Shown here: in pieces, positions 1-64,000 of the stretch
Position numbering within the stretch: position 1 is the stretch's first letter
Layout: each line of letters starts with the position of its first letter
Notes under the pieces: model-generated
What the model was told of the DNA's origin: nothing
The model's input: the letters and a program-made list of their open reading frames with translations, nothing else
Databases searched by the model: none
Made by a program: the position numbers and the translations under genes
Source: Planctomycetota bacterium
Lineage (GTDB): Bacteria > Planctomycetota > Phycisphaerae > UBA1845
Direction: 5' to 3'
DNA: 64,000 nucleotides
Assembly (NCBI GenBank): GCA_024275565.1
Contig: JAJRYY010000009.1
Location: 636-64,635 of the forward strand

Positions 1-102
1 CAGATTCTCACGACCCACTTCGGTCGCAAAGTCACTGGCTTCCTGGAACAACCGCTCCCAGCTCTTCAGGACAGCCTTGAAATGCCTGTAAACAACACGC
101 AT
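1..102 (-). CDS. hypothetical protein, N-terminal fragment (gene continues off the left edge)
   Basis: ATG at 102 on the minus strand follows a GAGG-rich stretch. The frame stays open for all 34 codons to position 1 (MRVVYRHFKAVLKSWERLFQEASDFATEVGRENL). No family recognised. Confidence 0.3.
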   Translation of the reverse strand, partial: MRVVYRHFKAVLKSWERLFQEASDFATEVGRENL

Positions 103-453
103 CCTCTACCTCTTGGTCCCTCTTCCCTCGCCACCATCAGATAGAAGTTTCCAGACCACCAGATAGACGATCGCAATCAGCTCTTCTTGACCTTGGATGT
201 CACAAGCATCAGCGGCAAACCCGCAAGCACCATGCCCGTACCGAGCATATCCATCGGGGATCCTCAGCAATACCCAAATTTCAATCCAACCCCGACAATC
301 GGCACGATGTACAACAGGTAAATCAGCTTCCCAGCAAACATGTTCCTTCTCCAACGATCCCCAGTAACACACCCAGACGCTCCCGCACAATCAGAACACG
401 CCAGTGTTCCCGCACCCTCAGAACACGCCAGCCACGACAGAAACACAACGTTA

Positions 454-936
454 TCAACTGCGACTTTTACGCCATTTTTCGAGCAATAGTATCGGCAAAG
501 CGATCAGGAGCAGCGGCCCCAGCAACACGAACAGCACAAGTCGAAAAACACGCCACGCCGCGGGGTATCGGGCTATCGGCCAGGCGTTCTTATCCAGGCT
601 GTTCTGCTGATCCGACGAAAACGCGATCCTGCTCATCGGGTCATACCCCGCAAGCTGTCCAACCGTCTTCCCGCACGCAGGACAATACATCAACCCGGCA
701 GAATACGGCGCAAGACAATGCAGACAAAGCGGCATCGCCTCGCCAGAATCGCCCGAACAATCGCCGATCTCAGCACCACCGACATCAGCACAGTCGACAT
801 CAGAACCGCCCTCATCAGTACTACCGACAGCAGCTCCGTCGATCTCTGCACTACCGATCTCAGCATCGCCGATGTCAGCATCGCCCACAACCGCGGCGGA
901 CGGCAGGGCTCTCGCCTGGTCCGAAAGTTTGCCCAC
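454..936 (-). CDS. zinc-ribbon membrane protein with acidic repeat N-terminus
   Basis: 160-aa ORF. Its start codon overlaps the yajC stop at 936, consistent with translational coupling. It has a CxxC...CxxC motif (CLHCLAPYSAGLMYCPACG) and a C-terminal hydrophobic helix (FRLVLFVLLGPLLLIALPILLL). The N-terminus is an imperfect (I/V)GDAE-type repeat. Confidence 0.55.
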   Translation of the reverse strand: MGKLSDQARALPSAAVVGDADIGDAEIGSAEIDGAAVGSTDEGGSDVDCADVGGAEIGDCSGDSGEAMPLCLHCLAPYSAGLMYCPACGKTVGQLAGYDPMSRIAFSSDQQNSLDKNAWPIARYPAAWRVFRLVLFVLLGPLLLIALPILLLEKWRKSRS

Positions 937-1337
937 TAACCTGCCTCAGCCGTCAAATCGTCATCCGACAAAATGATGCGCTGAACAGACCGCTTGATGA
1001 CCGTCATTCGCGTGTTGGTCCCCTCGTCAATCTTAAGCACCACTTCATTTTCTTTCACGTTGACCACGGTCCCCAGCACGCCCCCGATCGTCATCACGCG
1101 ATCATTCTTCTTGATACCAGCAAGCAGATCAGCTTTCTTCTGCCTTTCTTTTTTTTGCGTCCGGCTGGAAAAAAAGAAAAATACACCCACGAACAAGACC
1201 ATCCCGATCATAAGTCCCATCGGATTCTGCTGCGGAGGCGTTCCACCACCTCCGCCGCCACCAGCCTGGACCAACATAGCACTGCCAGTCTGGGCCAACA
1301 TACTGCTTTGTGCGAATGCACTAAGTGTTTCCATCAT
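936..1337 (-). CDS. yajC: preprotein translocase subunit YajC
   Basis: Single TM helix followed by the conserved YajC core (KKADLLAGIKKNDRVMTIGGVLGTVVNVKENEVVLKIDEGT). Located next to tgt, as in many bacteria. Confidence 0.9.
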   Translation of the reverse strand: MMETLSAFAQSSMLAQTGSAMLVQAGGGGGGGTPPQQNPMGLMIGMVLFVGVFFFFSSRTQKKERQKKADLLAGIKKNDRVMTIGGVLGTVVNVKENEVVLKIDEGTNTRMTVIKRSVQRIILSDDDLTAEAG

Positions 1338-1362
1338 GCTAATTCAACCATCCTCGCTAATT

Positions 1363-2969
<1,607 letters not shown>

Positions 2970-3025
2970 TGAGTCGTCCTGCGCTGCCTCTGTTTTTTTC
3001 CGCCTCAAGCCCGAACCTTCGTCGC

Positions 3026-5314
3026 TCATCGGACCAACGTCCTGATCCAATCCGGAACGACCAGTTCGCCTGCATCGGTTTCCTCGGTGTTGCCCTTGGA
3101 CGATTTCTTTCGCATGTCCATTTCCTGGGTCGCGAAGGTCAACCGTGCAAGCAGGTCTGCTGGAGGGACTGACCTGTGCATGATCGCCTGTTTGTAATCT
3201 GCGAGTGCGTCCTTCAATTCATGGAGCATTGCGTGGAGATCTCCACGGCGGACGAGCAGCTCGTATGGGGCTTCTGAGATTTTGATTGCATCGGATATGG
3301 CAAGGATCGTCTCCTGCACCCGTTCCCGCATACGCAATCTCTCAAGCCTTGCAGCCACATGCCCGGACGACAACTGTTCTGCCCGTCCCAGATCGTCGTT
3401 GGATCGGGAGAACTCCGCCAGCCTTGCGTGGGCAAATGCCCGGGCGACGTAGAATCCCGAGACTTTCGGGTCCATGTTGATTGCTTTGTTGAAATCCTCG
3501 ATGGACTCCGATGCGTTCTTTCCATTGTCAGCCAGCAGGCGAATCAGACCACGCAAGACATATGCTGCGGGCCGCTCAGGGTTGAACTGGATCAGAAAGG
3601 AAACGTCTTCCATTGCGGCGGAGAAATCACCGCGCCGAATGAGAAGAATTGTGCGTAACTGCCACGCTCCTGTCTCTGGAAGCCCTGTTCCGAACGACTC
3701 ATTGACGAAGTCGAACGCGCGCTGCGGATCGGTCGAATCGAGCGCCTGGCGGAAATAATCTGTAGCAGCCTGAAAGGCCTGGTCACGCCGTCCGCCGATG
3801 GCAGTCTGCAGATCGGATTCGTCCCGAAGCATCTGTGTGAATTCATCCATCAGTGCTGCCACAAGCGATCGATCTGCGTCTGTATAGTCGGCGAAGGATG
3901 CAGGTAGTGGGAAGGTTGCAACTTCGTCGCTTGTCGCCTTGGGCTGAAATGTGGACATCGCACTTTTGATGACCTCGGACATCGCGCCCGCACCCTTGGC
4001 TGCCAGCTCCCATTCGATCGGCGCGTTCTGCTGGAGCGCGTCCATGATGGTTGTGCGCTCCGCCTCCAACTCATCGACACGGGTCTGAAGCTGTTCCTGC
4101 TCCTGCTCGGCTTGTTTGATTTCCTCCTGCTTCACGATCCGTTCAGCGTTGAACTTGCGTGACTGCACGTACACAATGACCATCGCAGCCGTGACGAGTA
4201 TCGCGAGGATTCCAGCTTCCACACGATTGCGTGAGATAAAACGAAACATCCGTGAAAACACGCTTTCGCGACGTGCTACGATGGACCGTCGTTTCAGATA
4301 TCGGCGTAGATCTTCGGCCATCTCGTCGGCCGACTCGTATCGGCGTGAGACATCCTTGTCGATCGCTTTGAGGCAGACGGTTTCGAGATCGGTGGGGATC
4401 ATGGGATTGTGATGGCGAGGTGCTGATACTTCGGAGGAGATGATCTTGGAGATGACCTGAGCGCGCGTTTCGCCGGGGAATGGTGGCGAGAGCGTCATCC
4501 ACTCATACATGGTCGCACCGAGCGAATAGATGTCGGTTCGGTGATCGATTTTGGACGCATCGCCGGTGATCTGTTCGGGCGACATGTAGAGAGGTGATCC
4601 GAGAAATTCACCGGTCATGGTGACGCCGGGCTGCTCCTGGATGCGTGCGAGTCCGAAATCGGTCACCTGCATGACCCCATCGTTGCCCAGGACGCAATTG
4701 TGGGGTTTGATGTCACGGTGGATGACACCTTCCCGATGCGCGTAGGCCAATGCGTCGGCGATCGAAGCAAGGTGGGCCGTCATGCTGTCGAACTGCTCCT
4801 GGGTTGTGGCAGACAGGTCCGAGCGTGGAATGACGGGTCGGTTGGCTGAGTCCATCATGACGGTTTCTTCGATGCCCGGTGTCGATGCTACTGCACTCTG
4901 GGGCATTGTCCTGGTCACGTCGGTACCGGACTGTGCGCCTCCACCGCGTGCGTCGTTGATGATGTCGATGAGCGGGCGTCCGTCGACGAACTCCATCGCA
5001 TAATAATATAGACCGTCATGCTCACCCTGGGCGTATACGCCGACAATGTGGGGGTGTTGAAGCTTTGCTGCGGCTTGAGCTTCCCGGCGGAATCGGAGGA
5101 TCGCGGTTTCAGTCAGACAACCGGACTCCCGGAGCACCTTGAGGGCGACCCGCCGATTGAGCGATTTCTGGCGGGCTTCGTAGACCGTCCCCATCCCGCC
5201 CCGACCGACCTCGCGAATAATCTCGAACTCGCCCAGAACGCGACCGATCATCGTATCCGATGGGCCGCCGCCTGAACCGCCGAAACTGCCGGATTGTCCC
5301 TCCATGCCCGCCAT
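3026..5314 (-). CDS. serine/threonine protein kinase with TM segment and C-terminal TPR-like region
   Basis: Hanks kinase motifs GRGGMGTVYEA, HRDIKPHN, DFGLAR and SPE. A mid-protein TM helix (AGILAILVTAAMVIVYV) is followed by a long helical repeat region. Confidence 0.9.
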   Translation of the reverse strand: MAGMEGQSGSFGGSGGGPSDTMIGRVLGEFEIIREVGRGGMGTVYEARQKSLNRRVALKVLRESGCLTETAILRFRREAQAAAKLQHPHIVGVYAQGEHDGLYYYAMEFVDGRPLIDIINDARGGGAQSGTDVTRTMPQSAVASTPGIEETVMMDSANRPVIPRSDLSATTQEQFDSMTAHLASIADALAYAHREGVIHRDIKPHNCVLGNDGVMQVTDFGLARIQEQPGVTMTGEFLGSPLYMSPEQITGDASKIDHRTDIYSLGATMYEWMTLSPPFPGETRAQVISKIISSEVSAPRHHNPMIPTDLETVCLKAIDKDVSRRYESADEMAEDLRRYLKRRSIVARRESVFSRMFRFISRNRVEAGILAILVTAAMVIVYVQSRKFNAERIVKQEEIKQAEQEQEQLQTRVDELEAERTTIMDALQQNAPIEWELAAKGAGAMSEVIKSAMSTFQPKATSDEVATFPLPASFADYTDADRSLVAALMDEFTQMLRDESDLQTAIGGRRDQAFQAATDYFRQALDSTDPQRAFDFVNESFGTGLPETGAWQLRTILLIRRGDFSAAMEDVSFLIQFNPERPAAYVLRGLIRLLADNGKNASESIEDFNKAINMDPKVSGFYVARAFAHARLAEFSRSNDDLGRAEQLSSGHVAARLERLRMRERVQETILAISDAIKISEAPYELLVRRGDLHAMLHELKDALADYKQAIMHRSVPPADLLARLTFATQEMDMRKKSSKGNTEETDAGELVVPDWIRTLVR

Positions 5315-5711
5315 CCAAGTGTCCGCCTTGCTACTGACCTCTATCTACCATCCGCCTCTCATTCGCTTCAATCCAACCGTCAATATGCCTATATCCTGCC
5401 CAATCCCTCACGGTAGCTATTTTCGCGGTACTTCATGCACGGTCAATGCGACAAACGTGCATCCTTTATAATGACTGACGCCGTGGACGATGGTTTGTGT
5501 CAAGAATGTTGCTGGAAAGTCGAATATTGTAATCTTTTACCCAAAATCATGCCTTTGATTGCAATATTGTCGTTACATCAGCGAATAGGTTGGGCAATTT
5601 TGGCCCATCTTCACCCCGCCTTGCCCGCGCCTCGATATATCGGAAATTTCGCTGAATCCGACCCGAGGCCATTATCACCGACCTTGCACTCTCATTTCTG
5701 TGTCACTCTAT

Positions 5712-6242
5712 CTACGTCGGCGCGCGGGCAGGGGTCACTGCATTCGGAAATGCGTCGCTCGCGTGGAGGCGTCCGAGTCGCAGATAGTTGTCCACCACGA
5801 ATCCCATGTACGCCAGTTCCTTCTCGTTCACGGATCGGACAGGTTTCGCGGGGATGCCCATCATGACCGTTCGTGGTTTGACCACGGTGTAGGGTGGGAC
5901 GACCGCACCGGCTGCGATGAGGCATTCTTCACCGATCTCACACCCGTCGAGGATGATCGCCCCGATGCCGACGAGCGTACCGCGCCCCACGCTGAGGCAG
6001 TGGACGACGGCTCGATGCCCGACGCTGACGCCATCTTCGAGGATTAAATCGTCGCCGGTGTTGGTGTGGAGGATGGATCCGTCCTGGATGTTGACGCGTC
6101 GCCCGAGGGTGATTTTTCCCACGTCGCCCCGAATCGTAACGTGGTGCATGATCGTGCATTCGTCACCGATGACCACATCGCCACCGACATAGGACGTCGG
6201 AGCGATGTAGGTGTTTTTACCGAGCTGTACCCGCCCTTCCAT
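5712..6242 (-). CDS. gamma-class carbonic anhydrase-like / left-handed beta-helix (hexapeptide) protein
   Basis: Hexapeptide repeats run throughout (IGDECTIMHHVTIRGD..., VGHRAVVHCLSVGRGTLVGIGAIILDGCEIGEECLIAAGAVV). The start is placed at MEGRV (6242), giving ~176 aa. The longer 242-aa ORF adds a non-homologous extension that runs into the ClC gene. Confidence 0.85.
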   Translation of the reverse strand: MEGRVQLGKNTYIAPTSYVGGDVVIGDECTIMHHVTIRGDVGKITLGRRVNIQDGSILHTNTGDDLILEDGVSVGHRAVVHCLSVGRGTLVGIGAIILDGCEIGEECLIAAGAVVPPYTVVKPRTVMMGIPAKPVRSVNEKELAYMGFVVDNYLRLGRLHASDAFPNAVTPARAPT

Positions 6243-6421
6243 AACGTACCTTTCCGCTGAAATATGATGATACGCGATAAATCGCTCGACCGCGAATGTG
6301 CCCCTCCTGTTGCGAAGCACGCCCTGCGCGGTTAGCCTTCCAGCCGCAGCAAACGATTGAGAGTTCTCCTCGAGTCCATAGCATGGCGACGAACCAATAG
6401 CATGACGAATCGCTTCAACGC

Positions 6422-8236
6422 ATGATAAATCGCTTCCCAAGAGGACGACGGCTTCGCGTGTTGATGCTGCGCATTCTGGCCCGTGGCGGGTTCAAGGAGG
6501 AGTACTTCCTCATCACGCTCGCACTGCTCATCGGGGCAGCCACAGGGCTTGGGGCGCACCTCTTTTTCGAACTGATCGAGTATGCAACGCACCTTGCATA
6601 CGGCGCGAGCGATGGACTGTTCGCCGGGCGACCCTACATGATTGTCGTCATGCCGGTCGTGGCAGCCCTGGCGGTCGGTGCCATGACATACCGCTTCGCC
6701 CGTGAGGCCAAGGGGCACGGTGTCCCCGAAGTGATGGACGCGATATATCGCCAGGGTGGCGTTATCCGTGCCCGCGTCGCGATCGTCAAAGCAGTGGCGA
6801 GCGCCCTGACCATCGGGTCTGGCGGGTCGGCTGGGACCGAAGGACCGATCGTGCAGATTGGGGCGGCGGTTGGTAGCGGATTTGGACAATTTCTCAATGT
6901 CGAGCGCCGCCAGATGGGGATCCTGGTGGCATGCGGGGTGGCGGGCGGAATCGCAGCCATCTTCAACGCACCGATCGCCGGGGTTCTGTTCGCACTTGAA
7001 ATATTCCTGAAAGATTTCTCGCTCCGGGCCTTCGCACCGGTCGTATTCGCAAGCGTCATCAGTTGCTCCATCACGCACGCGCTTCGCTTCGGCGGCGGGG
7101 ATGTCGCCATTTTCCAGGTATATCAGGACGCTCAATACAATTTCAGCGGTCTGGAGCTTCCCTATTTCCTCCTCCTCGGCGTTCTCTGTGCGATCGTCGC
7201 AGCCGTGTTCATTAAATCACTCTACGCTGCCGAGGATCTCGCGGACCGTCTCACAATCCCCGATTACCTGAAACCAGCGATCGGCGCCTTTGGACTTGGT
7301 ATTCTCGGACTCATCTTTCTACTGACAACTGAGCCTGGCAGCCATCAAATGCCTTCGTTTTTTGGGAACGGGTATACACTGATTGAGACAGCCATCTCCC
7401 CGAAAGTATTCAACGAGGGCGTGGGATTACTCCTGCTGCTGCTCGTACTCAAGATATTGGCCACCTGCCTCACGCTCGGCAGCGGCGGATCGGGTGGTAT
7501 TTTCGCACCTTCGCTGTTCATGGGTGCGGTAACTGGCGGAGCGTTCGGACTCATCCTCTACCAGGTCGGACTGATCCCGCAAGACAGCATCACAGCCTAC
7601 GCACTGGTAGGGATGGCTGCCGTGCTGGCTGGCACCACGCACGCTCCACTCACCGCCATTGTGATGCTCTACGAAATAACACGCGAACCCAAGGTCATCC
7701 TTCCGATCATGTTCGCAGCCATCGTGGCTACTACCGTCGCCCAGAATCTCTGCCGCGACAGCATCTACACGTTGAAATTGCGACGCCGAGGTGTTCGCGT
7801 CGGGACGCTGGCAGACCTGACGATTCTCAAGGGCATCTCAGCCCACCAGGTCGCCACCTCCCCCGCAGTCCTTGTCCACCCCGAAGACCCCCTGCAGAAG
7901 CTCATCGACCTTGCGACCGAAAATGAAACGGGGGATTTTGTCGTGGTCGACCCGGACGGTGCGTTCCAAGGCCTGGTCATCGCAGAGGACATCCGCACCG
8001 CCCTGTTGCAACCGGAGGCGGTCCCGTTGCTGCTGGTGGGCGAGCTGCTCCGTCAGGGGATCCCGATTATCGACCCCGATGAAACTCTCGACAATGTGAT
8101 GGACGCGTTTGCGAAATCCAATGTCCAGTCGCTCCCGGTCGGTATGGACAACAACTCCGACCACGTGAAATGCCTCATCACGCGTCAGGCAGTCATGACC
8201 CGATACCACCAGGAATTTGAAGTGCATTCCGACTGA
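6422..8236 (+). CDS. ClC-family voltage-gated chloride channel/antiporter with C-terminal CBS pair
   Basis: Selectivity-filter motifs GSGGSAGTEGP and GSGGSGGIFAPS, multiple TM helices, and a C-terminal CBS-like region. The start is uncertain (6422 or the ATG at 6464). Confidence 0.9.
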   Translation: MINRFPRGRRLRVLMLRILARGGFKEEYFLITLALLIGAATGLGAHLFFELIEYATHLAYGASDGLFAGRPYMIVVMPVVAALAVGAMTYRFAREAKGHGVPEVMDAIYRQGGVIRARVAIVKAVASALTIGSGGSAGTEGPIVQIGAAVGSGFGQFLNVERRQMGILVACGVAGGIAAIFNAPIAGVLFALEIFLKDFSLRAFAPVVFASVISCSITHALRFGGGDVAIFQVYQDAQYNFSGLELPYFLLLGVLCAIVAAVFIKSLYAAEDLADRLTIPDYLKPAIGAFGLGILGLIFLLTTEPGSHQMPSFFGNGYTLIETAISPKVFNEGVGLLLLLLVLKILATCLTLGSGGSGGIFAPSLFMGAVTGGAFGLILYQVGLIPQDSITAYALVGMAAVLAGTTHAPLTAIVMLYEITREPKVILPIMFAAIVATTVAQNLCRDSIYTLKLRRRGVRVGTLADLTILKGISAHQVATSPAVLVHPEDPLQKLIDLATENETGDFVVVDPDGAFQGLVIAEDIRTALLQPEAVPLLLVGELLRQGIPIIDPDETLDNVMDAFAKSNVQSLPVGMDNNSDHVKCLITRQAVMTRYHQEFEVHSD

Positions 8237-8362
8237 GAAGTAAAATCCGACTGAGAAGTAAAATCCGACTGAGAAGTACAATCCGACTGTGAAGTGCATT
8301 CCGACCGAGAAGCACATTCCGACTGAAAGTACAATCCGACAGAAAAGTGCAATCTGACCGAC
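8219..8362. repeat. about eight copies of an 18-bp tandem repeat that begins in the last codons of the ClC gene
   Basis: The unit is gagaagtaaaatccgact with variants. The first three copies repeat the stop codon in frame, with TGA at 8234, 8252 and 8270. Confidence 0.9.
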
Positions 8363-8436
8363 TGGAACCCATCCGGCCCGGACGGAGCAAACCGGGATCC
8401 GGGCGGAGCAAACACGGGAGGATGACGCTTCTTCTG

Positions 8437-9000
8437 CTACCCTTCGGAGACATCCTTCGTCTTGGCAGCGATGAGACTATCGATCTCTTTCTCGCAGGAA
8501 TTGATCACCTTCTGGACAACTTCCTTGGCGGTGTCTGCCTCATCTTCGCTGAATGCTCCGCTTTTCTTGTCGGCGTCGATCTTCTTGTTCATATCGCGGC
8601 GGATATTGCGGATGGCGATCTTTTGCGTTTCGCCCATTTTCTTGACCTGAGAGGCGATCTGCTGACGACGTTCACCGGAGAGCGGCGGTATCGGCAGGCG
8701 AATAATCTTACCATCCGACATCGGGGTGATCCCGACATCTGATGACTGGAGACCACGCTCGATGTCCTTCACAGTCGACGGATCGAAGGGCTTGACCATG
8801 ATCGTCTGCGGATCGGGGACACTGATGGCTGCCAGTTCCAGCAGTTGCATGGTGCTTCCGTACGATTGCACTTCGATTCGGACATGCTCTACCAGCCCAG
8901 GCGTCGCCTGACCGGTGCGGACACCCTTAAGCTCGTCCTTCAGATATTCAACCGACTTGGACATGGCAGAACGGCATTCTTTTTCAATGGCAGAGGACAT
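8437..9000 (-). CDS. frr: ribosome recycling factor
   Basis: 187 aa with full-length RRF similarity (VRTGQATPGLVEHVRIEVQSYGSTMQLLELAAISVPDPQTIMVKPFD). Confidence 0.95.
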   Translation of the reverse strand: MSSAIEKECRSAMSKSVEYLKDELKGVRTGQATPGLVEHVRIEVQSYGSTMQLLELAAISVPDPQTIMVKPFDPSTVKDIERGLQSSDVGITPMSDGKIIRLPIPPLSGERRQQIASQVKKMGETQKIAIRNIRRDMNKKIDADKKSGAFSEDEADTAKEVVQKVINSCEKEIDSLIAAKTKDVSEG

Positions 9001-9092
9001 CTATCGCAACCTTTCTACAGACCCGCGAAATCCATCATTCCGCGAACCGGACTCCGTATTGTTCCATTTACCGCTGCTGTTCAGGCGAGATG

Positions 9093-9815
9093 CTAACCAG
9101 CGTCGACCAGCGTCCCAACCTCTTCACCCTGTGCAACTGCTCGCATGTTACCCGATTTTTTCAGATTGAAAACGATCACCGGAATACGATTCTGCTGACA
9201 CATGACCATGGCAGACAGATCCATCACCTGCAATCGGGCGTCGATCACCTGATCGTATCCTATGTGCTTGTGCAGAACTGCCTCCGGATCGGTCTCAGGG
9301 TCAGCCGTGTACACGCCATCAACCTTCGTCGCTTTCAACAGCACGTCCGCACCGATTTCCGACGCACGAAGCGCTGCACAACTATCCGTCGTCACGAACG
9401 GGTTGCCCGTACCAGCCGCAAAAATCACCACGCGACCTTTTTCCAGATGGCGGATCGCACGTCGTCGCACGAAGGGTTCGCACACGCGATCGATCGCAAT
9501 CGCAGACTGAACACGCGTGGGAATTCCAAGCGATTCCAGAATCTCCTGAAGCGCCATCGCATTGATGACAGTGGCCAACATGCCCATATAATGGGCAGCC
9601 ACCTCCTCGATTGCGATCCGCTTCGCAAGATCTCCGCCGCGAATGATGTTACCCCCGCCTATCACCAGACAAAGCTCAACACCCAGGTCCACAACGCCGC
9701 GTATTTCCTCGCCAATGCGACGAAGCTCGTCGGCATCAATGCCATCTCCACCCGTGGCACAAAGACCTTCACCGCTGATTTTCAACACAATCCGCTTGTA
9801 TTTCAGCTCAGCCAT
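9093..9815 (-). CDS. pyrH: UMP kinase
   Basis: 240 aa with motifs KRIVLKISGE and LVIGGGNIIRG. Sits in the conserved tsf-pyrH-frr order. Confidence 0.95.
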   Translation of the reverse strand: MAELKYKRIVLKISGEGLCATGGDGIDADELRRIGEEIRGVVDLGVELCLVIGGGNIIRGGDLAKRIAIEEVAAHYMGMLATVINAMALQEILESLGIPTRVQSAIAIDRVCEPFVRRRAIRHLEKGRVVIFAAGTGNPFVTTDSCAALRASEIGADVLLKATKVDGVYTADPETDPEAVLHKHIGYDQVIDARLQVMDLSAMVMCQQNRIPVIVFNLKKSGNMRAVAQGEEVGTLVDAG

Positions 9816-9857
9816 CGCTGCTCAACCAATCCGTGCAATAGATCCATTCAAATAGAT

Positions 9858-9881
9858 AAAAAAAAGGAGCCTTTCGGCTCC
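9858..9881 (-). terminator. rho-independent terminator-like hairpin downstream of tsf
   Basis: On the minus strand this reads GGAGCC-GAAA-GGCTCC followed by a U8 tract, 17 nt after the tsf stop. Confidence 0.7.
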
Positions 9882-9898
9882 CTCTGGTTTCGACTTTA

Positions 9899-10735
9899 TT
9901 ATCCGATCTTGCAGTAGATCATGTGGGTGACCGCATTGACGCCCCCAGCCTTGAGGACGTCTTTGACCTTGGTCTTGGGCACTTTCACATGCTCCTGCTC
10001 GATGAGCGCTTTTTCAGCGTAGAATGCGTTGACCTTGCCCTCAACGATCATCTCGACGATGTTCGGCGGCTTGCCATCACCCTCGGCAATCTCCTTGGAC
10101 AAAGACCGAACCTTCTCAACATCCTCAGCCGGGATACCATCCGGTGCGATCGCCATCGGGTTCGAAAAGGTCACATGATGACAAAGGTCCGTCCCGATCG
10201 AATCATCCGTCGGTGCAGCATCCAACCCGACAAGCACACCCGTCTTACAATCGTGATGCACATAAGAACACACATACCCGGTCGTGATCTTCGTACACGC
10301 TGTCAGCTTGATATTCTCACGAAGCAAACCAAAAACCTCTTCGATCTCACCCTGAAGCGTACGACCAGGATTCGACACAGAGTCCATCGCAAGGACCTCA
10401 TCCAGCGAAGGAGACGCAGCATCACTCAGACAGACGGTCTTGGCGATCGCATCCGCCATCGCGACATACTGATCCGTTTTGGCAACCGGTGCAGTCTCGC
10501 ATCGAACATCAATAATCGAACCCGTCTTTTTATCGTCCGAAATGTGAACAGCCACGGCACCCTCACCCGTCTCATTGCCGGAACGCTTCTCCATCTTGCC
10601 CTTATACTTTTTCTGCAAAAGGACCTTGGCTTCTTCCGCGTCGCCATTGGTCTCGGACAAAGCAGCCTTGCATTCCATCATCGGCAGGCCTGTCTCATCT
10701 CGCAGTGCTTTAACTTGTGCGGCCTTAATCGCCAT
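9899..10735 (-). CDS. tsf: translation elongation factor Ts
   Basis: 278 aa. The N-terminal UBA-like motif (VKALRDETGLPMMECKAAL) and the dimerisation core are recognisable. Confidence 0.95.
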   Translation of the reverse strand: MAIKAAQVKALRDETGLPMMECKAALSETNGDAEEAKVLLQKKYKGKMEKRSGNETGEGAVAVHISDDKKTGSIIDVRCETAPVAKTDQYVAMADAIAKTVCLSDAASPSLDEVLAMDSVSNPGRTLQGEIEEVFGLLRENIKLTACTKITTGYVCSYVHHDCKTGVLVGLDAAPTDDSIGTDLCHHVTFSNPMAIAPDGIPAEDVEKVRSLSKEIAEGDGKPPNIVEMIVEGKVNAFYAEKALIEQEHVKVPKTKVKDVLKAGGVNAVTHMIYCKIG

Positions 10736-11159
10736 GTCTTCAAATCTCCGTCAATCAGCGGGTCGCGTGTTCTGCCGCACCCGCTACCCGCATCGATCGC
10801 GGGCGTATTATCAGTTCGTGAATCAGTATCTTGAATACACCGGAAAAATAACAACAATCAATCGCAAAAACCCTGGCAGGAGAGCAACTCGACAGCAACG
10901 CGTCAGGGCTCATTCCTCATCAGACGACACCCCAGCCACCGCAGCCATGCAGCGCGGGGAGAAACCCCGAAACGCACAGGAGTACATATCACGCACAGGA
11001 GAACGGTACTCACAGGAGCACAAAACGCACAGCGCCACGAAACTCAGATCGCCGACATGGGGCGAAACCGGAAACACAACGCACATATCGTCTCGATACC
11101 CACGCATCCGCAACCGCCTTCAATCATGCACACCAGCCACCGGCCGGCAGTCAGATCTT

Positions 11160-12062
11160 TCAGCCACCAGCTTCTGGTGTCGCAGTTGCATCCGCAGCAG
11201 CCACATCCGTCGCAGTCACAGTGGCTGTCCCGTCTGATGCACCGCCTGGAGGAGAAGCGTCGACATGGGGCTTACCGGCAGAACCGCCCCCAGCACCATC
11301 ATCCACACGAGCAGAAGCCCGCTCAGAACGACGACCAGTCTCCTTCTCAGCAGCAGCTTTCTCTTCAGCAGCGGTGGTCCGAGCACGCATGCCCTCCCGA
11401 ACCGAAGCAACCATATGCTCAAGTATGGTCTCAATGGACCGCATCGCATCGTCATTGCCCGGAATCGGAATATCCGCGAAATCAGGATCAGAATCCGTGT
11501 CGATCAGGCAAACCGTCGGAATGCCCATCGTCCGCGCTTCACGCACGGCGAGGTGCTCGCGCTGCACATCGATCACAACCAGCGCGCCAGGCAACTTCGA
11601 CATCTCACGGATACCGGAAAGGTTACGCGCAATCTTGCGACGCTCGCGAGTGTTCCGTGATGCCTGCTTCTTGCCAAACTCACTCGCGCGACCGTCAGCC
11701 TCCAACGCCTCAAGCTCTGCAAGACGAGTCAGACGAGACCGAATCGTGCGGAAATTTGTCAACGTCCCGCCAAGCCAACGCTCCGAAACATAAGGCATGC
11801 CAATGCTCGTCGCATGATGCACGACCGAATCCCGAGCCTGACGCTTCGTACCCACAAAGAGCACGTCGTCACCACGGGCAACAATCTGAGATATAAATTT
11901 CTTCGCGCGCAGAAGACCCTTCACTGTCTCGCGAATATCAATGATATGAATCAGGTTCCGCTTGGCGAATATATACTGACCCATCTTCGGATTCCAACGG
12001 CTTGCACGGTGACCGTAATGAATCCCGGCGTCAATCAGGCTGCGTACTAAGGGTGATGCCAA
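11160..12062 (-). CDS. rpsB: 30S ribosomal protein S2 with low-complexity C-terminal extension
   Basis: S2 core (LIDAGIHYGHRASRWNPKM...). The preferred start is the TTG at 12062, which has an AGGAG Shine-Dalgarno 9 nt upstream. The ORF track begins 21 codons earlier at 12125. The C-terminal ~70 aa are A/G/T/D-rich. Confidence 0.93.
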   Translation of the reverse strand: MASPLVRSLIDAGIHYGHRASRWNPKMGQYIFAKRNLIHIIDIRETVKGLLRAKKFISQIVARGDDVLFVGTKRQARDSVVHHATSIGMPYVSERWLGGTLTNFRTIRSRLTRLAELEALEADGRASEFGKKQASRNTRERRKIARNLSGIREMSKLPGALVVIDVQREHLAVREARTMGIPTVCLIDTDSDPDFADIPIPGNDDAMRSIETILEHMVASVREGMRARTTAAEEKAAAEKETGRRSERASARVDDGAGGGSAGKPHVDASPPGGASDGTATVTATDVAAADATATPEAGG

Positions 12063-12343
12063 CCTCGAATCTCCTGTCCTGTCTTTGCCTGCCTGTCCAG
12101 ACCCTACACATCCACCACGCGGCACAACCCCTTGATGAATCCCAGGAAATCTCTATCCGCGCGTGAACCATTGTCAATCCAACTCAGTCTCCTGACCCAT
12201 AAGTACAGCAGTCGGAGAACACGGGACCAATCAAAGTAACAGGAATAAACGCAAAATCAACCCACAACACGAAGAATTCCAACCCATTTTCTACATGCTC
12301 CTCCCTTGCCCACGCCCCACTCAACCGATTACAACGTCGCACA

Positions 12344-13516
12344 ATGTCCATCCAACATCACCATCAAACTGTCCATTCACCCCGGATTTTCATCTCCGCA
12401 GCAGAACCCAGCGGAGACCTTCACGCCGCTGCACTCATGCGCGAAATCAAAAAACGACGCCCAGACGCGATATTCGTCGGTGTCGCAGGTCCGAAAATGC
12501 AGCAGGAAGGCTGCTACCCCATCGCTGATTTCACAAAAAACGCCGCCATGCTCACTGGAGCGCTGGGGTCCGTAAAACGAGCAGCCAACCTCCTGGCGGA
12601 TATCACACACGAATTCGCACACAACGAGTACCACGCAGCCATTCTCATCGATTCACCCATGCTCAACCTCCCCATCGCCCTTCGCGCCAAATCAAGGGCA
12701 ATCCCAGTCCTGTACTATGTCGCCCCACAGCTATGGGCGTGGGGCAGATACCGGATCCACAAGGTTAAAGCACGAATTGATCGCCTAGCTGTAATCCTGC
12801 CTTTCGAGGAGGAATTCTTCGCAAGTTATGGATTCGACGTAACTTACGTCGGCCACCCACTCATCGACTCGCTCATCCAGCACCAGATCGACTCCGACAA
12901 GGTCGCGAAGCTCAGAGATGGCGGCAACCCCGTAATCGCCATCCTGCCCGGATCGAGAATGCACGTCGTCCGGCAGGTGTTGCCAGGTCAGCTTGAATTA
13001 GCAGCCGCAATCCGGAACACATACCCCAACGCCAGAATCCGGATCAGTGTCGCCAGAGAAGATCTCGAGCCTGTTGTACGAAGCATGGTCCGAAAACATC
13101 AAAATCTAAGTACCACTTTACATCGGGACGAAAACGCAGAACTGCTCACCGCATCCGACCTCGCTCTGGTCGCCTCCGGGACCGCCACGCTCGAAGTCGC
13201 CTATTACAACACCCCGATGATTACGATGTACAACGGAGGAAAGCTCTTCTACCACCTCTTCGCACGATGGATGCTCGCCATCAAGCACCTTTCCCTCGTC
13301 AATATCCTCGCCGGGCGCGAAATCATCCCCGAATTCATGCCCTATTACGACTCCACAGCCCCCATCATCCGGACAGCCCTGGACCTGCTCAGCAACGAAT
13401 CCCGCCGCGCGAGCATGAGAAGCGAACTCGCAAAAATCATCACCACCATCGAAAAACCGGGGGCATCTGCCCGAACAGCAGAAATGCTCCTCGACATGGT
13501 AGATTCAAACCATTGA
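12344..13516 (+). CDS. lpxB: lipid-A-disaccharide synthase
   Basis: 390 aa. N-terminal IFISAAEPSGDLHAAALM motif and full-length LpxB-like GT19 similarity. Confidence 0.9.
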   Translation: MSIQHHHQTVHSPRIFISAAEPSGDLHAAALMREIKKRRPDAIFVGVAGPKMQQEGCYPIADFTKNAAMLTGALGSVKRAANLLADITHEFAHNEYHAAILIDSPMLNLPIALRAKSRAIPVLYYVAPQLWAWGRYRIHKVKARIDRLAVILPFEEEFFASYGFDVTYVGHPLIDSLIQHQIDSDKVAKLRDGGNPVIAILPGSRMHVVRQVLPGQLELAAAIRNTYPNARIRISVAREDLEPVVRSMVRKHQNLSTTLHRDENAELLTASDLALVASGTATLEVAYYNTPMITMYNGGKLFYHLFARWMLAIKHLSLVNILAGREIIPEFMPYYDSTAPIIRTALDLLSNESRRASMRSELAKIITTIEKPGASARTAEMLLDMVDSNH

Positions 13517-13823
13517 CGTCAATCCGTTTGAACCTCGCAAGCCCCTCAGAGATCCCTTCAGTGTGCTTCCAGTGAACCGCCAAAATATGAAGCATCGCTG
13601 CAATTCTCTGTTGCGATAGCATCCGGTAGCTTGATATTGTCGATGAAGAAAGCGGAGGCAAGCGATGATGGAATTAAATTGTCTCTTTACAAAATAGTGT
13701 CCTAAGCGTTGGAAACTGAATGGCGTGGTCGTTATCATGGTTTCGACAGACCCGGCCAAAATGTGATTCGGCTGGGTCCAAGTACATTGGTCTTCTTACT
13801 TATATTGATATGGGGAAAAGAAC

Positions 13824-16364
13824 ATGACGTGCAGATCGATACCGTCCCTTCTTCTCGTAGTCACCCTGCTGGGTCTCTATTCTGTGCCCGAGACGGACGC
13901 CGCCCAGGTGGTGCTACGGCCGTCGAAGGACAACACATTGTATGACGGCAACGGTGGCACTCGAAGCAATGGGGCAGGGCAACACGTTTTTTCGGGGAAC
14001 AATAACAACCCCGCATTGCTTCCCCGACGGGCGGTGTTCTTCTTCGATGTGGCTGGCAATGTTCCTTCTGGAGCGACCATCAACAGCGTGGTACTCGAAC
14101 TGAATGTCACGCGTGCCGGATCGGGAACTCCGGCGATGAGTCTCCATCGCCTGAATACTGACTGGGGCGAATCTACGTCGCTTCCCAGCGGTGGTGCTGG
14201 TGGTGGAGGTGGAGGTGGACCGGCTGCTACCGGTGATACGACATGGTTGCATACATTTTTCAACTCGTCGTTCTGGGCATCCCCTGGTGGTGATTTCAGC
14301 GGAGTGGTCAGCGGGAGTGCATCAGTCGGCGGTGTCGGTTCATACACCTGGGGATCGACCGCGCAGATGGTGGCTGATGTTCAGGACTGGGTAGACAATC
14401 CCGCCGGTGAATTTGGGTGGATTCTGATTGGTAACGAAGCAGTGACACAGTCTGCCAGGCGGTTTGCATCTCGCCAGAACAGCAATTCGAGTTTGCGGCC
14501 TTTGCTGACGATCGATTACACAACTTCGGGGATCTCCGGTGCGTGCTGTGCAGGCGATGGAACTTGCACGAACCTCACGCCGCTCGCCTGCAGCAATAGC
14601 GGGGGAATCTATCAGGGCGACAATGCACCCTGCTTTCCGAATCCCTGTGTTCCTGCCATTGGTGCGTGTTGCGAGAACAGTGGGGTATGCACGGACACAA
14701 CGGATGCGGATTGCACGCTTCTGGGCGGCGTTTTTCAAGGCGTGGGCAATCTATGCTCCCCCGGCCTCTGCCCGGTGATCCTGGAACCCTACGTCGATGC
14801 TCTGCCGATTCCCGGCGTGTTGCAACCTGTCACGGGCACGTCTGGCGGGGTGGCTCATTATGTCGTCAACATGCTTGAGTTCGATCAGCAGCTTCATCGC
14901 GACCTGCCACCGACCCGGTTGTGGGGATATGAAGGTTTGTACCCCGGTCCTACGATCGAGGCGACGAGTGGTCAGCAGGTTACGGTGGAGTGGGTCAACG
15001 ACCTCCGCGATGAGTTTGGGGTGTTGAGAACCGATCATCTGCTTCCAGTGAATCTCTGTGCGCATGGTCCGAATACCGAAGGCGACAATCCACGCACAGT
15101 GGTCCATCTTCACGGCGCTCATGTTCAGGAGGAATACGATGGTTATCCTGAAAGCACCTTCCTGCCCGGCGAGAGTGATACTTACATCTACGAGAACAAC
15201 CAGCTTCCTGCCACGTTGTGGTACCACGATCACGCGATCGGTATTACGCGACTGAACGTGCAACTCGGTCTTGCTGCATTCTACATCATTCGTGACGCGT
15301 TCGAGTTGAGTCTGGGTCTTCCGGATGGCGAGTTCGAGATTCCCATCGCGATTCAGGATCGCACGTTCAACCCCGATGGATCTCTCGTGTATCCCTTCGA
15401 CCTGGGCGATTTCTTCTTTGGCGATACAATGGTGGTCAATGGAAAAGCCTGGCCATTCCTGAACGTCAAGCAGGGCAAATATCGCCTGCGATTGCTGAAC
15501 GGTTGCAATGCCCGGACGCTGACGCTTGCGATGTCGTCGGGCGATCCTTTCGTGCGGATCGGTACGGACGGTGGATTGCTGCCCACACCGGTGACGGTGA
15601 GTGAAATCACGTTGTCACCGGCTGAGCGTGCGGATGTCATCATTGATTTCGCCGGGTTCGCACCGGGAACCGAAATCATCCTGACCAACAGCGCTCCTGC
15701 ACCCTACCCCGGACTGGCTGGCGTCGGTGTGATTCCCGAAGTCATGAAGTTCATCGTGACGGCGGACCCTGGTGATACCGACCCGATCCCGACGAAACTG
15801 CGTCCGATGGAGGTGCTTCAGGAAGCAGACTCGGTCGTCACGCGTGATTTCGAGTTAAGCAAGGTGGCTGAACCCTGTGCCGGTGCAATGTGGACGATCA
15901 ACGGTCTGATGTGGAACGACATCACCGAGTTCCCGGTTCTTGATACCACCGAGACGTGGCGGTTCATCAACAAGTCCGGCATGATGCACCCGATGCACAT
16001 GCACCTTGTGATGTTCCAGGTACTGGACAGTCAGCCATTCATGATGGTTGGTGACGAGATTGTCACGACGGGTCCTCCCGTAGCACCCCCTCTGCATGAG
16101 CAGGGGTGGAAGGACACCGTGCGGGTCGATCCGTTTGAAATCGTGCGTGTGATCGCCCGGTTCGAGAGCTACACAGGGAAATATGCCTACCATTGCCACA
16201 TCCTCGAACACGAGGACCACGAGATGATGCGGCAGTTCCAGGTCGTTGCACCAGGTGATATTCCGACGATGTCTGAGTGGGGTATGCTGAACCTGGCCAT
16301 CTGCCTGATGATCGCGGGACAACTGATCTTCGCTCGACGAAGGCACAGTTCGATCGCGCGTTAA
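13824..16364 (+). CDS. secreted multicopper oxidase (CotA/bilirubin-oxidase-like) with a DNRLRE-like N-domain, two Cys-rich modules and an IPTL-CTERM-like tail
   Basis: Signal peptide present. Copper ligand motifs HLHGAH, WYHDH, HPMHMHL and HCHILEHEDHEMM. The C-terminus is DIPTMSEWGMLNLAICLMIAGQLIFARRRHS. Confidence 0.9.
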   Translation: MTCRSIPSLLLVVTLLGLYSVPETDAAQVVLRPSKDNTLYDGNGGTRSNGAGQHVFSGNNNNPALLPRRAVFFFDVAGNVPSGATINSVVLELNVTRAGSGTPAMSLHRLNTDWGESTSLPSGGAGGGGGGGPAATGDTTWLHTFFNSSFWASPGGDFSGVVSGSASVGGVGSYTWGSTAQMVADVQDWVDNPAGEFGWILIGNEAVTQSARRFASRQNSNSSLRPLLTIDYTTSGISGACCAGDGTCTNLTPLACSNSGGIYQGDNAPCFPNPCVPAIGACCENSGVCTDTTDADCTLLGGVFQGVGNLCSPGLCPVILEPYVDALPIPGVLQPVTGTSGGVAHYVVNMLEFDQQLHRDLPPTRLWGYEGLYPGPTIEATSGQQVTVEWVNDLRDEFGVLRTDHLLPVNLCAHGPNTEGDNPRTVVHLHGAHVQEEYDGYPESTFLPGESDTYIYENNQLPATLWYHDHAIGITRLNVQLGLAAFYIIRDAFELSLGLPDGEFEIPIAIQDRTFNPDGSLVYPFDLGDFFFGDTMVVNGKAWPFLNVKQGKYRLRLLNGCNARTLTLAMSSGDPFVRIGTDGGLLPTPVTVSEITLSPAERADVIIDFAGFAPGTEIILTNSAPAPYPGLAGVGVIPEVMKFIVTADPGDTDPIPTKLRPMEVLQEADSVVTRDFELSKVAEPCAGAMWTINGLMWNDITEFPVLDTTETWRFINKSGMMHPMHMHLVMFQVLDSQPFMMVGDEIVTTGPPVAPPLHEQGWKDTVRVDPFEIVRVIARFESYTGKYAYHCHILEHEDHEMMRQFQVVAPGDIPTMSEWGMLNLAICLMIAGQLIFARRRHSSIAR

Positions 16365-16380
16365 GCAATGCATACTGCAC

Positions 16381-16412
16381 AGCGTTCATCATCCTGACGG
16401 GTGATGAACGCT
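16381..16412. terminator. 11-bp perfect inverted repeat between convergent genes
   Basis: AGCGTTCATCA-N10-TGATGAACGCT. There is no clear U tract, so it may be a bidirectional terminator or an RNA-stability hairpin. Confidence 0.5.
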
Positions 16413-16451
16413 GTGACTGTCTAACCTGTTTCCAACCTATTTCTTTCCAAC

Positions 16452-17279
16452 CTATTTCCCGGTAAAGCTGATCTGGAACTGACCAAAGTCTGCAAAATCG
16501 ATATCGACATCACCGTCGAAATCGAATGCACAGGTACAGTCTTCTCCAGCAGGACCTGGCCCCGTCATGCAATCGAGAATGGCGGCTGCATCGAGGAGGT
16601 CTACATCACCGTCGCCGTCGAAATCACCCGATGGACCGGTGCATCCTTGCGCACCATTCAATACGACCCGGTCGAGACCGAAGACGCCAGCGGTCATGGT
16701 CGGAGGTCCGAGCAAAATGGGCGGTGTGTCGTGGCGGAAGAATACCGCATTCACGCCCTGAAGCACCTCATCAAATGTGGCAGACGGGGGATCTTCAAAC
16801 CCGATGTACACGAAGTCGTCTGCCAGGAGGTCGACCGTGAATTCGGTCCAGTCCGTCCCGACGGGCAGGATGACCCCTTTGATGGCAGAATAGCGTGCGC
16901 CCTGACCGAACTGCCCATCTGCAAGCCCGAGATGGATTTCGAGATCGATGGCACCGAGGTTCTTCAACCAGAATGTCATCGAGGTTGCACCGACCGCAGG
17001 ATAATCGCCGAGGAATGCGCTGTGGAGTTTTTTGTCCCGGGCGTGAATTCCGAGCGGGCCGGGGAGATCCGGCGTGCGAGACATCTGCAGAAAACCGTCA
17101 CCATCGCCACCAACACCGCCGGTACCAGGGTTGGTTGAAGGTGTCTGGGCGAACCAGCCATTCGCGTCGCCACCGGAAAAATCCTCAACGACGCCCGTTT
17201 CGGCAGCCATCGCTCCCGCCGCCATGCCCATTGCCACCGTCATACACGCGAATACACCCGCGCTCATTTTCTTTCGCAT
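16452..17279 (-). CDS. secreted protein of unknown function with C-terminal dockerin/EF-hand-like tag
   Basis: Signal peptide (MRKKMSAGVFACMTVAMGMAAGAMA). C-terminus GDFDGDGDVDLLD...FDFDGDVDIDFADFGQFQISFTGK. Confidence 0.75.
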   Translation of the reverse strand: MRKKMSAGVFACMTVAMGMAAGAMAAETGVVEDFSGGDANGWFAQTPSTNPGTGGVGGDGDGFLQMSRTPDLPGPLGIHARDKKLHSAFLGDYPAVGATSMTFWLKNLGAIDLEIHLGLADGQFGQGARYSAIKGVILPVGTDWTEFTVDLLADDFVYIGFEDPPSATFDEVLQGVNAVFFRHDTPPILLGPPTMTAGVFGLDRVVLNGAQGCTGPSGDFDGDGDVDLLDAAAILDCMTGPGPAGEDCTCAFDFDGDVDIDFADFGQFQISFTGK

Positions 17280-17399
17280 CCCAAGCTCCTATCCTCATCC
17301 ATTCCCGGTTCGCTACGCGATACCCCAAACTCAGCCATATGTTGTAACATAAGCCGGGTCGCGTTTCTCGCCAACAAAATCGGATTTTATGTCGGAAAT

Positions 17400-17441
17400 G
17401 CAAAAAAAAAACCGGCATGCGACCTTCTCGCACGCCGGTTT
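17400..17441 (-). terminator. rho-independent terminator downstream of aceA
   Basis: The minus strand has a CCGGCGTGCGA-GAAGG-TCGCATGCCGG stem followed by U10. Confidence 0.8.
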
Positions 17442-17518
17442 GACCACGATTCTATTCAATTCTGCACGCTGGAACACGATCGCAATTCCTGCGGCAACTT
17501 ATTTATTCAACAGATTCG

Positions 17519-18850
17519 TCAGGATCGACCGTTTCGACCCAGTTTGACAGGGGTTGCCTCGAACTGCTCCTCCTCGGTTGATCCTGCCAGTGCGGTCGTT
17601 TCAGCCGCCCCGCCAGTGACGAGAGTCTGGATTTTGTCGAAATATCCGGTTCCGACGAACCGCTGGTGCTTGGTGGCCTGGTATCCGAAATCTCGGTCGC
17701 TGTCGAATTCATGCTCCTGAAGTGAAGCGTAGGCGGTCATGCCCTCGTCGCGGTATTTTCTAGCCAGCTCGAACATGCCGAGATTAAGACAATGGAAGCC
17801 CGCCAGAGTGATGAACTGGAATTTGTATCCCATCGCGCCCAGCTCTCGCTGGAACTTTGCGATCGTTGCGTCGTCGAGCTGGGCCTTCCAGTTGAAGGAG
17901 GGGGAACAGTTGTAGGCCAACAGCTTTCCGGGATATTCGGCGTGGACTGCCTCGGCGAATCGCTTTGCCTCGCCCAGGTCGGGATGGGCAGTTTCGCACC
18001 AGATCATGTCGCAATGTGGGGCGTATGCGAGGCCTCGGGCGATGGCAGCGTCCATCCCGCCATTGAACCGGAAGAAACCCTCGCTTGTGCGCTCACCAGT
18101 GATGAATGGCCGGTCCCGCTCGTCTGTGTCGCAGGTGAGAAGCTTGCAACCATTGGTGTCGGTGCGTGCGACAAGGACAGTTGGAACGCCGCAGACATCG
18201 GCCGCCATCCGTGCCGCAATAAGTTTCTGGATGAACTGGTCAGTGGGGACCGCCACTTTTCCGCCCATATGACCGCACTTTTTAGCGGACGATAACTGAT
18301 CCTCAAAATGCACGCCGGCGGCGCCAGCTTCGATCATGAGTTTCATAAGCTCGTATGCGTTGAGGTTGCCACCGAACCCTGCTTCCGCGTCTGCGACGAT
18401 CGGTGCGAACCAGTACTTACCCGTCGGATCGTCGCTCATCTGATCCACCTGGTCGGCGCGCATGAGCGCTGCGTTGACCCTTTTAACAACATTTGGGACG
18501 CTATCGGAGGGGTAGAGACTCATGTCGGGATACATTTGACCCGCAAGGTTCGCGTCGGCGGCTACCTGCCAGCCGGACATATAGATTGCTTTCAGTCCGG
18601 CCTGGACCATCTGAACAGCCTGATTTCCGGTCAATGCTCCGAGTGCGTGGACATAATCCTCGGTATGCATGAGGCTCCAGAGGCGTTCTGATCCGAGTGT
18701 TGCGAGTGTGTGCTCGATTTTGACGCTGCCGCGAAGCTGGATGACATCCTCAGCCGTGTAGGGTCGTACAACGCCTGCCCAGCGCGGATCCTTCTTCCAA
18801 TAATCCTGCATCTGCTGAACAATGACGTCGCGGTTACCGTTGATAATCAT
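17519..18850 (-). CDS. aceA: isocitrate lyase
   Basis: Catalytic motif KKCGHMGGK and full-length ICL similarity. The start is set at the ATG at 18850, which has a GGAGGAG Shine-Dalgarno 6 nt upstream. The ORF track begins at a TTG at 18871. Confidence 0.95.
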
Positions 18851-18946
18851 ATTTTTCTCCTCCGGGTTCAATATCCCAGTCTTGGCTTCCTGTTGTTTAG
18901 CTTTCTATATTTGTAGTTTCCCAGTTTCAGCGTCCCAGTTTCAGAT

Positions 18947-20608
18947 TCACTTGTTTTGCAGCTTCCCCAATAGTTCGTATGCGGGGAGCGTTAGAAAATC
19001 GACGAGCGTTTCGTCGGTTGAAATGCGATCGAAGATGTCTGCGGCTTCGACGAAAGCACCCGCAGCGAAACGCTCTTCTCCGACCCCTTCTCTGATATGT
19101 TTCAGCTCATCGCGGAGCATTGATTTGAAGAGTTCTTTCGTGATGACAACGCCATCTGTCTGCGCAACAGTTCCATCTGCCCGCTTGACATATCCATCAG
19201 ACAGCTTTGCACGGTGGCGGATCCATTGCCATATCTGTGTGCGTGAGATTTCAGCAGTGGCAGCGTCTTCCATAAGATGATAGAGCGGTACGCAGCCATT
19301 CCCGCGTAACCAGCTTTCCAGATATTGGACGCCGACACTGATATTGTGTCGAAGTCCTTTCTCCGTAATATTCCCACGCGGAACTTCGAGCAGATCGTTC
19401 GCCGTAACCATGACATCCCCGCGTGGCCGATCGATCTGATTCGGGCCTGGCATTTTTTCGTTGAATATATCCATTGCAGTCGATACCAGTCCGGGGTGCG
19501 CCACCCACGTCCCATCATGCCCTTCTTCAACTTCGCGTAATTTGTCTGCACGGACTTTGGCGATGGCTGCTTCGTTTGCCTTCGGATCAGATTTTATCGG
19601 AATCTGTGCAGCCATACCGCCCATGGCATGGGCACCTCGGCGGTGACATGTTTGAATGACATACCGTACATAGTTCCGCATCAATGGAACGGACATCGAT
19701 ATCTGGTCACGGTCCGGTAATACAAATCTGGAATTATTTCGGAATGTTTTAACAAAACTGAAAATATAATCCCAACGTCCGCAATTCAGACCGGCTGAGT
19801 GGTCCCGAAGCTCGTACAGAATTTCATCCGCTTCAAAGCTGGCCAGCACATGCTCAATGAGCACGGTTGCCTTGATCGATCCACGCGGGATGCCCAGTTC
19901 GTCCTGAGCGGTCTTGAAGAGGTCGTTCCAGAGTCGTGCTTCGAGGTGGTTCTGCAATTTCGGAAGATAATAATAGGGTCCAGAACCGTTATTGAGCAGC
20001 GTCCTGGCGTTGTGGAAGAAGTACAGCGCAAAATCGAAAATGCTACCGGAAACGGGTTGATTATCGACCCTGAGATGTTCCTCAACCAGATGCCAACCTC
20101 GCGGGCGGATCATGAGCGTCGCAGGATGATCGAAGAGTTTGTATTGCTTCCCTTCGGAGTTTGTGAATGCGATGGTGCGATTGACTGCATCACGCATGTT
20201 TATCTGCCCCTGGACCATGTTGTCCCAGGTTGGCGAATTGGAATCCTCAAAGTCTGCCATGAAACATTGCACGCCACTGTTGAGGGCATTGATGACCATT
20301 TTTCGATCGGTGGGTCCGGTAATCTCCACGCGTCGATCGCGCAGGTCATTCGGTATGGGCGCTATTTTCCATTTCGATTCCCGGATCCCCTCAGTCATTT
20401 CCAGAAAACCGGGCATATGCCCGGCGTCAATATCGCATTGGCGATCGATACGCTTGTTCAGGAGGTCGATGCGTGTTGCGTTATGGGACCGGTGGAGCGT
20501 CGCAATGAACGCGAGCGCCTCTGGTGTAAGGATTTCTGCGTATTCGGGCGTCACCAGCCCATTTATGGATATACCGTCCGTTACAACTGTCGCAATGCGC
20601 GCAACCAT
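18947..20608 (-). CDS. aceB: malate synthase A
   Basis: Motifs [13 protein letters not shown] and RPRGWHL, with full-length similarity to malate synthase A. The start is either the ATG at 20608 or the GTG at 20614. Confidence 0.92.
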
Positions 20609-20759
20609 ACTCACCCCTTTTTTCCAAAGGAAATATCGTTATCGGTGCATGTTCAATCGAGAAGTATGCCAGGAAACGACTCCATACATACTGCATTATG
20701 GGTCGTATTACTTTTCCCCTTTCCATCTCGTACGTATCATTCGTAGCGATTGAAGAATA

Positions 20760-20774
20760 ATTAGGCAAACTAAT
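20760..20774. promoter_or_regulatory. candidate LysR-type T-N11-A box
   Basis: Perfect dyad ATTAG-GCAAA-CTAAT in the aceB/LysR divergent region. Confidence 0.45.
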
Positions 20775-20775
20775 A

Positions 20776-21762
20776 GTGCCAATGTATAGTATTGATAGAA
20801 TCTATTATGGAAATTGGGGGCAGAACATCGTGGCGAAGCAGGTCCATCGCGCCTACTACAAGCAGAATCGATTGCAACAATTACGCGGATTCTGCTACGC
20901 AGCCAAGGCGCTCAGCATCTCGAAGGCAGCTCAGAAGATGTTTCTGAGTCAACCGTCCGTGTCTCTGCAGATCCAGGCGTTGGAGCGCGAGCTGGGGGTC
21001 GTGCTGTTTGAACGGTATGGACCGAAAATATCGCTCACCCCCGATGGGGAAGCGTTGCTCGTCCTGGCGACCCCACTCGTGGAGGGGATGGACAACCTCC
21101 CTGCGTCCTTTGCAGCCCGTCGCGAGGAGATCGGCGAAGGCAGACTCGATGTCGCCGCTGGCGAATCGACCATCCTCTACATTCTCCCGGAACTTGTTCA
21201 CGCTTTCAGCAAGCGTTACCCACGCATCGAACTGAAGCTCCACAATGTCACAGGTCAGACCGGGTTGAAAATGCTGCGGGCGGGTGAAGTTGATTTCGCT
21301 GTCGGGTCCATGATCGATACGCATGATGACATCGTGTTTGCTGCGATCTGGACGTACGCACCAATGCTCATCACGCCGATGGACTGTCCGCTGGCGGATC
21401 GAAAGCGCGTGAGCATGAAAGACATCGCCGCAGAACCGCTTATTCTCCCGCCGCGACAGCTCACGACCTACCGACTGATCGAAGCAGCGATGGAGCAGCG
21501 AGGCCTAAACTACCATGTGCGGGTGGAGGCTGGAGGCTGGGAGGTGATTAAGAAGTATGTTCAGATCGGGCTGGGCGTGTCGATAGTCCCGAGCTTCTGC
21601 CTGACCGGCGATGAACCCGTCAGGTCGATTTCCGTCAAGGGACACTTCCCGGAACGGACCTACGGCGTGGTGCTTCGGAAAGGGAGATTTCTATCGCCAC
21701 AGGCAAAGGAGTTCATTCGAAACCTCTCACCCTTGACGCATGACCTCGCGGAAATCGCGTAA
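20776..21762 (+). CDS. LysR-family transcriptional regulator (divergent from aceBA)
   Basis: N-terminal wHTH (LQQLRGFCYAAKALSISKAAQKMFLSQPSVSLQIQALERELG) plus a LysR substrate-binding domain. The true start may be the GTG at 20830. Confidence 0.88.
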   Translation: MPMYSIDRIYYGNWGQNIVAKQVHRAYYKQNRLQQLRGFCYAAKALSISKAAQKMFLSQPSVSLQIQALERELGVVLFERYGPKISLTPDGEALLVLATPLVEGMDNLPASFAARREEIGEGRLDVAAGESTILYILPELVHAFSKRYPRIELKLHNVTGQTGLKMLRAGEVDFAVGSMIDTHDDIVFAAIWTYAPMLITPMDCPLADRKRVSMKDIAAEPLILPPRQLTTYRLIEAAMEQRGLNYHVRVEAGGWEVIKKYVQIGLGVSIVPSFCLTGDEPVRSISVKGHFPERTYGVVLRKGRFLSPQAKEFIRNLSPLTHDLAEIA

Positions 21763-21812
21763 AACAGCAGACAACCCACCCACGCAGCATCCTGTATATT
21801 CTTGTGGTGTTG

Positions 21813-23783
21813 TTAGTTGCGAAGCTGGGCCAGGCGATTCACAAGCGACTGAACGGCGGGCCAATCATCCCGGGTCTCGATCGCATTGGCATAATTCGCG
21901 ATGGCCGTCGCCCGATGGGCAGGGTCTTCAAGGATGGCGAGCAGTTCGTGCGCCGCAGCGGCCTGCGCGGGGACCGTCCAACTCGTACCCAGTTCGCGGG
22001 CAGATCGCTCAAAATCAGAGGCAGCGGACCGTGCTTCTTCCATGGCAGACTCCCTTGCTTCGTCGCGACGCTCGGCAAAGACAGATGGGTCCGCCTCGGA
22101 CAATTGAAATGCCTCCTTCGCAAAGACAACAAGACTGTAGTCTGCAGATGCGTGGAGAAACCGTTTTGTATGCATGACAGCAAGAGCGACGCGGGCCTGG
22201 GCGAGTTCGTTGTTAATCTGACCGGTTCGCCACTTGTCCTTTGTGAGGTTTTTCAGAGGTGAGGCGTCCTGCTGTGCAGGGCTTGCGAGCGAGAGTCGAT
22301 CCTGAGCGGCTCGGGAGACATCACCCACCGCTCGAGCAGCTGTGCGATAGGCAGACACAGCCGAGGCGATTTTGCGTGCTGCGCTGTCCATGGATGCGTC
22401 GGCGTCTGTCACCCTCTGTTCGAATTCTGCGAAGGTTGAGGCTGCTTCCGATTGAAGCGACTGAGACTCTGATCTGGCGTCGCCTGCGCGGCGGGCATAC
22501 TCCTCAGCCAGCAGCTCAAAACCCTTCACCGCCGCTTCGAGATCACTCGCCTGCCGCTCCAGCCCTTCCAGATCGAATGCCAGTGTCTCGCGTTCGTCTC
22601 GATAGTCCTTGATCCCACGCTCACGACGAATCTCGACATCGTCGTCCACAGGGACATATTCCCCGGTCACAAAGTCGCCCGAATCATCAATACGGGCACC
22701 CGCCAGATGACCATGCTCAAGGCGATGGGCTTCAGCAAGGGCTGTCCGATACCGGACAGAGGCAGCCTCAAATGCATCCCGGAACGTTTCAAATCCGTCG
22801 GGGTCCAGCAAGTCGACGCCCTCCTCACTGAGTCGGTCCATCTCCCCGCGCGCGGCGTCAGCCCGGTTCTTCGCGTCCTTACTCTGCAGGGTCAATCCCG
22901 ATATGGCTGCGTCGAGCACCCGCAGGCGGTCGGCTGCATCTGTGATGTTCTGTCGCACAACCTCCACATCCGCCCGGAGTGTCTCAATCTTTTCGTGGAT
23001 CCCACTGTCCTGAACCAGATCACGCTGCGGGTCCACTTCCGCAATTCTCGCAGCCAACCGTACAAGACGACGACGATGTCCGTCAGCCATCGAACGGTCG
23101 AGATCAGCCTGCCGCTCGGCGGCTGTCGCCATTGCTACCACGATCGCACCTTTGAGTCGGTTGGCTTCTGCAGAAATACCATGCGCCTTCTCGAGGGTAT
23201 GATCGCGTAACCCCTGGTCGATTTCACGCAATGCCTCAGCCAAAATGCCCTTGTTCTGCTGAAACAGGCGGTCGCGGACGCGGATACCCTCACGGGCTGC
23301 GTTCGCCATCGACCCCGCATTGCCGCCCAGTTTCGTCGAAGGCGTCAACGGCTGGTCTGCCACACCACCTGCGGTTTTGAATCGCTCCTCAAGCTCACGA
23401 CGCGCGATGGCAGTGCGCCCCGAAAAACGATCCTTGAGCACCTCCTCAGCCTGCTCGATGAACTCGCGATGCTCCTCAAAAATCTCCTGCGCGTCATCCC
23501 CTTCGAGATTGACATCAACGTCGTATGCTGCAAGCTGCGACAGAATGCCGGATATACGCTCCTCGTTTGCACCATACTGCACCAGAAGTCGGCGAGCACG
23601 CTCGACACTCGCTGAAAGCTGAGCGGCGGCGGCATCGTCGGCGGGCGCGAGCAGCGGCGCCGCAAAATAGACACCGCCGACGATCAGAGGGACCAGTGCA
23701 GACATCAAGATTATGGAACCTGTTTTATTCACGTTGTATATCCTTGCAGCAACGTCCTTGTTCAAGGCAGCGCACGACATCAT
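21813..23783 (-). CDS. membrane-anchored long alpha-helical (coiled-coil-like) protein, unknown function
   Basis: 656-aa ORF. An N-terminal TM helix (IILMSALVPLIVGGVYFAAPLL) is followed by A/E/R/D-rich helical sequence. No family recognised. Confidence 0.6.
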   Translation of the reverse strand: MMSCAALNKDVAARIYNVNKTGSIILMSALVPLIVGGVYFAAPLLAPADDAAAAQLSASVERARRLLVQYGANEERISGILSQLAAYDVDVNLEGDDAQEIFEEHREFIEQAEEVLKDRFSGRTAIARRELEERFKTAGGVADQPLTPSTKLGGNAGSMANAAREGIRVRDRLFQQNKGILAEALREIDQGLRDHTLEKAHGISAEANRLKGAIVVAMATAAERQADLDRSMADGHRRRLVRLAARIAEVDPQRDLVQDSGIHEKIETLRADVEVVRQNITDAADRLRVLDAAISGLTLQSKDAKNRADAARGEMDRLSEEGVDLLDPDGFETFRDAFEAASVRYRTALAEAHRLEHGHLAGARIDDSGDFVTGEYVPVDDDVEIRRERGIKDYRDERETLAFDLEGLERQASDLEAAVKGFELLAEEYARRAGDARSESQSLQSEAASTFAEFEQRVTDADASMDSAARKIASAVSAYRTAARAVGDVSRAAQDRLSLASPAQQDASPLKNLTKDKWRTGQINNELAQARVALAVMHTKRFLHASADYSLVVFAKEAFQLSEADPSVFAERRDEARESAMEEARSAASDFERSARELGTSWTVPAQAAAAHELLAILEDPAHRATAIANYANAIETRDDWPAVQSLVNRLAQLRN

Positions 23784-23921
23784 CTCCGACCAGAACGCTC
23801 CAGTCCGTCCGAATACCAGTCGCGGATACTAATCGACGCGGCGGAGATTGAAAGGGGCGGGTGGACAACTGATGCTAGAATTGACGCTGAAAAACGACGA
23901 TTCCAACCCAAAATCCGGCAT

Positions 23922-25022
23922 TCAGCGGGGTCCTGTGTAGGCAGCACCGAATGACGCGAAATCTGAAAGGGTCGTCGCACCATCCCCGTCCGCATCGAAC
24001 GGACGACAGTCTACCGATACATCGCCCCCCATGCACAACTGAAATATCGCAAAATCGCCGAAATCAATATCCCCGTCGTCATTCGCATCGCCATAAAGCG
24101 AAACGTCAGCCTGTTCCGCAACATAGCCAGCCACCGACCGCAGCAGATCCTTCAGCATGTCGAAGTCAATGTAATCCGGGGAGACATCGATCGCGTCGTT
24201 TTGCGTATGGTAAAACCCGTTGCACAGATAACATCGCTCGATGACAACAAAAGCCGGTATCCCGACCGACTCGAACGACCAGTGATCCGAAAATGAAAAA
24301 TTACCGAAATTCAAAAACGCCGACAGACCGTTTCCATAAGTGTCGATCGCCGTTGCGATACCATTTGCAGCAGCAGCGGACGCATTCTTGCTGTAAATAT
24401 CCATCCCATAAGCACCGCTGTTATGCCCCACCATGTCAGTCGTCACAGCCAGCACGATATTCGCATCGGCGTGATCCGCAACAAACGCAACACTGCCCCG
24501 CTTGCCCTGCTCCTCACGATCGAAGCAGACGAATTTGATCGTGCGCGCACTCCGCATCCCGGAAAACAACCGGGCCGTCTCCATAACCACAGCCGACCCC
24601 GATCCATTATCATCTGCTCCAGGATTGTTGGCCGAATCAAAATGTGCACCCACGACAATGATCTCGTCGGGATGCTCGTAGCCCGTCAGCGTCGCAACAA
24701 CGTTGTGGTAGGTCGTCCCGTTATATTGGAAGGGGTCAAGCTCCGCATCGAAACCATACAGCATGAAATCCGCCAGAATATTGTCGCGGGCGAGGTCGTG
24801 CTCAGGACCAAATCCACGGTTGTCACCAAGGCGCGTATACAGCAGATCCTCCATGCAGTGTCGGTAATGACCAATATCGACCCGATCGGCAATCACTCCG
24901 GGAGGAGCTCCGGCATTGGCAGAAGTTGTGATGACCGAAAGAACGCAATGGGATGACACGATAAGAACTGAAAGACCCTGTCGATTACGGCCCTGTCGAT
25001 TAATGCTCTGTCGAAAATTCAT
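23922..25022 (-). CDS. M28-family aminopeptidase with C-terminal dockerin/EF-hand-like tag
   Basis: Zn-ligand region VGAHFDSANNPGADDNGSGSAVV. C-terminus GDANDDGDIDFGDFAIFQLC...FDADGDGATTLSDFASFGAAYTGPR. The start is set at MNFRQ (25022), ahead of the signal-like segment. Confidence 0.8.
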   Translation of the reverse strand: MNFRQSINRQGRNRQGLSVLIVSSHCVLSVITTSANAGAPPGVIADRVDIGHYRHCMEDLLYTRLGDNRGFGPEHDLARDNILADFMLYGFDAELDPFQYNGTTYHNVVATLTGYEHPDEIIVVGAHFDSANNPGADDNGSGSAVVMETARLFSGMRSARTIKFVCFDREEQGKRGSVAFVADHADANIVLAVTTDMVGHNSGAYGMDIYSKNASAAAANGIATAIDTYGNGLSAFLNFGNFSFSDHWSFESVGIPAFVVIERCYLCNGFYHTQNDAIDVSPDYIDFDMLKDLLRSVAGYVAEQADVSLYGDANDDGDIDFGDFAIFQLCMGGDVSVDCRPFDADGDGATTLSDFASFGAAYTGPR

Positions 25023-25320
25023 GATATTGCTCGCACAGATGTACCTCGACCCGGCAGTTTTAGACTGCACTTTCAGGCTGCACCGGATCATTGATCCACA
25101 CGTCCATGATACCACGCCTCCAACACCTCCTTCAAGCACAATCGGCCCGAAAATACGCCTTCCCCTGACTTAATCCAGATCGCGCCGATCCATCGGAATT
25201 TCGGTCGTTCCGCCCTGATGCTGATTGGGTCCGATCTTGTCCCATCGCGCTCTGAGACTGAAGCGGATTGACATTCGTAACCGGATGACCCATCCTTGAT
25301 CCATGTAGCCAAGCCGCAGG

Positions 25321-25480
25321 GTGCCACTGGCGGCTTGCCCGCCAGTGCTTACGCAGGGTGCCGGGCCGTGTGGCCCACCTCTTCAGAGGTGGGGGAGCCG
25401 AAGATCAACCGAACATCCCCCAAGACCGCGTAAATCAATAGCAAAGCGCCGCGTGCCACTGGCGGCTTGTTCACCAGTGC
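25321..25480. repeat. composite REP-like element: two GTGCCACTGGCGG-CTTG-xCCGCCAGTG hairpins flanking a GTGGCCCAxxTCTTCAGAxxTGGGGGAGCCGAAGA module
   Basis: Hairpins at 25321-25348 and 25453-25480, with the central module at 25368-25411. The same modules recur at 46604-46792. Confidence 0.7.
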
Positions 25481-25506
25481 TTTTCCAACAGCGAAGCATA
25501 AACACA

Positions 25507-26349
25507 TCACCCCCCAAACACCCCCTGAAACCCCGCAAAATCAACAAGATCAACATCGCCATCACCATCCATATCCGCCCACCGACACCCCGGCCCAGCG
25601 TCGATACTGATCCCGCTGTTCCTGCTGCACTCTTCAAAGTACCGCCAGTCCCGAAGCCCAACCCCATCCGCACTATCGAAATCCCCACTGCCGTCCACAG
25701 CAATATCCCCATAACGAATGCAATCCCACCGGTTGAAGGCAGGCATTTGCCAAGACTTACCACGCCAAGTAATTCGGGGACCGTTGGATGGAAATGCGCC
25801 TTCAGCTATACCATTCGTAACCAACTCTCCATCAATGTACCACCAGAAAAGATTGATCGGCCCGTTAACCAGTTCAAGACGATGAACATGCGGGACACCG
25901 GCCTCAAAATCAGCGAACACAATTGGAAGCAGGTTGTCACGATTCAACTTTGCTCGATCGCGGGCGACAAAAAAAGTGTACCTGATCCCAAACGAGTTTC
26001 CGACAGCCATTGCGGTCGGAGCACCAGCTACAATTTCGGATGCATCTCCGTTCGCTTCGACCTTCCACTCCAGGAAAAAGGAAGGCCCCCCAACGAAATC
26101 GTCAAGTGTACGGCGATAAGAATCGTGTCCCCCTTGTTCTTTGCCAGGGCATTCAACCATATCAAGCTGCTGGATGTACTGTCCATCCTCAACCCAGAGA
26201 ATGGGTACGCAAAATTGTTGCAACAACCCCCAACCCCCCGCAACAGGAAAGGAATCACATTCCCAGGTGAACACCTCCCCGCGCGCAATCGCCGCCGAAA
26301 TCAGCACACATCCTGCCATCACTGCCTTGCTTACCATTGCTCTCAACAT
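25507..26349 (-). CDS. secreted protein of unknown function with a single C-terminal dockerin/EF-hand-like segment
   Basis: Signal peptide present. C-terminus CRWADMDGDGDVDLVDFAGFQGVFGG. Confidence 0.7.
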   Translation of the reverse strand: MLRAMVSKAVMAGCVLISAAIARGEVFTWECDSFPVAGGWGLLQQFCVPILWVEDGQYIQQLDMVECPGKEQGGHDSYRRTLDDFVGGPSFFLEWKVEANGDASEIVAGAPTAMAVGNSFGIRYTFFVARDRAKLNRDNLLPIVFADFEAGVPHVHRLELVNGPINLFWWYIDGELVTNGIAEGAFPSNGPRITWRGKSWQMPAFNRWDCIRYGDIAVDGSGDFDSADGVGLRDWRYFEECSRNSGISIDAGPGCRWADMDGDGDVDLVDFAGFQGVFGG

Positions 26350-26899
26350 ACCATCTCACACCTGCACATCGATTCACACCAACACACGTTCCAACCAGCA
26401 CTATAGAAAATCCAGCACCGTAAAAGATACCCAATGACATCAGATTCCCACGATCAGCCGCCAACAAACACCGGCAACCACTGGCTAACAAAGAGCTTAC
26501 GAATATCTTACTTTTTCCTAACTTTTTACTGGACAACTCCTGCTGCATGGTGTATACTAAATAATGACGGAATGGGGGTGGGTAATAGCACATGGGGACA
26601 AGTACATGGGGACCAAAGATAAAGGGGGGGCAACCAGATGAGGGGATACCTGAAAGCTGCAACACCACAAAACTGCAATATCATCGCCAGCTCTGGGATG
26701 TACACGCCCATAATTCCGCGACACCCACCCGACACTGCGACACCCGTCCGACACAGGGAGGCTTGATTTCCACAATTGCGACACCTTCAACCACAGGAGC
26801 AGTACCCAACTACCATCAGGAGCAGCACCCATATGAAGCAGGAATTGACGGATTGCGGTGGCGAGCGAATAAGCAGCCCCGGGTAGTTTCGCACACGGC

Positions 26900-27060
26900 A
26901 AGTCATTATGATCGGTGACTATGTTCGTATAAGTCATGTTCGCGCAAGTCATGTTCGCATAAGTCATATTCGTACAAGTCATGTTCGAAAAGTCAGGCAC
27001 GGAGAAACCATGTCCGGGGAAGTCAATCCCCGGCAGACGGGCTTTTGAGTCAAAAAGTCA
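26900..27060. repeat. array of nine AAGTCA/GAGTCA hexamers, five within a 15-bp tandem repeat, upstream of the FG-GAP gene
   Basis: AAGTCA occurs at 26900, 26931, 26946, 26961, 26976, 26990, 27020 and 27055, and GAGTCA at 27047. The repeat unit is aagtcatgttcgcNN. Confidence 0.8.
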
Positions 27061-27077
27061 AGCGGCAAGGAGCGACG

Positions 27078-28790
27078 ATGTCTTCAGTTTATCGGAATAT
27101 GTACGTTTTTGTGTGTATGGTGTCGATGTTGAGCGGGGCGGGTTCCGCCATGGGGCAGCAGTTCGTTGAGAGTACGAATGCACGCCTGCCAGCCGCTTCC
27201 CCACTGGAATACTCCGAGCAGGTGGACATGGCCGACATCGATGGCGATGGCGATATGGACATGCTCTTCGCCAACGGCCGCGGGTTCAGCAGCCCACAAC
27301 AGCAGCAGCGCAACCGCCTCTATATCAACGATGGCAACGGATTCTTCGTCGATGAAACGTCGCTGCGCTTACCGACCACCCTTCTGGGATACACGCGGGA
27401 CGTCGAATTCGGCGATGTGGACGGCGATGGCGATATGGACCTCCTCATCGTCAACACGTTCAACACGCAATCCTGGTTGTTGATCAACGACGGATCTGGC
27501 TTCTTCACCCACGACTCCGCCGCACTGCCGACCTCCAGTTTCAGCGGTTCAGACGGCGATTTCGGCGATGTGGACAACGATGGCGATCTGGACATCATCT
27601 TCACGAACTCCGGAACATCAGCCTTCGGAACCGGCATTGACAAGCTGTACATCAACGATGGAACGGGGTTGTTTTCGGACGAAACCGGTACGAGGCTTCC
27701 GGGCGTGGGCGTCGCGCAGAGCATTGATTGCGATTTTGCGGATATCGACGGCGACCTCGATCTGGACCTGATTATGGGACATCGCGACGGTCGATCTCAG
27801 CTTTGGCGAAACGACGGAGCCGGTTTCTATACCGACATCACCCTCAGCAACCTCCCCAACGATGGCAGCGGAACATATTCAGTGGACCCGGGCGATATCG
27901 ATGGCGATGGCGATCTGGACCTGATGGTCGTTCGCGGCAGTACGGATCGGGCATTCCGCAACGATGGTACGGGTGATTTTTTCAATGTGACTGCGGCTGT
28001 CCTGCCGAGCAACCCATTTCAGGATGACAACGACGGCGACTTTTTCGACCTCGATAACGATGGCGACCTCGACTACATCATCGCCCGCCTCGGCAGCGGT
28101 GGCGAGCGGGTGTATGTCAACAACAACGGCGTCCTGCAACTGACCCCGGGCATGATTACAGTGATATCGGACTCAACGCTGGACGTGGAAATCGGCGACC
28201 TCAACAACGATGGTCGCCTGGATGTTGTGACCGCCCAGGGCGAATCCGGAAGCTTCAGAAACCGCATCTACATGAGCAGTGGCCCCATCGACACGCTCGC
28301 ACCCGTGACAGCCCAACTGGACGATCTAGCGGATACGGACGATTCGACTGGTCCCTATGTGGTGCGGGCAGCGATCCGCGACGGGATGACGGGCGATAAC
28401 AATTTCCACGATCGCGGCATCCAACTGCTTTACAGCGTTGGAAACGGATCGCCCCAGACCGTCCCGATGGTCTGGTCCGGCGGCGACCTCTATCGCGGCG
28501 AAATTCCAGGACTGGCCGCTGGTTCCATGGTCGCCTACTCCGTCATGGCCATGGACTGGGCTGGCAACCTTGGCATTTCCTCTGAGATGACATTCGCGGT
28601 CACGGGCGGAATCCTCGGCGATGGCGACGGCGACGGCGATGTCGATTTGAGTGATCTGGGCAGCTATTTCGACTGCGTCGGCACCTCACTGGTGGGGGGC
28701 GACAGTTGTGCTTCGTTCGATTTCGACGGCAACCAGAACGTGGATTTCGCCGATTTTGGATCCCTCCAGCAAGCCTTCACCGGCAGTTAG
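27078..28790 (+). CDS. FG-GAP/VCBS-repeat (integrin-alpha-like beta-propeller) secreted protein with C-terminal dockerin/EF-hand-like tag
   Basis: Repeated D(I/V)DGDGD(M/L)D(L/M) Ca-binding loops. The start is set at the ATG at 27078, which has an AAGGAG Shine-Dalgarno. C-terminus GDGDGDGDVDLSDLGSYFDC...FDFDGNQNVDFADFGSLQQAFTGS. Confidence 0.85.
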   Translation: MSSVYRNMYVFVCMVSMLSGAGSAMGQQFVESTNARLPAASPLEYSEQVDMADIDGDGDMDMLFANGRGFSSPQQQQRNRLYINDGNGFFVDETSLRLPTTLLGYTRDVEFGDVDGDGDMDLLIVNTFNTQSWLLINDGSGFFTHDSAALPTSSFSGSDGDFGDVDNDGDLDIIFTNSGTSAFGTGIDKLYINDGTGLFSDETGTRLPGVGVAQSIDCDFADIDGDLDLDLIMGHRDGRSQLWRNDGAGFYTDITLSNLPNDGSGTYSVDPGDIDGDGDLDLMVVRGSTDRAFRNDGTGDFFNVTAAVLPSNPFQDDNDGDFFDLDNDGDLDYIIARLGSGGERVYVNNNGVLQLTPGMITVISDSTLDVEIGDLNNDGRLDVVTAQGESGSFRNRIYMSSGPIDTLAPVTAQLDDLADTDDSTGPYVVRAAIRDGMTGDNNFHDRGIQLLYSVGNGSPQTVPMVWSGGDLYRGEIPGLAAGSMVAYSVMAMDWAGNLGISSEMTFAVTGGILGDGDGDGDVDLSDLGSYFDCVGTSLVGGDSCASFDFDGNQNVDFADFGSLQQAFTGS

Positions 28791-28964
28791 TGGCGTGTTC
28801 GCCAGAATGCTCGAGCAGCATGCGTACGGAATCATCAGCCACTGCATTGGTTTTCATCCCGGCGATCTCCTTGTACAAACAGTCCGCACCGATCATAGTA
28901 AGCGGCGGTCAAGCGCTACAACATCAGACACCATTGCTACAACATCGGACACCATAACCAAACA

Positions 28965-30509
28965 ATGCACCTATACATCATCGCAGCCTACGCCCTACTC
29001 ATCTGGTGGTCCCAGGAACGTCCGTTCCAACCCCCTGTTGACAATACCTCGTGGACCTTTGTCATCATCGCAGGCCAGGTCGCCGCGCTGTGGGTTCTCG
29101 CACGGATGCTGATGAAGCTCACCCTTAGAAGGCTTGACTCCAGCCAACGGGACCCTGCCTGGGTACAACACGCCAACCACCGTCATATCCTGGTCCTCAG
29201 GGCGATCGTCCTGGCTGGTTTCGCTGTAGACCTCACGCTCACTAACTGGATCGACATCGTCACCAACATCCCCCTGCCCTTTTTTGTACCCGGACTCACC
29301 GGCCTGTTCACCATCACCCCGTTCCTGATCGGAACCATCCTCGTCCTGACCGCCTCTTACCCGGTAGACCGCGCCATTCGGCTTCGTGTGGCTGACACAG
29401 CTCCCTGGGAAACGCATGACCCCGTCTGGAGCCTCAAAACATACCTCGAATTCCACATCCGCCACTCACTGCTCACCGTCGTCATCCCCACAACACTCAT
29501 CCTAATCTGCTATGATCTCGCGACCCATTTTGAAAAAACGCTCGTCCAGTGGTTTCGCATCCCCTACGCCACCGACCTGCTCCTCGGCGCGTCTGCCTGC
29601 GGCGTTTTCCTCATCGCACCGTGGATCCTGAAGCACGTCTGGCCGACCGAACCCCTCCCCGATGGACCGCTTCGCCGGGAACTCGAACTCATGTGCAAAC
29701 GGGTCAACCTGAACTGCCGCGACATCCTCGTCTGGAAGAGCGGCGGGATGACCGTCAATGCGGCGGTCATGGGATTGCTGCCACAAATCAGATATGTCAT
29801 GCTATCGGACGGACTGCTTAGCTCCATGCCAGACAAACAGGTCGAAGCAGTGTTTGGCCACGAAGCAGGACACGTCAAACACCGACACATCCAGTTCTTC
29901 CTCTTATTCGCATTCGCCAGCATGTTGATCGCCGCCGGTTTCGTGGAGATTCTGTATCGTCACGCGCGACAACCGGATGCCTGGGTGCGCCTGTCCCTTG
30001 CAGAAATCCAGGCTATGGGTTTCGCATTCATCATGGCGATCTGGGCGGGAGCGTTCGGTTTTATCAGCCGGCGATTCGAGCGTCAGGCAGACCTCTTCGG
30101 AGCACGTTGCGTCACGCCGGTATCGAACAATGAGTGCAAAGTCCCGTGCGGAATCCACGCGGACGACGATGCAAACAACCATGAAATCAGTGCGGAAAAG
30201 GAAACATCCCGCCCTCAGTCTGATCCAATGGGGGGTCTCTGTGCTACCGGGGCGGGAATCTTCAACGATGCCCTCCACCGCGTCGCTCAACTCAATGGCA
30301 TTCCACTCGATGAACCAAGCTGGCGGCATTCATCCCTCGCAAACCGCATCGATTCGCTCACCCGACTCGCATCCGACCCCAACAGCCTCACCAGATTTGA
30401 GAAGGTCATCCGACACATCAAGCAGGCGATCCTCATCGTCTGCGTTGTCGGAACCGCAATATCCCTCTACTATATCCGTATTGACTACCTGAACGCCGCG
30501 TCCAATTAG
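28965..30509 (+). CDS. M48-family integral-membrane zinc metalloprotease
   Basis: Multiple TM helices and an HExxH motif (FGHEAGHVKHRH). Confidence 0.8.
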   Translation: MHLYIIAAYALLIWWSQERPFQPPVDNTSWTFVIIAGQVAALWVLARMLMKLTLRRLDSSQRDPAWVQHANHRHILVLRAIVLAGFAVDLTLTNWIDIVTNIPLPFFVPGLTGLFTITPFLIGTILVLTASYPVDRAIRLRVADTAPWETHDPVWSLKTYLEFHIRHSLLTVVIPTTLILICYDLATHFEKTLVQWFRIPYATDLLLGASACGVFLIAPWILKHVWPTEPLPDGPLRRELELMCKRVNLNCRDILVWKSGGMTVNAAVMGLLPQIRYVMLSDGLLSSMPDKQVEAVFGHEAGHVKHRHIQFFLLFAFASMLIAAGFVEILYRHARQPDAWVRLSLAEIQAMGFAFIMAIWAGAFGFISRRFERQADLFGARCVTPVSNNECKVPCGIHADDDANNHEISAEKETSRPQSDPMGGLCATGAGIFNDALHRVAQLNGIPLDEPSWRHSSLANRIDSLTRLASDPNSLTRFEKVIRHIKQAILIVCVVGTAISLYYIRIDYLNAASN

Positions 30510-30533
30510 GCGATAAACCGCGATAGACACATC

Positions 30534-31427
30534 ATGAAAGGAACGCCCTTGAGCGCGCGGAGTATTGACGGAATCGCAATCGCACGAAGCATCAAAGCAC
30601 AGACCTCCCAGCGCGTACGCGAACTCGGAGAACAAGGTCACATCGTCCAGCTAGACGCCGTCATGGTCGGAGACCCATCAGCCGGAGCGATTTATGCCCG
30701 ATCCCAGCAGTCTCAATGTGGCCAGGTTGGCATCAAATATCGACTCCACACCCTTGCTCCGGAAGCCACGCAGGAGGACCTCCGGGCGGAACTCCACCGA
30801 CTCAATACCGACCCGACCGTCACCGGTATTCTGCTGAACCTCCCGCTGCCGAGCGGTATCGACACGCCAGTTGCCCAATACGAAATCGACCCGTACAAGG
30901 ATGTCGAAGGCGTCAATCCGGCGAATATCGGTCTGCTTTTCTACGACAACCCGATCATCGCACCCTGCACCGCATTGGCTGTCATGGAAATCCTCCGCTC
31001 AGTGGACTGCTGCCCCAGAGGAATGAACGCCGTCGTGGTTGGGCAGGGCGCCATCGCCGGACGCCCGATCGCCCTGTTCCTGCAGCACGAACTCGCCACC
31101 GTCACCACCTGCCAGATCGAAACACGCGACATCGCCGAACACACGAGACAGGCAGACATCCTCATCGTCGCCGTCGGAAAGCCAGACCTGATCCGGGCGG
31201 AGCATGTCAAGGAAGGTGCGGTTGTCATCGATGTGGGCATCAACCGCGTCAAGGAAAACGGGACCACGAAAACCGTCGGCGACGTCCGCTACGAGGAGGT
31301 GTCTGAGGTCGCTTCTGCCATCACACCCGTCCCCGGAGGCGTCGGACCCGTCACCGTCGCCATGCTCCTCCGCAGCGCCTCAGACGCTGCCTTCAACCAG
31401 CTGGGTCCAAGACGTATCAATCCCTGA
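30534..31427 (+). CDS. folD: bifunctional methylenetetrahydrofolate dehydrogenase / methenyl-THF cyclohydrolase
   Basis: 297 aa with full-length FolD similarity (GILLNLPLP, VVVGQGAIAGRPIA, PVPGGVGPVTVAML). Confidence 0.95.
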   Translation: MKGTPLSARSIDGIAIARSIKAQTSQRVRELGEQGHIVQLDAVMVGDPSAGAIYARSQQSQCGQVGIKYRLHTLAPEATQEDLRAELHRLNTDPTVTGILLNLPLPSGIDTPVAQYEIDPYKDVEGVNPANIGLLFYDNPIIAPCTALAVMEILRSVDCCPRGMNAVVVGQGAIAGRPIALFLQHELATVTTCQIETRDIAEHTRQADILIVAVGKPDLIRAEHVKEGAVVIDVGINRVKENGTTKTVGDVRYEEVSEVASAITPVPGGVGPVTVAMLLRSASDAAFNQLGPRRINP

Positions 31428-31462
31428 AGCCCCTCCGCCCCTACAACAGTACAAATTGGCTG

Positions 31463-31491
31463 TTGACATCACATCCTGTTTGCAATATATT
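31463..31491 (+). promoter_or_regulatory. near-consensus sigma-70 promoter upstream of the Fur-family gene
   Basis: TTGACA (31463-31468), a 17-nt spacer, then TATATT (31486-31491). Confidence 0.6.
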
Positions 31492-31534
31492 ACCATTTAG
31501 CATGGATACGCAACACACCAACCACCAGTAAGCC

Positions 31535-32041
31535 TTGCAACGGTTTGAAGAATTCTGCCGCGAGCAGGGGCTTCCTATGACCGTCCAGCGCCGGACCGTT
31601 CTCGAGGACGTGCTTGGACGCTGTGACCACCCCACCGCGGATCAGATATACGATGGGGTTCAGAATCGCATTCCAGGCGTCTCGCGGACGACGGTATACC
31701 GGGTACTCGACCTGCTGGTCCGTCTCAGTCTCATCACCAAGATCTGCCATCCCGGTGCGATTGCGCGGTTCGATGGGAATACGGACCATCACCATCATCT
31801 CATATGCCTGCACTGCGAAAAGGTCATCGATCTGGAGGACAAGCGACTCAGCACGCTCAAGCTTCCGGACGTCGATCATCTTGGCTTTGAGATCACCGAC
31901 TTCCATGTGCAACTCCGTGGAGTCTGTCTCGATTGTCGCAAGGAGGAGCAGGTGACCACCACCTTAGAACCAGGCGCGGATGGAACGCATCTGGCGTCAG
32001 AATCCAGGAATCCGAACAGAAAAACCAAGGCATCAAAGTAA
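31535..32041 (+). CDS. Fur-family metalloregulator (Fur/PerR-like)
   Basis: DNA-binding helix TVQRRTVLEDVL...ADQIYD, an HHHH cluster, and CxxC pairs (CLHC, CLDC). The start is apparently a TTG at 31535. Confidence 0.85.
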   Translation: MQRFEEFCREQGLPMTVQRRTVLEDVLGRCDHPTADQIYDGVQNRIPGVSRTTVYRVLDLLVRLSLITKICHPGAIARFDGNTDHHHHLICLHCEKVIDLEDKRLSTLKLPDVDHLGFEITDFHVQLRGVCLDCRKEEQVTTTLEPGADGTHLASESRNPNRKTKASK

Positions 32042-32055
32042 GGGAGACAAATCCG

Positions 32056-33468
32056 ATGAATCACGACCCTCAACGACATCGTTTGCACACGACCACCACC
32101 ATTGCTGCGACATTGATAGCAATTGCGGCTGGTTTACCTCTATCGCCGGCTGTGGCTGCCCCACCCAACAGTTACGCACCCGTCGTCGCCAGGGAAGATT
32201 TCCAGACGACGATGACGCGCATGAAAGCAGACAAAGCCAGAGTGATGAAAAAGCAGGCGAACCTGCTGGCTGAACGGTACGATCTGGACGACCATTCTGC
32301 AGGTAATCACAAAATGTCCATGGGCAAAAAGATCCAATCGGGCGTACGGGTCAAGCTTCAGCCGGGTATGACCTGGACTAAGCTTGCAAACATGACACCC
32401 GCCGAAATTCGCAGCTCGGGACTATTCCCAAAGGGTTTTCTGCCGCTGCCCCACCCCAATCACCCCGAAGGTGGCATGGTCTTCCCGCAATACCACATCG
32501 ACGAAATCAAGAAGCAGGAAGCACGCGACTTAACGCGTTTCGACCTTGACTACGATCTGCCCACCCACTTCCTGCCCGATTACCCGCCTGCGATCTACCT
32601 CACGACCAGGCCGGACCTCGGCGACGTCTCCCAGGGCAAAGTCGTCACCATCGACAACTACTATGAACTCTTCAACGGCATCTTGAACCCCAAGCAGATT
32701 GAGGGCATGCGACTTCTGGTGACGCCCTTCCCGCAGCAGCAGTTCAACCAGACCAGCGACCGCCGCTCGGAACGACCCCACCGTGGCGTCACCTGCTTCG
32801 ACTGCCATGTGAACGGTCACACCAACGCAGCCACACACCTCGTCGGCGACATCCGACCGCAGGAATTCCGACACGGTCTCGACACGCCGCCGCTCCGTGG
32901 CGTGTACATCCAACGACTCTTCGGTTCGCAGCGAGCATTGAAAACCGTAGAAGACTTCACCGAATTTGAGCAGCGGGCAGCCTATTTCGATGGCGACCAT
33001 GTCATCGCTGCCAAGAAGGGTGTCAATGTCCTCGAGCGCGGCAGCCAGGTCCACTTCATGGCTGAGATGGAGTCGATTCTCGATTTCCCGCCAGCGCCAA
33101 AACTGGACATCTTCGGCAAGCTGATTCCGAGCTTGGCCACCGAATCCGAAATGAGAGGACAAGCCGTATTCTTTGGCAAGGGACGCTGCTCAGAATGCCA
33201 TCCTGCACCGTTCTACACCGACAACCTCATGCACAACCTTAAGACGGAGCGATTCTTCAAACCGCACATGATCCATGGCAGAATGGCGTCAGCCGACGGA
33301 CCCATCAAGACCTTCCCACTCCGCGGCATCAAGGATTCACCGCCCTACCTGCACGATCGTCGCCTGCTCACGCTTGAGGACACGGTCGAGTTCTTCAATC
33401 TGGTGACGGGCGTGAATTTGAACACGCAGGAAAGATCAGACCTGGTAGCCTTCCTGCTAGCACTGTAG
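32056..33468 (+). CDS. di-haem cytochrome c peroxidase / MauG-family protein
   Basis: Two CxxCH haem motifs (CFDCH, CSECH) and a signal peptide. The start is set at the ATG at 32056 with an AGGGAG Shine-Dalgarno; the ORF track begins 41 codons earlier. Confidence 0.87.
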   Translation: MNHDPQRHRLHTTTTIAATLIAIAAGLPLSPAVAAPPNSYAPVVAREDFQTTMTRMKADKARVMKKQANLLAERYDLDDHSAGNHKMSMGKKIQSGVRVKLQPGMTWTKLANMTPAEIRSSGLFPKGFLPLPHPNHPEGGMVFPQYHIDEIKKQEARDLTRFDLDYDLPTHFLPDYPPAIYLTTRPDLGDVSQGKVVTIDNYYELFNGILNPKQIEGMRLLVTPFPQQQFNQTSDRRSERPHRGVTCFDCHVNGHTNAATHLVGDIRPQEFRHGLDTPPLRGVYIQRLFGSQRALKTVEDFTEFEQRAAYFDGDHVIAAKKGVNVLERGSQVHFMAEMESILDFPPAPKLDIFGKLIPSLATESEMRGQAVFFGKGRCSECHPAPFYTDNLMHNLKTERFFKPHMIHGRMASADGPIKTFPLRGIKDSPPYLHDRRLLTLEDTVEFFNLVTGVNLNTQERSDLVAFLLAL

Positions 33469-33732
33469 CACCCACACTGTAGCACTCGCACTGTAGCACC
33501 CGTTGCATCAACGCGGCGAAGGACGCCAACTTCCAGTCAATCCGAGGGTGCCACTGACGAACTGTCCGCCGGTGGCACCCTTTCTTTAGATACCATACAA
33601 TGACACGGAACATGCAGCAGAAAAGGATCAGCGTCGTGAATGAACCATCACTCTACGACCGTCTCGGTGGCTGTGAGGGCAGAATATATCGATGGTGGTT
33701 CAGGGCGTGGGAATCGAGGGGACAAAGAGCGA

Positions 33733-35196
33733 TCAGGCAATCAATGAATACACTGTAATCGAGACAGCAGCGATCATAGCCGCCGCCGCAAGCCACGCGA
33801 GAATCCGACGAAAATCGTATTCTACCCAGGTGAAAACCTGATCCAGTTTATCAAGTCCCGTAACGAGCGCCTCAGCCACCAGGAGCAATCCATTGCGGGC
33901 AGGCGACCAGATGCGATCGTAAAATGGAATACAGACACGTTCGCGAATCGGCAGCCAGGCATGCCTGAGGGCGATCGCACGCATTCTCGCCACATGGGTG
34001 CCAAACGAGATGGATGGATTGGATGACTTGGATGGATTGGATGACGAATCGCCTTTTGGCTTCCCGGGTGCTGTTTCAGTCTCTTTTGAAACGTCCGACG
34101 CCTCGGGGGGAGCGGGCGAATCATCCGTAAAGTCCGGGATCGGATCAGTCTCTGAGACGAACCGTGCAGCCTCCAGATCTGTTAAATCAGGCTGCGGTGA
34201 ATTCAAGGACTCCTTCGAGATATCGCCCGTCTCTTCGACAAGATCGGACGGTCTCACTGCATTGTCAGGAACCACGGCCTCTGATTCAGCGACATCCGAT
34301 TCAGCGACATCGAAGTCAGCAGACTCGGATTCAGCGACGTGAGATTCAGCAGCCTCGGATTCCGCAGCCTCGGATTCAGCAGCGTGGGCTTCAACGACAT
34401 CATTGTCATTGAACGAACCCGGACGCGCCCCGCCATCAGAGATCACGTCATCGGTCGAGGCAGCGTTCTCTTCTGCGACCAGTGAACTTGCGGCGTCGAT
34501 TTCCTCCGCAATCCCATAGTCAGTCTCATCTGTCATCTCAGCGATGAGGTCTTCGACGTGTACCAGTTCGGCTTCCAGTTGCTCGTGCGAGACGCGTTCA
34601 GGATGCTCGGAAGAGGGGAGATCGGCGCTTCCAGATGCAGGCAGTTCGGAATATTCCCCGGTCGATCCGGGTGACAGGGGATCTGCCCCGTCGGATGCAC
34701 CCGACGCCTCATCGTCGATCCCGGTTGCAGCCGGCTTGAGGATACCGACTTCCCGACCGAGTTCGTGGGACAGGTCGGTGGCTTCGTCCAGCACACGGTC
34801 AACCTCTGTTCCCACCAGCCCAGACGGGTCCAACCCGGTCGGATCAAACCCGGTCGGATCAAGCACAGACGGGTCAAGCCCAGTCGGATCAAGCCCGGTC
34901 GGATCAAACCCAGCCGAGTCCAGCCCAGCCGAGTCCAGCCCAGCCGAGTCCAGCCCGGTCGGGTCCAGTCCAGACGGGTCAAGCCCTGGCGGATTAGGGC
35001 TGACAGGATCAGGCGTCGGAAAATCAGGTGCAGACGAATCAGGCTCAGCCGGTTCATGCCCAGGCGTATTGGATCCAGCCGCTCCGGGTTCAGGCGGATC
35101 GGGTTCGGGTGGGCTGGGTTCGGTTTGTTCAGGGGGGTCGGGCATAGAAATCAGGTCTCGCGGTATCCGGAGTATCATCGGAGGATACTGCCGCAA
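33733..35196 (-). CDS. acidic low-complexity repeat protein with C-terminal membrane anchor
   Basis: Pentapeptide array (G/S)LDP(T/S) of about 11 copies, an AESEA-type array, and a C-terminal TM helix (ILAWLAAAAMIAAVSITVYSLIA). The start is uncertain. Confidence 0.55.
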   Translation of the reverse strand: MRQYPPMILRIPRDLISMPDPPEQTEPSPPEPDPPEPGAAGSNTPGHEPAEPDSSAPDFPTPDPVSPNPPGLDPSGLDPTGLDSAGLDSAGLDSAGFDPTGLDPTGLDPSVLDPTGFDPTGLDPSGLVGTEVDRVLDEATDLSHELGREVGILKPAATGIDDEASGASDGADPLSPGSTGEYSELPASGSADLPSSEHPERVSHEQLEAELVHVEDLIAEMTDETDYGIAEEIDAASSLVAEENAASTDDVISDGGARPGSFNDNDVVEAHAAESEAAESEAAESHVAESESADFDVAESDVAESEAVVPDNAVRPSDLVEETGDISKESLNSPQPDLTDLEAARFVSETDPIPDFTDDSPAPPEASDVSKETETAPGKPKGDSSSNPSKSSNPSISFGTHVARMRAIALRHAWLPIRERVCIPFYDRIWSPARNGLLLVAEALVTGLDKLDQVFTWVEYDFRRILAWLAAAAMIAAVSITVYSLIA

Positions 35197-35263
35197 TCTC
35201 CAGAGCGACTGAGAATTGCCATCCTGTATTGTGAATTACCGACCAGCAGCGATAATCCCAGCC

Positions 35264-35998
35264 ATGCGCATCCCACGGGTACACCATCCAGAATTGCAGA
35301 TCGCCAGGAATGACCGTCTCCAGTTGTCGCTGGCTGAGGCGCAGCACGTCCGTGCAGTATTACGCTGCGGCGTTGGGGACGCGGTCCGTGTGTTTGACGG
35401 TGACGGCGGGGTGGCCGACGGGCAGATCGCCGAAATCAGCCGGCGGGACGTCTTCGTAGAAGTTGGCCGCATAACAAAATGGGCGTTTCCGAGCGAACTG
35501 AAGGTGACGCTGGCGGTGGCTGCTCCGAAAGGGCCTCGGCAGAGTGTACTGGTCGAAAAATGCACAGAACTGGGCGTCTGGGGCATATGGCCGGTGGTCT
35601 TCGAGCGCAGCGTCGTGAAACCGGGGTCGGGTGTGATCGAGAAATGGCGGCGGACTGCCATCGAATCCTGCAAGCAGTGCGGGCGTGACTGGACGCCGAG
35701 GATCGCTGAAACAGTGGATTTCGAGTCGGCTGCGTCGAAATTCGGTGAATTCTCGCAAGTATTTGTTGCACATAAGGATACTGCATTTTCAATGCTTTCA
35801 GAACTTTCTGCATCAGAAGATGGGGTCCACGGCAACATTCTGGTCTGGATTGGTCCGGAGGGTGGGATGACCGATAACGAACTGGGGATGTTGCAGGAGG
35901 CTGGTGGCGTTGGCGTTCGGCTTGGGGCGCATGTTTTGCGCATCGAGACCGCTGCCATCGCAACTGCTTCGATTTTGTGTTCCGGGCGAGTAAAGTGA
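35264..35998 (+). CDS. rsmE: 16S rRNA (uracil1498-N3)-methyltransferase
   Basis: MRIPRVHH N-terminus and a SPOUT C-terminal motif (WIGPEGGMTDNE...LGAHVLRIETA). The start is set at 35264. Confidence 0.88.
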   Translation: MRIPRVHHPELQIARNDRLQLSLAEAQHVRAVLRCGVGDAVRVFDGDGGVADGQIAEISRRDVFVEVGRITKWAFPSELKVTLAVAAPKGPRQSVLVEKCTELGVWGIWPVVFERSVVKPGSGVIEKWRRTAIESCKQCGRDWTPRIAETVDFESAASKFGEFSQVFVAHKDTAFSMLSELSASEDGVHGNILVWIGPEGGMTDNELGMLQEAGGVGVRLGAHVLRIETAAIATASILCSGRVK

Positions 35999-36110
35999 GA
36001 ATTTAGTGGCGTACGCGTTCCATGGGGGTTTCGTCGGGCGATCGGCGCGGGTATGAGATGTGGCATAGTGTTGGTAATGCATGATCAGGTTGCAGACTTA
36101 GGGTGGAGCG

Positions 36111-37022
36111 ATGATGGCATTTTTGCGGTTGATGCGTCCGGCGCAGTGGATCAAGAATCTGGCGGTGCTGGCTGGTCCTGCGTTTGCGATGCAGTTTGGC
36201 GAGGACGCGGTCTGGAACACGCTGTTGATTTTTGTAGCGTTTTGTCTGATCTCGAGTGCAAGCTACGCGATCAATGATGTGATGGATCGTGAGGCTGACG
36301 CGTTGCATCCCAAGAAGAAGACGCGTCCGATTGCGTGTGGGGATGTGTCGCCGGGGGCTGCGATCGTTCAGGCGATCCTGCTGGTGGTGGCTGGCGTGGG
36401 GTTGAGTGCGAAGATGCTGCCACTCGGATGTACGGTCATTCTGGTGGCGTATTTTGTGGTGATATTGTCTTACTCGCTGGCGTTGAAACGCCGGATGATT
36501 CTGGATGTGATTTTGATCGCGGTGGGGTTTGTGCTTCGGGCGACAGCCGGTGCGGAGGCGGTCGAGGTTGTGGTGTCGCCGTGGCTGATCGTTTGTACTT
36601 TTACGATTTGCTTGTTCATGGGGTTCGGTAAGCGGCGATGCGAGATTGCTCAGTTTGGGTCGCTGGAGGAAGCCAGCGAGCATCGGCTGACGTTGCTTCG
36701 GTATACGCCGGAGTTTTTGAATCATCTGATCAGCGTGTCAGCCGGGATCGCGATCATGACGTTTTTGCTCTACACGATGGATCGCAACCCGGAGTATGCA
36801 CCGCCGTTTCGGAAGGACCATCTGCTGTACACGATGCCGCTGGTGGTCTATGGGGTGTTTCGGTTTGCCATGCTGGTGCAGAGCGGGAATCGCCAGGGGC
36901 CTATGGATATCATCGTGCGGGATAAGCCGTTTATCGGGACGATCGTGATCTGGGGCCTGCTGGCGGTTGCGATTATGACGGAGAAGTACTGGCTGGCAGC
37001 GGTCGGGTTCGGGGCTGGGTGA
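36111..37022 (+). CDS. UbiA-family prenyltransferase (decaprenyl-phosphate phosphoribosyltransferase-like)
   Basis: Polytopic membrane protein with the NDxxDxxxD motif (NDVMDREAD) and an MRPAQWIKN N-terminus. Confidence 0.85.
   Translation: MMAFLRLMRPAQWIKNLAVLAGPAFAMQFGEDAVWNTLLIFVAFCLISSASYAINDVMDREADALHPKKKTRPIACGDVSPGAAIVQAILLVVAGVGLSAKMLPLGCTVILVAYFVVILSYSLALKRRMILDVILIAVGFVLRATAGAEAVEVVVSPWLIVCTFTICLFMGFGKRRCEIAQFGSLEEASEHRLTLLRYTPEFLNHLISVSAGIAIMTFLLYTMDRNPEYAPPFRKDHLLYTMPLVVYGVFRFAMLVQSGNRQGPMDIIVRDKPFIGTIVIWGLLAVAIMTEKYWLAAVGFGAG
36699..36804 (+). repeat. left copy of a ~106-bp direct repeat (inside the UbiA-family gene)
   Basis: Matches 38893-39000 except for four substitutions and one 2-bp indel, by manual alignment. 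Confidence 0.85.
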
Positions 37023-37162
37023 TTGTGGATAAAGTTAGGGGATTATTACATGGTTGAAGGAAAAAATAACTGCGTCCCCCGTTTCAAGTCACCCGTATTA
37101 CACCCTACTCAATCCAATCGCCGCAGACGGATGAAGAGTTACATTAGATCCAACCTATGGAG

Positions 37163-37804
37163 TCAAATGAACTTATCGAGTTCATCGGGATTCTTCAGAA
37201 ACGTCTTGATCAACTCACCGCGCTTTAGCAACCAATCTGAATGCCCGAGGTCTTTCCGCATCGCCCGTAGTAGGTCATCCATTGCAACCAGGATATTCAA
37301 ATCACTATTTTCTGACGCTACACGAAACTTGCCGTATGCCTGAATGACATCACGCGACCCCCATATGACAAGATCAGTGACGAATTCCTGGTAGAAAGAC
37401 ACCAGTTCCGTGTTTTCTGCGATAGCGTTGCCCGAGTTGTCATTCTTGTACTTAATCATCACGTCCATGACTTTCTTGATGAACCTGACGTAAAGCTGGA
37501 TTTTCTGCGGACGATGCGATTCCGAAATCTCGCGCGTTTTAGATCGCTGCTGGGAAATAATGACAGCACCGAATCCGACAATAGACGTTGCGGCGCCAGC
37601 GATAATCGCAGCAACGACTTCGGACTCCACCGATGACAACCATCTCAGAACGACAAGCCCGCCCATCCGTATCCCAACAAGAATGCCCATTACGATCGCG
37701 ATTGCGGATAAGGTAGGAAGAGCCGCGTAAACTCGACTCATCCTATTATTCGAATTCGTTCCTATGTCGGCAAGCACTTCGTCGCCTGGGTTGAGCTTGA
37801 TCAT
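37163..37804 (-). CDS. hypothetical membrane protein (island cargo)
   Basis: 213-aa ORF in the AT-richer segment, with two predicted TM helices in the N-terminal half and a soluble C-terminal half. No family recognised. Confidence 0.55.
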   Translation of the reverse strand: MIKLNPGDEVLADIGTNSNNRMSRVYAALPTLSAIAIVMGILVGIRMGGLVVLRWLSSVESEVVAAIIAGAATSIVGFGAVIISQQRSKTREISESHRPQKIQLYVRFIKKVMDVMIKYKNDNSGNAIAENTELVSFYQEFVTDLVIWGSRDVIQAYGKFRVASENSDLNILVAMDDLLRAMRKDLGHSDWLLKRGELIKTFLKNPDELDKFI

Positions 37805-38233
37805 CGGTTGAGCTCGCTATTCAGTTTCATCGAGGCGCTGTTGAATCGCATCCGGGTATTGAAACGGGGACGTAGCTAGCTAAGACGCTCCCCATCATAT
37901 GGGCATGTCCATTGCGACCGTATGCCAACGCGATGCTTGTTCTGGACATGCGTTGTTGCCTTCTGCCGTTGAATTGATGGCCCAGTATATATTGTTGCCT
38001 AACAGAAGTCAAATATGGGATTGGCATGGCTGTGCGAGATGGTTGTGATGTTGAGGTCGGTTTTTTGCCTGTATATTGGAGATTTTGGTGGTTTGGGGGA
38101 CGGGTGACGCGTTGGGTTTGTCGATGTCGGGCAATGCCCGACCTACCTTCCGGCGGGTGAAACCCGCCCTGCAGGGGTTTCATGAGCTATTTCCGGTCTT
38201 AACGTCCGAATAATGGAACACGGTTTGACTAGA

Positions 38234-38260
38234 ACGACTTAGTCGTGTAGACTAAGTCTA
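38234..38260 (+). promoter_or_regulatory. two adjacent 13-bp palindromes, candidate TA operator
   Basis: ACGACT-T-AGTCGT (38234-38246) and TAGACT-A-AGTCTA (38248-38260). They share a GACTnAGTC core, and the second abuts the antitoxin ATG. Confidence 0.5.
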
Positions 38261-38505
38261 TGGGGATGGTAAACATCCACTGAAGCAGCAAGACGCACCT
38301 CTCGAAATTGCTGGAGCGGATTGCGCGCGGTGAAGAGATTATCATCGCCAAGGCAGGCAAGCCCATTGCACGATTGATCCCCTATACTGATCGCCACGCA
38401 CCGCGCGTTGGCGCTCAGTGGAAAGGTCTTGTCCGCATCCATGAAGATTTCGACGAACCCCTGCCTCCAGAGATGAATGCAGGATTCATGGGTGAAGGCC
38501 CGTGA
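38260..38505 (+). pseudogene. Phd/YefM-type antitoxin interrupted by an in-frame TGA at codon 8
   Basis: The translation reads MGMVNIH*SSKTHLSKLLERIARGEEIIIAKAGKPIARLIPY... The stop is at 38281-38283. The only intact ORF starts at a TTG at 38308 and lacks the N-terminal strand. Confidence 0.7.
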
Positions 38506-38884
38506 GTGGTTACCTGCTGGATACGCACGTCATTTTGTGGTGGCTGGATGAGATCCCACCCAATTGTCTTCTGAGGCTTGCGAGGCGATTTCAGACGCGG
38601 ATAATGATGTGTTTGTGAGCGCTGCCGTCGCCTGGGAGATGGCGATCAAGAAATCCATCGGGCGCCTCGACATTCCCGGCAATCTACCAGACGTGCTCAG
38701 TTCTGACATCATTAAGGTGCTAGACATCAACATCCATCACGCCCTGGCTGTGGGTGATTTGCCGATCCTCCTCCAGGATCCCTTCGACCGCATTCAGATC
38801 GTTCAGGCCAATCTGGAAAATCTGATCCTGATTACCCACGACAAAAGAGTTCAGCAATACGACGTGAAATGGTGGGCCACCTGA
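38502..38884 (+). pseudogene. PIN-domain (VapC-like) toxin with a frameshift near 38550
   Basis: A GTG overlaps the antitoxin stop (GTGA). Frame 1 gives VSGYLLDTHVILWWLDE and then stops at 38616. The rest of the PIN domain (DPTQLSSEACEAISDADNDVFVSAAVAWEMAIK...DPFDRIQIVQA) is in the next frame. Confidence 0.75.
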
Positions 38885-38892
38885 TCAGGTTA

Positions 38893-39000
38893 CGGTATAC
38901 GCCGGTGTTTTTGAATCATCTGATCAGCGTGTCAGCCGGGATCGCGCGATCATGACGTTTTTGCTCCACACGATGGATCGCAACCCTGAGTATGCCCCGC
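38893..39000 (+). repeat. right copy of the UbiA-gene fragment (non-functional, 2-bp insertion)
   Basis: Sequence cggtatacgccggtgtttttgaatcatctgatcagcgtgtcagccgggatcgcgCGatcatgacg... Similarity to the UbiA gene ends at about 39000. Confidence 0.85.
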
Positions 39001-39511
39001 GACCTGCCCCCATTTTATGTACTGAAAAACATCCTGATGATCTGCCAACCGGAGTTGGTGAATCACCTGTTTACACGGGGCGTAACGACCTCGAGCCGAG
39101 CAATGACGGGTCTTGAAATTCCACCGCCCAGCCCCAACGCCTACCTGTCGATTTGACGAATATCAGCCGTCCAGAGAGGCTGCCGCCGATTTCTTCTTTG
39201 CCAGGCTGGATATGCCCGGCGGCGTCCATCTCTGCAGAGCGGCGTCCATCTCTGCAGAGATGTGCGATGCCATCCAGCAACACTTCAAGCAGCCTTGAGT
39301 TACTCCAAACAGCCTTGAATTCGTACCGGATTATGCTAAAGTAGTGCTTCAGATTTCATCTGATGGGGAAAACCTGCCCCAGAACGCACGTTGTCGCATT
39401 TCGAATTTGTCAACGCTCAGGTTTCGCGAGCGGCGGGGTGATTGTTCATCTCAGAAGCATTGGTCGCAGGTGAAAAGCAAAATTTACTCAGACAGGAAAG
39501 GAGTCCTACTT

Positions 39512-42500
39512 ATGCACAGGACGCTCTGTGGAACCGTTGTAATGTTGGCTGCCATACTCACCGGTGACGTGCTACTCGCACAATTCCAGGCCGGTCCGGT
39601 TTTACCAATCCTCGGCCCCATCAGGCAGGGAGGTTTTGAATGGCCTGATCAGGGTAACGATTTTGCGTACACGCCGGGAGGATCGTTTTGGGCATTCACT
39701 GGCGGAACCGGACTGGCCGGCAACGGCAGTGGGTTCACACGTTTCAATCCCCCCGCACCCCAGGGAGACCAGGTCTGCTTCATACAGAATGCTTCGAACA
39801 GCACAGTGAGTCAGAAATTCATATACCCCGCTGGCCGATACAGATTCAGGGTCAAAGCTGCCCAGCGCCTGCGAGGCAACGGAAATCTTGACCAGCAAAC
39901 TATCAGCTTGCGGATCGATGGCACGGAAATACTCAGCATCACCCCGCCCGATGAAAACTACACCCAGTACATCACCGATTATATTCTGCTGGACAGCTCG
40001 TCCCACGTGCTCACGTTTGTCGGCATGCAGAACGGTGGAAACTCCGCTTTTATCGACCAGGCGCAGGTTCAGTCCCTCAACGCAACCGCAGACAACTGGT
40101 CGGACCCAGGCACATGGCAGAATGGGGTCGTACCCGGTCCAACCGTGGATGCCACGATTCCCCTCGGCCAGACGGTTCTGCTGGATACTGACGCAAATGT
40201 CAAATCACTGACGGTCTTGGGATCGCTGTATTGCAAAGACGACGACGTATCCATCACAGCAAACTTCATCAATGTCTCAGGCTGGTTCGAATGTGGATCG
40301 GAAACAAGTCCACATCTTCAAAATATGACCATGACACTCAACGCGCCCCACAATCACCCTCCATGCACTCCGCCTGAAACTCCGAACTGTGAACAGACCA
40401 CCTGCGATACCCGATGCGATGGAACCTTTGAACCGTCGACGAAACACCTCATGGCCATACAAGGTGGAACCATCGAACTCCACGGCGAACCGCGTCTCAG
40501 CTGGACACAGATAAGCGCCACAGCAGCCGTCGGTGACACATCGATTACCGTCATTGACCCGGTCGACTGGCGCATCGGTGATCAGATTGTCATTGCACCC
40601 ACTTCAGAGAATACCAACGAAGGAGAAGAAGTCACCATTACCAACGTCAGCAACAACGGGCTGACCATAGATTTCACCCCAGGACTGCAATTCGAACATT
40701 ACGGAGAACAGACCACATACAACAACGGGGTGACTTCCTGGGTTCTCGATGAACGCGCGGAAGTGGGCCTGCTGACACGCAACATCGTGCTGAAGGCTGC
40801 CGAAGGAACAACTTCAGACGGTTACGGTGCACACATGATGACCATGAATGGTGCATTCTCCCGTGTCTCGGGCGTTGAGTTTTATCAGGTAGGCCAGGCA
40901 GGTCATCTCGCCCGATACCCCTTCCACTGGCACCTCGCAGGCGATGCCACCGGACAATACATCAGAAACTGCTCAATTCACAACAGTTACCACCGATGCG
41001 TCACCCTTCATGGAACCAACAACGCGGACATATCGGACAACGTATGTTACGATATCCTGGGACATGCCTACTTCATCGAAAATGGCACTGAAGTCGACAA
41101 CACATTCGATCACAACCTGGGAATCCTGACCAGAAAGGTACCGAAAGTAGATGCGGTACTCGAATCCGATTATCGCAATGGCTCTGCATCCAATGGTCCA
41201 GCCACCTTCTGGATTCGTCACCCGGACAACATCTACACGAACAATGCAGCCGCCGGTTCTGAGGGTTCGGGCTACTGGTACGGCATGCTTCAGGGCGATG
41301 ACTCACTATTTGCCCAGTTCGGGAAGTTTGAAAACAACCGTGTCCACTCATCTCGGCAGGGGTATACAGCCTGCAGCAACCCAAGCGGTCCACACGGAAT
41401 GAATCCACCAACACCGGCGGTTCTCCAGGGACTCACCGTCTCCAACTGCAAACAGGGGGTTTGGCCATGTGCAGCCAGCCAGACAGCAGAAAAGTCGATC
41501 TTCAAGAACATGATCGTCGCAAACTGCGAGAATGGATTTCAGGCACCCAATCCGGTCGCTCTGGAAGACTCGCTGTTTGTCGGGTATTCGAACAATGCCC
41601 CGCAGGCAGCCGAACTCGGTAGCAACTCAAACTGGCGAGGCGTTCAGGTATACGATCAGGGGTTCCTTTTCACCAATATACACTTTGAAAACTACGATCG
41701 CCCGTTCATGACGGCCTTCTTCCCAGGCGGAGGGGCCCACAAACATGCAAATAACCGCGCCATAGGCCTGACATTCAACAATGCCCCCAATGTATTCCTT
41801 GACCCAAACAACTTCTGGAAGATCGGCAACGTCCCCGGATGGTGGGGAGACGTGATACACGATCTCGACGGAAGTCTGGTAGGCGATGACTGGGCCTTCG
41901 TGGCAGGCCATCCCGTCATGTTCGATCGAACATGCACTCAGCCAACCAACATGAACACCGACGGATACGCATGCCCCTATCGCTATGCCCATTTCCGAAG
42001 CGAACACTTCGCCTCCATCGATCCGATCACCGTGATTCGGTCCGACGGCTATAGCAACACAAGTGGTCATATCAATGCCCGTTTCATCACGGAAATCATC
42101 ATGGATGACTCTTACTTCTACACATACCGCTACTCCACAGGGCTGAAGTTCAAAAAGCTTCAAGTCTCACTGCGGAACGCCTTCGGCGGCGACAACGCGG
42201 TGTACGAGTTCCTGGACGTCCCGTCGACCTTCAGCATTCCAACCAGCGGTTGGCAGCAGGCTTCTTCAGTGGACGATCTCATGACAGGCGCGGGACACCG
42301 ATATGTCTGGCGAGACCATTCGCTGTTCCTTAAGATGCAAGCCAGCGGTGATGACTGGCATGCGACCGACATAGTCGACATTTGCCTGAGAGACGTCAAT
42401 TGTGCACTAACGCATGAGGTAGGAACGCCACCTGTGGTAACGATCACCGCCCCACCGGACGGCGCTCGCTACCCCGTGGGTGCAGGCGTCATCGTACGAG

Positions 42501-43489
42501 CCAACATCACCGACCCATCTGGCAGCGCTCCCATTGTGTCTGCCCAGCTCTACCTGAACACCACCCTGATCGGTTCGGACATCGACTCACCCTACCTGTG
42601 GCGGCTGCTAAACATCCCGCAAGGCGACCACGTTCTCAAGGTCGTGGCGATCAATGCAAACGGCGACACATTTACACAGGTCCAGCAGATGTTCGGAGGC
42701 GATGTGCATCCACGCATCGAAATCACGTCCCACACGGACAACATGACCGTCAATGCAGACACGCCCATCACGATCGACTACGACCTCGCCAACTGGGGCG
42801 CCGCAGGTGAACATCTGCACTGGTACATCAACAATGAATACCAGGGCGACTTCACGCCGGGAACGCAGCTGATGATTCCAGTAAATGGATTGTCGCAAGG
42901 CGTCCAGGAACTGAAAATTGCACTGGCAGCCGCCGACGAAACCGTACTCGCCATCAATGACACTGTTCGGCTTTACGCCATGAAAAACTACCTCATCGCC
43001 GACTATGAAACCGGCGTCGATACGCGTACTTCTTTCACGGCTGACGATACGAACATAGGTCAGTTGTCAAAGATCAAGTTCGCATGGGGCACGCAGGAAC
43101 CGGAGGCTAGTTATGCCGATGGTCAGGACGACATCAACTACTTCGATGTCTACGACAATCAGGACGGCACGTTCGGGTTCGCAACATACCGACTCAATCT
43201 CGACCCGCAGCAGGACTGGTCGTCATTCATCAGCCTCGAGATAAGATCCAGCAGCAACCTCGATTTCGAGTGCTTCGTCGTGGATGCAACACAGGGTTCG
43301 ACCAGCCTGGGTTTCCGAACCACCGCCGGCTCCATCACAACGCTGGATCTGGAATTGCTTCCATCCACGCTCATCGACGAGGTTATCGCAATAGAGCTTC
43401 GTTTCGACGAGTCAACCATCGCCCCGGATACGTTCCATCGCCTGCATCTGGAGCATATTCGCCTGATAGAAGATCCAACTATCCCATAA
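39512..43489 (+). CDS. large secreted G8-domain / parallel beta-helix protein (CEMIP/TMEM2-like)
   Basis: Signal peptide at MHRTLCGTVVMLAAILTG, with a GGAAAGGAG Shine-Dalgarno. G8 motif WSDPGTWQNGVVPGPTVDATIPLGQTVLLDTD. CEMIP-like core ARYPFHWHLAGD...SIHNSYHRCVTLHG...GHAYFIENGTEVDNTFDHNLG. Confidence 0.85.
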   Translation: MHRTLCGTVVMLAAILTGDVLLAQFQAGPVLPILGPIRQGGFEWPDQGNDFAYTPGGSFWAFTGGTGLAGNGSGFTRFNPPAPQGDQVCFIQNASNSTVSQKFIYPAGRYRFRVKAAQRLRGNGNLDQQTISLRIDGTEILSITPPDENYTQYITDYILLDSSSHVLTFVGMQNGGNSAFIDQAQVQSLNATADNWSDPGTWQNGVVPGPTVDATIPLGQTVLLDTDANVKSLTVLGSLYCKDDDVSITANFINVSGWFECGSETSPHLQNMTMTLNAPHNHPPCTPPETPNCEQTTCDTRCDGTFEPSTKHLMAIQGGTIELHGEPRLSWTQISATAAVGDTSITVIDPVDWRIGDQIVIAPTSENTNEGEEVTITNVSNNGLTIDFTPGLQFEHYGEQTTYNNGVTSWVLDERAEVGLLTRNIVLKAAEGTTSDGYGAHMMTMNGAFSRVSGVEFYQVGQAGHLARYPFHWHLAGDATGQYIRNCSIHNSYHRCVTLHGTNNADISDNVCYDILGHAYFIENGTEVDNTFDHNLGILTRKVPKVDAVLESDYRNGSASNGPATFWIRHPDNIYTNNAAAGSEGSGYWYGMLQGDDSLFAQFGKFENNRVHSSRQGYTACSNPSGPHGMNPPTPAVLQGLTVSNCKQGVWPCAASQTAEKSIFKNMIVANCENGFQAPNPVALEDSLFVGYSNNAPQAAELGSNSNWRGVQVYDQGFLFTNIHFENYDRPFMTAFFPGGGAHKHANNRAIGLTFNNAPNVFLDPNNFWKIGNVPGWWGDVIHDLDGSLVGDDWAFVAGHPVMFDRTCTQPTNMNTDGYACPYRYAHFRSEHFASIDPITVIRSDGYSNTSGHINARFITEIIMDDSYFYTYRYSTGLKFKKLQVSLRNAFGGDNAVYEFLDVPSTFSIPTSGWQQASSVDDLMTGAGHRYVWRDHSLFLKMQASGDDWHATDIVDICLRDVNCALTHEVGTPPVVTITAPPDGARYPVGAGVIVRANITDPSGSAPIVSAQLYLNTTLIGSDIDSPYLWRLLNIPQGDHVLKVVAINANGDTFTQVQQMFGGDVHPRIEITSHTDNMTVNADTPITIDYDLANWGAAGEHLHWYINNEYQGDFTPGTQLMIPVNGLSQGVQELKIALAAADETVLAINDTVRLYAMKNYLIADYETGVDTRTSFTADDTNIGQLSKIKFAWGTQEPEASYADGQDDINYFDVYDNQDGTFGFATYRLNLDPQQDWSSFISLEIRSSSNLDFECFVVDATQGSTSLGFRTTAGSITTLDLELLPSTLIDEVIAIELRFDESTIAPDTFHRLHLEHIRLIEDPTIP

Positions 43490-43522
43490 GCACCAGGGGC
43501 AGTATTTCCAAAAAAAATGAGA

Positions 43523-43557
43523 AAGCCGGCTCGCGATCAAACATCGCGAGCCGGCTT
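43523..43557. terminator. bidirectional rho-independent terminator between convergent genes
   Basis: 15-bp stem AAGCCGGCTCGCGAT-CAAAC-ATCGCGAGCCGGCTT, flanked by an A8 run upstream and T-rich sequence downstream. Confidence 0.75.
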
Positions 43558-43641
43558 CTTCTCTATAAAAAAACGTAACCGGACCCCACATCCCAGCGAC
43601 AGGACATCCATCCAGATACGCAACGAGCGCCGAATCGATAA

Positions 43642-44775
43642 TCACGAATCATCGCCGCAGGCGCTACCAACCAGCCCGCGAATCTGCTCAGAAAGATCAC
43701 CACCTCCAAACACAAACGTCGAGCGCGTCCCGGAAAGAATCTCACCAAGCTGCTCAAACTCCTTCATCCGCGCAAGCGTAGGATTCTCAGCAAGCAACTT
43801 CGCAGTATTCGCCTGACTCCGTGCAGCAGCCGTCTCCTCACGACGCCGGATAAGGTTCGCCTGAGCAGACTTCTCAGCCTCAATCACCTGGTTCAGAATC
43901 GTCTTCATCTCACCAGGCAGTATGATGTCCTTAAGCCCAACGCTCTTGATGGCAACACCAAATCCCTGAGCGCGAGATGCAAGCGCATTCCGAACCTCAC
44001 CACTGACCGACTCCTTATCAGCAAGCAACGTATCCAGCGTCCGCGTACCAACAGCAGCCCGCAAAACAAGCTGTGCTTCACGGTACAACGCCTGACCATG
44101 GTCAGTCACAACGGTCACCGCCTTCACAGAATCAACAACCTGATACGCAACCAGAAGATTCACACGCAACGTAACCTTGTCCTTGGTCATGATCTCTTGG
44201 CCCGCAACATCCGCAACCTGCTCACGGCGATCAACAACGCTCCACCTCACACGTCCAACCGTGTTCCAGAAAACATGCCGGCCCTTACGAAGCGTCTCAA
44301 CAATCGCACCATCCTTAAACAACAACGCATCCTCATAATCGGAAACATCCACACTGATCAACCACTTGGACCCAACATCGAAAGCCATCACAGCATCCAG
44401 CTTCGCATGATCAAAACGCGGAACATCCGTATCGAACACCTCAACCTCAATCTTATAAGGCTCATTCCAGAACGCATGACGACCAGGCCCAACGATGTAC
44501 GCAAGGCGACCATCCTTCCAGACCAGAGCACGCTCATGGTCAGCAAGCTCGACAATCTTCAGAGCATCACGCATCGCCGCATCCTGAAGCAACACGTCCA
44601 ACAGCGGATGCTCGAACCGGGTCAACAGCGTACTCACAACGCCGATCCGATGACGCGTACGACTCCACAGAGAGCTCCACAGACGGTACTTACCCGGTTC
44701 CAGCAGCCGGACGAAATCGCCATACTCAAACAACAAACCCTTCTCATAAGACTTAATCCGCGTCAATCCAAACAT
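43642..44775 (-). CDS. SPFH/band-7 (slipin-like) protein with a triplicated N-terminal module and no obvious TM anchor
   Basis: SPFH core (VTLRVNLLVAYQVVD...LKDIILPGEMKTILNQVIEAEKSAQANLIRRREETAAAR). The start is set at the ATG at 44775, 10 nt after an AAGGAGG Shine-Dalgarno. Confidence 0.87.
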   Translation of the reverse strand: MFGLTRIKSYEKGLLFEYGDFVRLLEPGKYRLWSSLWSRTRHRIGVVSTLLTRFEHPLLDVLLQDAAMRDALKIVELADHERALVWKDGRLAYIVGPGRHAFWNEPYKIEVEVFDTDVPRFDHAKLDAVMAFDVGSKWLISVDVSDYEDALLFKDGAIVETLRKGRHVFWNTVGRVRWSVVDRREQVADVAGQEIMTKDKVTLRVNLLVAYQVVDSVKAVTVVTDHGQALYREAQLVLRAAVGTRTLDTLLADKESVSGEVRNALASRAQGFGVAIKSVGLKDIILPGEMKTILNQVIEAEKSAQANLIRRREETAAARSQANTAKLLAENPTLARMKEFEQLGEILSGTRSTFVFGGGDLSEQIRGLVGSACGDDS

Positions 44776-45144
44776 ACTCACGACACCTCCTTTCAACATA
44801 CATCCCGCACGAACTTCCGACCTATATCAACCGTCCAACAATGAACGCAAAATCTAAAATCGCAGGTTGAAGGGTGACCCTCACGATCTGTCCCGAGTTC
44901 GCAACGGAGTCGAGTTTAAGACGCACCAGCAACCACCTCGACCTTATACTTCCGGAAGGTGTCTCGATACCCGGTTACAGGGCGTCGATGGTGCTGGCAC
45001 GTCGGTATCCACCCGACTTCAAAGATACTTACACGGCGCCAACGATGTACCATGCAATCGAAACCGCATGACGCACCACCGATGGCTGACAAAATCGCTA
45101 AATCACTCCCAAAACCTGCTTTTCAAAGCGACTTTTCAGCCGCT

Positions 45145-45215
45145 CAAGAGGGGCGGGATTCGAACCCGCTACCGCACGGTTAAACCGTGTGCTCTTACCA
45201 GATGAGCTACCCAGG
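45145..45215 (-). ncRNA. tRNA-like element B (class-I-like, 5-nt anticodon loop, degenerate 5' acceptor strand)
   Basis: Canonical D arm (TAGCTCATCTGGTAAGAGCA) and T arm (GCGGGTTCGAATCCCGC). The anticodon arm is CACGG-TTTAA-CCGTG. The 3' acceptor strand CCCTCTT pairs with the 5' strand only at GGG/CCC plus one terminal pair. Confidence 0.6.
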
Positions 45216-45298
45216 TGGTCTGGACAGGAATCGAACCTGCTTCACTGTAAGGTGACAGCCCTTAACAGGCTGCGCTCGACCATCGAGCATCCAGAACC
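45216..45298 (-). ncRNA. tRNA-like element A (class-II-like with a 15-nt variable arm and non-canonical positions 4, 8 and 33)
   Basis: GGTTCTGG-AT-GCTC-GATGGTC-GAGC-G-CAGCC-TGTTAAG-GGCTG-TCACCTTACAGTGAA-GCAGG-TTCGATT-CCTGT-CCAGACC-A. The acceptor stem needs a bulged T. G replaces U33 and A replaces U8. Confidence 0.6.
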
Positions 45299-45503
45299 GA
45301 TATTGTTTCCGATGCCGTTCACGGTACACGCCACAGATAAATCCAGCACACAAATCCACCGGACCCAAAACGCGCCGCCGGCACAACATCGGTTTGACCC
45401 AATCTATACACCTTCCACATCTATACATCTTCCACGCAACCCGCACATCGCGGATGTCAATGGACCTGTAACCCGTCAGAGTCACACGATAGTCACACGA
45501 TAA

Positions 45504-46520
45504 TTACGCGATAGATATAACGATGGCGCGACTGTCCTCACGTTCCGTTTCGATCTCAACGTCAAGAAACTTACCAATCAGATCAACATGCGTTTCAGAA
45601 TGACGAGACAATCCCGTAGACCGAAACGTTCCAGACCCCGCGATCGCCATCGGCAGCAACAACTGATCCGTCAGATACTCTCCAACCGGAGCAGATGACC
45701 GAAGATAACGCTGACACTGCTGAACCGCATGGGAAGCGACAGCCTCAGCAGCTCGACCAACCTCACCGAAACCCGTAAAAACTTCCGTCACGTTCTCATA
45801 CCCAAGCTCGATCGTCACAATATTTCCAGGACCCACAGGGCGATCGATCTCAACAACTTCCGCTTCACCCTCATCCCAACCGAGACGCTTCCGCATGACG
45901 CGAACTTCCCGATCAGCGATCTTCCGATCAAGACTCGATACAACCGCCCGCCCACATCGCCGCACCAGATCGCCACGCTCCACAATGCTGATCCCACCGA
46001 AAGATTCAGCAGGTGTCACATCCACAACCATACGTCCCCCACCCGCCGGATAGAACCCATACCTCTCAAGGGTCACCGATACCTTCGGACCCATCCGATT
46101 CACAAGCGGAAGGTACGACCGCTCAAGAAAGTCAAACGGAGGTGCATACGGATTATGCGTCCCGCCCTCAAGCACGATCCGACTCGGCGCTTTCGCAAGT
46201 GCAAGCGGAAGCAAAATCGTCTGCAGCACAAGCGTCGTACTACCCGCCGTCCCAATACTGAACGTATAATCACCACCCACAGCCACACCCGGAACAAACA
46301 CCAGCTCGGTCGAACCCATCTCATCGCCCTCGACCTTACACCGCCCAATCTCAGCAGCAGCACGGACAGCCGTAAGGTGTTGTCGCAGCAGTCCGGGCTT
46401 CCTCCGCTTCGCACGAATATTCTCAATTCGAAACGCCCTACCCGTAACGATCGACAGCGCAAGGGACGATCGCAATATCTGCCCCCCGCCTTCACAAAAT
46501 GAACCATCAACCGTCAACAT
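45504..46520 (-). CDS. rtcA: RNA 3'-terminal phosphate cyclase
   Basis: MLTVDGSFCEGGGQILRSSLALS N-terminus and full-length RtcA similarity. The start is set at the ATG at 46520 with an AGGAGG Shine-Dalgarno; the ORF track begins 15 codons earlier. Confidence 0.92.
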   Translation of the reverse strand: MLTVDGSFCEGGGQILRSSLALSIVTGRAFRIENIRAKRRKPGLLRQHLTAVRAAAEIGRCKVEGDEMGSTELVFVPGVAVGGDYTFSIGTAGSTTLVLQTILLPLALAKAPSRIVLEGGTHNPYAPPFDFLERSYLPLVNRMGPKVSVTLERYGFYPAGGGRMVVDVTPAESFGGISIVERGDLVRRCGRAVVSSLDRKIADREVRVMRKRLGWDEGEAEVVEIDRPVGPGNIVTIELGYENVTEVFTGFGEVGRAAEAVASHAVQQCQRYLRSSAPVGEYLTDQLLLPMAIAGSGTFRSTGLSRHSETHVDLIGKFLDVEIETEREDSRAIVISIA

Positions 46521-46603
46521 CACAACAACCTCCTGGAAAGAACAATTCATCGACAGGGCGACCATGTCTTCCTAACAACAGGGCGCCCATATCTTCTTCA
46601 ACA

Positions 46604-46792
46604 GTGTGGCCCATGTCTTCAGACATGGGGGAGCCGAAGACCACCCGCACAGCAACCCAAACTCTAGCCAAGCCTCAGGGTCCACTGTACGGACCACCAT
46701 CACAACATAAAACGGGTCCCACCGGCGACTCGTCCGCCAGCGTGCTTCATCACAGCATAAAACGGGTGCCACTGGCGGCTTGTCCGCCAGTG
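46604..46792. repeat. REP-like hairpin cluster inside the rtcB-rtcA spacer
   Basis: Module GTGGCCCATGTCTTCAGACATGGGGGAGCCGAAGA (46604-46646), hairpin GGTCCACTGTACGGACC (46679-46697), and a tandem ~50-bp duplication with one CCACyGGCG...CGCCAG hairpin in each copy (46714-46742 and 46766-46792). Confidence 0.8.
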
Positions 46793-46850
46793 TCTATAAC
46801 AAACACAACCATCGCATCCCACACAGCACCCCAGACACACCACAACCACC

Positions 46851-48347
46851 TCAATCATCCGCCGCAGAAGCATCCTTAATCACAAAACGCGCCTTCAACC
46901 GTGCAACCTCAGAAGCCAGCCCGGCAAGCTTCACAGAACGAAGCACCTCATCAAAATCCTTATAGACAGCCGGGGCTTCATCCATCGGATAATTCCGGCA
47001 ATTCGTCATAATATCGCACGTCTCGAACGACGCATTGATCGACTTCTGATCCAGCGACCGGATCGCGGCTTTGCGACCCATCACGCGTCCGGCACCATGA
47101 TTCACACTGTAACAACTAATCTCCGCACCCTTATCCGCCACCATGACAGCCGACCCCCGCTGCGGATCACCCGGCAGCAAAATAGGATGCCCGCTCTTGG
47201 CAAACGGCGTATCCTTCAACGCATAATGACCACCAGGAAACGCCCGGGTCGCACCCTTACGCATCACCCAGGAAGGTCGGTTATTCACAATCTCCTTCCG
47301 CGCAATATTATGACTGATGAGGTAAACCAGCTCACCAGACACACCCGGAATGACCTCCTGAAAAGCCTCCAGCACAAGCGCGTTAATCAGCAGATGATTC
47401 ACAGTCGCAAAATTCGCTCCCATGGACATATCATCGATATAAGCATTCGCCTCAGGCGTCCCAAGCGGTGCATAACACAAATGCCTGTCATTCCCAGGAT
47501 ACTCTATACCCCACCGGTCAAACTTCCGCTGCAACGCCTGAAACTGTCCCATAGCAAGGTTGTGACCAAATCCACGCGATCCACAGTGCGAGAGAAACGC
47601 GACATGCTTATCCCGCAGCCCGAAGGTCTCAGCACAGTGCTTCGCCCGGCTGTCATCACCAACCTCCACCACCTCACACTCGCCAAAATGATTACCGCCA
47701 CCATACGACCCAAGCTGCGTAACCTTCTCCCTGAACTTCGGAAACGCCCCGGAGTGCAGTAGCCAGTCGAGTCGAGCACCCAGCGCATCCCGGGTTTCAT
47801 CGTGTCCCAGGTGGAAAGAGTCCTCACAACGCGTCGCCCACCGTGCAGGGACACCCATCGCCTCACAAACCCCCTGCGACGCACCTTCGATCGCAACGCG
47901 TCTCCCCAGCGGCTCGCCCACATGCCTCGATTTTCGGACGCTGCGCTGGCCCCGCCCCGCTCCCGTAGGCGTCCGCTCACAAATCGCCTCAATCACCGCC
48001 CGCCGGGTACGACGATCCAGAACCTCATTTTCAGGCAAATCAAGCTGCAATAAGCTCATGGAACACTTGATATCCACGCCTACGGGACCGGGGTAGATGT
48101 GGGAGGCGGAGGCCATCACGCAGCCAATGGGGGCGCCATACCCGATATGGGCATCGGGGTTCAGTACCACTTCATCCACGCCGGGGGCGAGGCGGGCATT
48201 GACCACCTGCTGCAAAGTGGCGTCATCAAACGTATCAAGGATAGCCTCGGTCCCAATAACCGTTATTGGCTTCACCTTACCGTCAGCCACCGGCAAAATA
48301 GACGTTGCCGCACCCGTACTCACCAGTCTGTTCGTATGCTTCGCCAT
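46851..48347 (-). CDS. rtcB: RNA-splicing ligase RtcB
   Basis: Metal and GMP-site motifs NPDAHIGYG, GGGNHFGE and SHCGSRGFGH. The start is set at the ATG at 48347 (MAKHTNR), with a GAGGAG Shine-Dalgarno 7 nt upstream. Confidence 0.95.
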   Translation of the reverse strand: MAKHTNRLVSTGAATSILPVADGKVKPITVIGTEAILDTFDDATLQQVVNARLAPGVDEVVLNPDAHIGYGAPIGCVMASASHIYPGPVGVDIKCSMSLLQLDLPENEVLDRRTRRAVIEAICERTPTGAGRGQRSVRKSRHVGEPLGRRVAIEGASQGVCEAMGVPARWATRCEDSFHLGHDETRDALGARLDWLLHSGAFPKFREKVTQLGSYGGGNHFGECEVVEVGDDSRAKHCAETFGLRDKHVAFLSHCGSRGFGHNLAMGQFQALQRKFDRWGIEYPGNDRHLCYAPLGTPEANAYIDDMSMGANFATVNHLLINALVLEAFQEVIPGVSGELVYLISHNIARKEIVNNRPSWVMRKGATRAFPGGHYALKDTPFAKSGHPILLPGDPQRGSAVMVADKGAEISCYSVNHGAGRVMGRKAAIRSLDQKSINASFETCDIMTNCRNYPMDEAPAVYKDFDEVLRSVKLAGLASEVARLKARFVIKDASAADD

Positions 48348-48385
48348 CAGAATACTCCTCACGTTCCATGTGTACTGATAACCAT

Positions 48386-48402
48386 AAGCACCCTGCGTGC
48401 CA
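48386..48402 (-). promoter_or_regulatory. sigma-54 (-24/-12) promoter of rtcBA
   Basis: The minus strand reads TGGCACgcagggTGCTT, with correct GG-N10-GC spacing, about 40 nt upstream of the rtcB ATG and facing the divergent rtcR. Confidence 0.78.
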
Positions 48403-48498
48403 GTTAGTCAAGTGTTGATTTATGGTGAAAAACGCCTGTGTGGTGCTGCGGATTTCCGAAAAGTTGATAAATCTGGATAGTTTTTTATAATCCTCGCT

Positions 48499-50106
48499 AT
48501 GTTGAACGTCGCAATCGGAATGCTGGGCATGATGCGGGATCGCGGGGATGGACCGGATCGGTGGTCGCAATGGCGCCCTACTGTGTCTTTGTGTCAGCAC
48601 GAGGATCTGTTGATCAGCCGTCTCGAACTGCTCGTCGAGACAGGATCGATGGATCTGGCGAATCGGGTGGCAGCCGACGTTCGCTCGGTATCCCCCGAGA
48701 CCGAAGTTCGCCTCCATATGATCGAATTTGGCGATCCATGGGACTTCGAGAATGTCTACAGCGTCCTGCACGGGTTTGCCCTGGATTACCAGTTTGACAC
48801 CGATCAGGAGCGGTATCTGATTCATGTGACCACGGGTACCCATGTCGCTCAAATCTGCACCTACCTGCTGACGGAATCCCGGCATCTTCCCGGGCGGTTG
48901 ATTCAGACGGCGCCTCCGAAGCGGCGTAGTTCTGGGCAGGCTGGCCGGTATACGATTATTGATCTGGATTTGTCGAAATACGATCGAATCGCGCAGCGTT
49001 TTGAAAGCGAGCAGCGCGAAGGATCTGAATTCCTGAAGGCTGGGATTCAGACGCGTAATGTTGCTTTTAATCGCATGATTGACGAGATCGAATATGTGGC
49101 GATCCACTCGCGGGCGCCGATCCTGCTGACGGGTCCGACGGGGGCGGGGAAGTCGAGTCTCGCCCGTCGTATCTTTGATCTGCGGAAGTTGCGGAACAAC
49201 GTTGCGGGTCGTTTTGTGGAGGTCAACTGTGCGACCTTGCGTGGTGACGGAGCGATGTCTGCTCTTTTTGGTCATACGCGTGGATCGTTCACGGGGGCTG
49301 CTCAGGATCGGGCTGGATTGCTGAAGGAAGCCCACCTTGGGATTCTGTTTCTTGATGAGGTTGGCGAGCTGGGTCTGGATGAACAGGCGATGCTCTTGCG
49401 GGCTGTCGAAGAGCATCGTTTTCTTCCGCTTGGATCGGACAAGGAGGTCAGCAGTGATTTTCAGCTGATCTGCGGTACGAATCGCGACCTCGGGGCTGAT
49501 GTCCGGTCGGGTCGATTTCGCAACGATCTGTTGTCCCGGATCAACCTCTGGGCATTTGAACTGCCGGGGTTGGCGCAGCGGCGTGAGGATATTGAACCGA
49601 ACGTTCATTTTTCTCTTGAGCAGGTCACGGTTGCGACGGGCCATCGTTTTCGGTTCAACAAGGAGGCATTGGATATGTTTCTGCGGTTTGCGGAATGTCC
49701 GGATACCCCCTGGACCGGGAATTTTCGAGACCTCGACGCTGCCATAGCCCGGATGGCGACCTTGGCGCCGTCCGGGAGGATTACGGAGGAGGCGGTGGAT
49801 CGTGAGATTGATCGCCTCAAGCGGTCGTGGCGTGATTCTGGAACGTCTGCTTCGGTCGATGGTACGCATGTTCTGGAAGCCCTGCTGGGAGACAGGCTGG
49901 ACGACCTTGACGAATTCGACAGGGTTCAACTCGAGCGTGTGGTGCTGGTCTGTATGGAGTCGCGGTCCTTGTCGGTGGCTGGCCGTCGTTTGTTCGCTGC
50001 CTCAAGGCGTAAGCGGAAGGCGCCGAACGATGCGGATCGCCTTCGGAAGTATTTGTCGCGGTATCGACTGGACTGGTCCATGGTGAAAGACGCTCTTCCC
50101 GGGTGA
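48499..50106 (+). CDS. rtcR: sigma-54-dependent transcriptional activator RtcR
   Basis: RtcR-type N-terminal (CARF-like) domain, AAA+ core with Walker A GPTGAGKS and the sigma-54 contact loop GSFTGA, and a C-terminal HTH. It is divergent from rtcB. Confidence 0.92.
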   Translation: MLNVAIGMLGMMRDRGDGPDRWSQWRPTVSLCQHEDLLISRLELLVETGSMDLANRVAADVRSVSPETEVRLHMIEFGDPWDFENVYSVLHGFALDYQFDTDQERYLIHVTTGTHVAQICTYLLTESRHLPGRLIQTAPPKRRSSGQAGRYTIIDLDLSKYDRIAQRFESEQREGSEFLKAGIQTRNVAFNRMIDEIEYVAIHSRAPILLTGPTGAGKSSLARRIFDLRKLRNNVAGRFVEVNCATLRGDGAMSALFGHTRGSFTGAAQDRAGLLKEAHLGILFLDEVGELGLDEQAMLLRAVEEHRFLPLGSDKEVSSDFQLICGTNRDLGADVRSGRFRNDLLSRINLWAFELPGLAQRREDIEPNVHFSLEQVTVATGHRFRFNKEALDMFLRFAECPDTPWTGNFRDLDAAIARMATLAPSGRITEEAVDREIDRLKRSWRDSGTSASVDGTHVLEALLGDRLDDLDEFDRVQLERVVLVCMESRSLSVAGRRLFAASRRKRKAPNDADRLRKYLSRYRLDWSMVKDALPG

Positions 50107-50114
50107 GTTGAGAA

Positions 50115-50250
50115 ATGGTCCGTACAGTGGGCCCTGCGTCGCGGGACAGGAGATGGTCCGCACAGCGGACCCTGCATCACGGTGGTCCATGTGTCGTGGG
50201 ATTCGTAATGGTCTGTACAGTGGACCCTGCGTCACGGTGGACCCTGCGTC
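50115..50250 (+). repeat. 3.5 copies of the ATGGTCCGTACAGTGGACCCTGCGTC hairpin repeat immediately after the rtcR stop
   Basis: Copies at 50115, 50153 and 50208, plus a partial copy at 50236. The middle copy carries paired substitutions that turn two G-T pairs into G-C pairs. Confidence 0.8.
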
Positions 50251-50321
50251 ACTTTGGAACGGCCACAGTCGGGGGCGGCTGTGCTACATATGCCCTCGCA
50301 TTCACATCTTCGGCAAAGCTG

Positions 50322-51635
50322 TCAGGGGCAGCCTGCGCCCATTCCCGTGAAGACTGATTGAAATGCGCTGTAATCGTCGAGGTCGACATCGCTGTCGGCA
50401 TCGGCGTCAAAACATGCACACTCTGGGGGCAATGCAGCACCGGTCGTGTCAAAACAGGCCTGGAACAAGGCGAAATCGGAGATATCGACATCACAATCGG
50501 CATCGATATCCTGCGGTGGATCGTTACAACCCGATTCGCAATCGTCGGCTATACCGTTGGAGTTGTCGTCTGCACAATCTGTTTCAAACCCGGCCCATGC
50601 GCTGTTGGGGATGATGCTGCAATCCGCATCGGTCAATATAAGACAGTTTCCATTGCTGAGGCAACACGCGCCTTGGGGTTGTGGGCAGATCACGTCATCA
50701 CAGACACTGTCATTCCCCTGAAATACACCGCCCGCAGCTTCACATACATCCGGCGGAACCTCCTCCACACACTGACCTGCCGGCATGCAACACGCACCGG
50801 CTGCGAAGCACTCTATCGCATCGCAGGTCGTCCCCACACCCTGTCGAAATCCTTTGGCGGCGATGCAGTTTTCCGCCGTCAGATCGAGACAACCACCGGA
50901 GAGAAAACAGCACGCCTCCATGGGGTCCGGGCAGTCTATGATACCGCAATCTGTGTTGTTGCCCTGGTAGACCCCGCCAAGCCCGACACACAAACCGCTC
51001 GAAACACCATCCTGACACTCGCCGGTCGGAAGACAGCACCCCCCCATCGGAGCAGCACAATCGACCACCGCACGAATCGCTACATCGCCCTGAAGAAAAG
51101 TGCAAAAATTGATCCACCCCCCCTGAAACGGAGCGAACAACGCATTGCGCCCGCCTTGGCAACCATCTGTATCTCGCAGGATGCTGGGTGTTCCAGCCAG
51201 GATGTTCGTCGCATTCCCGAACTCCAGCGACACAACAAACACTTCACCCTCACTGACGGAGATTGCAAATGGCGTCCCTGCCTTGTCGATGCTGCGGAAC
51301 TCGTTGAGGCTTCCCGGTGTGAGGACCGGACCTTCGAGCTGCAACAGGACCGCTCCTGGGTCGGGAAATGCGCCCTGCGCATAGACCCACATGTTCTCCT
51401 CTAATGTGGGGATGGCTGCTGCGTCTGCTGAAAACCATAAAATCTGGAGTGCAACGATATCCCCATCACAGGGAGAGGTCAGCCAGGCAGCGACCTGCTC
51501 ACTGGCATCGAAATCGCCGACAAGCACCGCCTGCCCGAAATCCACGATCGAATCGTTCAGGACGACCTGCTCCTGTGCGTGGGCCAGTGCAGCAGACATC
51601 GCCAACACAAGAAACCCGTTGAATGTGTTTCTCAT
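50322..51635 (-). CDS. secreted protein with four Cys-rich ~40-aa modules and a C-terminal dockerin/EF-hand-like tag
   Basis: Signal peptide (MRNTFNGFLVLAMSAALAHA) from the ATG at 51635. Modules have the form xxCC..G.C......C...GG.(F/Y)QG....C....C. C-terminus DIDADCDVDISDFALFQACF...FDADADSDVDLDDYSAFQSVFTG. Confidence 0.75.
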   Translation of the reverse strand: MRNTFNGFLVLAMSAALAHAQEQVVLNDSIVDFGQAVLVGDFDASEQVAAWLTSPCDGDIVALQILWFSADAAAIPTLEENMWVYAQGAFPDPGAVLLQLEGPVLTPGSLNEFRSIDKAGTPFAISVSEGEVFVVSLEFGNATNILAGTPSILRDTDGCQGGRNALFAPFQGGWINFCTFLQGDVAIRAVVDCAAPMGGCCLPTGECQDGVSSGLCVGLGGVYQGNNTDCGIIDCPDPMEACCFLSGGCLDLTAENCIAAKGFRQGVGTTCDAIECFAAGACCMPAGQCVEEVPPDVCEAAGGVFQGNDSVCDDVICPQPQGACCLSNGNCLILTDADCSIIPNSAWAGFETDCADDNSNGIADDCESGCNDPPQDIDADCDVDISDFALFQACFDTTGAALPPECACFDADADSDVDLDDYSAFQSVFTGMGAGCP

Positions 51636-51964
51636 GATATCAACTCGTTGAACCATAGATCGACTGCATAGCATCATCTTTTTATCGGACCTCGTTACAG
51701 CAAACTCACTTGATCGCACACACATGCACCTGTCGCACGTTCATGCACCTGTCGCATGTCGCGGACAACGCGAGACGCACCAGGTTATTCTTGCAAAGCA
51801 CATGACGATTTTCAATGCGATAATGAGATAAAGGTGCGAACTCGCCAGTTTCGCACGCTGGAAGTGTCATCAATTGAAGAATTTGCACCCTTTGACGGTG
51901 CGAAATCCGCCTTTCATCGCCGGAAGCAATGTGCCGGCTGGGTCGTTTGCTTCAGTGGATGGTA

Positions 51965-52043
51965 TCGCACGCTCTGGTGTAGCATCACGCTCTGGTGTGC
52001 ATCTTGCTCTGGTGTGGGATTTTGCTCTGGTGTGCATCTTGCT
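51965..52043. repeat. about 4.5 copies of a 17-18-bp tandem repeat directly downstream of the TPR-gene stop
   Basis: The core gctctggtgt occurs at 51971, 51989, 52006 and 52024. Confidence 0.75.
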
Positions 52044-55000
52044 TTATGGAGCGGTATCGCCCCGGCGTACATCCTGCATCGCTCTTTGGATGAGAGGTCG
52101 ATAATGTGTGCCGACACCTTCCTTGATGAGGTTTTCCGCTCCTTCCAGCAATGATTTTGCTTTGTCGAGGTCGCCTGAGCGTCGGTAGGCTTCTGCGAGG
52201 TGGTAAATGGCGGGGACGTATTGCCGTTCCTTTTCGAGCAGCTTTGTGAGGAGTGCGATGGCTTCCGGATATTCTCCGAGCTTGACGTGCGTCCATGCGA
52301 GCGTGTCCTTGACGGTTGGATGCCCATGGACCTGGGCTGCGCGCTGTGCGTAGGCGAGTGCGTCGCGCGGTCGATCCATTTTATCGCTCAGGAGGAATGC
52401 GAGGTTGTTGAGTCCTATAATGTTGGTGTCGCTTATTTCCAGCAGGGCTTCATAGGTTTGCCTCGCGTTCTCGTAGTCTTCCTGCCGCTCATAGACGTTG
52501 CCAAGTCTGGCAAGGATGTAGATTTTCTCGGCATCGATGTTCGATGTTTCGATGATGCCCTGCATCAATGCTATTGCTTCTGAATCCTGCTCAAAATGTG
52601 CGCGGAGAATGGCGAGGATGTGGCGTTGTGCCCGCTCGAGCGTCGGGTCATCCAGTTTTTCGCTGAACAAGCCGACGGATTCTTCCTTGTCACACGAGCG
52701 AATGACGGCGACTCCGATTTCTTCCAGTGGACGTAATGTGCCGAACCCGGAATCTCGGAACGCCTTCAGGAACAATGGTACTGCCAATTCGAGCTGCCCG
52801 GTGTGTGCCAGCAGTTCGGCGTATCTTGCCTGAATGATCGTGTTAATTTTATCCTCAGGGACGACCTCCTTGTAGTATGTCAGCCCGCGATCGTATTGCT
52901 TCAGGGTGATGTATGCGCCAAGGAGGGATGCGACCTGGTCGGAATCGTATCCACTTAGTTTGGCTGCCTTCTCGTAGTCGACTATCGCGCTGGCTGCATC
53001 GCCGACCTTCATCTTCAACTCGCCGCGCTGGGTCACCCAGTAGGGATTGTCCTTGTAGCGATTTGCCATGGACGTCACTATGCGAATTGCGTCTGTATAT
53101 CTGTCATGTACCTGATACATGGCGACGAGATGTTTCGCCACCTTGATGGCTGACGGATCGTCGCGCAGAATTGATTCGAGCCCCTGGAACGCGAGTTCAA
53201 GATTGTGGACGAGTGCATACCCATCCGCCAACAGCAGACGTGACTCGTAGTTCTGGAATTTCGGATCGACGCTTCTGATGCGTTCGAGCTCACGGATCGC
53301 GATAGGCCAACGCCCCTGTGAACCGTACAAGCGCGCTCGCTGCAAGGTTGCGTTGAGATCGTCTGGATGCCTGTCGAGATAGCGCGAGAGGTGTTCGATG
53401 GCGTCATCGACGCGGCCTGAGACGATTGAGACTGCGCTGTTGAGCAACATCACGTTCGGATCTTCCGGGTAACGCCGCTCAAAATCCTCGACGGCCTGCT
53501 GTGCGAGTTCCTTCTGGTGTGTTCGGAAAAACAGGTCGATTTTTCGACGCCGGAATTGAATGGCGATCTGTGTGGATTTCTGATCTGCGAGGTTGATTGC
53601 CCGATCGTACCATTCCAAAGCCGCTTCGAAGTCGCGTGCGTCAGTTTTAAAGGTGGCGAATGCAGCACACACTTCCAGGAATTCACCATGCGAGGCTGCG
53701 CGTTGCAGTGCGGCTTCTGCCCGTTTCATGTCGCCCTGCACATGCCAATGTTCTGCGAGAAGAAGCTCTGCTTTTGCTTTGGATTCCGGATCGGTCGCTT
53801 TTTTCGCATACCCCTGCAAGACCTCGAGGGCGCGATCGGTCTCACCAATGGAGCGGAAGAATTTTGCGGCGATCAGGATCGTGTTGATGCGTGTGTCGGG
53901 TATTTTGAGGGCGTCATCGAAACATGCGACGGCATTTGGAATCTGCTTGGTGCGGATGTAGAGGTCCGCCAGCGCGATGAGATTTTCAACATTGGATGGC
54001 TGACTTGCCCGAATACGCTCTCGTCTCTGGATGCCCTCCACAGGCGTGGATTTTTCGCGAAGCGTCAGCAACTGAGACTGGACCCACGAATCGTTGGGGA
54101 TCAGTTTGTCGCAATATTGAAGCCGCCGCACCAGCTCTTGCGGATTTCCCTGGACCGATGCGATGATCGCCAGCCCCTTTTGCGCCGCGCCGAGGTTTGG
54201 ATTGGCTTCTACTGCCCTTGTAAAGTAGGTGCTTGCCTCGATGATGCGCGGCGGGGTGACAGACATTTGCGACTGCGCCATCAAGGTGAGCACATCGGCA
54301 TTGGTGGGCTGCTTCTCCAACGCCAGCTTGAACGATGAAATCGCCCCCTCATGGTCGCCCAGGACCTGGTACACACGGCCGCGATACGAGAGGCCGTCCG
54401 CCCCGTCGATGTTTTCCTTCACGGCGGCTTGAACAATGGATTCCATCTCTTCTTCGTCGCGGGCTTCGGCGGCGGCGGCGAAACGTCGGTCCAGGATTTC
54501 GCGGAGGAATTTCTGCCGTATCCCCTGATTTACGTTTGATTCGGGGGCGAGAAGTGCCGTTTGTGCAAGCTTGAGTGCAGCGACGTATGCGTCACGATTG
54601 CCATGCTGCAATTCAAGCTTGGCGATGCGGAAATTCCGTTCAAAATCGCTGGGAATCTCTTCGATCACCTTCATCTGGGCGTCATATCGCACCTCAGGAG
54701 CCATGTCTGGATCAGACACAGTCTCAAGCATCTTGAGGACCACGCTGTCTGGAGATTCTGCCATCCCACGGCGCACCAAAGTCAGCGCCTTGTCGTTCTG
54801 TTTCGCCTCATTGAGAATCTGCACCGCAAGCCGCAGGCAGGTGATGTTGGCTGGTTCATTTTGCAGCAGAGACTCGAGTATGGGCATTGCATCTGCCCCC
54901 TTGCCTGCGTCGTATAGCGCCTTGGCTTCCCGGTACAGATCGACCGGGGCTTCACGGAAGTAACTGTCGCGAATCGCGTTTGCAAGCTCCACCTGTCCGC

Positions 55001-56549
55001 GCCGCTGCAACGCCGTCATCTTCACGCGCAGTGCTTCTCGATTCTCCGGACTGCGTCGCAGGGCTTCGTCGACGGCTTGCAACGCCATCATGTCTTTGTT
55101 TGTCTCCAGCAAGATCTGTCCGTACAGCACCCAGCAGGAGGCGTCGGCTGTGTCATCGCCAATCGCATCGGCGATGGCTGACTCCGCGGCGCCTGGGCTT
55201 CCGCTTCGCAACAGGAGCTGTGCGAGCAAGCGACTGTTCTGCCAGTTTGGCTTTCCAAATTGCTTCCTCGCGTGCTCAAGAAGCGTGATCGCCTCGCGCT
55301 CGCGCCCCTGCCCGACTCGAATCTTGCCCATCGTGTGCAGACCTGGACCCTGATCCGGAAATTCACCCGATGCCAGCACTGCAAAACCCTCAGCACGATC
55401 GAGAACCTCTGTGTACTCCTCCGAACCGGGATCGACTGTGGCTGCGTGTGCGAGACATTCTTCGGCGGCTTTTATCATGGTCAGATAAAGTGCGAACTTG
55501 CGCTGGAAGGTTTTGAATCCTTCGCGTCTGATGCCGAGATCGATGCGACTCTGACAGATTTTTACTGCTTCAAGATGATCGCCCTGGTATCCCGAAAGCT
55601 CGGCCAGGAGCATGTATGGCATGAACCCCCTGTCGTAGATGGCGATGCTTTCTTCCAGCAGCTTCCTGGCGTTGTTGTAGTACTGCTCTGCTTCTTTCGC
55701 CAGGGCAGGGTCTCGTACAACCTTGTACCAGCGAGCCACCCAGTACTGGGCAAACTGAGATTTGACATTGCCCGCGATTTCAGGATCGTCCCCGGAAAAT
55801 TGCTCCGCTGCACGGAAATATTTCAATGCGTCTTCGTGCTTGTTGTTGGCAGAAAGATACCGGGCAAACGTGTAACGCACACGCGCAGCCTCCTCGCCAG
55901 GCGTCTGGTGAACTTCGATCAGGCGTTTCAGTATGTTTTCTGCTTCCTCGGTGCGACCTTCAAGATGGATGATGCTCGCCATCGACAGCGCATACTTGAC
56001 TACGTTTGGAGCAACCCGGACCGCTCGGCGAATGTAGTCAATCCCCTCCCGACGATTTCCGCCGTCCTTCTCTGACAGACGCAACAATGCCGTCCCCAGA
56101 CTGTAAAGCCCGAGCGGATTCTCCTGGTCGACTGCGAGCAATTCCTCGGATGCTTTTTTGACGCGTAACCAGCCTGCCGGCGTGCTGTGCATTTCCACCA
56201 GCTGGTTGGCTTTCTCGATGCCTTTTTCATGCGCCTCGACCAGGGAAGGGTCCTGATTGATCGCCTTCACCCAGAGCTCCCATGCCCCCTCGTCGTCGCC
56301 CTTCTCGTCGAGCATCTTTCCGGCTTCGACATAATACTTCGCGTCTCCGGAAACATTGGCTGCACGCATGTAAAAACTCTTGGCTTGCAACCAGTCGTTC
56401 TCGCTGGCACATTTCTTCGCCAGCTCAACATAGTGCGTTGGATCTGTCTGTCTCAGCGACAGAACCATGATCACGCCCACCGCTGTCATCACCACAAATC
56501 CTGCAAACGTCAGAGCACCGACGAGTGGCTTGTTTATTTTCCTGGCCAT
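52044..56549 (-). CDS. 1501-aa membrane-anchored tetratricopeptide-repeat protein
   Basis: N-terminal TM anchor (LVGALTFAGFVVMTAVGVIMVL), then TPR-like A/L/Y/E-rich 34-aa periodicity along nearly the whole length. Confidence 0.85.
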   Translation of the reverse strand: MARKINKPLVGALTFAGFVVMTAVGVIMVLSLRQTDPTHYVELAKKCASENDWLQAKSFYMRAANVSGDAKYYVEAGKMLDEKGDDEGAWELWVKAINQDPSLVEAHEKGIEKANQLVEMHSTPAGWLRVKKASEELLAVDQENPLGLYSLGTALLRLSEKDGGNRREGIDYIRRAVRVAPNVVKYALSMASIIHLEGRTEEAENILKRLIEVHQTPGEEAARVRYTFARYLSANNKHEDALKYFRAAEQFSGDDPEIAGNVKSQFAQYWVARWYKVVRDPALAKEAEQYYNNARKLLEESIAIYDRGFMPYMLLAELSGYQGDHLEAVKICQSRIDLGIRREGFKTFQRKFALYLTMIKAAEECLAHAATVDPGSEEYTEVLDRAEGFAVLASGEFPDQGPGLHTMGKIRVGQGREREAITLLEHARKQFGKPNWQNSRLLAQLLLRSGSPGAAESAIADAIGDDTADASCWVLYGQILLETNKDMMALQAVDEALRRSPENREALRVKMTALQRRGQVELANAIRDSYFREAPVDLYREAKALYDAGKGADAMPILESLLQNEPANITCLRLAVQILNEAKQNDKALTLVRRGMAESPDSVVLKMLETVSDPDMAPEVRYDAQMKVIEEIPSDFERNFRIAKLELQHGNRDAYVAALKLAQTALLAPESNVNQGIRQKFLREILDRRFAAAAEARDEEEMESIVQAAVKENIDGADGLSYRGRVYQVLGDHEGAISSFKLALEKQPTNADVLTLMAQSQMSVTPPRIIEASTYFTRAVEANPNLGAAQKGLAIIASVQGNPQELVRRLQYCDKLIPNDSWVQSQLLTLREKSTPVEGIQRRERIRASQPSNVENLIALADLYIRTKQIPNAVACFDDALKIPDTRINTILIAAKFFRSIGETDRALEVLQGYAKKATDPESKAKAELLLAEHWHVQGDMKRAEAALQRAASHGEFLEVCAAFATFKTDARDFEAALEWYDRAINLADQKSTQIAIQFRRRKIDLFFRTHQKELAQQAVEDFERRYPEDPNVMLLNSAVSIVSGRVDDAIEHLSRYLDRHPDDLNATLQRARLYGSQGRWPIAIRELERIRSVDPKFQNYESRLLLADGYALVHNLELAFQGLESILRDDPSAIKVAKHLVAMYQVHDRYTDAIRIVTSMANRYKDNPYWVTQRGELKMKVGDAASAIVDYEKAAKLSGYDSDQVASLLGAYITLKQYDRGLTYYKEVVPEDKINTIIQARYAELLAHTGQLELAVPLFLKAFRDSGFGTLRPLEEIGVAVIRSCDKEESVGLFSEKLDDPTLERAQRHILAILRAHFEQDSEAIALMQGIIETSNIDAEKIYILARLGNVYERQEDYENARQTYEALLEISDTNIIGLNNLAFLLSDKMDRPRDALAYAQRAAQVHGHPTVKDTLAWTHVKLGEYPEAIALLTKLLEKERQYVPAIYHLAEAYRRSGDLDKAKSLLEGAENLIKEGVGTHYRPLIQRAMQDVRRGDTAP

Positions 56550-56675
56550 AATGCGAGATCACTCCGTACGGGTCATGCTTGCAGATCAAAAGTGCACACC
56601 AGTTAGACGCTTCCTACCAAAAAACGCACCAAGCTTCCTGCTCAGTCTTACTGCTCAGTCTTTCTGTCCATCTTC

Positions 56676-57470
56676 CTACAAAGCTTCCTGATCGTCTTCC
56701 AGTTCGGCTTCCTGTTCAGCTTCCAGTTCAGCTTCCTTGATCGCCTTCCAGTCAGGCCAATGTTCTTCAATCAGCAAGGGCAGGATGCGCGACAATATCT
56801 CGCGTGTCTCCTCGATCGCCTCTTCACGCGTTGGGAATGTCACCGTCCCGACGGTCACCTCAACCTTGCTATAGTATGCCTGACTGTCGTATGGGTTCGT
56901 AATCGCGCGAATGATCTCGCCTCGTCTGGCTGCAAATTTTCCATTCGCGTGGAACGTATAGATCACGGTCATGCTTGCGCTGTTGAAAATGCCCGTTTTC
57001 ACGAACGTAAGAACGCGAACCGTCACTTCCTTATCACCCTTCAGCGTGGGGATGGTCAGCGTGACGTAATCCTGCGAATCTGCCTCATAACCAGAAGCTG
57101 CCAGGCAAATATCGGGCGTGTGCAGATGCCGCTCGGTATTTCCGGGGTAGTAGGTCACCGACACCCGCGCGTAACGGCGCGGATCGTCGGGAGAATCGAG
57201 TTTCGTATTTTCCAGTACCCAGTTGATGTACTGATCCGTGCCAAGGGTCTCGACCACCGAAGATTCGAGCTGGTGAGATTTCACAAGATGGTATTTTCCA
57301 AGACGCCGCTCATCGAGTTGAGAGAGGGGTTTCCGAAGCTGAGCAGCCACCTTTTCCGTCGATACCCGGACGAGGCGTGCAAGGGGTTGCAATCCCAGGG
57401 CTGTAACACCCAGCAACATCGTGCAGATGAGAAACGGTTTGTTAAAAAAAGGAGGTGCCTGCTGACTCAT
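56676..57470 (-). CDS. EpsI-like (exosortase-associated, DUF3485-type) protein
   Basis: N-terminal TM helix and an EpsI-type motif HTPDICLAASGYE preceded by RVSVTYYPGN. The C-terminal tail is acidic (EAELEAEQEAELEDDQEAL). Confidence 0.65.
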   Translation of the reverse strand: MSQQAPPFFNKPFLICTMLLGVTALGLQPLARLVRVSTEKVAAQLRKPLSQLDERRLGKYHLVKSHQLESSVVETLGTDQYINWVLENTKLDSPDDPRRYARVSVTYYPGNTERHLHTPDICLAASGYEADSQDYVTLTIPTLKGDKEVTVRVLTFVKTGIFNSASMTVIYTFHANGKFAARRGEIIRAITNPYDSQAYYSKVEVTVGTVTFPTREEAIEETREILSRILPLLIEEHWPDWKAIKEAELEAEQEAELEDDQEAL

Positions 57471-57653
57471 TTCATCAATCGCTGTAAACTGTTTATCGAC
57501 AATGCTTTAGAAGATTCGTACGCATTCGAAGCACTTCCGGGGCATAGGATTATCGGGCCTTGCTTAAAGGTTACTCCGCCACCGAATACCGGTCAATTGT
57601 CCCGGGCATCGCTACCACCGGGAGACCGGATACTGGTCAATCGGAAGACCACC

Positions 57654-57850
57654 CTCGTCAATCCATGCTGGAGTCTCGTCAATCCGTGCTCGAGTATTGC
57701 GAATCCTGCCATGTCGGGCAGTGAGACGTCCGGGGCTGCACTCAACCGCTCCCCCATCTTCCATGATTCCCCTGTGCTCCCCGCACTCCCTGTGCTCCCC
57801 GCACTCCCTGTACCCCCTGCACTCGCTGTACTCCCTACCCTCCCTGTACG
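57654..57850. repeat. two different tandem-repeat arrays in a 464-bp gene-free spacer
   Basis: A 21-bp unit ctcgtcaatccRtgctSgag occurs twice (57654-57695). An 18-bp unit tccctgtgctccccgcac occurs about 4.5 times (57768-57850). Confidence 0.8.
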
Positions 57851-57934
57851 AATTGGCGACGATTGGTGTTCAGAGACGCTTTGCAATGTCCGATAAACCA
57901 AAATGACAATATCGCAGACTATCGGGAGCGACTC

Positions 57935-58633
57935 ATGAAATCGATCATCGTAGGGTGCGGCGGGCATGGTCGTGTGGTACTGGATATCCTCCGGGCCGCC
58001 GAGATTCATGAGGTTGTGGGTTTCCTCGATTCCAATGCTGATATGAGTGGTCGGCGGATCGATGGGCTTGAGGTGCTTGGTGATTTGTCTGCCCTGGGGC
58101 GTGTTCGACATGACCTTGAGGTCGAGGGAGCAATCATCGCGATCGGCGACAACGGCGTTCGCCGCCATTATGCTGATATTTGCGAACGTACAGGCCTGAA
58201 GCTGGTCAACGCGATCCACCCGTCTGCGAATGTGGCTGCCAATGCTATTATCGGACGTAACGTCGTCATCGCAGCCGGCGCCCTCGTCTGCGCTCACTGC
58301 CAGATCGGCGATTCGGTCATCCTCAACACCGGCAGCATCGTCGACCACGAAACCATGATCGGGACAGCCACGCATGTCTGCCCTGGCGCAAGACTTGCCG
58401 GTCGAGTCTCAGTCGAATCGGGTGCTTTTGTGGGCATCGGTGCGACGGTCATTCAAAGCGTGCGGATTGGTTGCGATGCGATTATCGGAGCTGGTGCCGT
58501 CGTGACTGACAACGTCGCACCGCTGACGACCATGGTCGGCGTGCCAGCCCGCGAAATCAAACGGACCTGCGACGACGAATGGTCGACCTGGCTGGTGCCG
58601 GAATCTCTCCGCCGAACAGCACCCGTTTCATAA
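57935..58633 (+). CDS. NeuD/PglD-family sugar O/N-acetyltransferase (hexapeptide)
   Basis: MKSIIVGCGGHGRVVLDIL Rossmann-like N-domain plus a left-handed beta-helix C-domain. The start is set at the ATG at 57935 with a GGGAG Shine-Dalgarno. Confidence 0.85.
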   Translation: MKSIIVGCGGHGRVVLDILRAAEIHEVVGFLDSNADMSGRRIDGLEVLGDLSALGRVRHDLEVEGAIIAIGDNGVRRHYADICERTGLKLVNAIHPSANVAANAIIGRNVVIAAGALVCAHCQIGDSVILNTGSIVDHETMIGTATHVCPGARLAGRVSVESGAFVGIGATVIQSVRIGCDAIIGAGAVVTDNVAPLTTMVGVPAREIKRTCDDEWSTWLVPESLRRTAPVS

Positions 58634-58647
58634 CCCCGCGATCGAAT

Positions 58648-58732
58648 CTGATCACGACCTGCAACGAGAAACTGATCACGGACTGCAACGAGTAACTGGT
58701 CACGGCCTGCAACGATAAACTGGTCATCACCC
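58648..58732. repeat. 3.5 copies of a 24-bp tandem repeat filling the spacer between convergent genes
   Basis: ctgatcacgacctgcaacgagaaa / ctgatcacggactgcaacgagtaa / ctggtcacggcctgcaacgataaa / ctggtcatcaccc. Confidence 0.85.
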
Positions 58733-61555
58733 TTATGGGCGCGGTGACATGGATTGCCCGCTCCAGGACTGCGTTGCATTGCCGGTCCCGGAGAGTTCCT
58801 GACGGATGCGGAGCAGGTCGAGCGCCTGAATGACCCCGTTCCTGTCCATGTCGATGTAGTCAAGATCCTCGCCTTCTGGATTCTGGAATACCCCATTGAA
58901 CATCTGACGGAAACGTAGCAGATCCAACGCCTGAACCACGCCGGACTGATCTATATCGCATGGCAGGAAACCAATGTCGATGCGATCCGGTTCATTCACG
59001 CCAGGCCCCTGATCGCCGCTGGAAGCAATCGGGTTGCCAGCAAGATCCTCGACGTCTGCTACGATGGTGGTCCAGAAACCTGCTGGAACCGGGCCAGACA
59101 ATTCGACCTGTACCAGCGTATTGTCTGCACTCAATATGCTGATCACCGATGGGTAGGATGGAGCGTCACCCATGAGTGTGAAGGCGCTGGTTGATAATGT
59201 TGCGTCTTCAGCCCCTGCGTCTCGTACCTGTTCTGAGAACAATATTGACAGTGTATCCACGCCCATATCGAACGCCTCACCATCGGAGCTTTCCATGCGA
59301 GAATCGACATATCCGCTATGCGGGAAGGTCGTGGTGCCGGCGTCGTGGACAATCTCCGGCGAGACAGTGTCCATGTCTTCACATACGAACACTTTCACGA
59401 TGAAATCGTCGATGGCTGCTTCCGTCAGCGATACGGTCAGCACATCCGCCACCGAGAAACGAACCCGCATGCTGGCTGTCGGGGTCACAAAATCAGAGAC
59501 ATTGAACGACACGACTTCCCAGCCGCCATCACCGCCGGGTCCGACCGTTTCCAGATTGAACCAGTTCACGCCTCCGTCATTGGAAATTTCGACTTCGAGC
59601 GTATCGTTGTCGTTGTTGTTATCGAACCATCGAGCGTACTCAATTGTCCCCTCCATGCCCTCCAGATCAAAAATCGGCGACGTCAGAATTACCGGCCCGC
59701 CATCGACATCGCAAGTGCCCGCCTGACCAGCACAATTCCCCGTCACGAAGCAGATCGTACCATCCTCAGAATAGTCGTCTTCCGGCTGAGCGGTGGTACC
59801 AATAGGATCCTCGCGAACCCACTGCCCCGTCGTGTTCACCCCCTCGAAGGTTGATTCCCATCCGCCATCAAGCTCGAAATCATCTTCAAATCGAATCTCC
59901 AACGCGCCGACCTCCGCAAAGTATGTTTCGTCTGGCGCATTGAACGGACTGGTGACCACCGACTCCTCTGTCGAGGTCGCTGTAAAATAGAATTCCGGAA
60001 CAGAATCACAGGTAGCCGCAGGCAGCGTTGCCTCATACTCATTGCCACCCAACGCCAGCATGGCAACCTGATCGAACGCTCCTCCGTCAAAACGATATAC
60101 CAGCATGGGACTGCCAGGATCAAGCTCTTCCGATCCCATGCTGATTTGCACGCGTATCGTGGTCGTTTCTCCGGGAACGATGGAACCCGGCAGTCCGTCG
60201 GGGAAGGCGTATCGCAGTGGTTGAATGGTCGCGAGTACAGCATCCAGTGTCGCTTTTGCATCGATGCGCCCTGCACCGAACATATTGTCAAAACCAGGAT
60301 CGCCGAGATCCACAGCATTGTTTCTGAGGAACTGCCTGACCTCCTCCACCTGGATGTTCGGATTTAACGAGTACATCAATCCGACCAGCCCTGCGACGTG
60401 CGGCGTCGCCATCGATGTACCGGTCTCATAGTTGTAATCTGCCGGCCCCCCGATCCATGTCGAAAAGACTGCTATCCCCGGGGCACAGACATCCATCCAC
60501 GGACCTCGGTTTGAGGCTGTGTAATAAATGTCATTCTCGCCCGTGGCGGATACCGCGATGGTTTGAGGATAGGCGGCTGGAAAATAGGAGATGTTGCTAC
60601 CATCGTTGCCAGCGGCTGCTACGACCGTGACATCGTTGTCCCATGCATACTGAACGGCGGTCTGCAGGATACCCGCCCCACCACCACCGCCACCACTATA
60701 ATTGACGATGTGTGCTCCATTGTCCGTCGCGTAGGTAATCGCCTCTGCAATCGCTTCCCATGTCCCGGAAAGTCCGTTGAATACCTGCAGGGGCATGATC
60801 GTACAGTTGCTCATGCCCGCAATTCCTGCAGCATTGTTGATCTGGGCACCTGCAATGCCGGCCACATGCGTACCATGTCCGGAGGTCGGTGACGGATCGT
60901 TGTCCGAATTCATAAAATCCCAACCGATCGTGTCATCAATGAATCCGTTGCCGTCGTTGTCCAACCCGTCCGGCGGGTCGTCCACATTGACCCATAATCC
61001 ACTCTGAAACTCTACATGGTCGAGTCGAAGCCCACTGTCTGCTATCGCAATGATAATCGCCGGATCACCCGTGGTGATGTCCCACGCTTCTTCAGCACGG
61101 ATAATCATGGGTCCGTATTGCTCGGCCTCAAAAAAAGGATCGTTCGGTGTAAAGGCTGCACGGGTGATATAATTCGGGACGGCGTATGTGACGCCAGACA
61201 GCTTCGAGATTCGCTCAACCGCCTGCGCAACATCACTGCCGGGAGCGAGGTGAACCACCCGGACCATAGCCAGCGGATGGACCTGCTTGGGCTTGTTTTT
61301 CGCGTGCGGTGCGTGACGAAGCTCGTGCCAGCGCTCAGCGTCTGGTACGCACGCCTGAATACACTTCATCTCCCGTTCGCCGGGAACGTTCCGATAACCC
61401 ACGATCAGCTGATCGGGTACATATGCCAGATCGATCTCTTTGACCGCAACAGGTTCTTTCGTCCTGGTAATGCCAAAGTCGTCGCCCACGCCCCATACAG
61501 CGTGATTATCCCCCGCCATTCCAATGAACAGGATCAAGCCAACAAGTCGCTTCAT
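58733..61555 (-). CDS. secreted subtilisin-like (S8) serine protease with a dockerin-like C-terminal pair
   Basis: Catalytic triad motifs AIADSGL (Asp), HGTHVAGIAG (His) and GTSMATPHVAG (Ser). Signal peptide present. C-terminus DIDQSGVVQALDLLRFRQ...DMDRNGVIQALDLLRIRQ. Confidence 0.9.
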   Translation of the reverse strand: MKRLVGLILFIGMAGDNHAVWGVGDDFGITRTKEPVAVKEIDLAYVPDQLIVGYRNVPGEREMKCIQACVPDAERWHELRHAPHAKNKPKQVHPLAMVRVVHLAPGSDVAQAVERISKLSGVTYAVPNYITRAAFTPNDPFFEAEQYGPMIIRAEEAWDITTGDPAIIIAIADSGLRLDHVEFQSGLWVNVDDPPDGLDNDGNGFIDDTIGWDFMNSDNDPSPTSGHGTHVAGIAGAQINNAAGIAGMSNCTIMPLQVFNGLSGTWEAIAEAITYATDNGAHIVNYSGGGGGGAGILQTAVQYAWDNDVTVVAAAGNDGSNISYFPAAYPQTIAVSATGENDIYYTASNRGPWMDVCAPGIAVFSTWIGGPADYNYETGTSMATPHVAGLVGLMYSLNPNIQVEEVRQFLRNNAVDLGDPGFDNMFGAGRIDAKATLDAVLATIQPLRYAFPDGLPGSIVPGETTTIRVQISMGSEELDPGSPMLVYRFDGGAFDQVAMLALGGNEYEATLPAATCDSVPEFYFTATSTEESVVTSPFNAPDETYFAEVGALEIRFEDDFELDGGWESTFEGVNTTGQWVREDPIGTTAQPEDDYSEDGTICFVTGNCAGQAGTCDVDGGPVILTSPIFDLEGMEGTIEYARWFDNNNDNDTLEVEISNDGGVNWFNLETVGPGGDGGWEVVSFNVSDFVTPTASMRVRFSVADVLTVSLTEAAIDDFIVKVFVCEDMDTVSPEIVHDAGTTTFPHSGYVDSRMESSDGEAFDMGVDTLSILFSEQVRDAGAEDATLSTSAFTLMGDAPSYPSVISILSADNTLVQVELSGPVPAGFWTTIVADVEDLAGNPIASSGDQGPGVNEPDRIDIGFLPCDIDQSGVVQALDLLRFRQMFNGVFQNPEGEDLDYIDMDRNGVIQALDLLRIRQELSGTGNATQSWSGQSMSPRP

Positions 61556-61832
61556 ATTCCGCTTCTCCGCCCTGCGCTATCAGTTCCCAACACGACACCC
61601 CGCGATTGTAACGCATTGTAGGCACGTTACGAAGCGTTGTGAGAATGGATTGGTGGAAACAGGACCAGCAGGGATTCCTGCATGACTTTATCGGTCCGGA
61701 CTCACACTTGAATCTGTGGCGGAATGATATTGAAAATGCACTCCGGTCGGACCGATACGGAGCGTATAGAGTACGTCAATCGAGCGTACGACACACGGAA
61801 ATTTCCACCGCCAACACCATGGGGAGCACGGC

Positions 61833-62816
61833 ATGACCATGACAACACGTCCATCAGGAGACCCTGCGGTGATCGATAAAATACTGCGCGACGTCAAGCT
61901 GCCATCGCTTCCAGATGCCGCCATCCGTATGCTGGAACTTTGCCGCGACCCCGGCGTCAGTGCCCAGGAAATCGTACGCGTTATCGAGCTAGACCCATCG
62001 CTGTCCGCACGCCTGCTGAAGGTCGCAAACAGCTCCTTCTTCGGACAAAGTGGCAAAATCGAGACCCTGACGCGTGCAGCCATCCTCCTTGGCAACGACT
62101 ATCTGAAAGCGGTGGGACTCGGGTTCTTTCTCACGCAGACCTGGAAAGATGTGCAGCCTGACGGGTTCGATTTCCGGGAATTCTGGCGGGACAGCATCCT
62201 CCGGGCATGCCTGGCACGTCAGATCGCATCTAAAATCGATTATCACCCCAGGGAACAGGTCTTCCTGGCTGGCATGCTCGCGGACATTGGTTCCCTGGTG
62301 ATGGGGGTGACCTTCGAAGGTGACTATGCGACGACCATGGGGCGTTTCGTCGGGGCGGATAACGACCGCAAGGATTACGAGCAGAAGCACTTCGGCGTCA
62401 ACCATGTCGATCTGGGAAAAGCGATCGCCCAGAAATGGTCATTCCCCGAATCGATCGTGTGTGCAATCGCACGCCACCAGGACACGCCCCCCATGCGTGC
62501 AGACCGCGATCGCACCATTGTGCTGTGGCAGATTACGCACTTCTGCCTGACGGTTCCATTTGCTCAGGATCGGCAGACCGCCCAGGTGTGTTCCCAGTTG
62601 CGACAGTTGGCCATCATCTCACTCGGACTCTCTTTCGAATCTCTGAGCGAACTTTTCTCCGAAACCGTTGAGCAATTCAATGTACTTGCGTCCGTTTTCT
62701 CCAACCTGCTCCCAGCAGATGTGAACGTGTCGGACATGATGAATACTGCGACCGAGATGCTGCGCGAGGTGGATCAGCAGGCGACACAGCAGCTTGCACA
62801 AATCGAGTCCGAATAA
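61833..62816 (+). CDS. HDOD-domain signalling protein
   Basis: Typical HDOD N-terminus (LPSLPDAAIRMLELCRDPGVSAQEIVRVIELDPSLSARLLKVANSSFFG...AAILLG). Confidence 0.83.
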   Translation: MTMTTRPSGDPAVIDKILRDVKLPSLPDAAIRMLELCRDPGVSAQEIVRVIELDPSLSARLLKVANSSFFGQSGKIETLTRAAILLGNDYLKAVGLGFFLTQTWKDVQPDGFDFREFWRDSILRACLARQIASKIDYHPREQVFLAGMLADIGSLVMGVTFEGDYATTMGRFVGADNDRKDYEQKHFGVNHVDLGKAIAQKWSFPESIVCAIARHQDTPPMRADRDRTIVLWQITHFCLTVPFAQDRQTAQVCSQLRQLAIISLGLSFESLSELFSETVEQFNVLASVFSNLLPADVNVSDMMNTATEMLREVDQQATQQLAQIESE

Positions 62817-62914
62817 TTAAGAGCAGAATCAGACGATGCGAACAGCATGTCAACGGCGAGGTGCAGCCCGACGTATTTTCATCGTAACCTTACCGCGACC
62901 CTTCCGCGCTGCTC

Positions 62915-62969
62915 GGACGTCCGAGAACCCTTTGAGGCTACAGACGTCCGAGAACACGCTGAGGCTACA
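62915..62969. repeat. 27-bp tandem duplication downstream of the HDOD gene
   Basis: gacgtccgagaacNNNNtgaggctaca occurs twice; the first copy is preceded by the palindrome cggacgtccg. Confidence 0.7.
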
Positions 62970-63149
62970 TTTGCAGCAAAAACACCGTTATCGGGTGCAG
63001 ATTCCACTTGACTTCACCTCCTTTCGGTCACAACAATCCGATGCCTCCGGGAGTGGGCAATGGGGTGGCGATGGGTCACGATCTTCTCGTGCAGGAGATG
63101 AGTCGGCTCGTGAGGGATGTCTGGGCGCGTATCGTGGGGGAGCAAAAAG

Positions 63150-64000
63150 GTGAGGGAACCGGAACTAACAGCAGTTGTGCTGGCGGGCGTACATGACTGG
63201 GGTGCGTGTGCGTTGAATCAGGCGGTGATTCGTCCGCTTGCACCCATCGCGAATATGCCGGTCGTTGGCTATGTGTTGCGTGCACTGGTGACAGCCCGGG
63301 TGCGTCGAGCGATACTGTGTACCAACGGTCATGGTGATGCTTTCCGTGAGGCGATCGGGGATGGGAGCGCATTTGGCCTCGAACTCAGCATACGCGACGA
63401 TGACATGCCAAGAGGACCAGCGGGTTGTTTGAAAGACGCTTATGCTGACCTTGAGGGCGACTGCCTCGTCATGGAATCAAGCCTCATACCACACTTCGAC
63501 ATACAGCAGCTTGTCGCAGACCATCGCTCTACGGGGGCAGCTGTCACGATCGCCTCTCAAAAAACTCAAAAAGCGGGCATGGACCATTATTCACCTGTCG
63601 GTGTCTACGTCTTTTCGCCTGAAGTGGTCGAAGAAATCTCATCCACAGGATTCGTTGATATCAAGGAAAACGTGCTTCCCAGGCTTCACCATGAAGGCAA
63701 GCGCGTGGATGTTCATGTCGTCGATGGGCCAACGCCACATCTTCAAGGTATTGCAAGTTATTTTTCGTTGAATGAATGGGCAGTGAAAATGGCAGCCCGG
63801 GGTGCTTTCGATCTGGATGAACACTATCTGGACGGGGAAACACTGGTGCATATTCACGCCGAAGTCGATCCAACCGCTCGGATGATGGGTCCGGTTGTCA
63901 TCGGACCAGGAGCCCGCATACGGGCTGGAGCAATCATCGTCGGTCCGACCTCGGTCGGTCAGGATAGCATCGTCGGGCAGAACTGCGTCATATCACGGTC
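63150..64000 (+). CDS. nucleotidyltransferase-fold + left-handed beta-helix protein (NDP-sugar pyrophosphorylase-like), 3' end off-window
   Basis: The frame is open from the stop at 63111-63113 to the window end. The translation reads VREPELTAVVLAGVHDWG...PRGPAGCL...VGVYVFSPEV... followed by hexapeptide repeats (VIGPGARIRAGAIIVGPTSVGQDSIVGQNC). The start is either the GTG at 63150 or the ATG at 63117. It is not in the ORF track because there is no stop in the window. Confidence 0.7.
   Translation, partial: MREPELTAVVLAGVHDWGACALNQAVIRPLAPIANMPVVGYVLRALVTARVRRAILCTNGHGDAFREAIGDGSAFGLELSIRDDDMPRGPAGCLKDAYADLEGDCLVMESSLIPHFDIQQLVADHRSTGAAVTIASQKTQKAGMDHYSPVGVYVFSPEVVEEISSTGFVDIKENVLPRLHHEGKRVDVHVVDGPTPHLQGIASYFSLNEWAVKMAARGAFDLDEHYLDGETLVHIHAEVDPTARMMGPVVIGPGARIRAGAIIVGPTSVGQDSIVGQNCVISR

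Follow-up and report, generated by a model that had tools for sequence, protein, structure and literature searches.

A CotA-type multicopper oxidase with a DNRLRE domain and an IPTL-CTERM-type tail encoded in a Phycisphaerae genome

Protein sorting by a C-terminal tail of three parts is the logic of the PEP-CTERM/exosortase system (XrtA, EpsH), which comes with EpsI and PrsT (PMC1569441). A further tail class, IPTL-CTERM (TIGR04174), is paired with exosortase H (XrtH) by NCBIfam naming. In the literature that we searched, neither XrtH nor the IPTLxxWG motif was discussed, and IPTL-CTERM was mentioned once, for mela_00855, the S-layer protein of Methylomirabilis lanthanidiphila, in which the domain was predicted by InterProScan (PMC8671808); the same search returned nothing on exosortases of Phycisphaerae and no account of a PEP-CTERM tail on a multicopper oxidase. 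Two other described systems are relevant here. CotA of Bacillus subtilis (PDB 1GSK) is a three-cupredoxin multicopper oxidase and a spore-coat protein without signal peptide, DNRLRE domain, Cys modules or sorting tail. A DNRLRE-type domain served to define the carbohydrate-binding family CBM96, whose structural neighbours include pro-BMP9 and pro-activin (PMC9971899).

The gene studied here lies in a 64-kb window (the whole stretch of DNA that was analysed) from a Phycisphaerae metagenome-assembled genome (MAG), and its product is predicted to be a secreted copper-dependent oxidase with a sugar-binding-type front domain and a surface-sorting tail of known type. From N- to C-terminus the 846-aa protein consists of a signal peptide, a DNRLRE domain, two six-Cys modules, a CotA-type core and an IPTL-type tail (Table 1). 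The same protein is found at NCBI with 100% identity (P0001, on a 70,755-bp contig), and in a scan of a genome collection all relatives in species-representative genomes had at most 70% identity. Every part of the oxidase belongs to an already catalogued family and their combination is ordinary. Because the neighbouring genes are rpsB, lpxB, isocitrate lyase and malate synthase, coupling of the oxidase gene to an operon was rejected.

Table 1. Features of the oxidase gene and of the EpsI-like locus (positions in the window; the CotA alignments refer to 1GSK).
Feature	Residues	Position	Strand	Basis
Oxidase precursor gene (846 aa)		13824..16364, stop codon included	+	ORF list
Predicted Sec signal peptide (MTCR, hydrophobic core, ETDA, then AQ)	1-26	13824..13901	+	sequence reading
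DNRLRE/CBM96-like beta-jelly-roll, predicted	36-230	13929..14513	+	NF033679 HMM and AF2/Foldseek
Cys-rich module 1, CCAGDGTCTNLTPLACSNSGGIYQGDNAPCFPNPC	241-275	14544..14648	+	regex scan
Cys-rich module 2, CCENSGVCTDTTDADCTLLGGVFQGVGNLCSPGLC	282-316	14667..14771	+	regex scan
CotA-type three-cupredoxin core	319-810	14778..16253	+	phmmer vs PDB, Pfam
Copper motif 1, HLHG	428-431	15105..15116	+	aligned to CotA HLHG
Copper motif 2, WYHDH	466-470	15219..15233	+	aligned to CotA WYHDH
Copper motif 3, HPMHMH	722-727	15987..16004	+	aligned to CotA HPIHLH
Copper motif 4, HCHILEHEDHEMM, with T1 Cys and axial Met	790-802	16191..16229	+	aligned to CotA HCHILEHEDYDMM
Signature IPTMSEWG, starting two residues past the core	813-820	16260..16283	+	TIGR04174
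Hydrophobic helix, MLNLAICLMIAGQLIFA	821-837	16284..16334	+	sequence and hydropathy scan
Basic cluster and C-terminus, RRRHSSIAR	838-846	16335..16361	+	sequence
Stand-alone EpsI-like (DUF3485) gene		56676..57470	-	Pfam PF11984
PrsT-like TPR gene after the EpsI-like gene		52044-56549	-	TIGR02917, 263.6 vs 312.2 (below cut-off)

The oxidase core carries the catalytic assignment. In a phmmer search against PDB, it matched residues 2-511 of the 513-residue chain of 1GSK with an E-value of 7e-119, and Pfam placed Cu-oxidase_3 (59.9 bits) and Cu-oxidase_2 (77.2 bits) above threshold, with the middle Cu-oxidase domain just under its cut-off (17.4 bits vs 21); the NCBIfam models gave partial PhsA-, CueO- and FtsP-like scores. 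The alignment with CotA runs through the whole length of the core and shows each copper ligand and the axial Met to be kept, and all four copper-binding motifs (HxH, HxH, HxxHxH and HCHxxxHxxxxM) align with the CotA ligands. To judge from the sequence, the core is a putative copper oxidase with a complete T1 and trinuclear ligand set.

In front of the core, the N-terminus reads as a signal peptide, MTCRSIPSLLLVVTLLGLYSVPETDA followed by AQ and then by PSKDNTLYDG, and in all homologs the conserved region starts straight after an equivalent leader. The domain that follows scored 49.1 bits with the DNRLRE_dom model NF033679 (cut-off 34); it opens with DNTLYD (residues 36-41), its variant of the motif after which the domain is named, and a run of Gly lies within it at 14190-14219. 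Its AF2 model (pLDDT 93) was compared with solved structures by Foldseek, and the best matches were two bacterial carbohydrate-binding modules, namely the chondroitin-sulfate-binding 8WAB (E 2e-6, TMt 0.74) and the alginate-binding CBM96 7VBO (E 3.8e-6, TMt 0.65), followed by the prodomains of pro-BMP9, pro-activin and pro-TGF-beta with E-values from 3e-5 to 1e-2. This similarity is one of fold, at 13-15% identity, and no match of the domain to CBM96 or 7VBO was obtained at the level of sequence. The domain resembles CBM96 in passing the DNRLRE HMM, in its predicted beta-jelly-roll and in its secondary structural neighbours, and differs from the solved CBM96 in being joined to an oxidase instead of a polysaccharide lyase; on the basis of the model, it may bind carbohydrate.

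Between the DNRLRE domain and the core, both Cys-rich modules fit the pattern CCx5Cx8Cx12Cx4C with six Cys each, and in an alignment of 60 homologs all 12 of these Cys were invariant or nearly so. The modules are predicted to fold as beta-beta-alpha-beta (pLDDT 87); they had no match in Pfam or NCBIfam and no significant fold match in PDB (best Foldseek E-value 0.22).

At the other end, the oxidase tail (GD, IPTMSEWG, the helix MLNLAICLMIAGQLIFA, RRRH and SSIAR, in this order) resembles IPTL-CTERM domains in its position at the extreme C-terminus, its IPTxSEWG signature, its hydrophobic helix and Arg cluster, and its company with an N-terminal signal peptide; the RRRH cluster ends five residues before the stop codon. 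Unlike a typical IPTL-CTERM domain, it has Met in place of Leu in the motif, its score is marginal, its closest orthologs show a drifting signal and the host is a Phycisphaerae MAG. With TIGR04174 the match over residues 813-839 reached 21.1 bits (E 2.7e-4), which passes the cut-off of 20.5 by 0.6 bits, and the second-best model was the internal sorting-signal region of ‘midcut-by-XrtH’, matched weakly at 18 bits. The closest orthologs scored 20.6 bits (P0032), 17.3 bits (P0002) or had no match (P0003, in which the motif is LPAVSHRG and the Trp is lost), and shifted forms such as IPAASEWG and VPALSQWG occur in the clade, in which TIGR04174 ranges from 21.1 bits to no match. Nevertheless, the pattern [ILV]P[TA]xSx[WR][GS] is retained in all six tail-bearing orthologs, which cluster closely in the tree of the core and have overall identities of 55-70%, whereas the adjoining linker varies. 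The S-layer protein mela_00855 shares a predicted IPTL-CTERM domain with the oxidase, but it is a 312-aa structural protein from a different phylum. When annotated plasmids were searched with the tail by tblastn, the only matches lay in EAL proteins of Aeromonas and were dismissed as chance.

The architecture thus described is the one which the original prediction had given for this gene: its signal peptide, DNRLRE-like N-domain, two Cys-rich modules, CotA-like core with four copper motifs and IPTL-CTERM-like tail were each recovered with curated HMMs, by aligning the core with the solved CotA structure, or by fold comparison, regex scan or sequence reading, the tail by a narrow margin. The further statement that no other such tail exists in the window also held, as a six-frame scan with hydropathy found no IPTL- or PEP-type tail other than that of the oxidase.

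The family around this core comprises at least 2,653 homologs, which were found in MAGs of many phyla from soil, sediment and water, and the C-terminal tag of this core differs by lineage. Besides IPTL-like tails, relatives carry PEP-CTERM tails (P0085, 17.9 bits vs 16, and L009, L018 and L084), a MYXO-CTERM-like tail (L015), a T9SS-type tail (P0018, 29.3 bits vs 23) or dockerin-like tags, and these other tags attach at the same junction, straight after HEDHEMMRQF. Conversely, the tails are found on other DNRLRE proteins: IPTL-CTERM on L036 (23.4 bits) and on L005 from a Phycisphaerae MAG (18.9 bits, with VPAMP-CTERM at 14.8 bits on the same tail), and PEP-CTERM on L116, L066 and L016; another IPTL-like cargo, L023, scored 15.4 bits. 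As IPTL-like or PEP-CTERM tails occur on other DNRLRE proteins, a real sorting system with multiple substrates is plausible.

A search for the processing enzyme gave negative results in all regions covered. As had been stated in advance, there is no exosortase in the window; all of its polytopic membrane ORFs are accounted for by a ClC channel, an M48/HtpX-like peptidase and a UbiA-family transferase. No exosortase was found within 10 kb on either side of the tail-bearing orthologs L001 (on a 904-kb contig) and L002, nor among 13 polytopic ORFs from the flanks of other orthologs. A 297-aa candidate with six TM segments at L065 was ruled out as a formate transporter, and ten more polytopic ORFs either were MFS/DMT transporters, a fusion with spermidine synthase, MlaE and one ArnT-like protein, or had no family match.

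The EpsI-like gene of the window had been put forward as exosortase-associated. It scores above the threshold in Pfam (PF11984, 33.1 bits vs 26.1) and below it in NCBIfam (EpsI_fam TIGR02914, 16.5 vs 42.8), and it is neither fused to nor adjacent to an exosortase in the window. Its 61 homologs all stand alone, most of them with a length of about 260 aa. Together with an acetyltransferase and a TPR protein of ~1,500 aa, the EpsI-like gene forms a conserved trio in three Phycisphaerae contexts (L057-L059), with no exosortase within 10 kb on either side. Because this conserved context has none, the presence of the EpsI-like gene says little in favour of an exosortase, and as a lead to the enzyme the gene failed. 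In comparison with the PEP-CTERM/exosortase system (PMC1569441), the locus shares the three-part tail logic and the presence of EpsI-like and PrsT-like genes in the same window, and orthologs have true PEP-CTERM tails; unlike that system, the oxidase has no PEP motif, and the EpsI-like and PrsT-like proteins fall under NCBIfam cut-offs and are not encoded next to an exosortase, either here or in relatives.

Five other proteins of the window end in dockerin-like tails, and the original prediction took this as a second targeting system. Two types of tag are indeed observed, and the dockerin-like tag may serve for targeting. With Pfam Dockerin_1 (PF00404), the protein at 58733-61555 passed (32.7 bits), that at 16452-17279 equalled the threshold (22.9 bits), that at 23922-25139 stayed under it (19.0 bits), and those at 27045-28790 and 50322-51725 had no match; four of the five tails align as one two-part tag containing Cys.

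We propose that the product is a laccase-like multicopper oxidase which is exported and stays associated with the cell surface or matrix, with a CBM-like front domain and an IPTL-CTERM tail processed by an exosortase, and we give this whole reading a probability of about 0.6. Going by the leader sequence, the precursor would be carried through Sec by its N-terminal signal peptide. By analogy with tails of the PEP-CTERM/exosortase class, the IPTL-CTERM signal, with its motif, TM helix and Arg cluster, would first keep the protein in the cytoplasmic membrane, until an exosortase-family enzyme, for which XrtH is the candidate from NCBIfam naming, recognises the tail, cuts off the helix and passes the protein to the surface or matrix. 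There, the CotA-type core would oxidise an extracellular donor such as phenolics, humic material or a metal, e.g. Mn(II), with reduction of O2 to water. The two disulfide-rich modules probably form a rigid spacer, and the jelly-roll, as its predicted fold suggests, may tether the enzyme to an acidic polysaccharide, most plausibly the own exopolysaccharide of the cell or a polymeric substrate. Across the family, the same core would be fitted with the surface tag proper to the host lineage.

The tail could instead be a plain stop-transfer anchor. The oxidase would then be a type I membrane protein that its C-terminal helix holds at the outside of the cytoplasmic membrane, with the Arg residues on the cell side and no processing by a sortase. 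Such an anchor would agree with the negative search for an exosortase, which covered the window and the surroundings of the orthologs examined, and with a marginal IPTL-CTERM score and a motif that is degenerate in P0002, P0003 and P0110; moreover, the helix starts about 10 residues beyond the folded core, which would place the enzyme right at the surface of the membrane. However, an anchor has no need of a conserved Pro/Ser/Trp-Gly motif, and yet this motif is kept in all six orthologs next to a varying linker and turns up in several phyla on unrelated DNRLRE cargo; sister orthologs, furthermore, exchange the tail for recognised surface-sorting tags and not for other plain anchors. We consider a plain anchor unlikely. 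The loss of TIGR04174 matches and the shifted consensus within the clade, the contact of some tails with variant models such as VPAMP-CTERM, and the stand-alone, atypical EpsI-like gene of the lineage could also mean that the tail is related to IPTL-CTERM but specific to Phycisphaerae, and that its processing falls to an exosortase subfamily of the lineage, or to some other intramembrane protease, and not to XrtH proper. Against this, the oxidase itself has a near-canonical motif (IPTLSEWG with a single change of L to M) that passes the curated cut-off, its second-best model is linked to XrtH, and a candidate for the alternative enzyme was not found, which leaves a lineage-specific signal decidedly unlikely.

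A different question is the role of the DNRLRE domain, which, instead of being a CBM, might work like the prodomain of a TGF-beta-family precursor and serve the oxidase as an intramolecular chaperone or latency domain. Its position, always N-terminal and straight after the signal peptide, would suit such a function, the model matches TGF-beta-family prodomains, and precomputed Pfam matches to TGFb_propeptide (PF00688) exist in many homologs. But in structure the domain comes closest to the two bacterial CBMs, CBM96 is a proven alginate binder despite having the same prodomain neighbours (PMC9971899), and the domain also occurs alone with sorting tails, where there is no enzyme to regulate. A prodomain role is therefore improbable in our view, and carbohydrate binding is the function that we prefer. 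A bolder, joint reading is that Phycisphaerae have their own IPTL variant ([ILV]P[TA]xSxWG) with an unclassified exosortase, that the planctomycetal dockerin-like tag is an equivalent surface anchor, and that DNRLRE/CBM96-like domains generally fix exosortase cargo to the exopolysaccharide matrix. We regard this combination as speculative and on balance unlikely; if the Phycisphaerae-variant reading were true, the exchange of tags on one oxidase would imply that the dockerin-like tag does the same work as the others in anchoring proteins to the surface.

Current understanding is unchanged by this analysis, and its value lies in a useful, well-supported annotation of parts of known kinds. Since laccase activity is easily assayed, an oxidase with an exosortase-type tail would be a handy reporter of both the destination of the cargo and the cleavage of the tail, and the swapping of tags on one core is a natural experiment in which surface-anchoring signals can be compared. 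This oxidase family could help to oxidise phenolics, humics or metals outside the cell.

The gene predicted to encode a multicopper oxidase with an IPTL-CTERM-like sorting tail was recovered at its predicted position as an ORF of 846 codons, with the predicted architecture. As read from the sequence, the product starts with a leader (MTCR, a hydrophobic core and ETDA/AQ), and its conserved mature part opens ...PSKDNTLYDG. A DNRLRE-like N-domain follows (NCBIfam DNRLRE_dom, 49.1 bits against a cut-off of 34, residues 36-230), then two Cys-rich modules of 35 residues with six Cys each, and a CotA-like three-cupredoxin core, residues 319-810 of which align with residues 2-511 of the 513 of B. subtilis CotA (E 7e-119, PDB sequences). 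The copper site is complete, since the motifs HLHG, WYHDH, HPMHMH and HCHILEHEDHEMM align with the CotA copper ligands. Pfam found the N- and C-terminal multicopper-oxidase domains, with the middle domain just below threshold, and PhsA, CueO and FtsP of NCBIfam gave partial scores. Around the gene lie rpsB and lpxB, the genes for isocitrate lyase, malate synthase and a regulator of the LysR type, and one for a small protein with a dockerin tag, thus the oxidase is a solitary gene. The glyoxylate-shunt pair lies ∼1.2 kb downstream, past a small dockerin-tagged gene of convergent orientation.

With 60 homologs, AlphaFold2 gave a confident model of residues 27-325 (pLDDT 93, pTM 0.77), in which confidence fell at a Gly-rich run within one DNRLRE-domain loop (block pLDDT 72-84). 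The top solved structure matching this model was a chondroitin-sulfate-binding CBM (8WAB, E 2e-6, TMt 0.74), followed by the founding, alginate-binding member of CBM96 (7VBO, E 3.8e-6, TMt 0.65) and by BMP9, activin and TGF-beta prodomains. These matches agree with the structural neighbours listed for CBM96, which include pro-BMP9 and pro-activin; the CBM96 module is ∼30% identical to DNRLRE-domain members (PMC9971899). No direct sequence match of the N-domain to a solved CBM96 was obtained, and the structural matches suggest that the domain may bind polysaccharide. Both Cys modules, which may act as a spacer, were modelled as small beta-beta-alpha-beta units (pLDDT 87), and each of their 12 Cys is fully or almost fully conserved in the 60 homologs; neither a significant structural relative in the PDB nor a matching Pfam or NCBIfam model was found. 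The module pattern, G-A-CC-x5-C-x8-C-...GG-x-QG-...C-x4-C, occurs three more times in the window, in an unrelated exported protein, and once in a protein of a fetched locus.

The tail, GD-IPTMSEWG-MLNLAICLMIAGQLIFA-RRRH-SSIAR, starts two residues past the CotA-like core and belongs, marginally, to the IPTL-CTERM model (TIGR04174, 21.1 bits against a cut-off of 20.5, residues 813-839). It also scored 18 bits with the 'midcut-by-XrtH' model, over the part holding the internal sorting signal. All six frames were scanned for IPTL- or PEP-type motifs and for proteins ending in a hydrophobic stretch plus basic residues; this bore out that the tail is the only one of its kind in the window, the single other match having neither motif nor leader.

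At least 2,653 homologs (E ≤ 0.001) were found among 8,000 candidates scored. Relatives already bear the public names 'DNRLRE domain-containing protein' or 'multicopper oxidase family protein', and the nearest ones with a named host are from Phycisphaerae MAGs (L003, isolate OFTM371, 70% identity). Given these relatives and the homologs of the EpsI-like gene described below, a Phycisphaerae MAG is the most likely source of the window. The best 120 share the entire core of DNRLRE domain, two Cys modules and oxidase at 49-70% identity, and for the N-terminal part alone homologs are 43-62% identical to the window protein. What varies is the C-terminus, directly after a conserved ...HEDHEMMRQF. 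Here some relatives carry no tag and others a T9SS-type tail (P0018, Por_Secre_tail 29.3 bits), a PEP-CTERM tail (P0085, 17.9 bits against 16; also in loci L009, L018 and L084), a MYXO-CTERM-like tail (L015) or the two-part dockerin-like tag of the window's other exoproteins (P0037, P0046, P0071, P0016, P0091, P0108, P0109), which takes the place of the IPTL tail on sister orthologs. In L015, a Kofleriaceae MAG, the ortholog has the C-terminus ...GGCGCNSSSRGSSGSLLLLALCALAWRKSGRGRR, similar in appearance to a MYXO-CTERM signal; were it one, this core would also carry the myxobacterial tag.

IPTL-like tails are present in 6 of the 120, with the motifs IPTMSEWG, VPALSQWG, LPAVSHRG, IPAASEWG, IPAASAWG and IPTASEWS. 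All six keep [ILV]P[TA]xSx[WR][GS], and the preceding linker differs. Of five tail-bearing relatives one reached the IPTL-CTERM cut-off (P0032, 20.6 bits); P0002 (17.3 bits) and P0031 (13.5 bits) fell below it, and P0003 and P0110 gave no match. In a neighbour-joining tree of the core, of shallow resolution and without bootstrap, the six IPTL-tailed proteins lie in one neighbourhood, interleaved with dockerin-tagged ones. Tags have been exchanged among relatives.

Similar tails were found on other cargo, namely DNRLRE-domain proteins of ∼270-500 aa in the fetched loci (table), one of them the immediate upstream neighbour of the oxidase ortholog, itself dockerin-tagged, of isolate OFTM321. Such short proteins, made up of hardly anything beyond a DNRLRE domain and an IPTL-like or PEP-CTERM tail, occur repeatedly in Planctomycetota, Thermoanaerobaculia and soil metagenomes, thus the pairing of a DNRLRE domain with an exosortase-type tail recurs across phyla. 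This recurrence fits a CBM-like role of the domain and the long-standing association of exosortase-class signals with exopolysaccharide (PMC1569441). The main alternative to a sorting signal, an uncleaved stop-transfer anchor, is weakened by the conserved motif within the tail and by its return on other cargo; we favor a sorting signal that would be cleaved by an XrtH-type enzyme.

As predicted, the window holds no exosortase, its only polytopic membrane proteins being a ClC channel, an M48/HtpX-like peptidase and a UbiA-family phosphoribosyltransferase. The second of these has only weak HtpX/M48 metalloprotease similarity (∼26 bits, far under cut-offs) and is an unclassified polytopic membrane peptidase, not an exosortase. 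Nor was an exosortase found in the 10 kb on either side of the tail-bearing orthologs of L001 (904-kb contig) and L002, or among 13 polytopic ORFs examined from flanks elsewhere. The gene proposed as EpsI-like passed Pfam DUF3485/EpsI (33.1 against 26.1) but not NCBIfam EpsI_fam (16.5 against 42.8), and its downstream TPR neighbour is PrsT-like below cut-off (263.6 against 312.2). All 61 of its homologs, mostly ∼260 aa, stand alone; homologs with a named host come from Phycisphaerae or Phycisphaerales. The trio of a divergent PglD/NeuD-like acetyltransferase, the EpsI-like gene and a ∼1,500-aa PrsT-like TPR protein is conserved in three Phycisphaerae contexts (L057, L058 and L059, one a 3.79-Mb Phycisphaerales chromosome), none with an exosortase within 10 kb. 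Hence the EpsI-like gene, here lacking its usual partner, is of little help as a pointer to an exosortase.

The dockerin-like tags expected on neighbouring exported proteins terminate five of them, but Pfam Dockerin_1 recognises the tag only in part and is absent from two of the five. Four of them can be aligned with one another as a single tag in two parts with a Cys, GDxDxDGDVDLxDF...C...FDxDxDxDVDxxDFxxFQxxFTG. Elsewhere in the window, a protein combines G8, CEMIP-type beta-helix and Big_7 domains; animal CEMIP-like beta-helices are linked to depolymerisation of hyaluronan and polysaccharide.

Coordinates of features in the window and in fetched loci
Feature	Location	Strand	Remarks
Oxidase	window 13824..16364	+	
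Gly-rich run	window 14190-14219	+	ten residues, GGAGGGGGGG
Scan match	window 454-936	-	160 aa
Dockerin-tagged protein	window 16452-17279	-	two-part tag; Dockerin_1 exactly at threshold
Isocitrate lyase, malate synthase A, divergent LysR/CysB-family regulator	window 17519-21762		
M28 peptidase	window 23922-25139	-	two-part tag; Dockerin_1 below threshold
Dockerin-tagged protein	window 27045-28790	+	two-part tag
M48/HtpX-like peptidase	window 28965-30509	+	514 aa, eight predicted TM
G8/CEMIP-type/Big_7 protein	window 39344-43489	+	1,381 aa; Pfam domains, no NCBIfam match
Exported protein	window 50322-51725	-	467 aa, two-part tag; no Pfam or NCBIfam match
Three six-Cys modules	window 50685-51038		within the 467-aa protein
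Trio	window 52044-58633		
TPR protein	window 52044-56549	-	1,501 aa
EpsI-like gene	window 56676-57470	-	
S8 subtilase	window 58733-61555		Dockerin_1 32.7 bits, clear pass
Oxidase ortholog	L015 1-2850		
Protein with one six-Cys module	L104 3512-7060		1,183 aa
DNRLRE, IPTL-like tail	L036 4936-5787		IPTL-CTERM 23.4 bits, passes
DNRLRE, IPTL-like tail	L005 129-947		18.9 bits; Phycisphaerae isolate OFTM321
DNRLRE, IPTL-like tail	L023 383-1912		15.4 bits
DNRLRE, similar tail	L067 2552-4003; L104		
DNRLRE, PEP-CTERM tail	L116 1795-2598; L066 1666-2448; L016		
DNRLRE, IPTL-like/PEP-CTERM tail	L051 9917-10825		

Taken together, the protein is most likely a CotA-type oxidase that would be exported through Sec and kept on the cell surface or within the matrix through its CBM96-like front domain and exosortase-type rear signal; we infer this final location, as we do the substrate. 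Every part is already catalogued (CotA-type multicopper oxidase, DNRLRE/CBM96, IPTL-CTERM), and a literature search found no paper on their combination. The original prediction was correct, and the protein itself would not surprise a specialist; more instructive are the swapping of tags at the level of the family and a Cys module without a family model.

Follow-up and report, generated by a model that had tools for sequence, protein, structure and literature searches.

A decaying partial copy of a UbiA-family gene brackets foreign accessory DNA in a Phycisphaerae genome: a probable rearrangement scar

Results and discussion

Analysis of the 64-kb stretch of DNA studied here (henceforth the window) reveals that part of a UbiA-family gene has been duplicated, and that the two copies of the repeated segment bracket DNA of foreign composition with accessory cargo, including a dead toxin-antitoxin pair, at a point where a conserved downstream partner gene is missing. 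The second copy is decaying and the arrangement is without present function. The locus is an ordinary rearrangement scar, probably left by DNA that was once inserted into the end of the gene. The second copy of the repeat lies at the far end of a direct duplication or insertion of 2,194 bp, for the origin of which we tentatively favor an integration history.

The duplicated segment and its decay

The UbiA-family gene (36111-37022, plus strand) is intact, with 303 codons, and encodes a cell-envelope prenyltransferase of the decaprenyl-phosphate phosphoribosyltransferase type. It matches the Pfam UbiA model (5.6e-26) and scores 239.7 bits against NCBIfam NF008977 (cutoff 234), with residues 2-292 of 303 covered. 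The left copy of the repeat, R (36699-36804, plus strand), begins at codon 197 of this 303-codon ORF and comprises codons 197-231 and 1 further nucleotide, which is the most conserved stretch of the gene; it retains the family-invariant E of the YTPE motif and Y of the LLYTMD motif. The right copy, R' (38893-39000, plus strand), lies in direct orientation and is 96% identical to R. Alignment of the 106 nt of R with the 108 nt of R' agrees with the original prediction in recovering four substitutions and one 2-nt CG insertion, the latter placed in R' at about 38943-38944. Self-BLAST of the whole window ranks R/R' as its strongest repeat (E = 7e-41, with the runner-up at 8e-15), and each half of the pair is present exactly twice in the window as against 0 expected from shuffles.

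Examination of the differences indicates that R' is a dead fragment of the gene. Two of its substitutions are silent, the other two (E->V and Y->H) are non-conservative and strike residues that are invariant across homologues, and the CG insertion throws the frame into a TGA stop, as expected from the earlier claim that this copy is out of frame. Given the non-conservative changes at two family-invariant residues and the frameshift, R' is a decaying, unselected copy. Its identity to the window's own UbiA-family gene (96%), as against 72-82% to the genes of other species, places its source in the same lineage; R' is best explained as a non-functional relic of codons 197-231 of the genome's own gene or of a near-identical conspecific allele. 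These changes also bear on whether the pair might act as a functional switch, with a RecA-mediated deletion of the 2.2 kb between R and R' turning the prenyltransferase off or altering its C-terminus. Direct repeats of about 100 nt are able to recombine and a fusion ORF (38952-39116) is present; however, disabling changes are accumulating in R', the product would be without 72 conserved residues and the arrangement has no counterpart in relatives, all of which makes a switch exceedingly improbable.

The similarity of R' to the gene ends at 39000, as had been noted before, 218 nt (72 codons) short of the gene's stop, and searches of 39001-39511 with blastn, tblastn, Smith-Waterman comparison and the family HMM recovered no UbiA C-terminus. 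R' is thus not followed by a displaced 3' end, in line with the caveat attached to the original prediction, which for this reason called a simple attL/attR model incomplete. The intergenic DNA at 39001-39511 is unconstrained, lies upstream of a gene for a G8/CEMIP beta-helix protein and contains 20-bp tandem duplications at 39219-39258 and 39282-39321. A third, older UbiA remnant at 39049-39215 was considered and rejected (BLAST E = 1.8; Smith-Waterman p about 0.02 against shuffles; family HMM -1.9 bits).

The contig itself is a single one of 70.8 kb, seen once and without an independent assembly, and R' could in principle be a metagenome-assembly artefact, derived from a strain variant and misjoined. 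Against this, R' has non-UbiA sequence on both sides, its flanks having zero k-mers in common with the UbiA-family gene, so that two mis-joins within 108 nt would be needed; moreover, the longest exact block common to R and R' is 36 nt. We therefore regard an artefact as very unlikely.

The bracketed DNA

The DNA inserted between the end of the gene and R' (37023-38892) has a GC content of 0.505 as against 0.555 for the window, which falls in the lowest 0.4% of equal-sized windows; GC profiling thus substantiates the earlier claim of a lower-GC insert. The compositional shift begins at the stop codon of the UbiA-family gene, with an AT-rich spacer of 140 bp (37023-37162).

The spacer is followed by an intact gene on the minus strand (37163-37804; GC 0.486) coding for an all-helical protein of 213 aa with two transmembrane helices, the true start of which is probably Met22 at 37741. 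The original prediction had described it as an orphan membrane protein on the opposite strand; the strand is correct, and the orphan status gives way to a family of about 66 homologues, comprising 20 proteins and 46 metagenome loci, with the conserved motifs REI..SHRP.K and AMRKDLG. Searches of Pfam, NCBIfam, PADLOC and PHROG returned no family match, and the AlphaFold2 model (pLDDT 82) found no fold match in the PDB or BFVD. The homologues occur at non-syntenic sites, with restriction, Fic, reverse-transcriptase, Schlafen, Zeta and HigBA genes as recurring neighbors. The protein is accordingly a member of a small, unnamed family whose genes reside in islets of defence and toxin-antitoxin functions.

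Beyond this gene lies a non-coding stretch (37805-38259), which matches the earlier description of about 450 bp with two hairpins, these being located at 38126-38142 and 38152-38168. Most of it (37805-38223) constitutes a divergent promoter region with a candidate minus-strand promoter at 38012-37984. The stretch folds no better than shuffles (z = -0.05) and the hairpins, which are without a T-tract and unique in the window, are ruled out as terminators or members of a repeat family. A six-frame Pfam scan of this stretch found no gene remnant, and Rfam and tRNA scans of 36000-40000 returned nothing relevant.

The remaining cargo is a toxin-antitoxin cassette on the plus strand. Its promoter (38224-38259) contains the boxes TTGACT (38225-38230) and TAGACT (38248-38253) separated by a 17-nt spacer, and is overlapped by a 9-bp inverted repeat (GACTTAGTC at 38236-38244 and GACTAAGTC at 38250-38258); this element of promoter and inverted repeat is kept in the homologous cassette of another locus (L066). 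The Phd/YefM-type antitoxin pseudogene (38260-38505) has an in-frame TGA at codon 8 (38281-38283), which alignment to the intact L066 cassette shows to be the product of +1 and +2 insertions. Its remaining ORF matches Pfam PhdYeFM and NCBIfam phd_fam (21.6 bits; cutoff 20.8), the intact homologues being 80 aa long. The PIN (VapC-type) toxin pseudogene (38502-38884; Pfam PIN 1.6e-10) has a GTG start that overlaps the antitoxin stop (GTGA at 38502-38505), and the same alignment traces its frameshift to a 2-nt GA insertion at about 38550-38553; once repaired, the toxin shares 88% and 80% identity with intact homologues of 126 aa. The three small insertions relative to the intact homologous cassette confirm the suspected decay of the pair, and annotation as pseudogenes is warranted for R' and both toxin-antitoxin genes.

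Similarity to the independent copy of the cassette in L066 begins exactly at the -35 box and ends exactly at the PIN stop. The first base of R' comes 8 bp after this end, and the R' junction hence coincides with the boundary of the cargo. Furthermore, relatives of the cargo found elsewhere are much closer than those of the host gene: the 88% of the PIN toxin compares with 70% for the closest UbiA homologue outside its own contig in a search among 5.8 billion proteins. The proposal that the membrane protein and the toxin-antitoxin pair form one travelling unit was rejected, as they were never adjacent in 57 other loci.

The 3' end of the gene and its lost downstream partner

The 3' end of the functional gene (36805-37022, plus strand), consisting of the last 72 codons and the stop, lies inside the bracketed segment. 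A chimeric gene, with its 5' part near one homologue group and its 3' part near another, was entertained on the basis of informative-site tests and NJ bootstraps, in which the nearest homologue group appears to switch at about aa 197. It was dropped after outgroup polarisation: all switch-supporting sites proved to be changes private to one homologue group, and no derived states common to the second group remained, a test in which a same-species donor would leave no signal. The 3' part has one derived residue (aa 256) in common with the homologue group to which the 5' part is also linked. Likewise, codon third-position usage shows no break when 36805-37022 is compared with the remainder of the gene (p = 0.27 by chi-square), the 3' part having the same unusual usage as the 5' part.

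Of 50 relatives whose loci include at least 600 bp of downstream sequence, 40 have a DUF362 gene directly after the UbiA-family gene and on the same strand, the median gap being about 45 bp. The two closest relatives (L002 and L004) instead have an epimerase-like (SDR) gene directly downstream. A homologue of either kind is absent from the entire 64-kb window, and blastn, tblastn and family HMM searches of the intergenic DNA past R' found no DUF362 remnant. Given that an operon partner conserved elsewhere is missing here, the locus was broken exactly at the 3' end of the gene. The tight pairing of the UbiA and DUF362 genes across Phycisphaerae suggests a functional link between them; it is the more useful by-product of this study, with the genome of the window offering a natural case of a split pair.

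These observations also weigh on a one-step templated patch, in which 106 nt of the UbiA-family gene would have been copied as filler during break repair, or during replication template switching downstream of the toxin-antitoxin cassette. Such a patch would account for the duplication of just 106 nt with abrupt ends on both sides, from a source 2.2 kb away on the same strand, and would need only one event. However, there is no microhomology at either junction, the mechanism is poorly documented in bacteria, and it accounts neither for the lost operon partner nor for R' beginning at the edge of the cargo; we consider it distinctly unlikely.

Search for a mobile element and related loci

No integrase or transposase was detected in the ORFs between the repeats, nor among the large ORFs inspected from 24 to 64 kb, and six-frame scans of 37805-38262 and 38995-39515 found no recombinase domains. 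A partial UbiA duplication at this gene is seen in 0 of 55 related species, whose loci (one per species) have zero flanking genes in common with the window. No UbiA 3' fragments were found on IMG/VR viral contigs, and the plasmid and phage collections gave no match to 36600-39100. A 26-mer of R had no match in metagenome contigs, and exact-protein look-ups of the window's own proteins were likewise without a match. With the nearest UbiA homologue at 70% identity, these searches brought up no close relative in which an empty site might be seen.

The original prediction had interpreted the locus as an integration scar, and this interpretation survives in part. In its favor, 1) the repeats bracket the 3' end of the gene together with compositionally foreign accessory cargo; 2) the gene is full-length and R' is decaying; 3) the cargo has closer relatives elsewhere; 4) R' sits at the cassette boundary; and 5) the downstream operon partner is missing. 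Not in its favor, no recombinase was found in the scanned ORFs and stretches, the displaced 3' end is missing, and the gene's present 3' end shows no foreign signature, though a same-species donor would leave none; the site is also unused in the 55 species and the viral contigs.

The history of the locus

In light of the above, we infer a circular intermediate, a crossover and later deletions. A circular DNA with the UbiA 3' segment (codon 197 to stop), the membrane-protein gene and the Phd/PIN cassette could have joined the chromosomal gene through a single crossover, placed at codon 197 or close to it, either in a site-specific fashion, as e14 does at icd, or mediated by RecA. The gene would have been kept whole with the incoming 3' end, and its original 3' part displaced 2.2 kb downstream. 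A later deletion may then have taken away the displaced copy, starting at codon 232, along with the operon partner that had originally lain downstream. Any recombinase would likewise have been lost, followed by decay of the toxin-antitoxin pair and R' via small slippage insertions. If R and R' were to recombine now, the cargo would be lost but the gene would be cut short, so that the cargo would be locked in. Counting against this history, at least two or three later deletions are required, the segment between the repeats measures just 2.2 kb, and its two cargo modules were not seen side by side in any of the 57 other loci.

A serious rival yields the same anatomy without any mobile element, namely an in-situ tandem duplication of 36699-38892 by illegitimate recombination, with the cargo already downstream of the gene, followed by a deletion from codon 232 that left 106 nt and possibly extended beyond the second copy. 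This would fit R' being nearest to the genome's own gene (96%), the native look of the gene's 3' end in composition and polarised phylogeny, the failure to find a recombinase in the ORFs and stretches scanned within the window, and a site that is not recurrently used in the 55 species or viral contigs. The neighborhood is also prone to small duplications, as seen in the 20-bp tandems and in the di-nucleotide insertions in R', PIN and Phd. On the other hand, a right end lying 8 bp past the toxin-antitoxin cassette would be a coincidence. Further, the novel junction has no microhomology, with ...GCTT before R and ...GTTA before R' (T as against A at the last position), a weak test given that blunt junctions occur. 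The co-location of foreign DNA and a missing operon partner would be left unexplained, and the arrival of the cargo, the duplication and the deletion would be separate events. We rate this rival as rather less likely than the integration history.

Returning to integration, a bolder extension would make the 3' third of the UbiA/DPPR-synthase gene the att site of undescribed, very small, recombinase-less elements of Phycisphaerae, with this locus as a grounded copy. Such hitchhikers would carry a 3' fragment of the gene along with defence and toxin-antitoxin cargo and might be mobilised in trans. We consider this to be unlikely. Annotation hygiene aside, little is at stake here.

Comparison with known systems

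The cargo cassette resembles type II Phd/YefM-VapC(PIN) modules in its gene order, the GTGA stop/start overlap and a promoter with an operator-like palindrome; in those modules the reading frames are intact, whereas the pair in the window has both genes disabled. Tandem-duplication remnants are comparable in that the second copy starts exactly at the end of the first segment, both copies come from the same genome and a recombinase is unnecessary. However, such remnants have arbitrary ends, whereas here one end falls on the edge of an imported cassette, and the operon partner is gone as well.

Cis-mobilizable elements (CIMEs) are small blocks devoid of integrase and transfer genes, have direct repeats derived from att sites and occupy the 3' end of a housekeeping gene (PMC6323972). 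The locus resembles CIMEs, such as the one at the 3' end of fda in Streptococcus thermophilus, in that neither integration nor transfer genes were found on it. CIMEs, however, retain an intact attL and attR, whereas R' has 4 substitutions, a 2-nt insertion and a lost end. They also have a cognate ICE at the same site, and none was found here in the 55 related loci, the window, IMG/VR, plasmids or phages.

In E. coli, one flank of the prophage e14 is icd, whose sequence runs on into the prophage, and the other is the 3'-fragment pseudogene icdC (PMC13626634). As with e14 (and phage 21) at icd, the extra DNA here sits towards the 3' end of a gene for a housekeeping protein, a duplicated 3' end keeps the gene intact, and a partial gene fragment persists at the far end as a direct repeat and pseudogene; the two copies at icd also differ by a few percent (PMC13626634). 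By contrast, e14 has its integrase, while no recombinase was found in the ORFs and stretches scanned here; icdC reaches the stop codon of its gene, while R' ends 72 codons before it; and e14, at 15 kb, still excises, while excision of the 2.2-kb unit would truncate the gene. If the integration history is true, the locus would represent another island trapped by the loss of the displaced 3' end, and a first hint that this UbiA-family gene can serve as an insertion site in Planctomycetota.

The repeat pair and its parent gene

Examination of the window reveals a full-length UbiA-family decaprenyl-phosphate phosphoribosyltransferase (36111-37022; Pfam UbiA; NCBIfam NF008977, above cutoff over residues 2-292), part of which is present a second time downstream. 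The internal segment R (36699-36804), which starts at codon 197 and spans the best-conserved part of the protein (RYTPE.LNHLISVSAGIAIMTFLLYTMD), recurs as R' (38893-39000) in direct orientation with four substitutions and one CG insertion, exactly as originally predicted. Self-comparison confirmed this pair as the strongest repeat of the window, its E-value 26 orders of magnitude below that of the next best, with just two copies against none expected by chance. Two of the four differences fall on residues that never vary among the aligned homologs: the E of YTPE has become V and the Y of LLYTMD has become H, both in R'. The CG insertion (38943-38944) sends R', correctly described as out of frame, into a stop codon. 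Judged from its sequence, R' is the decaying copy. Given that it is 96% identical to the UbiA gene of the window but only 72-82% identical to the corresponding segment of other species, it derives from the UbiA gene of its own lineage and not from a distant ortholog. The ends of R' are abrupt: its left neighbor is the C-terminus of a PIN toxin, and to its right blastn, tblastn and a family HMM agree with the prediction that no UbiA C-terminus follows. A short match at 39049-39069 (CCGGAGTTGGTGAATCACCTG; 18 of 21 bases of R positions 36708-36728), encoding PELVNHL against the family consensus PELLNHL, was considered as a UbiA remnant; its Smith-Waterman p is ~0.02, but with a BLAST E of 1.8 and a negative family HMM score it is probably due to chance.

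Several lesser repeats were also noted. The intergenic DNA upstream of a G8/CEMIP beta-helix protein gene contains a perfect 20-bp tandem duplication (GCGGCGTCCATCTCTGCAGA twice, 39219-39258) and a second 20-bp pair that is 85% identical (39282-39321). Two intergenic regions 21 kb apart (25306-25415 and 46604-46792) share short dispersed repeats (48 nt at 85%, 29 nt at 96.6%), and a 70-nt tandem repeat (8218-8287/8290-8358, 86% identical) lies at the end of the ORF 6422-8236. Just downstream of an RtcA gene (45504-46565, minus strand) are tandem tRNA-like elements on the same strand (45150-45298), called "tRNA-Stop (tta)" by ARAGORN; the Rfam tRNA model reaches 40.6 bits at 45150-45212, above gathering, with tRNA-Sec-like (31.6 bits) and YrlA/Y-RNA-like (25.6 bits) scores below it. 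The elements may represent a YrlA-like RNA belonging to an Rtc RNA-repair locus.

The window belongs to a Phycisphaerae (Planctomycetota) metagenome contig. All 55 related loci come from Phycisphaerae-type MAGs, identical proteins were found on just one NCBI contig of 70,755 bp, and no other relative of the UbiA protein is more than 70% identical. The last 72 UbiA codons lie between R and R', and their third positions are G-rich and A-poor like those of the remaining gene (p = 0.27). In neighbor-joining bootstraps the 5' 196 codons group with one set of homologs (80%), whereas a second set attracts the 3' 99 codons (90%). This switch was rejected as a sign of foreign ancestry: all responsible sites are private changes of the first group at which the window is ancestral, no derived state is common to the 3' segment and the second group, and a derived residue in the 3' segment (aa 256) is common to the group that the 5' part joins. 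Thus, neither third-position usage nor homolog phylogeny gives a foreign signature for the 3' end now in use.

A broken operon

Of the 50 related loci that extend 600 bp or more downstream, 40 have a conserved DUF362 gene (~394 aa) directly 3' of UbiA on the same strand, at a median gap of ~45 bp (e.g. L001:7379-8560 and L005:11054-12250, among L001-L051); between most species the DUF362 proteins share 70-82% identity. In L002 and L004, whose UbiA is the most similar to that of the window, an SDR epimerase-like gene stands in its place, and the relatives have no further flanking gene in common. As neither gene is present anywhere in the window (1-64000), the one conserved linkage of UbiA is broken exactly at the insert and R'.

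Contents of the insert

The non-UbiA part of the insert (37023-38892) has the lower GC content predicted (0.505 versus 0.555 for the window; lowest 0.4% of equal-sized windows). The sole other stretch this low, ~18450-20600 (minimum 0.50), overlaps a 555-aa minus-strand ORF (18947-20614, GC 0.516). An AT-rich 140-bp spacer separates the UbiA stop from an intact minus-strand gene (37163-37804) for a protein in which two transmembrane helices at the N-terminus precede a helical C-terminal domain. Although taken for an orphan, it belongs to a small unnamed family (loci L056-L114), which comprises 20 proteins plus 46 metagenome loci, the members being about 190 aa long with two transmembrane helices and strongly conserved motifs (REI..SHRP.K..LY, WGS and AMRKDLG). 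The protein falls in no curated family, and its AlphaFold2 model, though confident (pLDDT 82), resembles no solved or viral fold. Neighborhoods of the homologs are unrelated to one another; their top neighbor domains are HSDR_N, Fic, reverse transcriptase, Schlafen/AlbA, HTH, Zeta toxin and Eco57I, and in one near-identical contig set the homolog adjoins HigBA and a HEPN-helicase/sacsin-like block. This marks it as an accessory gene typical of defense and toxin-antitoxin islets.

The following 455-bp non-coding stretch reads as a divergent promoter region with no detectable gene remnant; its two predicted hairpins do exist but are neither statistically nor structurally special. Beyond it lies a Phd/PIN toxin-antitoxin cassette, rightly described as decayed. 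It matches an intact counterpart in a different Phycisphaerae MAG (L066) at 75% of nucleotides, the similarity starting at the -35 box (38224) and ending exactly at the PIN stop (38884). Relative to L066, the antitoxin has +1 and +2 insertions in codons 8-10 leading to a TGA, and the toxin a +2 insertion. Once repaired, the toxin matches intact 126-aa proteins at 88% and 80% identity, against at most 70% for UbiA, so the cassette has nearer kin elsewhere than UbiA does. The disabling lesions of the cassette and R' (38281-38290, ~38550-38553 and 38943-38944; +1, +2, +2, +2) are all short insertions, mostly duplicating the adjacent di-nucleotide, which suggests that unconstrained DNA of this genome is biased to slippage insertions.

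Origin of the insert

Gene-derived direct repeats surround foreign accessory DNA adjoining the UbiA 3' end, with the gene preserved and the far copy decaying, which agrees with the integration scar originally proposed, as does the far junction, 8 bp beyond the cassette boundary. Several results speak against it. R' is not followed by a displaced 3' end; searches of the interval between the repeats, of non-coding DNA and of the large ORFs checked from 24 to 64 kb turned up no recombinase or transposase; and the 3' end now in use gives no foreign signature. The two cargo modules were never seen together elsewhere, no partial UbiA duplication occurs in 55 related species, and searches of IMG/VR for a UbiA 3' fragment and of plasmid and phage collections for any match came back empty. 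Any model needs a deletion to account for R' ending at codon 231. We tentatively propose, at somewhat under even odds, that a circle carrying R, the UbiA 3' part and the cargo would have entered by Campbell-type insertion, either site-specific or RecA-mediated, after which the displaced 3' end and partner gene would have been deleted; this ties together most observations, namely cargo, repeat, coinciding junction and lost partner. Tandem duplication of 36699-38892 followed by deletion, for which no mobile element is necessary, is somewhat less likely. It accounts for a 3' end that looks native and for the lack of a recombinase and of recurrent site use, but the coinciding junction and the operon break at the same place would then be matters of chance. 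What probability remains is divided among a templated patch insertion, an assembly error and a functional switch.

Whatever the origin, the only parts of the locus that appear to function now are UbiA itself and, probably, the gene for the membrane protein. The cargo could presumably no longer be lost cleanly, because a crossover joining R to R' would leave UbiA truncated. The more reusable by-products are the pairing of UbiA with DUF362 and the small family of membrane proteins.

Comparison with known systems

The closest precedent for such a scar is e14 at icd with its icdC pseudogene (PMC13626634), which, like CIME-like remnants (PMC6323972), represents a known kind of islet, bracketed by repeats and placed where a housekeeping gene ends on its 3' side. 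The window locus departs from several features of that kind. It is a degenerate, recombinase-less islet of an already known, repeat-bracketed kind, new in its occurrence at UbiA in a poorly studied phylum.

Follow-up and report, generated by a model that had tools for sequence, protein, structure and literature searches.

The two abutting tRNA-like elements encoded on the minus strand of the window (the whole 64,000-nt stretch of contig JAJRYY010000009.1 analysed here) constitute the tRNA-like domain of a Band-7-associated non-coding RNA of the b7a-tRNA class. They account for roughly a fourth of a structured, conserved RNA, about 550 nt in length and located between rtcA and the gene of a Band-7/SPFH protein. 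The best explanation of the locus, to which we assign a probability of roughly 0.7, is that this RNA is a doubled form of the b7a-tRNA class and acts as the RNA partner in a Band-7 RNA-protein complex. The first-pass annotation had covered about 150 nt of this RNA and had overlooked the Band-7/SPFH gene, which is the constant genomic partner of the RNA across phyla.

The b7a-tRNA (Band-7-associated tRNA-like RNA) was predicted by Burroughs and Aravind in 2016, according to the summary by Wang et al. (2018; bioRxiv 10.1101/312249), where it is presented as a tRNA-like RNA adjoining Band-7 and RtcB and interchangeable with YrlA/Rsr, and as a prediction without experimental validation. In the window, we found a tRNA-like fold adjoining a Band-7 gene, in an RtcB-centred neighbourhood and with homology to other Band-7-associated elements.

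Organization of the rtc operon

The operon of the window runs from a candidate sigma-54 promoter through rtcB, rtcA, the RNA of about 550 nt and the Band-7 gene to a terminator, with rtcR in divergent orientation. Its components are the following:

48499-50106, plus strand: rtcR (CARF domain and sigma-54 activator), divergent; Pfam RtcR 1.6e-80, Sigma54_activat 6e-46
48388-48402, minus strand: sigma-54-type promoter candidate TGGCACGCAGGGTGC upstream of rtcB; one mismatch to TGGCAC-N5-TTGC
46851-48362, minus strand: rtcB, RNA ligase; Pfam RtcB 4e-99
45504-46565, minus strand: rtcA, RNA 3'-phosphate cyclase; Pfam RTC 1e-75
43642-44775, minus strand: Band-7/SPFH (stomatin-like "slipin") protein of 377 aa; Pfam Band_7 4e-30
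43522-43558, minus strand: intrinsic terminator closing the operon; 16-bp stem with 10 G-C pairs, then a T run

The domain matches bear out the original identification of rtcB-rtcA directly upstream of the elements and on the same strand. By itself, the promoter candidate TGGCACGCAGGGTGC is a sequence of chance frequency, and its support comes from its position in the rtcR-rtcB intergenic region. Moreover, promoters of the GGCAC-N5-TTGC type were located 28-63 nt upstream of the 5' domain of the RNA in 10/10 loci where the RNA directly follows a divergent rtcR. The Band-7 gene is the next gene downstream, on the same strand and 369 nt past the second element, and no terminator was found between rtcA and Band-7 in the window. 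Database relatives of its product include an identical 377-aa protein (P0001), thousands of homologs and a stomatin in PDB (1.5e-26). No membrane segment was predicted in this protein (maximum Kyte-Doolittle 19-residue mean of 1.45), and solved stomatins are 16-mers.

Two shape mimics of tRNA

The tRNA-like pair consists of:

45216-45298, minus strand: element A, class-II tRNA-like module, lineage-specific; ARAGORN, tRNA-Sec and R1 matches, covariation
45145-45216, minus strand: element B, b7a-tRNA ortholog; local Rfam tRNA match, R1 match, MAFFT alignment

Read directly from the window, element A (45298-45216, 83 nt, with a 15-nt variable arm) presents an acceptor GGUUCUGG/CCAGACC with one bulged U, A followed by U at positions 8-9, a D arm GCUCG-AUGGU-CGAGC, an anticodon arm CAGCC-UGUUAAG-GGCUG with G at position 33, and a T arm GCAGG-UUCGAUU-CCUGU. 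Element B, which ends at 45145, begins at the discriminator A45216 of element A or beside it, without a spacer. Its D arm (GCUC/GAGC) and T arm (GCGGG-UUCGAAU-CCCGC) are those of a textbook tRNA, its anticodon arm CACGG-UUUAA-CCGUG has a 5-nt loop, and in its mismatched acceptor only GGG/CCC (three contiguous pairs) and the terminal A1-U72 can pair. The window sequence encodes no CCA after element A or element B, and the 7-nt anticodon loop with U33 of canonical tRNA is absent from both (UGUUAAG with G33 in A; UUUAA in B). In this respect, the first-pass annotation was accurate, and every feature it had listed for the two elements, from the class-II body, bulge, A8 and G33 of A to the acceptor of B and the lack of CCA, was found again.

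The checks with ARAGORN and covariance models foreseen by that annotation gave a divided answer. ARAGORN called element A as "tRNA-Stop (tta)" at 45214-45297 and did not call element B in the window, whereas the Rfam tRNA model matched element B with 40.6 bits (gathering score 29), covering only model positions 5-66. For element A no model exceeded its gathering score, the best Rfam match being tRNA-Sec with 31.6 bits (gathering score 47). The pair resembles canonical tRNA in its cloverleaf, its textbook D and T arms and the tRNA score of element B, and element A further resembles tRNA-Sec in its long variable arm and a D stem capable of 6 bp. Unlike canonical tRNA, the elements have orthologs whose anticodons are not conserved, non-canonical loops, short or irregular acceptors and no CCA, and they sit inside a larger RNA whose P1 helix overlaps the acceptor strand of A. 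Elements A and B are shape mimics of tRNA and not decoders, because the D/T elbow and anticodon stem are kept while the acceptor ends are short or irregular, CCA is missing and the anticodon loops vary freely.

Covariation of the pair among relatives

An abutting pair occupies the equivalent position in L001, L056, L071, L072, L073/L074, L075/L076, L078, and L080, relatives with Band-7 identities of 68-83%. In an alignment of eight sequences, 93.6% of the cells of the double cloverleaf were paired, compared with 36-45% when the partners were slid, and both-side changes were observed in 17 pairs versus 1-6 (0/500 shuffles reached the 17-pair result). Both-side changes in element A fall in the anticodon stem and the variable arm, and the D and T arms are conserved above neutral sequence 100 nt away. 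Thus, aligning the regions downstream of rtcA, as first proposed, upheld a covarying double cloverleaf but not the unusual loop features, and together with conserved synteny it supports the original suggestion of tRNA mimics tied to the Rtc module; they are neither ordinary decoding tRNAs nor junk.

In fact, the 5-nt loop, G33 and UUAA, which had been taken as diagnostic, are oddities of the window, and anticodon loops vary freely among orthologs. The loop of element B has 7 nt in seven loci (L071, L072, L075, L077, L078, L079, and L081), loop lengths that are not tRNA-like occur in the window (5 nt), L001 (6-8 nt), L080, L009, L011, and L045, and U33 is present in element A of L001. The anticodons of element A differ in nearly every ortholog (UUA, GAA, AAG, UGA, GAG, CAG), and element B and its orthologs display GAA, GUU, AUG, GAU, GUA, AAG, AAC, or UAG, as well as 5-, 6- or 8-nt loops. 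Element A is absent from L077, L079, L081, and L082, has lost the variable arm in L072/L075 (class I) and the T loop in L080; it is an extra tRNA-like module, present only in some Phycisphaerae and inserted at a variable site between P1 and element B.

Assignment to the b7a-tRNA class

A covariance model, R1, was built from 13 Band-7-associated elements, with the window and its close relatives left out. This model matched element B over its full length with 57.4 bits (E 1e-16) and element A with only 24.6 bits, and MAFFT aligned element B with the single tRNA-like element of other phyla. In other phyla, the rtc operons have a single tRNA-like element immediately before Band-7, and element B is its ortholog. 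As genuine tRNAs also score well with R1 (73.9 bits for a tRNA-Asn), the model cannot tell them from b7a elements; membership in the class therefore rests on the genomic context together with the conserved domains on either side, and not on the tRNA-like part by itself.

Compared with the b7a-tRNA as summarised by Wang et al. (2018), the window shares a tRNA-like gene beside Band-7/SPFH in an RtcB-centred repair operon, as an alternative to Rsr and YrlA. Unlike the RNA of that summary, it carries two abutting modules that share a junction nucleotide, of which A is a class-II-like extra, and its element B has a truncated 3-bp acceptor and a 5-nt loop. Furthermore, about three quarters of the window RNA lie outside the tRNA-like part, in 5' and 3' domains that are absent from the same summary. 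A search of metagenomes with the junction pattern TTCGATTCCTGNCCAGACCAC returned only two matches, both unrelated and within coding sequence.

A larger structured RNA around the pair

The conserved RNA is tripartite. Its 5' domain is closed by P1 and contains a core helix of high conservation; the tRNA-like part follows, and a duplex of about 25-30 bp closes the 3' domain. Beyond the pair, the RNA has these features:

44851-45394, minus strand: conserved structured RNA in full, from the 5' domain through the tRNA-like pair to the 3' domain; conserved blocks in 15-24 loci of several phyla
45384-45394, minus strand: P1 helix, 5' strand (AACCGAUGUUG); pairs with 45305-45295
45371-45381, minus strand: 5'-domain core, 5' strand (box 1, CCGGCGGCGCG); motif CC-N-GYGG-CGCAC in 22/22 leaders
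45315-45332, minus strand: 5'-domain core, 3' strand (box 2, GGCGUGUACCGUGAACGG); pairs with box 1
45295-45305, minus strand: P1 helix, 3' strand (CAAUAUCGGUU); runs four bases into the 5' acceptor strand of A
45128-45143, minus strand: hairpin HP2 (GCGGC-UGAAAA-GUCGC); conserved position, changes on both sides
45089-45127, minus strand: long-range duplex, 5' strand (includes GCAGGUU..GGGAGUGAUU); pairs with 44890-44851, dG -33.1
45001-45017, minus strand: hairpin GUCGG-GUGGAUA-CCGAC, GGAUA loop conserved; read from sequences, with the box GYGGAUACCG kept across phyla
44891-44908, minus strand: hairpin UCCG...CGGGA (CUCCGC..GYGGR box of other phyla); alignment block, stem variants read from sequences
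44851-44890, minus strand: long-range duplex, 3' strand (includes GGUCACCC..AACCUGC); pairs with 45089-45127

For the long-range duplex, the cognate mean was -33.3 versus -20.6 kcal/mol for non-cognate strands across 21 loci (0/20000 permutations reached the cognate mean). Its 3' strand ends 50-250 nt before the ribosome-binding site of Band-7, with variable inserts between. The helix of box 1 and box 2 had 92% of cells paired versus 23-54% when slid, with both-side changes in five pairs, and HP2 has a counterpart in other phyla (CCGC-GAAA/GCAA-GCGG). A helix of 7-13 bp stands at the position of P1 in 19/22 loci, with sequences unrelated between lineages. In the ungapped-helix table the separation of cognate from non-cognate P1 was modest (19.6 vs 15.2 +/- 2.7), so the case for P1 rests mainly on a helix of fixed position and unrelated sequence; an RNAduplex comparison of the same kind was uninformative, as the P1 sequence is common to many Phycisphaerae and the search regions were too long. 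P1 and the outer acceptor pairs of element A compete for four shared bases, and consequently the acceptor of A is probably only about 4-5 bp (UCUGG/CCAGA) and stacked on P1, as RNAalifold likewise predicted. The "GGGUUCUGAC" box of other phyla, considered as the 5' acceptor strand of A, was rejected when P1 was recognized, its counterpart being CAUCGGAA in the 5' domain.

Rfam 15 at gathering score gave only tRNA matches in the window and 11 related loci, and at E<=10 nothing credible was returned for the 5' or 3' domain over 44500-45800. Should the entire leader function as a single RNA, it would represent a sizeable structured class missing from Rfam, with a reduced form in E. coli.

Distribution and relation to Ro/Rsr and Y RNA

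Our sample comprised 68 rtcA loci, among which 18 with Band-7 were found through rtcA, and 12 further loci found through Band-7 homologs. Among the 68 rtcA loci, Band-7 was present in 18 and Rsr in 20, with no overlap; given this mutual exclusion, the Band-7 RNA and YrlA/Rsr probably share a functional niche. In rtc loci with Band-7, the tRNA-like element lies about 330-470 nt upstream of Band-7 on the same strand, in genomes labelled as Planctomycetota, Desulfobacterales, Victivallales, and Pseudomonadales; upstream of Band-7 it was not detected in L028 (an incomplete locus) or L053. All 12 Band-7-derived loci carry the same arrangement, four of them without an rtc gene in the retrieved stretch, and in L081 rtcA lies downstream of Band-7. 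In agreement with the first-pass annotation, no rsr/Ro gene was found in the window, nor a Ro/Rsr homolog in any Band-7 locus, by tblastn with a verified Rsr query (TROVE and vWA_Ro60), and 50,697 phage records held no Band-7 homolog.

Like YrlA with Ro60/Rsr in rsr-yrlBA-rtcBA operons, the window combines a tRNA mimic that is non-coding and keeps its D/T elbow intact, an rtc operon controlled by RtcR/sigma-54 and an adjoining, presumed scaffold protein. On the other hand, its arms are in normal tRNA order, whereas those of YrlA are permuted (T arm, acceptor hairpin, D arm), and the window RNA is several times longer, lacks a Ro-binding helix and is partnered with an SPFH instead of a TROVE protein. 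The Ro-binding helix of Y RNAs carries the motif GNCGAAN0-1G, which does not occur on the minus strand of 44800-45450. The YrlA model (RF02553) matched the window with 25.6 bits, below the gathering score of 69 and over model positions 27-81 only, spanning the T arm of A, a possible CCAG/CUGG hairpin and the D arm of B. A YrlA-like fold over the A/B junction was rejected, since its closing CCAG/CUGG hairpin is not conserved (the column to pair with A98 is A in 4/8 sequences) and the acceptor pair of B itself covaries instead (pair 111-177).

Alternative explanations

Three readings would make the elements something already catalogued. A divergent YrlA/YrlB Y RNA, with its Ro protein encoded elsewhere in the genome, is the Y-RNA-like partner that had been suggested earlier; the operon is of the same kind and the YrlA match exists, but its score stays far under the gathering threshold, relatives do not conserve the CCAG/CUGG pairing, the Ro-binding motif is absent, and Rsr is missing from the window and every Band-7 locus, so we regard this reading as very improbable. 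A decoding function, with element A serving for instance as an ochre suppressor (UUA) or as a class-II tRNA of unusual type, like allo-tRNAs or tRNA-Sec, would be consistent with the "tRNA-Stop (tta)" call, the weak tRNA-Sec match, and the Leu anticodons read on class-II A bodies (AAG in L071, GAG in L078, CAG in L080). Nevertheless, in element A position 33 is G and position 8 is A, the acceptor is bulged or irregular and CCA is lacking; its anticodon changes in nearly every ortholog, and the element is absent from four loci and lacks the variable arm or the T loop in others; element B has its 5-nt loop and 3-bp acceptor; in other phyla this body comes with Tyr or Leu anticodons in class-I form, or with A34 anticodons; and both elements are embedded in a larger covarying RNA, which leaves decoding just as hard to sustain. 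A reading as functionless remains, left either by decaying tRNA genes or by the tRNA array of a phage or mobile element, including the suppressor array proposed at first, can draw on the non-canonical anticodon arms and on tRNA arrays near rtc genes in relatives. This explanation is scarcely credible given that both-side stem changes preserve pairing, the elements keep their place and direction with respect to Band-7 across phyla, the D and T arms surpass neutral sequence 100 nt off in conservation, and the phage collection has no Band-7 homolog.

Two further readings grant the RNA a function other than that of a Band-7 partner. As sentinels or decoys, the modules would be cleaved by, or titrate, anticodon nucleases, so that fragments with 2',3'-cyclic phosphate feed the CARF domain of RtcR, or the mimic would inhibit the nuclease competitively. 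In the literature, RtcR is activated by damaged tRNA fragments with cyclic phosphate ends and YrlA has been proposed as a possible competitive inhibitor of the anticodon nuclease; hypervariable anticodon loops on conserved stems are compatible with an arms race, and many orthologs keep a normal 7-nt loop, U33 and natural anticodons (GUU, GUA, GAA, GAU). However, the atypical loop lengths in the window, L001, L080, L009, L011, and L045 would make poor nuclease substrates, relaxed constraint fits the variation as well as diversifying selection does, the large conserved 5' and 3' domains and the strict linkage to Band-7 are left unexplained, and an RNA downstream of an RtcR-dependent promoter would be scarce before induction; we therefore consider this role unlikely. 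Tightly comparable, and if anything slightly less probable, is a purely cis-acting leader controlling Band-7 expression, in which the modules would be RNase P/RNase Z processing or stabilizing signals that split the message from rtcBA or guard its 5' end. tRNA-like processing signals are well known in polycistronic transcripts and offer a precedent, the window has no terminator between the RNA and Band-7, and a leader would equally be expected directly upstream of the Band-7 ORF on the same strand, as seen in every locus where the RNA was detected. Yet the conserved structure does not sequester the ribosome-binding site, since the duplex ends short of it, and a covarying structure of about 550-800 nt with an invariant core exceeds the needs of a processing signal. 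Besides, the acceptor of element B, 3-5 bp in the lineage, would be a poor RNase P substrate (M. smegmatis YrlA is cleaved owing to its 7-bp stem), and the mutual exclusion with Rsr and Y RNA points to a trans-acting RNA-protein complex.

Proposed role of the RNA

Within the favoured reading, the RNA is likely the partner of a Band-7 oligomer in RNA repair controlled by RtcR/sigma-54. RtcR would activate the sigma-54 promoter and the RNA would be made; it may then join the stomatin-like Band-7 protein, which is soluble and would form rings or cages, in an assembly probably mediated by the invariant core of the 5' domain and/or the GGAUA loop. The complex would display one or two tRNA-shaped modules, which could recruit damaged tRNA or enzymes that recognize tRNA (RtcB, RtcA, and those of end healing or CCA addition). 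In this way, the Band-7/RNA complex might play the part filled by Ro60 (Rsr) and the YrlA Y RNA in other rtc operons, and by likeness to Ro/Y RNA a scaffold role can be suggested. In Salmonella the Rtc helpers are Ro and tRNA-mimicking Y RNAs, and the window shows an alternative, composed of a stomatin-like protein and a tRNA-mimicking RNA.

In the eukaryotic vault, the major vault protein, whose shoulder domain is SPFH-like, is accompanied by vault RNA and by TEP1, a TROVE protein. The Band-7 system might be likened to it as an oligomeric SPFH-fold assembly with a small structured RNA and a TROVE protein as alternative or partner RNA binder; this likeness is one of description alone, and unlike those of the vault, its components come from bacteria, with a stomatin-like protein and a much larger, tRNA-like RNA.

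More tentatively, and at somewhat less than even odds, an uncatalogued class of large structured RNAs (about 450-830 nt, combining an invariant 5' core helix, one or two modules shaped like tRNA and a 3' domain that a duplex of about 25-30 bp closes) may form, with a soluble, cage-forming stomatin-like protein, a damage-induced RNA-protein complex controlled by RtcR/sigma-54 that would be a bacterial counterpart of Ro/Y RNA or the vault in tRNA/RNA repair, in several phyla and, reduced, in about 30% of complete E. coli genomes. The analysis supplies exact boundaries, a covariation-backed architecture, the doubled tRNA-like variant, and invariant motifs that are candidate protein-binding sites. 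Tractable hosts include P. aeruginosa, with PaFlo8 at its rtc locus, and E. coli strains with a slipin-RlaP module; P. aeruginosa PA14 (around PA14_60630) and E. coli WAT (NZ_CP012380.1, 4473553-4476006) are individual carriers. Such hosts make the 2016 prediction of b7a-tRNA directly testable.

Two abutting tRNA-like units and their operon

Re-reading of the sequence recovered every feature that the first-pass annotation had described for two abutting tRNA-like units (elements A and B) at 45298-45145 on the minus strand, downstream of rtcB-rtcA, whose gene calls were confirmed by Pfam.

Features of the rtc operon and its RNA
48499-50106, plus strand: rtcR (Pfam)
48402-48388, minus strand: sigma-54-type candidate site TGGCACGCAGGGTGC, ahead of rtcB
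46851-48362, minus strand: rtcB (Pfam)
45504-46565, minus strand: rtcA (Pfam)
about 45394-44851, minus strand: whole structured RNA (544 nt), conserved structured blocks
45394-45384 with 45305-45295, minus strand: helix P1, closing the 5' domain, AACCGAUGUUG/CAAUAUCGGUU
45381-45371 with 45332-45315, minus strand: core helix within P1, irregular, capped by a variable hairpin
45298-45216, minus strand: element A, class-II-like tRNA-like unit
45216/45215-45145, minus strand: element B, tRNA-like unit abutting element A
45143-45128, minus strand: hairpin HP2, 3' of element B
45127-45089 with 44890-44851, minus strand: long duplex of the 3' domain, enclosing about 200 nt
45017-45001, minus strand: conserved GGAUA-loop hairpin inside the long duplex
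44908-44891, minus strand: UCCG/CGGGA hairpin inside the long duplex
43642-44799, minus strand: Band-7/SPFH ORF (Pfam 4e-30), probable start ATG 44775
43558-43522, minus strand: terminator with a 16-bp stem, after Band-7

In element A, pairing of the acceptor (GGUUCUGG/CCAGACC) requires one bulged U, positions 8-9 are A-U, the D arm is built on a GCUCG/CGAGC stem, and G replaces U33 in the anticodon arm (CAGCC-UGUUAAG-GGCUG); the variable arm measures 15 nt and the T arm is canonical. Element B has textbook D and T arms, an anticodon arm with a 5-nt loop (CACGG-UUUAA-CCGUG) and a mostly unpairable acceptor, in which contiguous pairing is limited to GGG/CCC; CCA follows neither unit. No standard isotype was called for both: ARAGORN reported element A alone, as 'tRNA-Stop (tta)', its sole call in the 64 kb window, and the Rfam tRNA model matched element B alone (40.6 bits, gathering score 29; local, model positions 5-66). 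At a permissive threshold, element A reached 31.6 bits with tRNA-Sec (gathering score 47).

The next same-strand ORF after the pair, overlooked in the first-pass annotation, is a Band-7 gene encoding a stomatin homolog in which no hydrophobic segment was found; stomatin structures in the PDB show 16-mers. Since a sigma-54-type site precedes rtcB, no terminator-like site was found between rtcA, the RNA and Band-7, and a terminator follows Band-7, the promoter, rtcB, rtcA, RNA, Band-7 and terminator likely form a single transcription unit. By eye, residues 1-180 of the translated Band-7 protein apparently hold three copies of the SPFH-opening motif (...YEKGLLFEYGDFVRLLEPGKYRLW, ...HERALVWKDGRLAYIVGPGRHAFWN, ...YEDALLFKDGAIVETLRKGRHVFWN). 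The rtcB-rtcA gap (46566-46850, 285 nt) contains a sole ORF of 66 aa without Pfam match and a second sigma-54-like site (TGGCACCCGTTTTAT, 46771-46757, minus strand); genes such as DUF5677 and a predicted N6-adenine methylase are inserted at this place in L001, L072 and L073, comparison loci from other genomes (L-numbers).

Membership of a predicted class

Band-7-associated tRNA-like RNAs (b7a-tRNA) were predicted by Burroughs and Aravind (2016), as summarised by Wang et al. (2018; bioRxiv 10.1101/312249), whose summary attributes to them a predicted functional redundancy with YrlA/Rsr, with occasional exchange of protein partners, and describes them as experimentally unvalidated at that date. 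In the literature searched, the term occurred only in Wang et al. (2018). A 2026 study places the SPFH protein PaFlo8 inside the P. aeruginosa rtc locus and mentions no RNA.

Among 68 loci from a genome scan with RtcA, tblastn mapped Band-7 in 18, usually in the order rtcR (opposite strand), RNA, Band-7, rtcA, rtcB. These Band-7 loci carry a same-strand tRNA-like element, 330-470 nt ahead of the Band-7 gene, which Rfam scores at 39-66 bits as tRNA; the exceptions are L053 and the incomplete L028, where none was detected. No other Rfam family was found in the Band-7 leaders. Moreover, a GGCAC-N5-TTGC-type sigma-54 promoter precedes the RNA by 28-63 nt in 10/10 loci where the RNA follows a divergent rtcR. 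A covariance model (R1) of 13 such elements, excluding the window and its close relatives, matched element B over its full length (57.4 bits, E ~1e-16) and element A at 24.6 bits; genuine tRNAs score equally well with R1, so the specific evidence for membership is context and shared flanking domains. MAFFT likewise aligned element B, not A, with the lone element found in other phyla, leaving A as an insertion of ~80 nt. A Band-7 homolog search and twelve fetched contigs supplied further relatives, in which the module also occurs outside rtcBA (L077, L078, L079 and L082, without rtc gene in the retrieved stretch); L081 has rtcA downstream of Band-7. The tRNA-like element belongs to the class predicted in 2016 and is therefore not categorically new.

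A domain of a larger structured RNA

Conservation reaches well past 45298-45145 on both sides, and leaders of relatives span 449-833 nt when counted from immediately ahead of the core motif up to the start of Band-7. The tRNA-like pair forms a single domain within a far larger structured RNA, whose 5' domain, P1, core and 3' domain matched no Rfam family. An equivalent of P1 (7-13 bp) was recovered in 19/22 loci with unrelated sequences (CUGAUAUC/GAUAUCAG, GUCGCCG/CGGCGAC, GUGCUGGCA/UGCCAGCAU, CACGAUC/GAUCGUG, UGGUCGGUGUC/GACAUCGACUG and others). Because the 3' strand of P1 shares the first four bases of the element A 5' acceptor strand, the true acceptor of A is probably UCUGG/CCAGA stacked on P1, as modelled by RNAalifold; alternatively, the two helices may compete. 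Within P1, the near-invariant core motif (CC-N-GYGG-CGCAC ... GUGYG-UW-CCRY-NNNN-GG) forms a helix in which 92% of cells pair across 22 sequences, against 23-54% when slid, with two-sided changes in 5 pairs (14 cells; e.g., GCGG/CCGU to GUGG/CCAC). For the long duplex, cognate strands of 21 loci averaged -33.3 kcal/mol versus -20.6 (sd 6.1) for non-cognate strands, a mean reached by 0/20000 permutations, and a 14-locus subset of distinct lineages agreed. L001 carries a perfect ~20-bp hairpin (GTAGGGTGGGCCGTGCCCACC...GGTGGGCACGGCCCACCCTAC, about 7790-7850) inserted after the structured RNA and ahead of the Band-7 start codon; the hairpin recurs at the equivalent position in L056, L072 and L073, is missing from the window, and could be a repeat element or a stabiliser of the RNA 3' end.

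The tandem occurs in L001/L056/L073/L074, L071, L072, L075/L076, L078 and L080; in L072/L075 element A is without a variable arm, and in L080 without a T loop. L077 has a small hairpin in place of A, which is absent from L079, L081 and L082. A Sedimentisphaerales locus (L034) has a second abutting tandem of another arrangement. In an eight-sequence alignment (A3), the double cloverleaf with HP2 had 93.6% of cells paired (36-45% slid) and two-sided changes in 17 pairs (1-6 slid), values reached by 0/500 shuffles; these changes fall in the anticodon stem and variable arm of A and in the anticodon stem, acceptor and T stem of B. This covariation and conservation contradict a pseudogene, and with it the earlier suggestion of decayed tRNA genes. 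Anticodons vary among orthologs (A: UUA, GAA, AAG, UGA, GAG, CAG; B and orthologs: GAA, GUU, AUG, GAU, GUA, AAG, AAC, UAG, or odd-length loops), and in other phyla the same body, with a class-I frame, bears anticodons for Tyr or Leu. A decoding or suppressor tRNA is contradicted by this variation, the non-canonical loops and the missing CCA; the elements are tRNA-shaped, not decoders. Nor are the 5-nt loop, G33 and UUAA, on which the first-pass annotation laid weight, conserved: the B loop has 5 nt in the window only and 7 nt in L071, L072, L075, L077, L078, L079 and L081, element A of L001 has U33, and UUAA is unshared. The anticodon-loop sequence is under no constraint, or is diversifying.

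Relation to Ro/Y RNA and proposed role

Using a query verified by its TROVE and vWA_Ro60 domains, we found Rsr, the bacterial Ro60 ortholog, in 20/68 RtcA-found loci, none with Band-7; Rsr plus Y RNA and Band-7 plus RNA are mutually exclusive among these 68 loci. The window has no rsr gene, as the first-pass annotation had stated. Its proposal of tRNA mimics tied to the Rtc module held as regards conserved, structured elements and failed as regards a YrlA-type Y RNA: at a permissive threshold the YrlA model gave 25.6 bits, far under its gathering score of 69, across the A T arm, junction and B D arm; the Ro-binding motif GNCGAAN0-1G was not found in the RNA region; and the CCAG/CUGG hairpin underlying the match is not conserved, while the B acceptor pair at that column (A3 pair 111-177) covaries.

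Beyond identity, architecture, conservation, operon context and mutual exclusion with Ro/Y RNA, which the comparisons establish, a role may be proposed by analogy with Ro60 and YrlA. Upon RtcR activation, the RNA would be transcribed together with Band-7 or just ahead of it, would bind the soluble stomatin-like oligomer through the invariant core and/or the GGAUA loop, and would present one or two tRNA-shaped modules, recruiting tRNA-recognising repair enzymes or damaged tRNAs. That the modules serve as sentinel or decoy for anticodon nucleases fits their hypervariable anticodon loops, but we consider it unlikely: loop lengths differ from those of tRNA, the RNA has large additional domains, and it lies downstream of the inducible promoter. 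A purely cis-acting leader or processing signal, with which the position of the RNA agrees, likewise seems unlikely, as the Band-7 ribosome-binding site is left free, such a signal would need far less structure, and an element B acceptor of 3-5 bp is a poor RNase P substrate. As far as the literature consulted goes, the abutting two-module variant with its class-II-like extra module, the covariation showing the elements structured and conserved, and their being a domain of a large RNA absent from Rfam are new.

Neighbouring tRNA and Y-RNA-like features

In rsr-rtcB intervals, two to five T-arm modules, 120-170 nt apart on the operon strand and uncalled by ARAGORN, presumably represent YrlA-type Y RNA arrays (L012, L014, L030, L032, L037, L042, L043, L048, L049, L050, L054, L058 and L059; about 3000-5900 each). 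Some RtcR-controlled operons contain arrays of ordinary-looking tRNA genes (e.g., Gln, Arg, Leu, His, Asn, Pro, Tyr), placed either directly ahead of rtcB or in the interval that separates it from Y-RNA-like or Band-7 modules; these could be damage-induced spare tRNAs (L049 4061-4662; L050 3631-4231; L043 3563-4070; L045 4260-4502; L007 2684-3818 and 5221-5718; L001 417-991; L056 728-1204). A genuine-looking tRNA-His (GUG) lies directly downstream of Band-7 in L001 (9098-9170), L056 (9169-9241), L072 (4715-4787), L073 (4717-4789) and L075 (4761-4833), and directly upstream of the structured RNA instead in L078 (2786-2858); ARAGORN found none beside Band-7 in the 64 kb window. Downstream of rtcB in a Desulfobacterales locus (L004, 10043-10155), a 113-nt Rfam tRNA match (60.3 bits, full model) with a ~40-nt insertion after the anticodon region is possibly an intron-containing tRNA.

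In E. coli, a two-gene module of Band-7 ('slipin') and RlaP nucleotidyltransferase (PF10127) lies between yjbD and lysC in 1625/5426 complete genomes (e.g., strain WAT, L084, NZ_CP012380.1 4473553-4476006; also L083 5472-6000). The 530 nt upstream have no annotated feature and no full tRNA-like element, ARAGORN and Rfam finding nothing there. Recognisable in this region are a sigma-54-like TGGCACGCTTCTCGC, a lone T arm (ATGGGTTCGATTCCCAC) and two boxes, CGGCACAC and GGGCGTGTTCCGT, the latter sharing 12 identical nt with the 5'-core motif of window relatives; the region is possibly a reduced version of the Band-7-associated RNA in a tractable host.

Follow-up and report, generated by a model that had tools for sequence, protein, structure and literature searches.

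The rtcR–sigma-54–rtcBA RNA-repair operon of E. coli was reportedly described by Genschik in 1998. The arrangement is documented in E. coli and Salmonella (Hughes 2020, PMC7790460; Kotta-Loizou 2022, PMC9650030). The Salmonella operon, rsr-yrlB-yrlA-rtcBA, also includes a Ro60 orthologue and Y RNAs (PMC4201824, PMC7790460). A further RtcB system, the Band-7/b7a-tRNA type, was predicted by Burroughs and Aravind in 2016 and is summarised in 10.1101/312249; that summary states that b7a-tRNA expression and Band-7 binding were not experimentally validated. In P. aeruginosa, the SPFH gene PaFlo8 is placed inside an rtc locus (PMC13086221). A different group of elements, the GTAG-tagged REPs, has been reported in Planctomycetes. 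These REPs are located for the most part downstream of coding regions, and G-T pairs are frequent in their stems, suggesting that they are transcribed; REPs also stabilise the upstream mRNA (PMC3733652).

The window analysed here is the whole 64-kb stretch of Planctomycetota DNA. It contains a genuine RNA-repair operon with predicted RtcR/sigma-54 control, a new planctomycete example of a known operon type. The gene order is rtcB, rtcA, a structured tRNA-like RNA and a Band-7/SPFH gene, with rtcR divergent from rtcB and rtcA, which share one strand (Table 1). The Pfam and NCBIfam assignments bear out the complete module with divergent rtcR that an earlier note had recognised. As in E. coli and Salmonella, the divergent regulator combines an N-terminal CARF-type RtcR domain with a sigma-54 AAA+ activator domain, here together with a lid domain; a -24/-12 promoter is present, and the RtcB ligase and RtcA cyclase belong to one operon. 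Unlike these systems, the window RtcB is of the long archaeal type, rtcB and rtcA are 330 nt apart and the operon extends past rtcA to a structured RNA followed by a Band-7 gene. RtcB does not reach the cut-offs of the NCBIfam models for the E. coli type; among solved structures, those of Pyrococcus horikoshii RtcB and Thermus TTHA1785 are closest to it. From the sequence, the start of rtcB is most likely ATG 48347, which is preceded by GAGGAG and is favoured over GTG 48362. The rtcA start, ATG 46520, is identical in relatives and has the strong Shine-Dalgarno sequence AGGAGG 8 nt ahead of it (46528-46533). The Band-7 homologues, like the window protein, have 377 residues.

Table 1. Position of the features discussed in the text, counted from the first nucleotide of the window.
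Feature	Position	Strand	Evidence or remark
rtcR	48499-50106	+	Pfam PF06956 and PF00158; NCBIfam NF038308 RtcR equivalog, 775 bits (cut-off 650)
rtcR promoter, sigma-70 type, TTGATA - 16 nt - TATAAT	48464-48491	+	11/12 consensus matches
rtcB-operon promoter, sigma-54 -24/-12 type, TGGCACGCAGGGTGCTT	48386-48402	-	GG-N10-GC spacing
rtcB, long archaeal-type RNA ligase, 498 aa	46851-48347	-	Pfam PF01139, E = 4e-99
rtcB-rtcA spacer, made up of REP-like palindromes in mosaic and locally duplicated tandem units	46521-46850	-	exactly 330 nt
Two tandem 50-nt units, each with a family-B hairpin	46698-46793	-	repeat D3
Family-A REP, TGGTCCGTACAGTGGACCCTG, putative member of the GTAG-REP superfamily (GYAG-tagged type)	46676-46696	-	21-mer matches
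Family-D motif, CCCTGAGGCTTGGCTAG, overlapping the family-A REP tail	46665-46681	-	94% match to 25306-25322
Family-C element, UCUUCGGCUCCCC-hairpin-CCACAC, containing the 9-bp hairpin	46604-46640	-	89% match to 25368-25404
Three tandem ~25-nt units, GAAGAYATGGKCGCCCTGT	46553-46620	-	Tandem Repeats Finder: period 25, 2.8 copies
rtcA, RNA 3'-phosphate cyclase, 338 aa	45504-46520	-	Pfam PF01137 and PF05189; NCBIfam equivalog, 434 bits (cut-off 352)
Conserved structured RNA, ~570 nt, Band-7-associated (b7a) RNA	44830-45402	-	between rtcA and the Band-7 gene
tRNA-like module 1	45214-45297	-	ARAGORN tRNA-Stop(UUA)
tRNA-like module 2	45150-45212	-	Rfam tRNA, 40.6 bits (cut-off 29)
Band-7/SPFH gene (slipin family), 377 aa, final gene of the unit	43642-44775	-	Pfam PF01145
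Cluster of 3-4 family-A REPs, just past the rtcR stop, between convergent genes	50116-50257	+	
Second mosaic (family B twice, C and D), upstream of a peptidase M28 gene, unrelated intergenic region	25306-25480	-	

The sigma-54 element lies 38 nt ahead of the rtcB ATG, where the earlier note had placed it at about 40 nt. It is kept in six related loci, among which the GG never varies and the -12 TG(C) is preserved for the most part. Transcription of the rtcB operon is predicted to depend on RtcR and RpoN. The two upstream GTTGAT(T/A)(T/A)AT motifs, read on the other strand as ATWWATCAAC (48463-48472 and 48412-48421), are indeed present, but the enhancer role proposed for them is not supported. 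The first, GTTGATAAAT, is the -35 box (TTGATA) of the promoter of rtcR itself, and the second is not kept among relatives. In alignment A3, the five relatives with sequence over this stretch all keep both boxes of the rtcR promoter and their distance from the start codon. Because only 7 nt lie between the end of the -10 box and the ATG, the rtcR mRNA is probably leaderless. Neither an RtcR-binding upstream sequence nor an IHF site was identified at the operon.

The rtcB stop and the rtcA start are separated by the distance given in the earlier note (about 330 nt), and the hairpins that it described for this spacer are found there. The spacer contains two tandem copies of a 50-nt unit (46748-46793 and 46698-46743) that are 87% identical. 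Each copy carries a family-B hairpin, CACUGGCGG-ACRAG-YCGCCRGUGGSACCC (46763-46790 and 46713-46740). The duplication had been described with a CUGGCGG...CCGCCAG hairpin in both copies; this is the case for copy 1 (CUGGCGG-ACAAG-CCGCCAG), whereas the arm of copy 2 differs (CUGGCGG-ACGAG-UCGCCGG), so that two pairs are now G-U. The GGUCCGUACAGUGGACC hairpin is located at 46694-46678 of the minus strand. The perfect 9-bp hairpin, CCCAUGUCU-GA-AGACAUGGG, is located at 46629-46610 of the same strand, and the TC loop formerly attributed to it is the plus-strand reading of GA. Three tandem units of about 25 nt, absent from the earlier note, are derivatives of the family-C hairpin's 3' arm.

These palindromes are not restricted to the spacer. 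The family-A 21-mer hairpin and the family-B 28-mer hairpin each have four matches in the window, against 0.00 expected. Family A is found as exact matches in more than 114 loci from genomes of Planctomycetaceae, Pirellulales and Phycisphaerae, including at least 27 contigs of one MAG, where copy numbers refer to relatives and to the 64-kb window and not to the whole source genome. The identical 21-mer is shared across several Planctomycetota orders and its copies are often inverted pairs. Further family-B copies lie at 25318-25345 and 25450-25477 of the window, and others, with compensatory stem variants, are found in other planctomycete loci. The family-C copies likewise differ by compensatory stem changes (CCCATGTCT/AGACATGGG versus CCCACCTCT/AGAGGTGGG). 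All window copies are extragenic and clustered (46521-46850, 50107-50321 and 25140-25506). The fallback reading of the earlier note, a landing pad for REP-like repeats, is therefore upheld by the presence of the same repeats in unrelated intergenic DNA of the window and across Planctomycetota genomes.

The closest described elements are the GTAG-REPs and BIMEs (Di Nocera 2013, PMC3733652), with which the window elements share a size of 20-30 nt, imperfect palindromy, an extragenic and mostly gene-downstream location, clustering, mosaic organisation, G-T stem pairs and occurrence in Planctomycetes. The stems have 7 and 9 bp, with compensatory or G-U variants among the copies. The tag was checked for family A only: the partner copies of other genomes read GTAGGGTCCGCTGTGCGGACC (GTAG), whereas those of the window read CAGG (start of the reverse complement of the spacer copy) or GCAG (copies after rtcR, GYAG class), not GTAG. 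All window copies of families A-D are oriented in the sense of the upstream gene, the only strand on which G-U pairing accommodates their stem variants; for these two reasons, the hairpins may have some RNA-level function. Both family-A sites of the window are next to rtc genes, and a local connection could be suspected from this; no rtcB, rtcA or Band-7 gene occurs in the more than 114 loci of other genomes, and no such link is seen there.

The comparison with relatives likewise favours an accumulation of repeats, since spacing and sequence of the junction are not conserved. In L200, with the same operon layout and an RtcB 82% identical, the gap is 48 nt. In L201, also with the same layout, it consists of 190 unrelated nt. 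In L197 rtcB and rtcA overlap (the contig ends inside rtcA), and cargo genes occupy the junction in L195, L196, L199, L205 and L140. L202 carries an N6-adenine methyltransferase-like gene immediately 5' of rtcA, and rtcB is not within the 4.5 kb examined. No homologue of the spacer was found among relatives; by contrast, the intergenic RNA between rtcA and the Band-7 gene is 77% identical at the nucleotide level between the window and L200. The spacer is thus very probably an ordinary, lineage-specific pile-up of dispersed REP-like palindromes and not the non-coding RNA gene of the operon.

The cargo genes of the relatives raise the alternative that the spacer is what remains of a decayed gene once placed between rtcB and rtcA and later colonised by REPs, given that a DUF5677 gene, a 431-aa ORF or a methyltransferase-like ORF lies in or beside the slot. 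This is very improbable: tblastn with the DUF5677 protein of L195 and the 431-aa protein of L196, the only two queries used, gave no spacer match at E <= 10, and the repeats and their duplications explain roughly two thirds of the spacer length. A small protein encoded here deserves practically no credence. Sense-strand ORFs of 54-66 aa do exist, but they have no significant Pfam match, are not conserved in relatives and are shifted in frame by the 50-nt and 25-nt repeats; the ribosome-binding site is found at rtcA only.

The leading proposal of the earlier note, a processed structured RNA or an attenuator, is not supported, given the lack of a counterpart in close relatives, of an Rfam match at E <= 10 and of a terminator-like site in the spacer. 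A processed stable RNA corresponding to the Salmonella Y RNAs YrlA/YrlB would be suggested by analogy with rsr-yrlBA-rtcBA (PMC7790460) and by the several stable hairpins. This reading is extremely improbable, as neither sequence nor length is kept in relatives, each hairpin belongs to a dispersed repeat family and the tRNA-like RNA of the operon is located elsewhere (45402-44830). ARAGORN found no tRNA in the spacer. A search for YrlA (Rfam RF02553) returned nothing in the spacer and, in the window, only a partial 25.6-bit match (cut-off 69) at 45191-45244. In addition, the Rsr proteins encoded in L115, L122 and L145, used as tblastn queries, detected no Rsr (Ro60/TROVE) gene in the 64-kb window. 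The related metagenomic loci L122 and L145 do contain rsr, and YrlA at the Rfam gathering score.

Under the preferred reading, the accumulation of REP-like palindromes, the spacer would have been built from at least four dispersed families, at a junction that varies within the operon family, and local tandem duplications (2 x 50 nt and 3 x 25 nt) would have added to its length. We infer that the spacer is transcribed within the polycistronic mRNA from the sigma-54 promoter and that rtcA is translated from its own AGGAGG site. The hairpins would at most behave as REPs do, as 3'-exonuclease barriers or partial pause sites that shift the rtcB:rtcA ratio. A rival that overlaps with this explanation, and differs solely in claiming a selected function, is that the REP hairpins have been co-opted as a lineage-specific cis-element. 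As a barrier that stabilises the mRNA, or as a partial attenuator, this element would uncouple rtcA and the downstream part from rtcB. The stability of the hairpins, their sense orientation and G-U-compatible stem variants, the reported stabilisation of upstream mRNA by REPs (PMC3733652) and the separate Shine-Dalgarno of rtcA agree with co-option. It is nevertheless rather unlikely, because relatives cope with a 48-nt gap or with overlapping genes, and the spacer as a whole folds with just a modest advantage over shuffled sequences (z = -1.7). Besides, no hairpin is followed by a U-run, and a scan of 44500-50500 for an intrinsic terminator or attenuator (a GC-rich hairpin with a U-run) found no terminator-like site in 46521-46850. 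Co-option of the sense-oriented hairpins, which may set the rtcB:rtcA ratio, is the sole reading of the spacer left that goes beyond the ordinary.

The non-coding RNA of the operon is most probably the ~570-nt one that separates rtcA from the Band-7 gene. The Salmonella-style embedded RNA evoked by the earlier note thus exists, not in the spacer but downstream of rtcA and outside the 45504-50106 region considered at the time. In this RNA, a conserved 5' stem domain encloses the tRNA-like modules (one or two, depending on the locus; two in the window), and a long-range helix of 18 bp, formed by 45102-45119 with 44862-44880, closes the 3' domain. The RNA is kept in six planctomycete loci (alignment A4), for which RNAalifold predicts 163 pairs. 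In this alignment 92.6% of the cells are paired and 46 pairs show compensatory change; shuffles give 22 +/- 3 such pairs and slid controls 7-12. With an nhmmer profile, strong full-length matches (E <= 1e-88) are obtained only beside Band-7 genes; the weak remaining ones cover the tRNA-like stretch only.

The two modules differ in their resemblance to tRNA. Module 2 has canonical D and T arms, a 3-bp acceptor and an anticodon arm consisting of a 6-bp stem with a triloop, and is kept in all six planctomycete loci. Module 1 has a long variable arm, G33 and an acceptor stem flawed by a mismatch or bulge. Its "anticodon" is UUA in the window and AAG, GAA or UGA in relatives, and in L200 deletions have removed its D, anticodon and variable arms. 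Owing to the varying "anticodon" and these deletions, module 1 is not a decoding tRNA; a suppressor or decoding role was rejected on these grounds and on G33 and the acceptor flaw. A single tRNA-like module lies at the matching position in L117, L124 and L134.

The tRNA-like RNA lies directly upstream of the Band-7 gene, and the RtcB/RtcA neighbourhood is recurrent: the Band-7 gene adjoins rtcA in L200, L201, L202 and L205 and rtcA-rtcB in L117, L124 and L134, whereas in L206 both the RNA and the Band-7 gene occur, but no rtc genes. The unit follows rtcB-rtcA in the window and precedes rtcA-rtcB in L117, L124 and L134. Judged from its sequence, the locus is a match to the predicted Band-7/b7a-tRNA type of RtcB system, with the RNA immediately upstream of the Band-7 gene in an RtcB/RtcA/RtcR neighbourhood. 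It differs from the b7a-tRNA as summarised in 10.1101/312249 in that the tRNA-like part is doubled and included in a ~570-nt RNA with a long-range closing helix. Like rsr-yrlBA-rtcBA of Salmonella, it has a non-coding RNA with a tRNA-like domain inside an RtcR-controlled operon, but this RNA is placed after rtcA and before the Band-7 gene and has about five times the length of YrlA. We tentatively suggest, as a possibility somewhat short of probable, that the partner RNA of Band-7 is a ~570-nt form of the predicted b7a-tRNA, previously undescribed at full length, which would be co-transcribed from the RtcR/sigma-54 promoter and, by analogy with Ro60 and Y RNA, may be a scaffold or decoy RNA for repair by RtcB/RtcA at a membrane-associated Band-7 assembly.

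The genes of the rtc operon were checked by ORF list, sequence reading and domain searches, and the rtcR/rtcB/rtcA module described in an earlier note on this DNA is upheld by the ORFs and by the domain and equivalog scores (table). The rtcB start is most likely the ATG at 48347, preceded by GAGGAG, and AGGAGG lies 8 nt before the rtcA ATG. The RtcB protein is of the long archaeal/Thermus type, with Pyrococcus horikoshii RtcB and Thermus TTHA1785 as its best matches of solved structure. The loci arranged as Band-7 - rtcA - rtcB use a short RtcB, just 28-31% identical to the type found here.

Features of the rtc operon region and of the rtcB-rtcA junction in related loci (L-numbers denote loci of other genomes or metagenomes, with their own coordinates)
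Feature	Position	Strand	Description
rtcR	48499-50106	+	PF06956 and PF00158; 775 bits (RtcR equivalog cut-off 650)
rtcR promoter, with the approach to the ATG	48464-48499	+	TTGATA, 16 nt, TATAAT
sigma-54 -24/-12 element	48402..48386		TGGCACGCAGGGTGCTT
rtcB	46851-48347	-	498 aa; PF01139
rtcB-rtcA spacer	46521-46850		330 nt
rtcA	45504-46520	-	338 aa; PF01137 and PF05189; 434 bits (NCBIfam equivalog cut-off 352)
Structured RNA	45402-44830	-	about 570 nt, placed by an nhmmer profile
tRNA-like module 1	45214-45297	-	ARAGORN 'tRNA-Stop(UUA)'; Rfam tRNA-Sec 31.6 bits, below the cut-off of 47
tRNA-like module 2	45150-45212	-	Rfam tRNA 40.6 bits against a 29-bit cut-off
Band-7/SPFH gene	43642-44775	-	3' of the tRNA-like elements; domain search
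Junction in L197 (RtcB 85%)			rtcB/rtcA overlap
Junction in L154			about 10 nt
Junction in L182			about 42 nt
Junction in L200 (RtcB 82%; same rtcB-rtcA-RNA-Band-7 layout)			48 nt
Junction in L145, L149			about 110-130 nt
Junction in L201 (Band-7 83%)			190 unrelated nt
Junction in L115			about 310 AT-rich nt
Junction in L122			about 510 AT-rich nt
Junction in L195, L205	7515-8309; about 320-1100		DUF5677 gene
Junction in L196, L199	3642-4937; 1588-1698		unannotated 431-aa ORF
Junction in L140	about 388-915		small N6-adenine-methyltransferase-like ORF

The divergent region between rtcR and rtcB contains two promoters. The sigma-54 promoter that had been proposed for rtcB is confirmed: the element has the GG-N10-GC spacing, lies 38 nt 5' of the rtcB ATG and is kept in six loci (TGGCACGCAGGGTGCT, TGGCACGCCGAGTGCT, TGGCACGCAGAATGTC, CGGCACACGTGATGCT, TGGCACACGGAATGAC and TGGTACGGATAATGTT). 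On the other strand, rtcR is preceded by a sigma-70-type promoter with 11 of the 12 consensus positions matched, and its two boxes and their spacing to the ATG are common to the five relatives whose aligned sequence covers the region. The -10 box ends 7 nt 5' of the ATG, which implies a leaderless rtcR mRNA. Two further motifs had been regarded as possible enhancer sites. The upstream one (48463-48472) falls at the position of the rtcR -35 box, and the second (48412-48421) adjoins the -24 element and is not conserved, so the enhancer reading is unsupported.

The gap between the rtcB stop and the rtcA start measures exactly 330 nt and is as rich in repeats and hairpins as had been described. 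It carries a 50-nt tandem duplication (copies 87% identical, one 7-bp hairpin each), the GGUCCGUACAGUGGACC hairpin and a 9-bp hairpin, as well as three tandem units of about 25 nt that the earlier list lacked. Two of the hairpin patterns have four matches each in the window against 0.00 expected, far above chance, and the fold of the whole spacer is no more than modestly better than that of shuffled sequence (z = -1.7). The reading first favored for this segment was a structured RNA or an attenuator. Rfam was searched across 44000-52000 with a limit of E <= 10, across 42500-45600 with a limit of E <= 1, and in the whole window at the gathering threshold; none of these searches gives a match in the spacer. 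The single ARAGORN call of the whole window lies outside the spacer, no terminator-like or sigma-70 promoter-like site was found inside it by a scan for both, and four spacer ORFs have no significant Pfam match. The family-B sequences CAGTGGCAC were considered as internal sigma-54 promoters and rejected, with a GG-to-GC spacing of 12 rather than 10 and no correctly placed -12 GC.

The earlier note had suggested comparing the spacing and the conservation of this junction in related genomes. Two sets of loci were used: 80 metagenomic loci with RtcA 50-58% identical, among which several operon layouts occur, and close relatives from protein searches, in which identity reaches 86% for RtcB and 83% for Band-7 and whose best hits suggest a source in Planctomycetota. 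Where the long RtcB type is shared, the junction proved hypervariable, from an overlap of the two genes to several hundred nucleotides or an inserted gene (table), and the spacer sequence has no counterpart in the related loci; a blastn-short comparison with the 80 RtcA-related loci returned chance 13-14-mers only. In L207, the closest relative (RtcB 86%), a REP-like hairpin of another kind begins 23 nt past the rtcB stop; the contig breaks off within this hairpin, 49 nt from rtcB, and so gives no gap length. A degraded copy of one of the inserted genes was also considered, and tblastn with two of their products, DUF5677 from L195 and the 431-aa protein from L196, finds no remnant of either in the spacer. 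With no similar spacer at any related locus and the scans negative, the spacer is a lineage-specific filling of a variable slot and not a conserved RNA gene or attenuator.

The junction seems to be a hotspot for accessory genes of RNA repair or conflict. A methyltransferase-like gene similar to that of L140 stands directly 5' of rtcA in L202 (2208-2609), where no rtcB occurs within the 4.5 kb fetched. In L196 (RtcB 83%), a tRNA-Ser(GCU)-like element (5997-6071) comes right after rtcA, followed at 6091-9633 by genes for a 789-aa protein that matches nothing in Pfam and for a Hen1-type methyltransferase. The arrangement resembles a composite repair locus of Rtc and Hen1.

The origin of the hairpins is indicated by their distribution, which bears out the fallback reading of the earlier note, a landing pad for REP-like repeats. 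Every spacer hairpin in the earlier list belongs to a dispersed repeat family. The family-A 21-mer TGGTCYGYACAGYGGRCCCTG has one copy in the spacer and three directly after the rtcR stop (50116, 50154 and 50209). A scan for exact 21-mer matches, with one genome per species, found it in more than 114 stretches, nearly all, among the matches listed, from Planctomycetaceae, Pirellulales and Phycisphaerae genomes. A single MAG contributes at least 27 different contigs. In the scan as a whole, copies are often paired head-to-head with a partner reading GTAGGGTCCGCTGTGCGGACC. RtcB, RtcA or the Band-7 protein is encoded at none of the 114 loci among the matches listed, and the window itself matches none of them. 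GTAG/GYAG-tagged REPs are known from many phyla including Planctomycetes, and are mostly located downstream of genes, clustered, with frequent G-T stem pairs (Di Nocera et al., PMC3733652). The family-A distribution fits the pattern of such REPs.

The family-B hairpin of the 50-nt units (CACTGGCGGRCAAGCCGCCAGTGGCACCC) has two further copies in the window (25318-25345 and 25450-25477) and many relatives in planctomycete loci, with compensatory stems such as CTGCTGG/CCAGCAG and CTGGGTG/CACCCAG. When the spacer was compared with the window by short-word BLAST, the 9-bp hairpin and its flanking sequence (family C, 46604-46640) were found to match 25368-25404 with compensatory stem changes, and the short motif CCCTGAGGCTTGGCTAG (family D, 46665-46681) matches 25306-25322. 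Families B to D recur elsewhere in the window, at 25306-25480, and families A and B in planctomycete genomes; such a scatter of the repeats is the second of two signs by which the earlier note would know an ordinary REP insertion. The arrays of 2 x 50 nt and 3 x 25 nt come from local duplication of repeat-family units. The spacer is ordinary and matters little in itself. An eye-catching, hairpin-rich gap within an operon can be the mere colonization of a variable gene junction by REPs.

Several other repeats were observed. The segment 25306-25480 (-) is a second mosaic, with two family-B copies and one each of families C and D; it lies 5' of a peptidase M28 gene and has an unrelated ORF on its other side. 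Between the rtcR stop and the convergent gene, three to four direct family-A copies lie 38-55 nt apart (50116-50257, +), and the stem changes among them (C to U, A to G and a double U to C) leave pairing on the sense strand intact in every case. At 33458-33580 (-), three tandem copies of GGTGCTACAGTG stand beside a family-B-like hairpin, GGTGCCACCGGCGGACAGTTCGTCAGTGGCACC. REP families are more often confined to one species or genus, and for this reason the presence of an identical 21-mer core (TGGTCCGCACAGCGGACCCTG) in Planctomycetaceae, Pirellulales and Phycisphaerae (L001-L114) looks unusual. A literature search found no paper with this core sequence.

The conserved RNA of the operon lies on the other side of rtcA. 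Directly 3' of this gene, and on the strand of the operon, Rfam and ARAGORN detect two tRNA-like elements side by side, with a weak partial YrlA match across their junction. The rtcA-to-Band-7 intergenic region shares 77% identity with its counterpart in L200 and can be aligned across six planctomycete loci. From this alignment RNAalifold predicts 163 base pairs, with 92.6% of cells paired and an 18-bp long-range helix (45102-45119 with 44862-44880). Compensatory changes are seen in 46 pairs, against 22 +/- 3 in column shuffles (none of 500 reaching 46) and 7-12 in slid controls. The evidence for a conserved RNA structure of about 570 nt, 5' of the Band-7 gene, is strong. Strong full-length nhmmer matches occur only beside Band-7 genes, the weak remaining ones covering the tRNA-like stretch only, and apart from the partial tRNA-type and weak YrlA matches on the two modules the RNA has no Rfam family match. 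It is probably the full-length form of the predicted Band-7-associated tRNA-like RNA (b7a-tRNA).

The two modules differ in their conservation. All six planctomycete loci have module 2. Module 1 has G33, a flawed acceptor stem and an 'anticodon' that is UUA, AAG, GAA or UGA depending on the locus, and in L200 it lacks the D, anticodon and variable arms; it is no decoding tRNA. Its reading as an ochre suppressor or a tRNA-Sec-like gene was rejected on the sub-threshold tRNA-Sec score and on an anticodon arm that is unconserved and deleted in L200. Three more distant loci (L117, L124 and L134), with the order rtcR, divergent from a sigma-54 promoter, RNA, Band-7, rtcA and rtcB, have one tRNA-like module at the matching position, and share with the RNA described here a 5' stem and a hairpin after the module.

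Further observations concern the surroundings of this RNA. An extra tRNA-like match is found just 3' of the Band-7 gene in L202 (5723-5781) and L205 (5767-5825), where the window has none. A perfect 14-nt palindrome, GGATTC(T/G)AGAATCC, separates the rtcA stop from the start of the RNA in L200 (about 3545-3560) and L201 (about 4085-4100); the window has 11-nt and 17-nt tandem repeats instead (45402-45435 and 45480-45514). In L206 (4012-5640), the RNA with a single tRNA-like module and a Band-7 gene occur with no rtc gene within 4.5 kb, so that the pair can stand alone.

The operon is of the Band-7/tRNA-like-RNA type, a known, predicted operon type. The prediction is that of Burroughs and Aravind (2016), as summarized in a Wolin laboratory preprint (10.1101/312249); in this summary the Band-7/tRNA-like RNA unit appears interchangeable with Rsr/YrlA, and the type stands as a computational prediction without experimental validation as of 2018. 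An SPFH gene is also embedded in the rtc locus of P. aeruginosa (PMC13086221). Other relatives have rsr and YrlA in place of the Band-7 gene and its RNA, the YrlA of L122 and L145 reaching the Rfam gathering score, and YrlA-like T-arm motifs lie 5' of rtcA in many further loci; no Rsr gene is found in the 64-kb window. In its length of about 570 nt and its architecture, with two tRNA-like modules and a 3' domain that is closed, the RNA may be new relative to the published description, a claim that we hold with rather more doubt than confidence.

In Salmonella, the signal that activates RtcR consists of tRNA fragments ending in 2',3'-cyclic phosphate (PMC7790460). Activated RtcR would drive a single transcript from 48386-48402 that spans rtcB and rtcA, with the REP mosaic between them, and then the b7a RNA and the Band-7 gene. 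The REP hairpins would be passengers, which at most might keep 3' exonucleases off the rtcB segment or lower downstream expression a little. By analogy with YrlA and Rsr, the b7a RNA may be processed and become the partner of the Band-7 protein. The RNA that contains the tRNA-like element is much larger than this element and is strongly supported by covariation; its precise coordinates and structural model can serve experiments on the role of tRNA-like RNAs in bacterial RNA repair.
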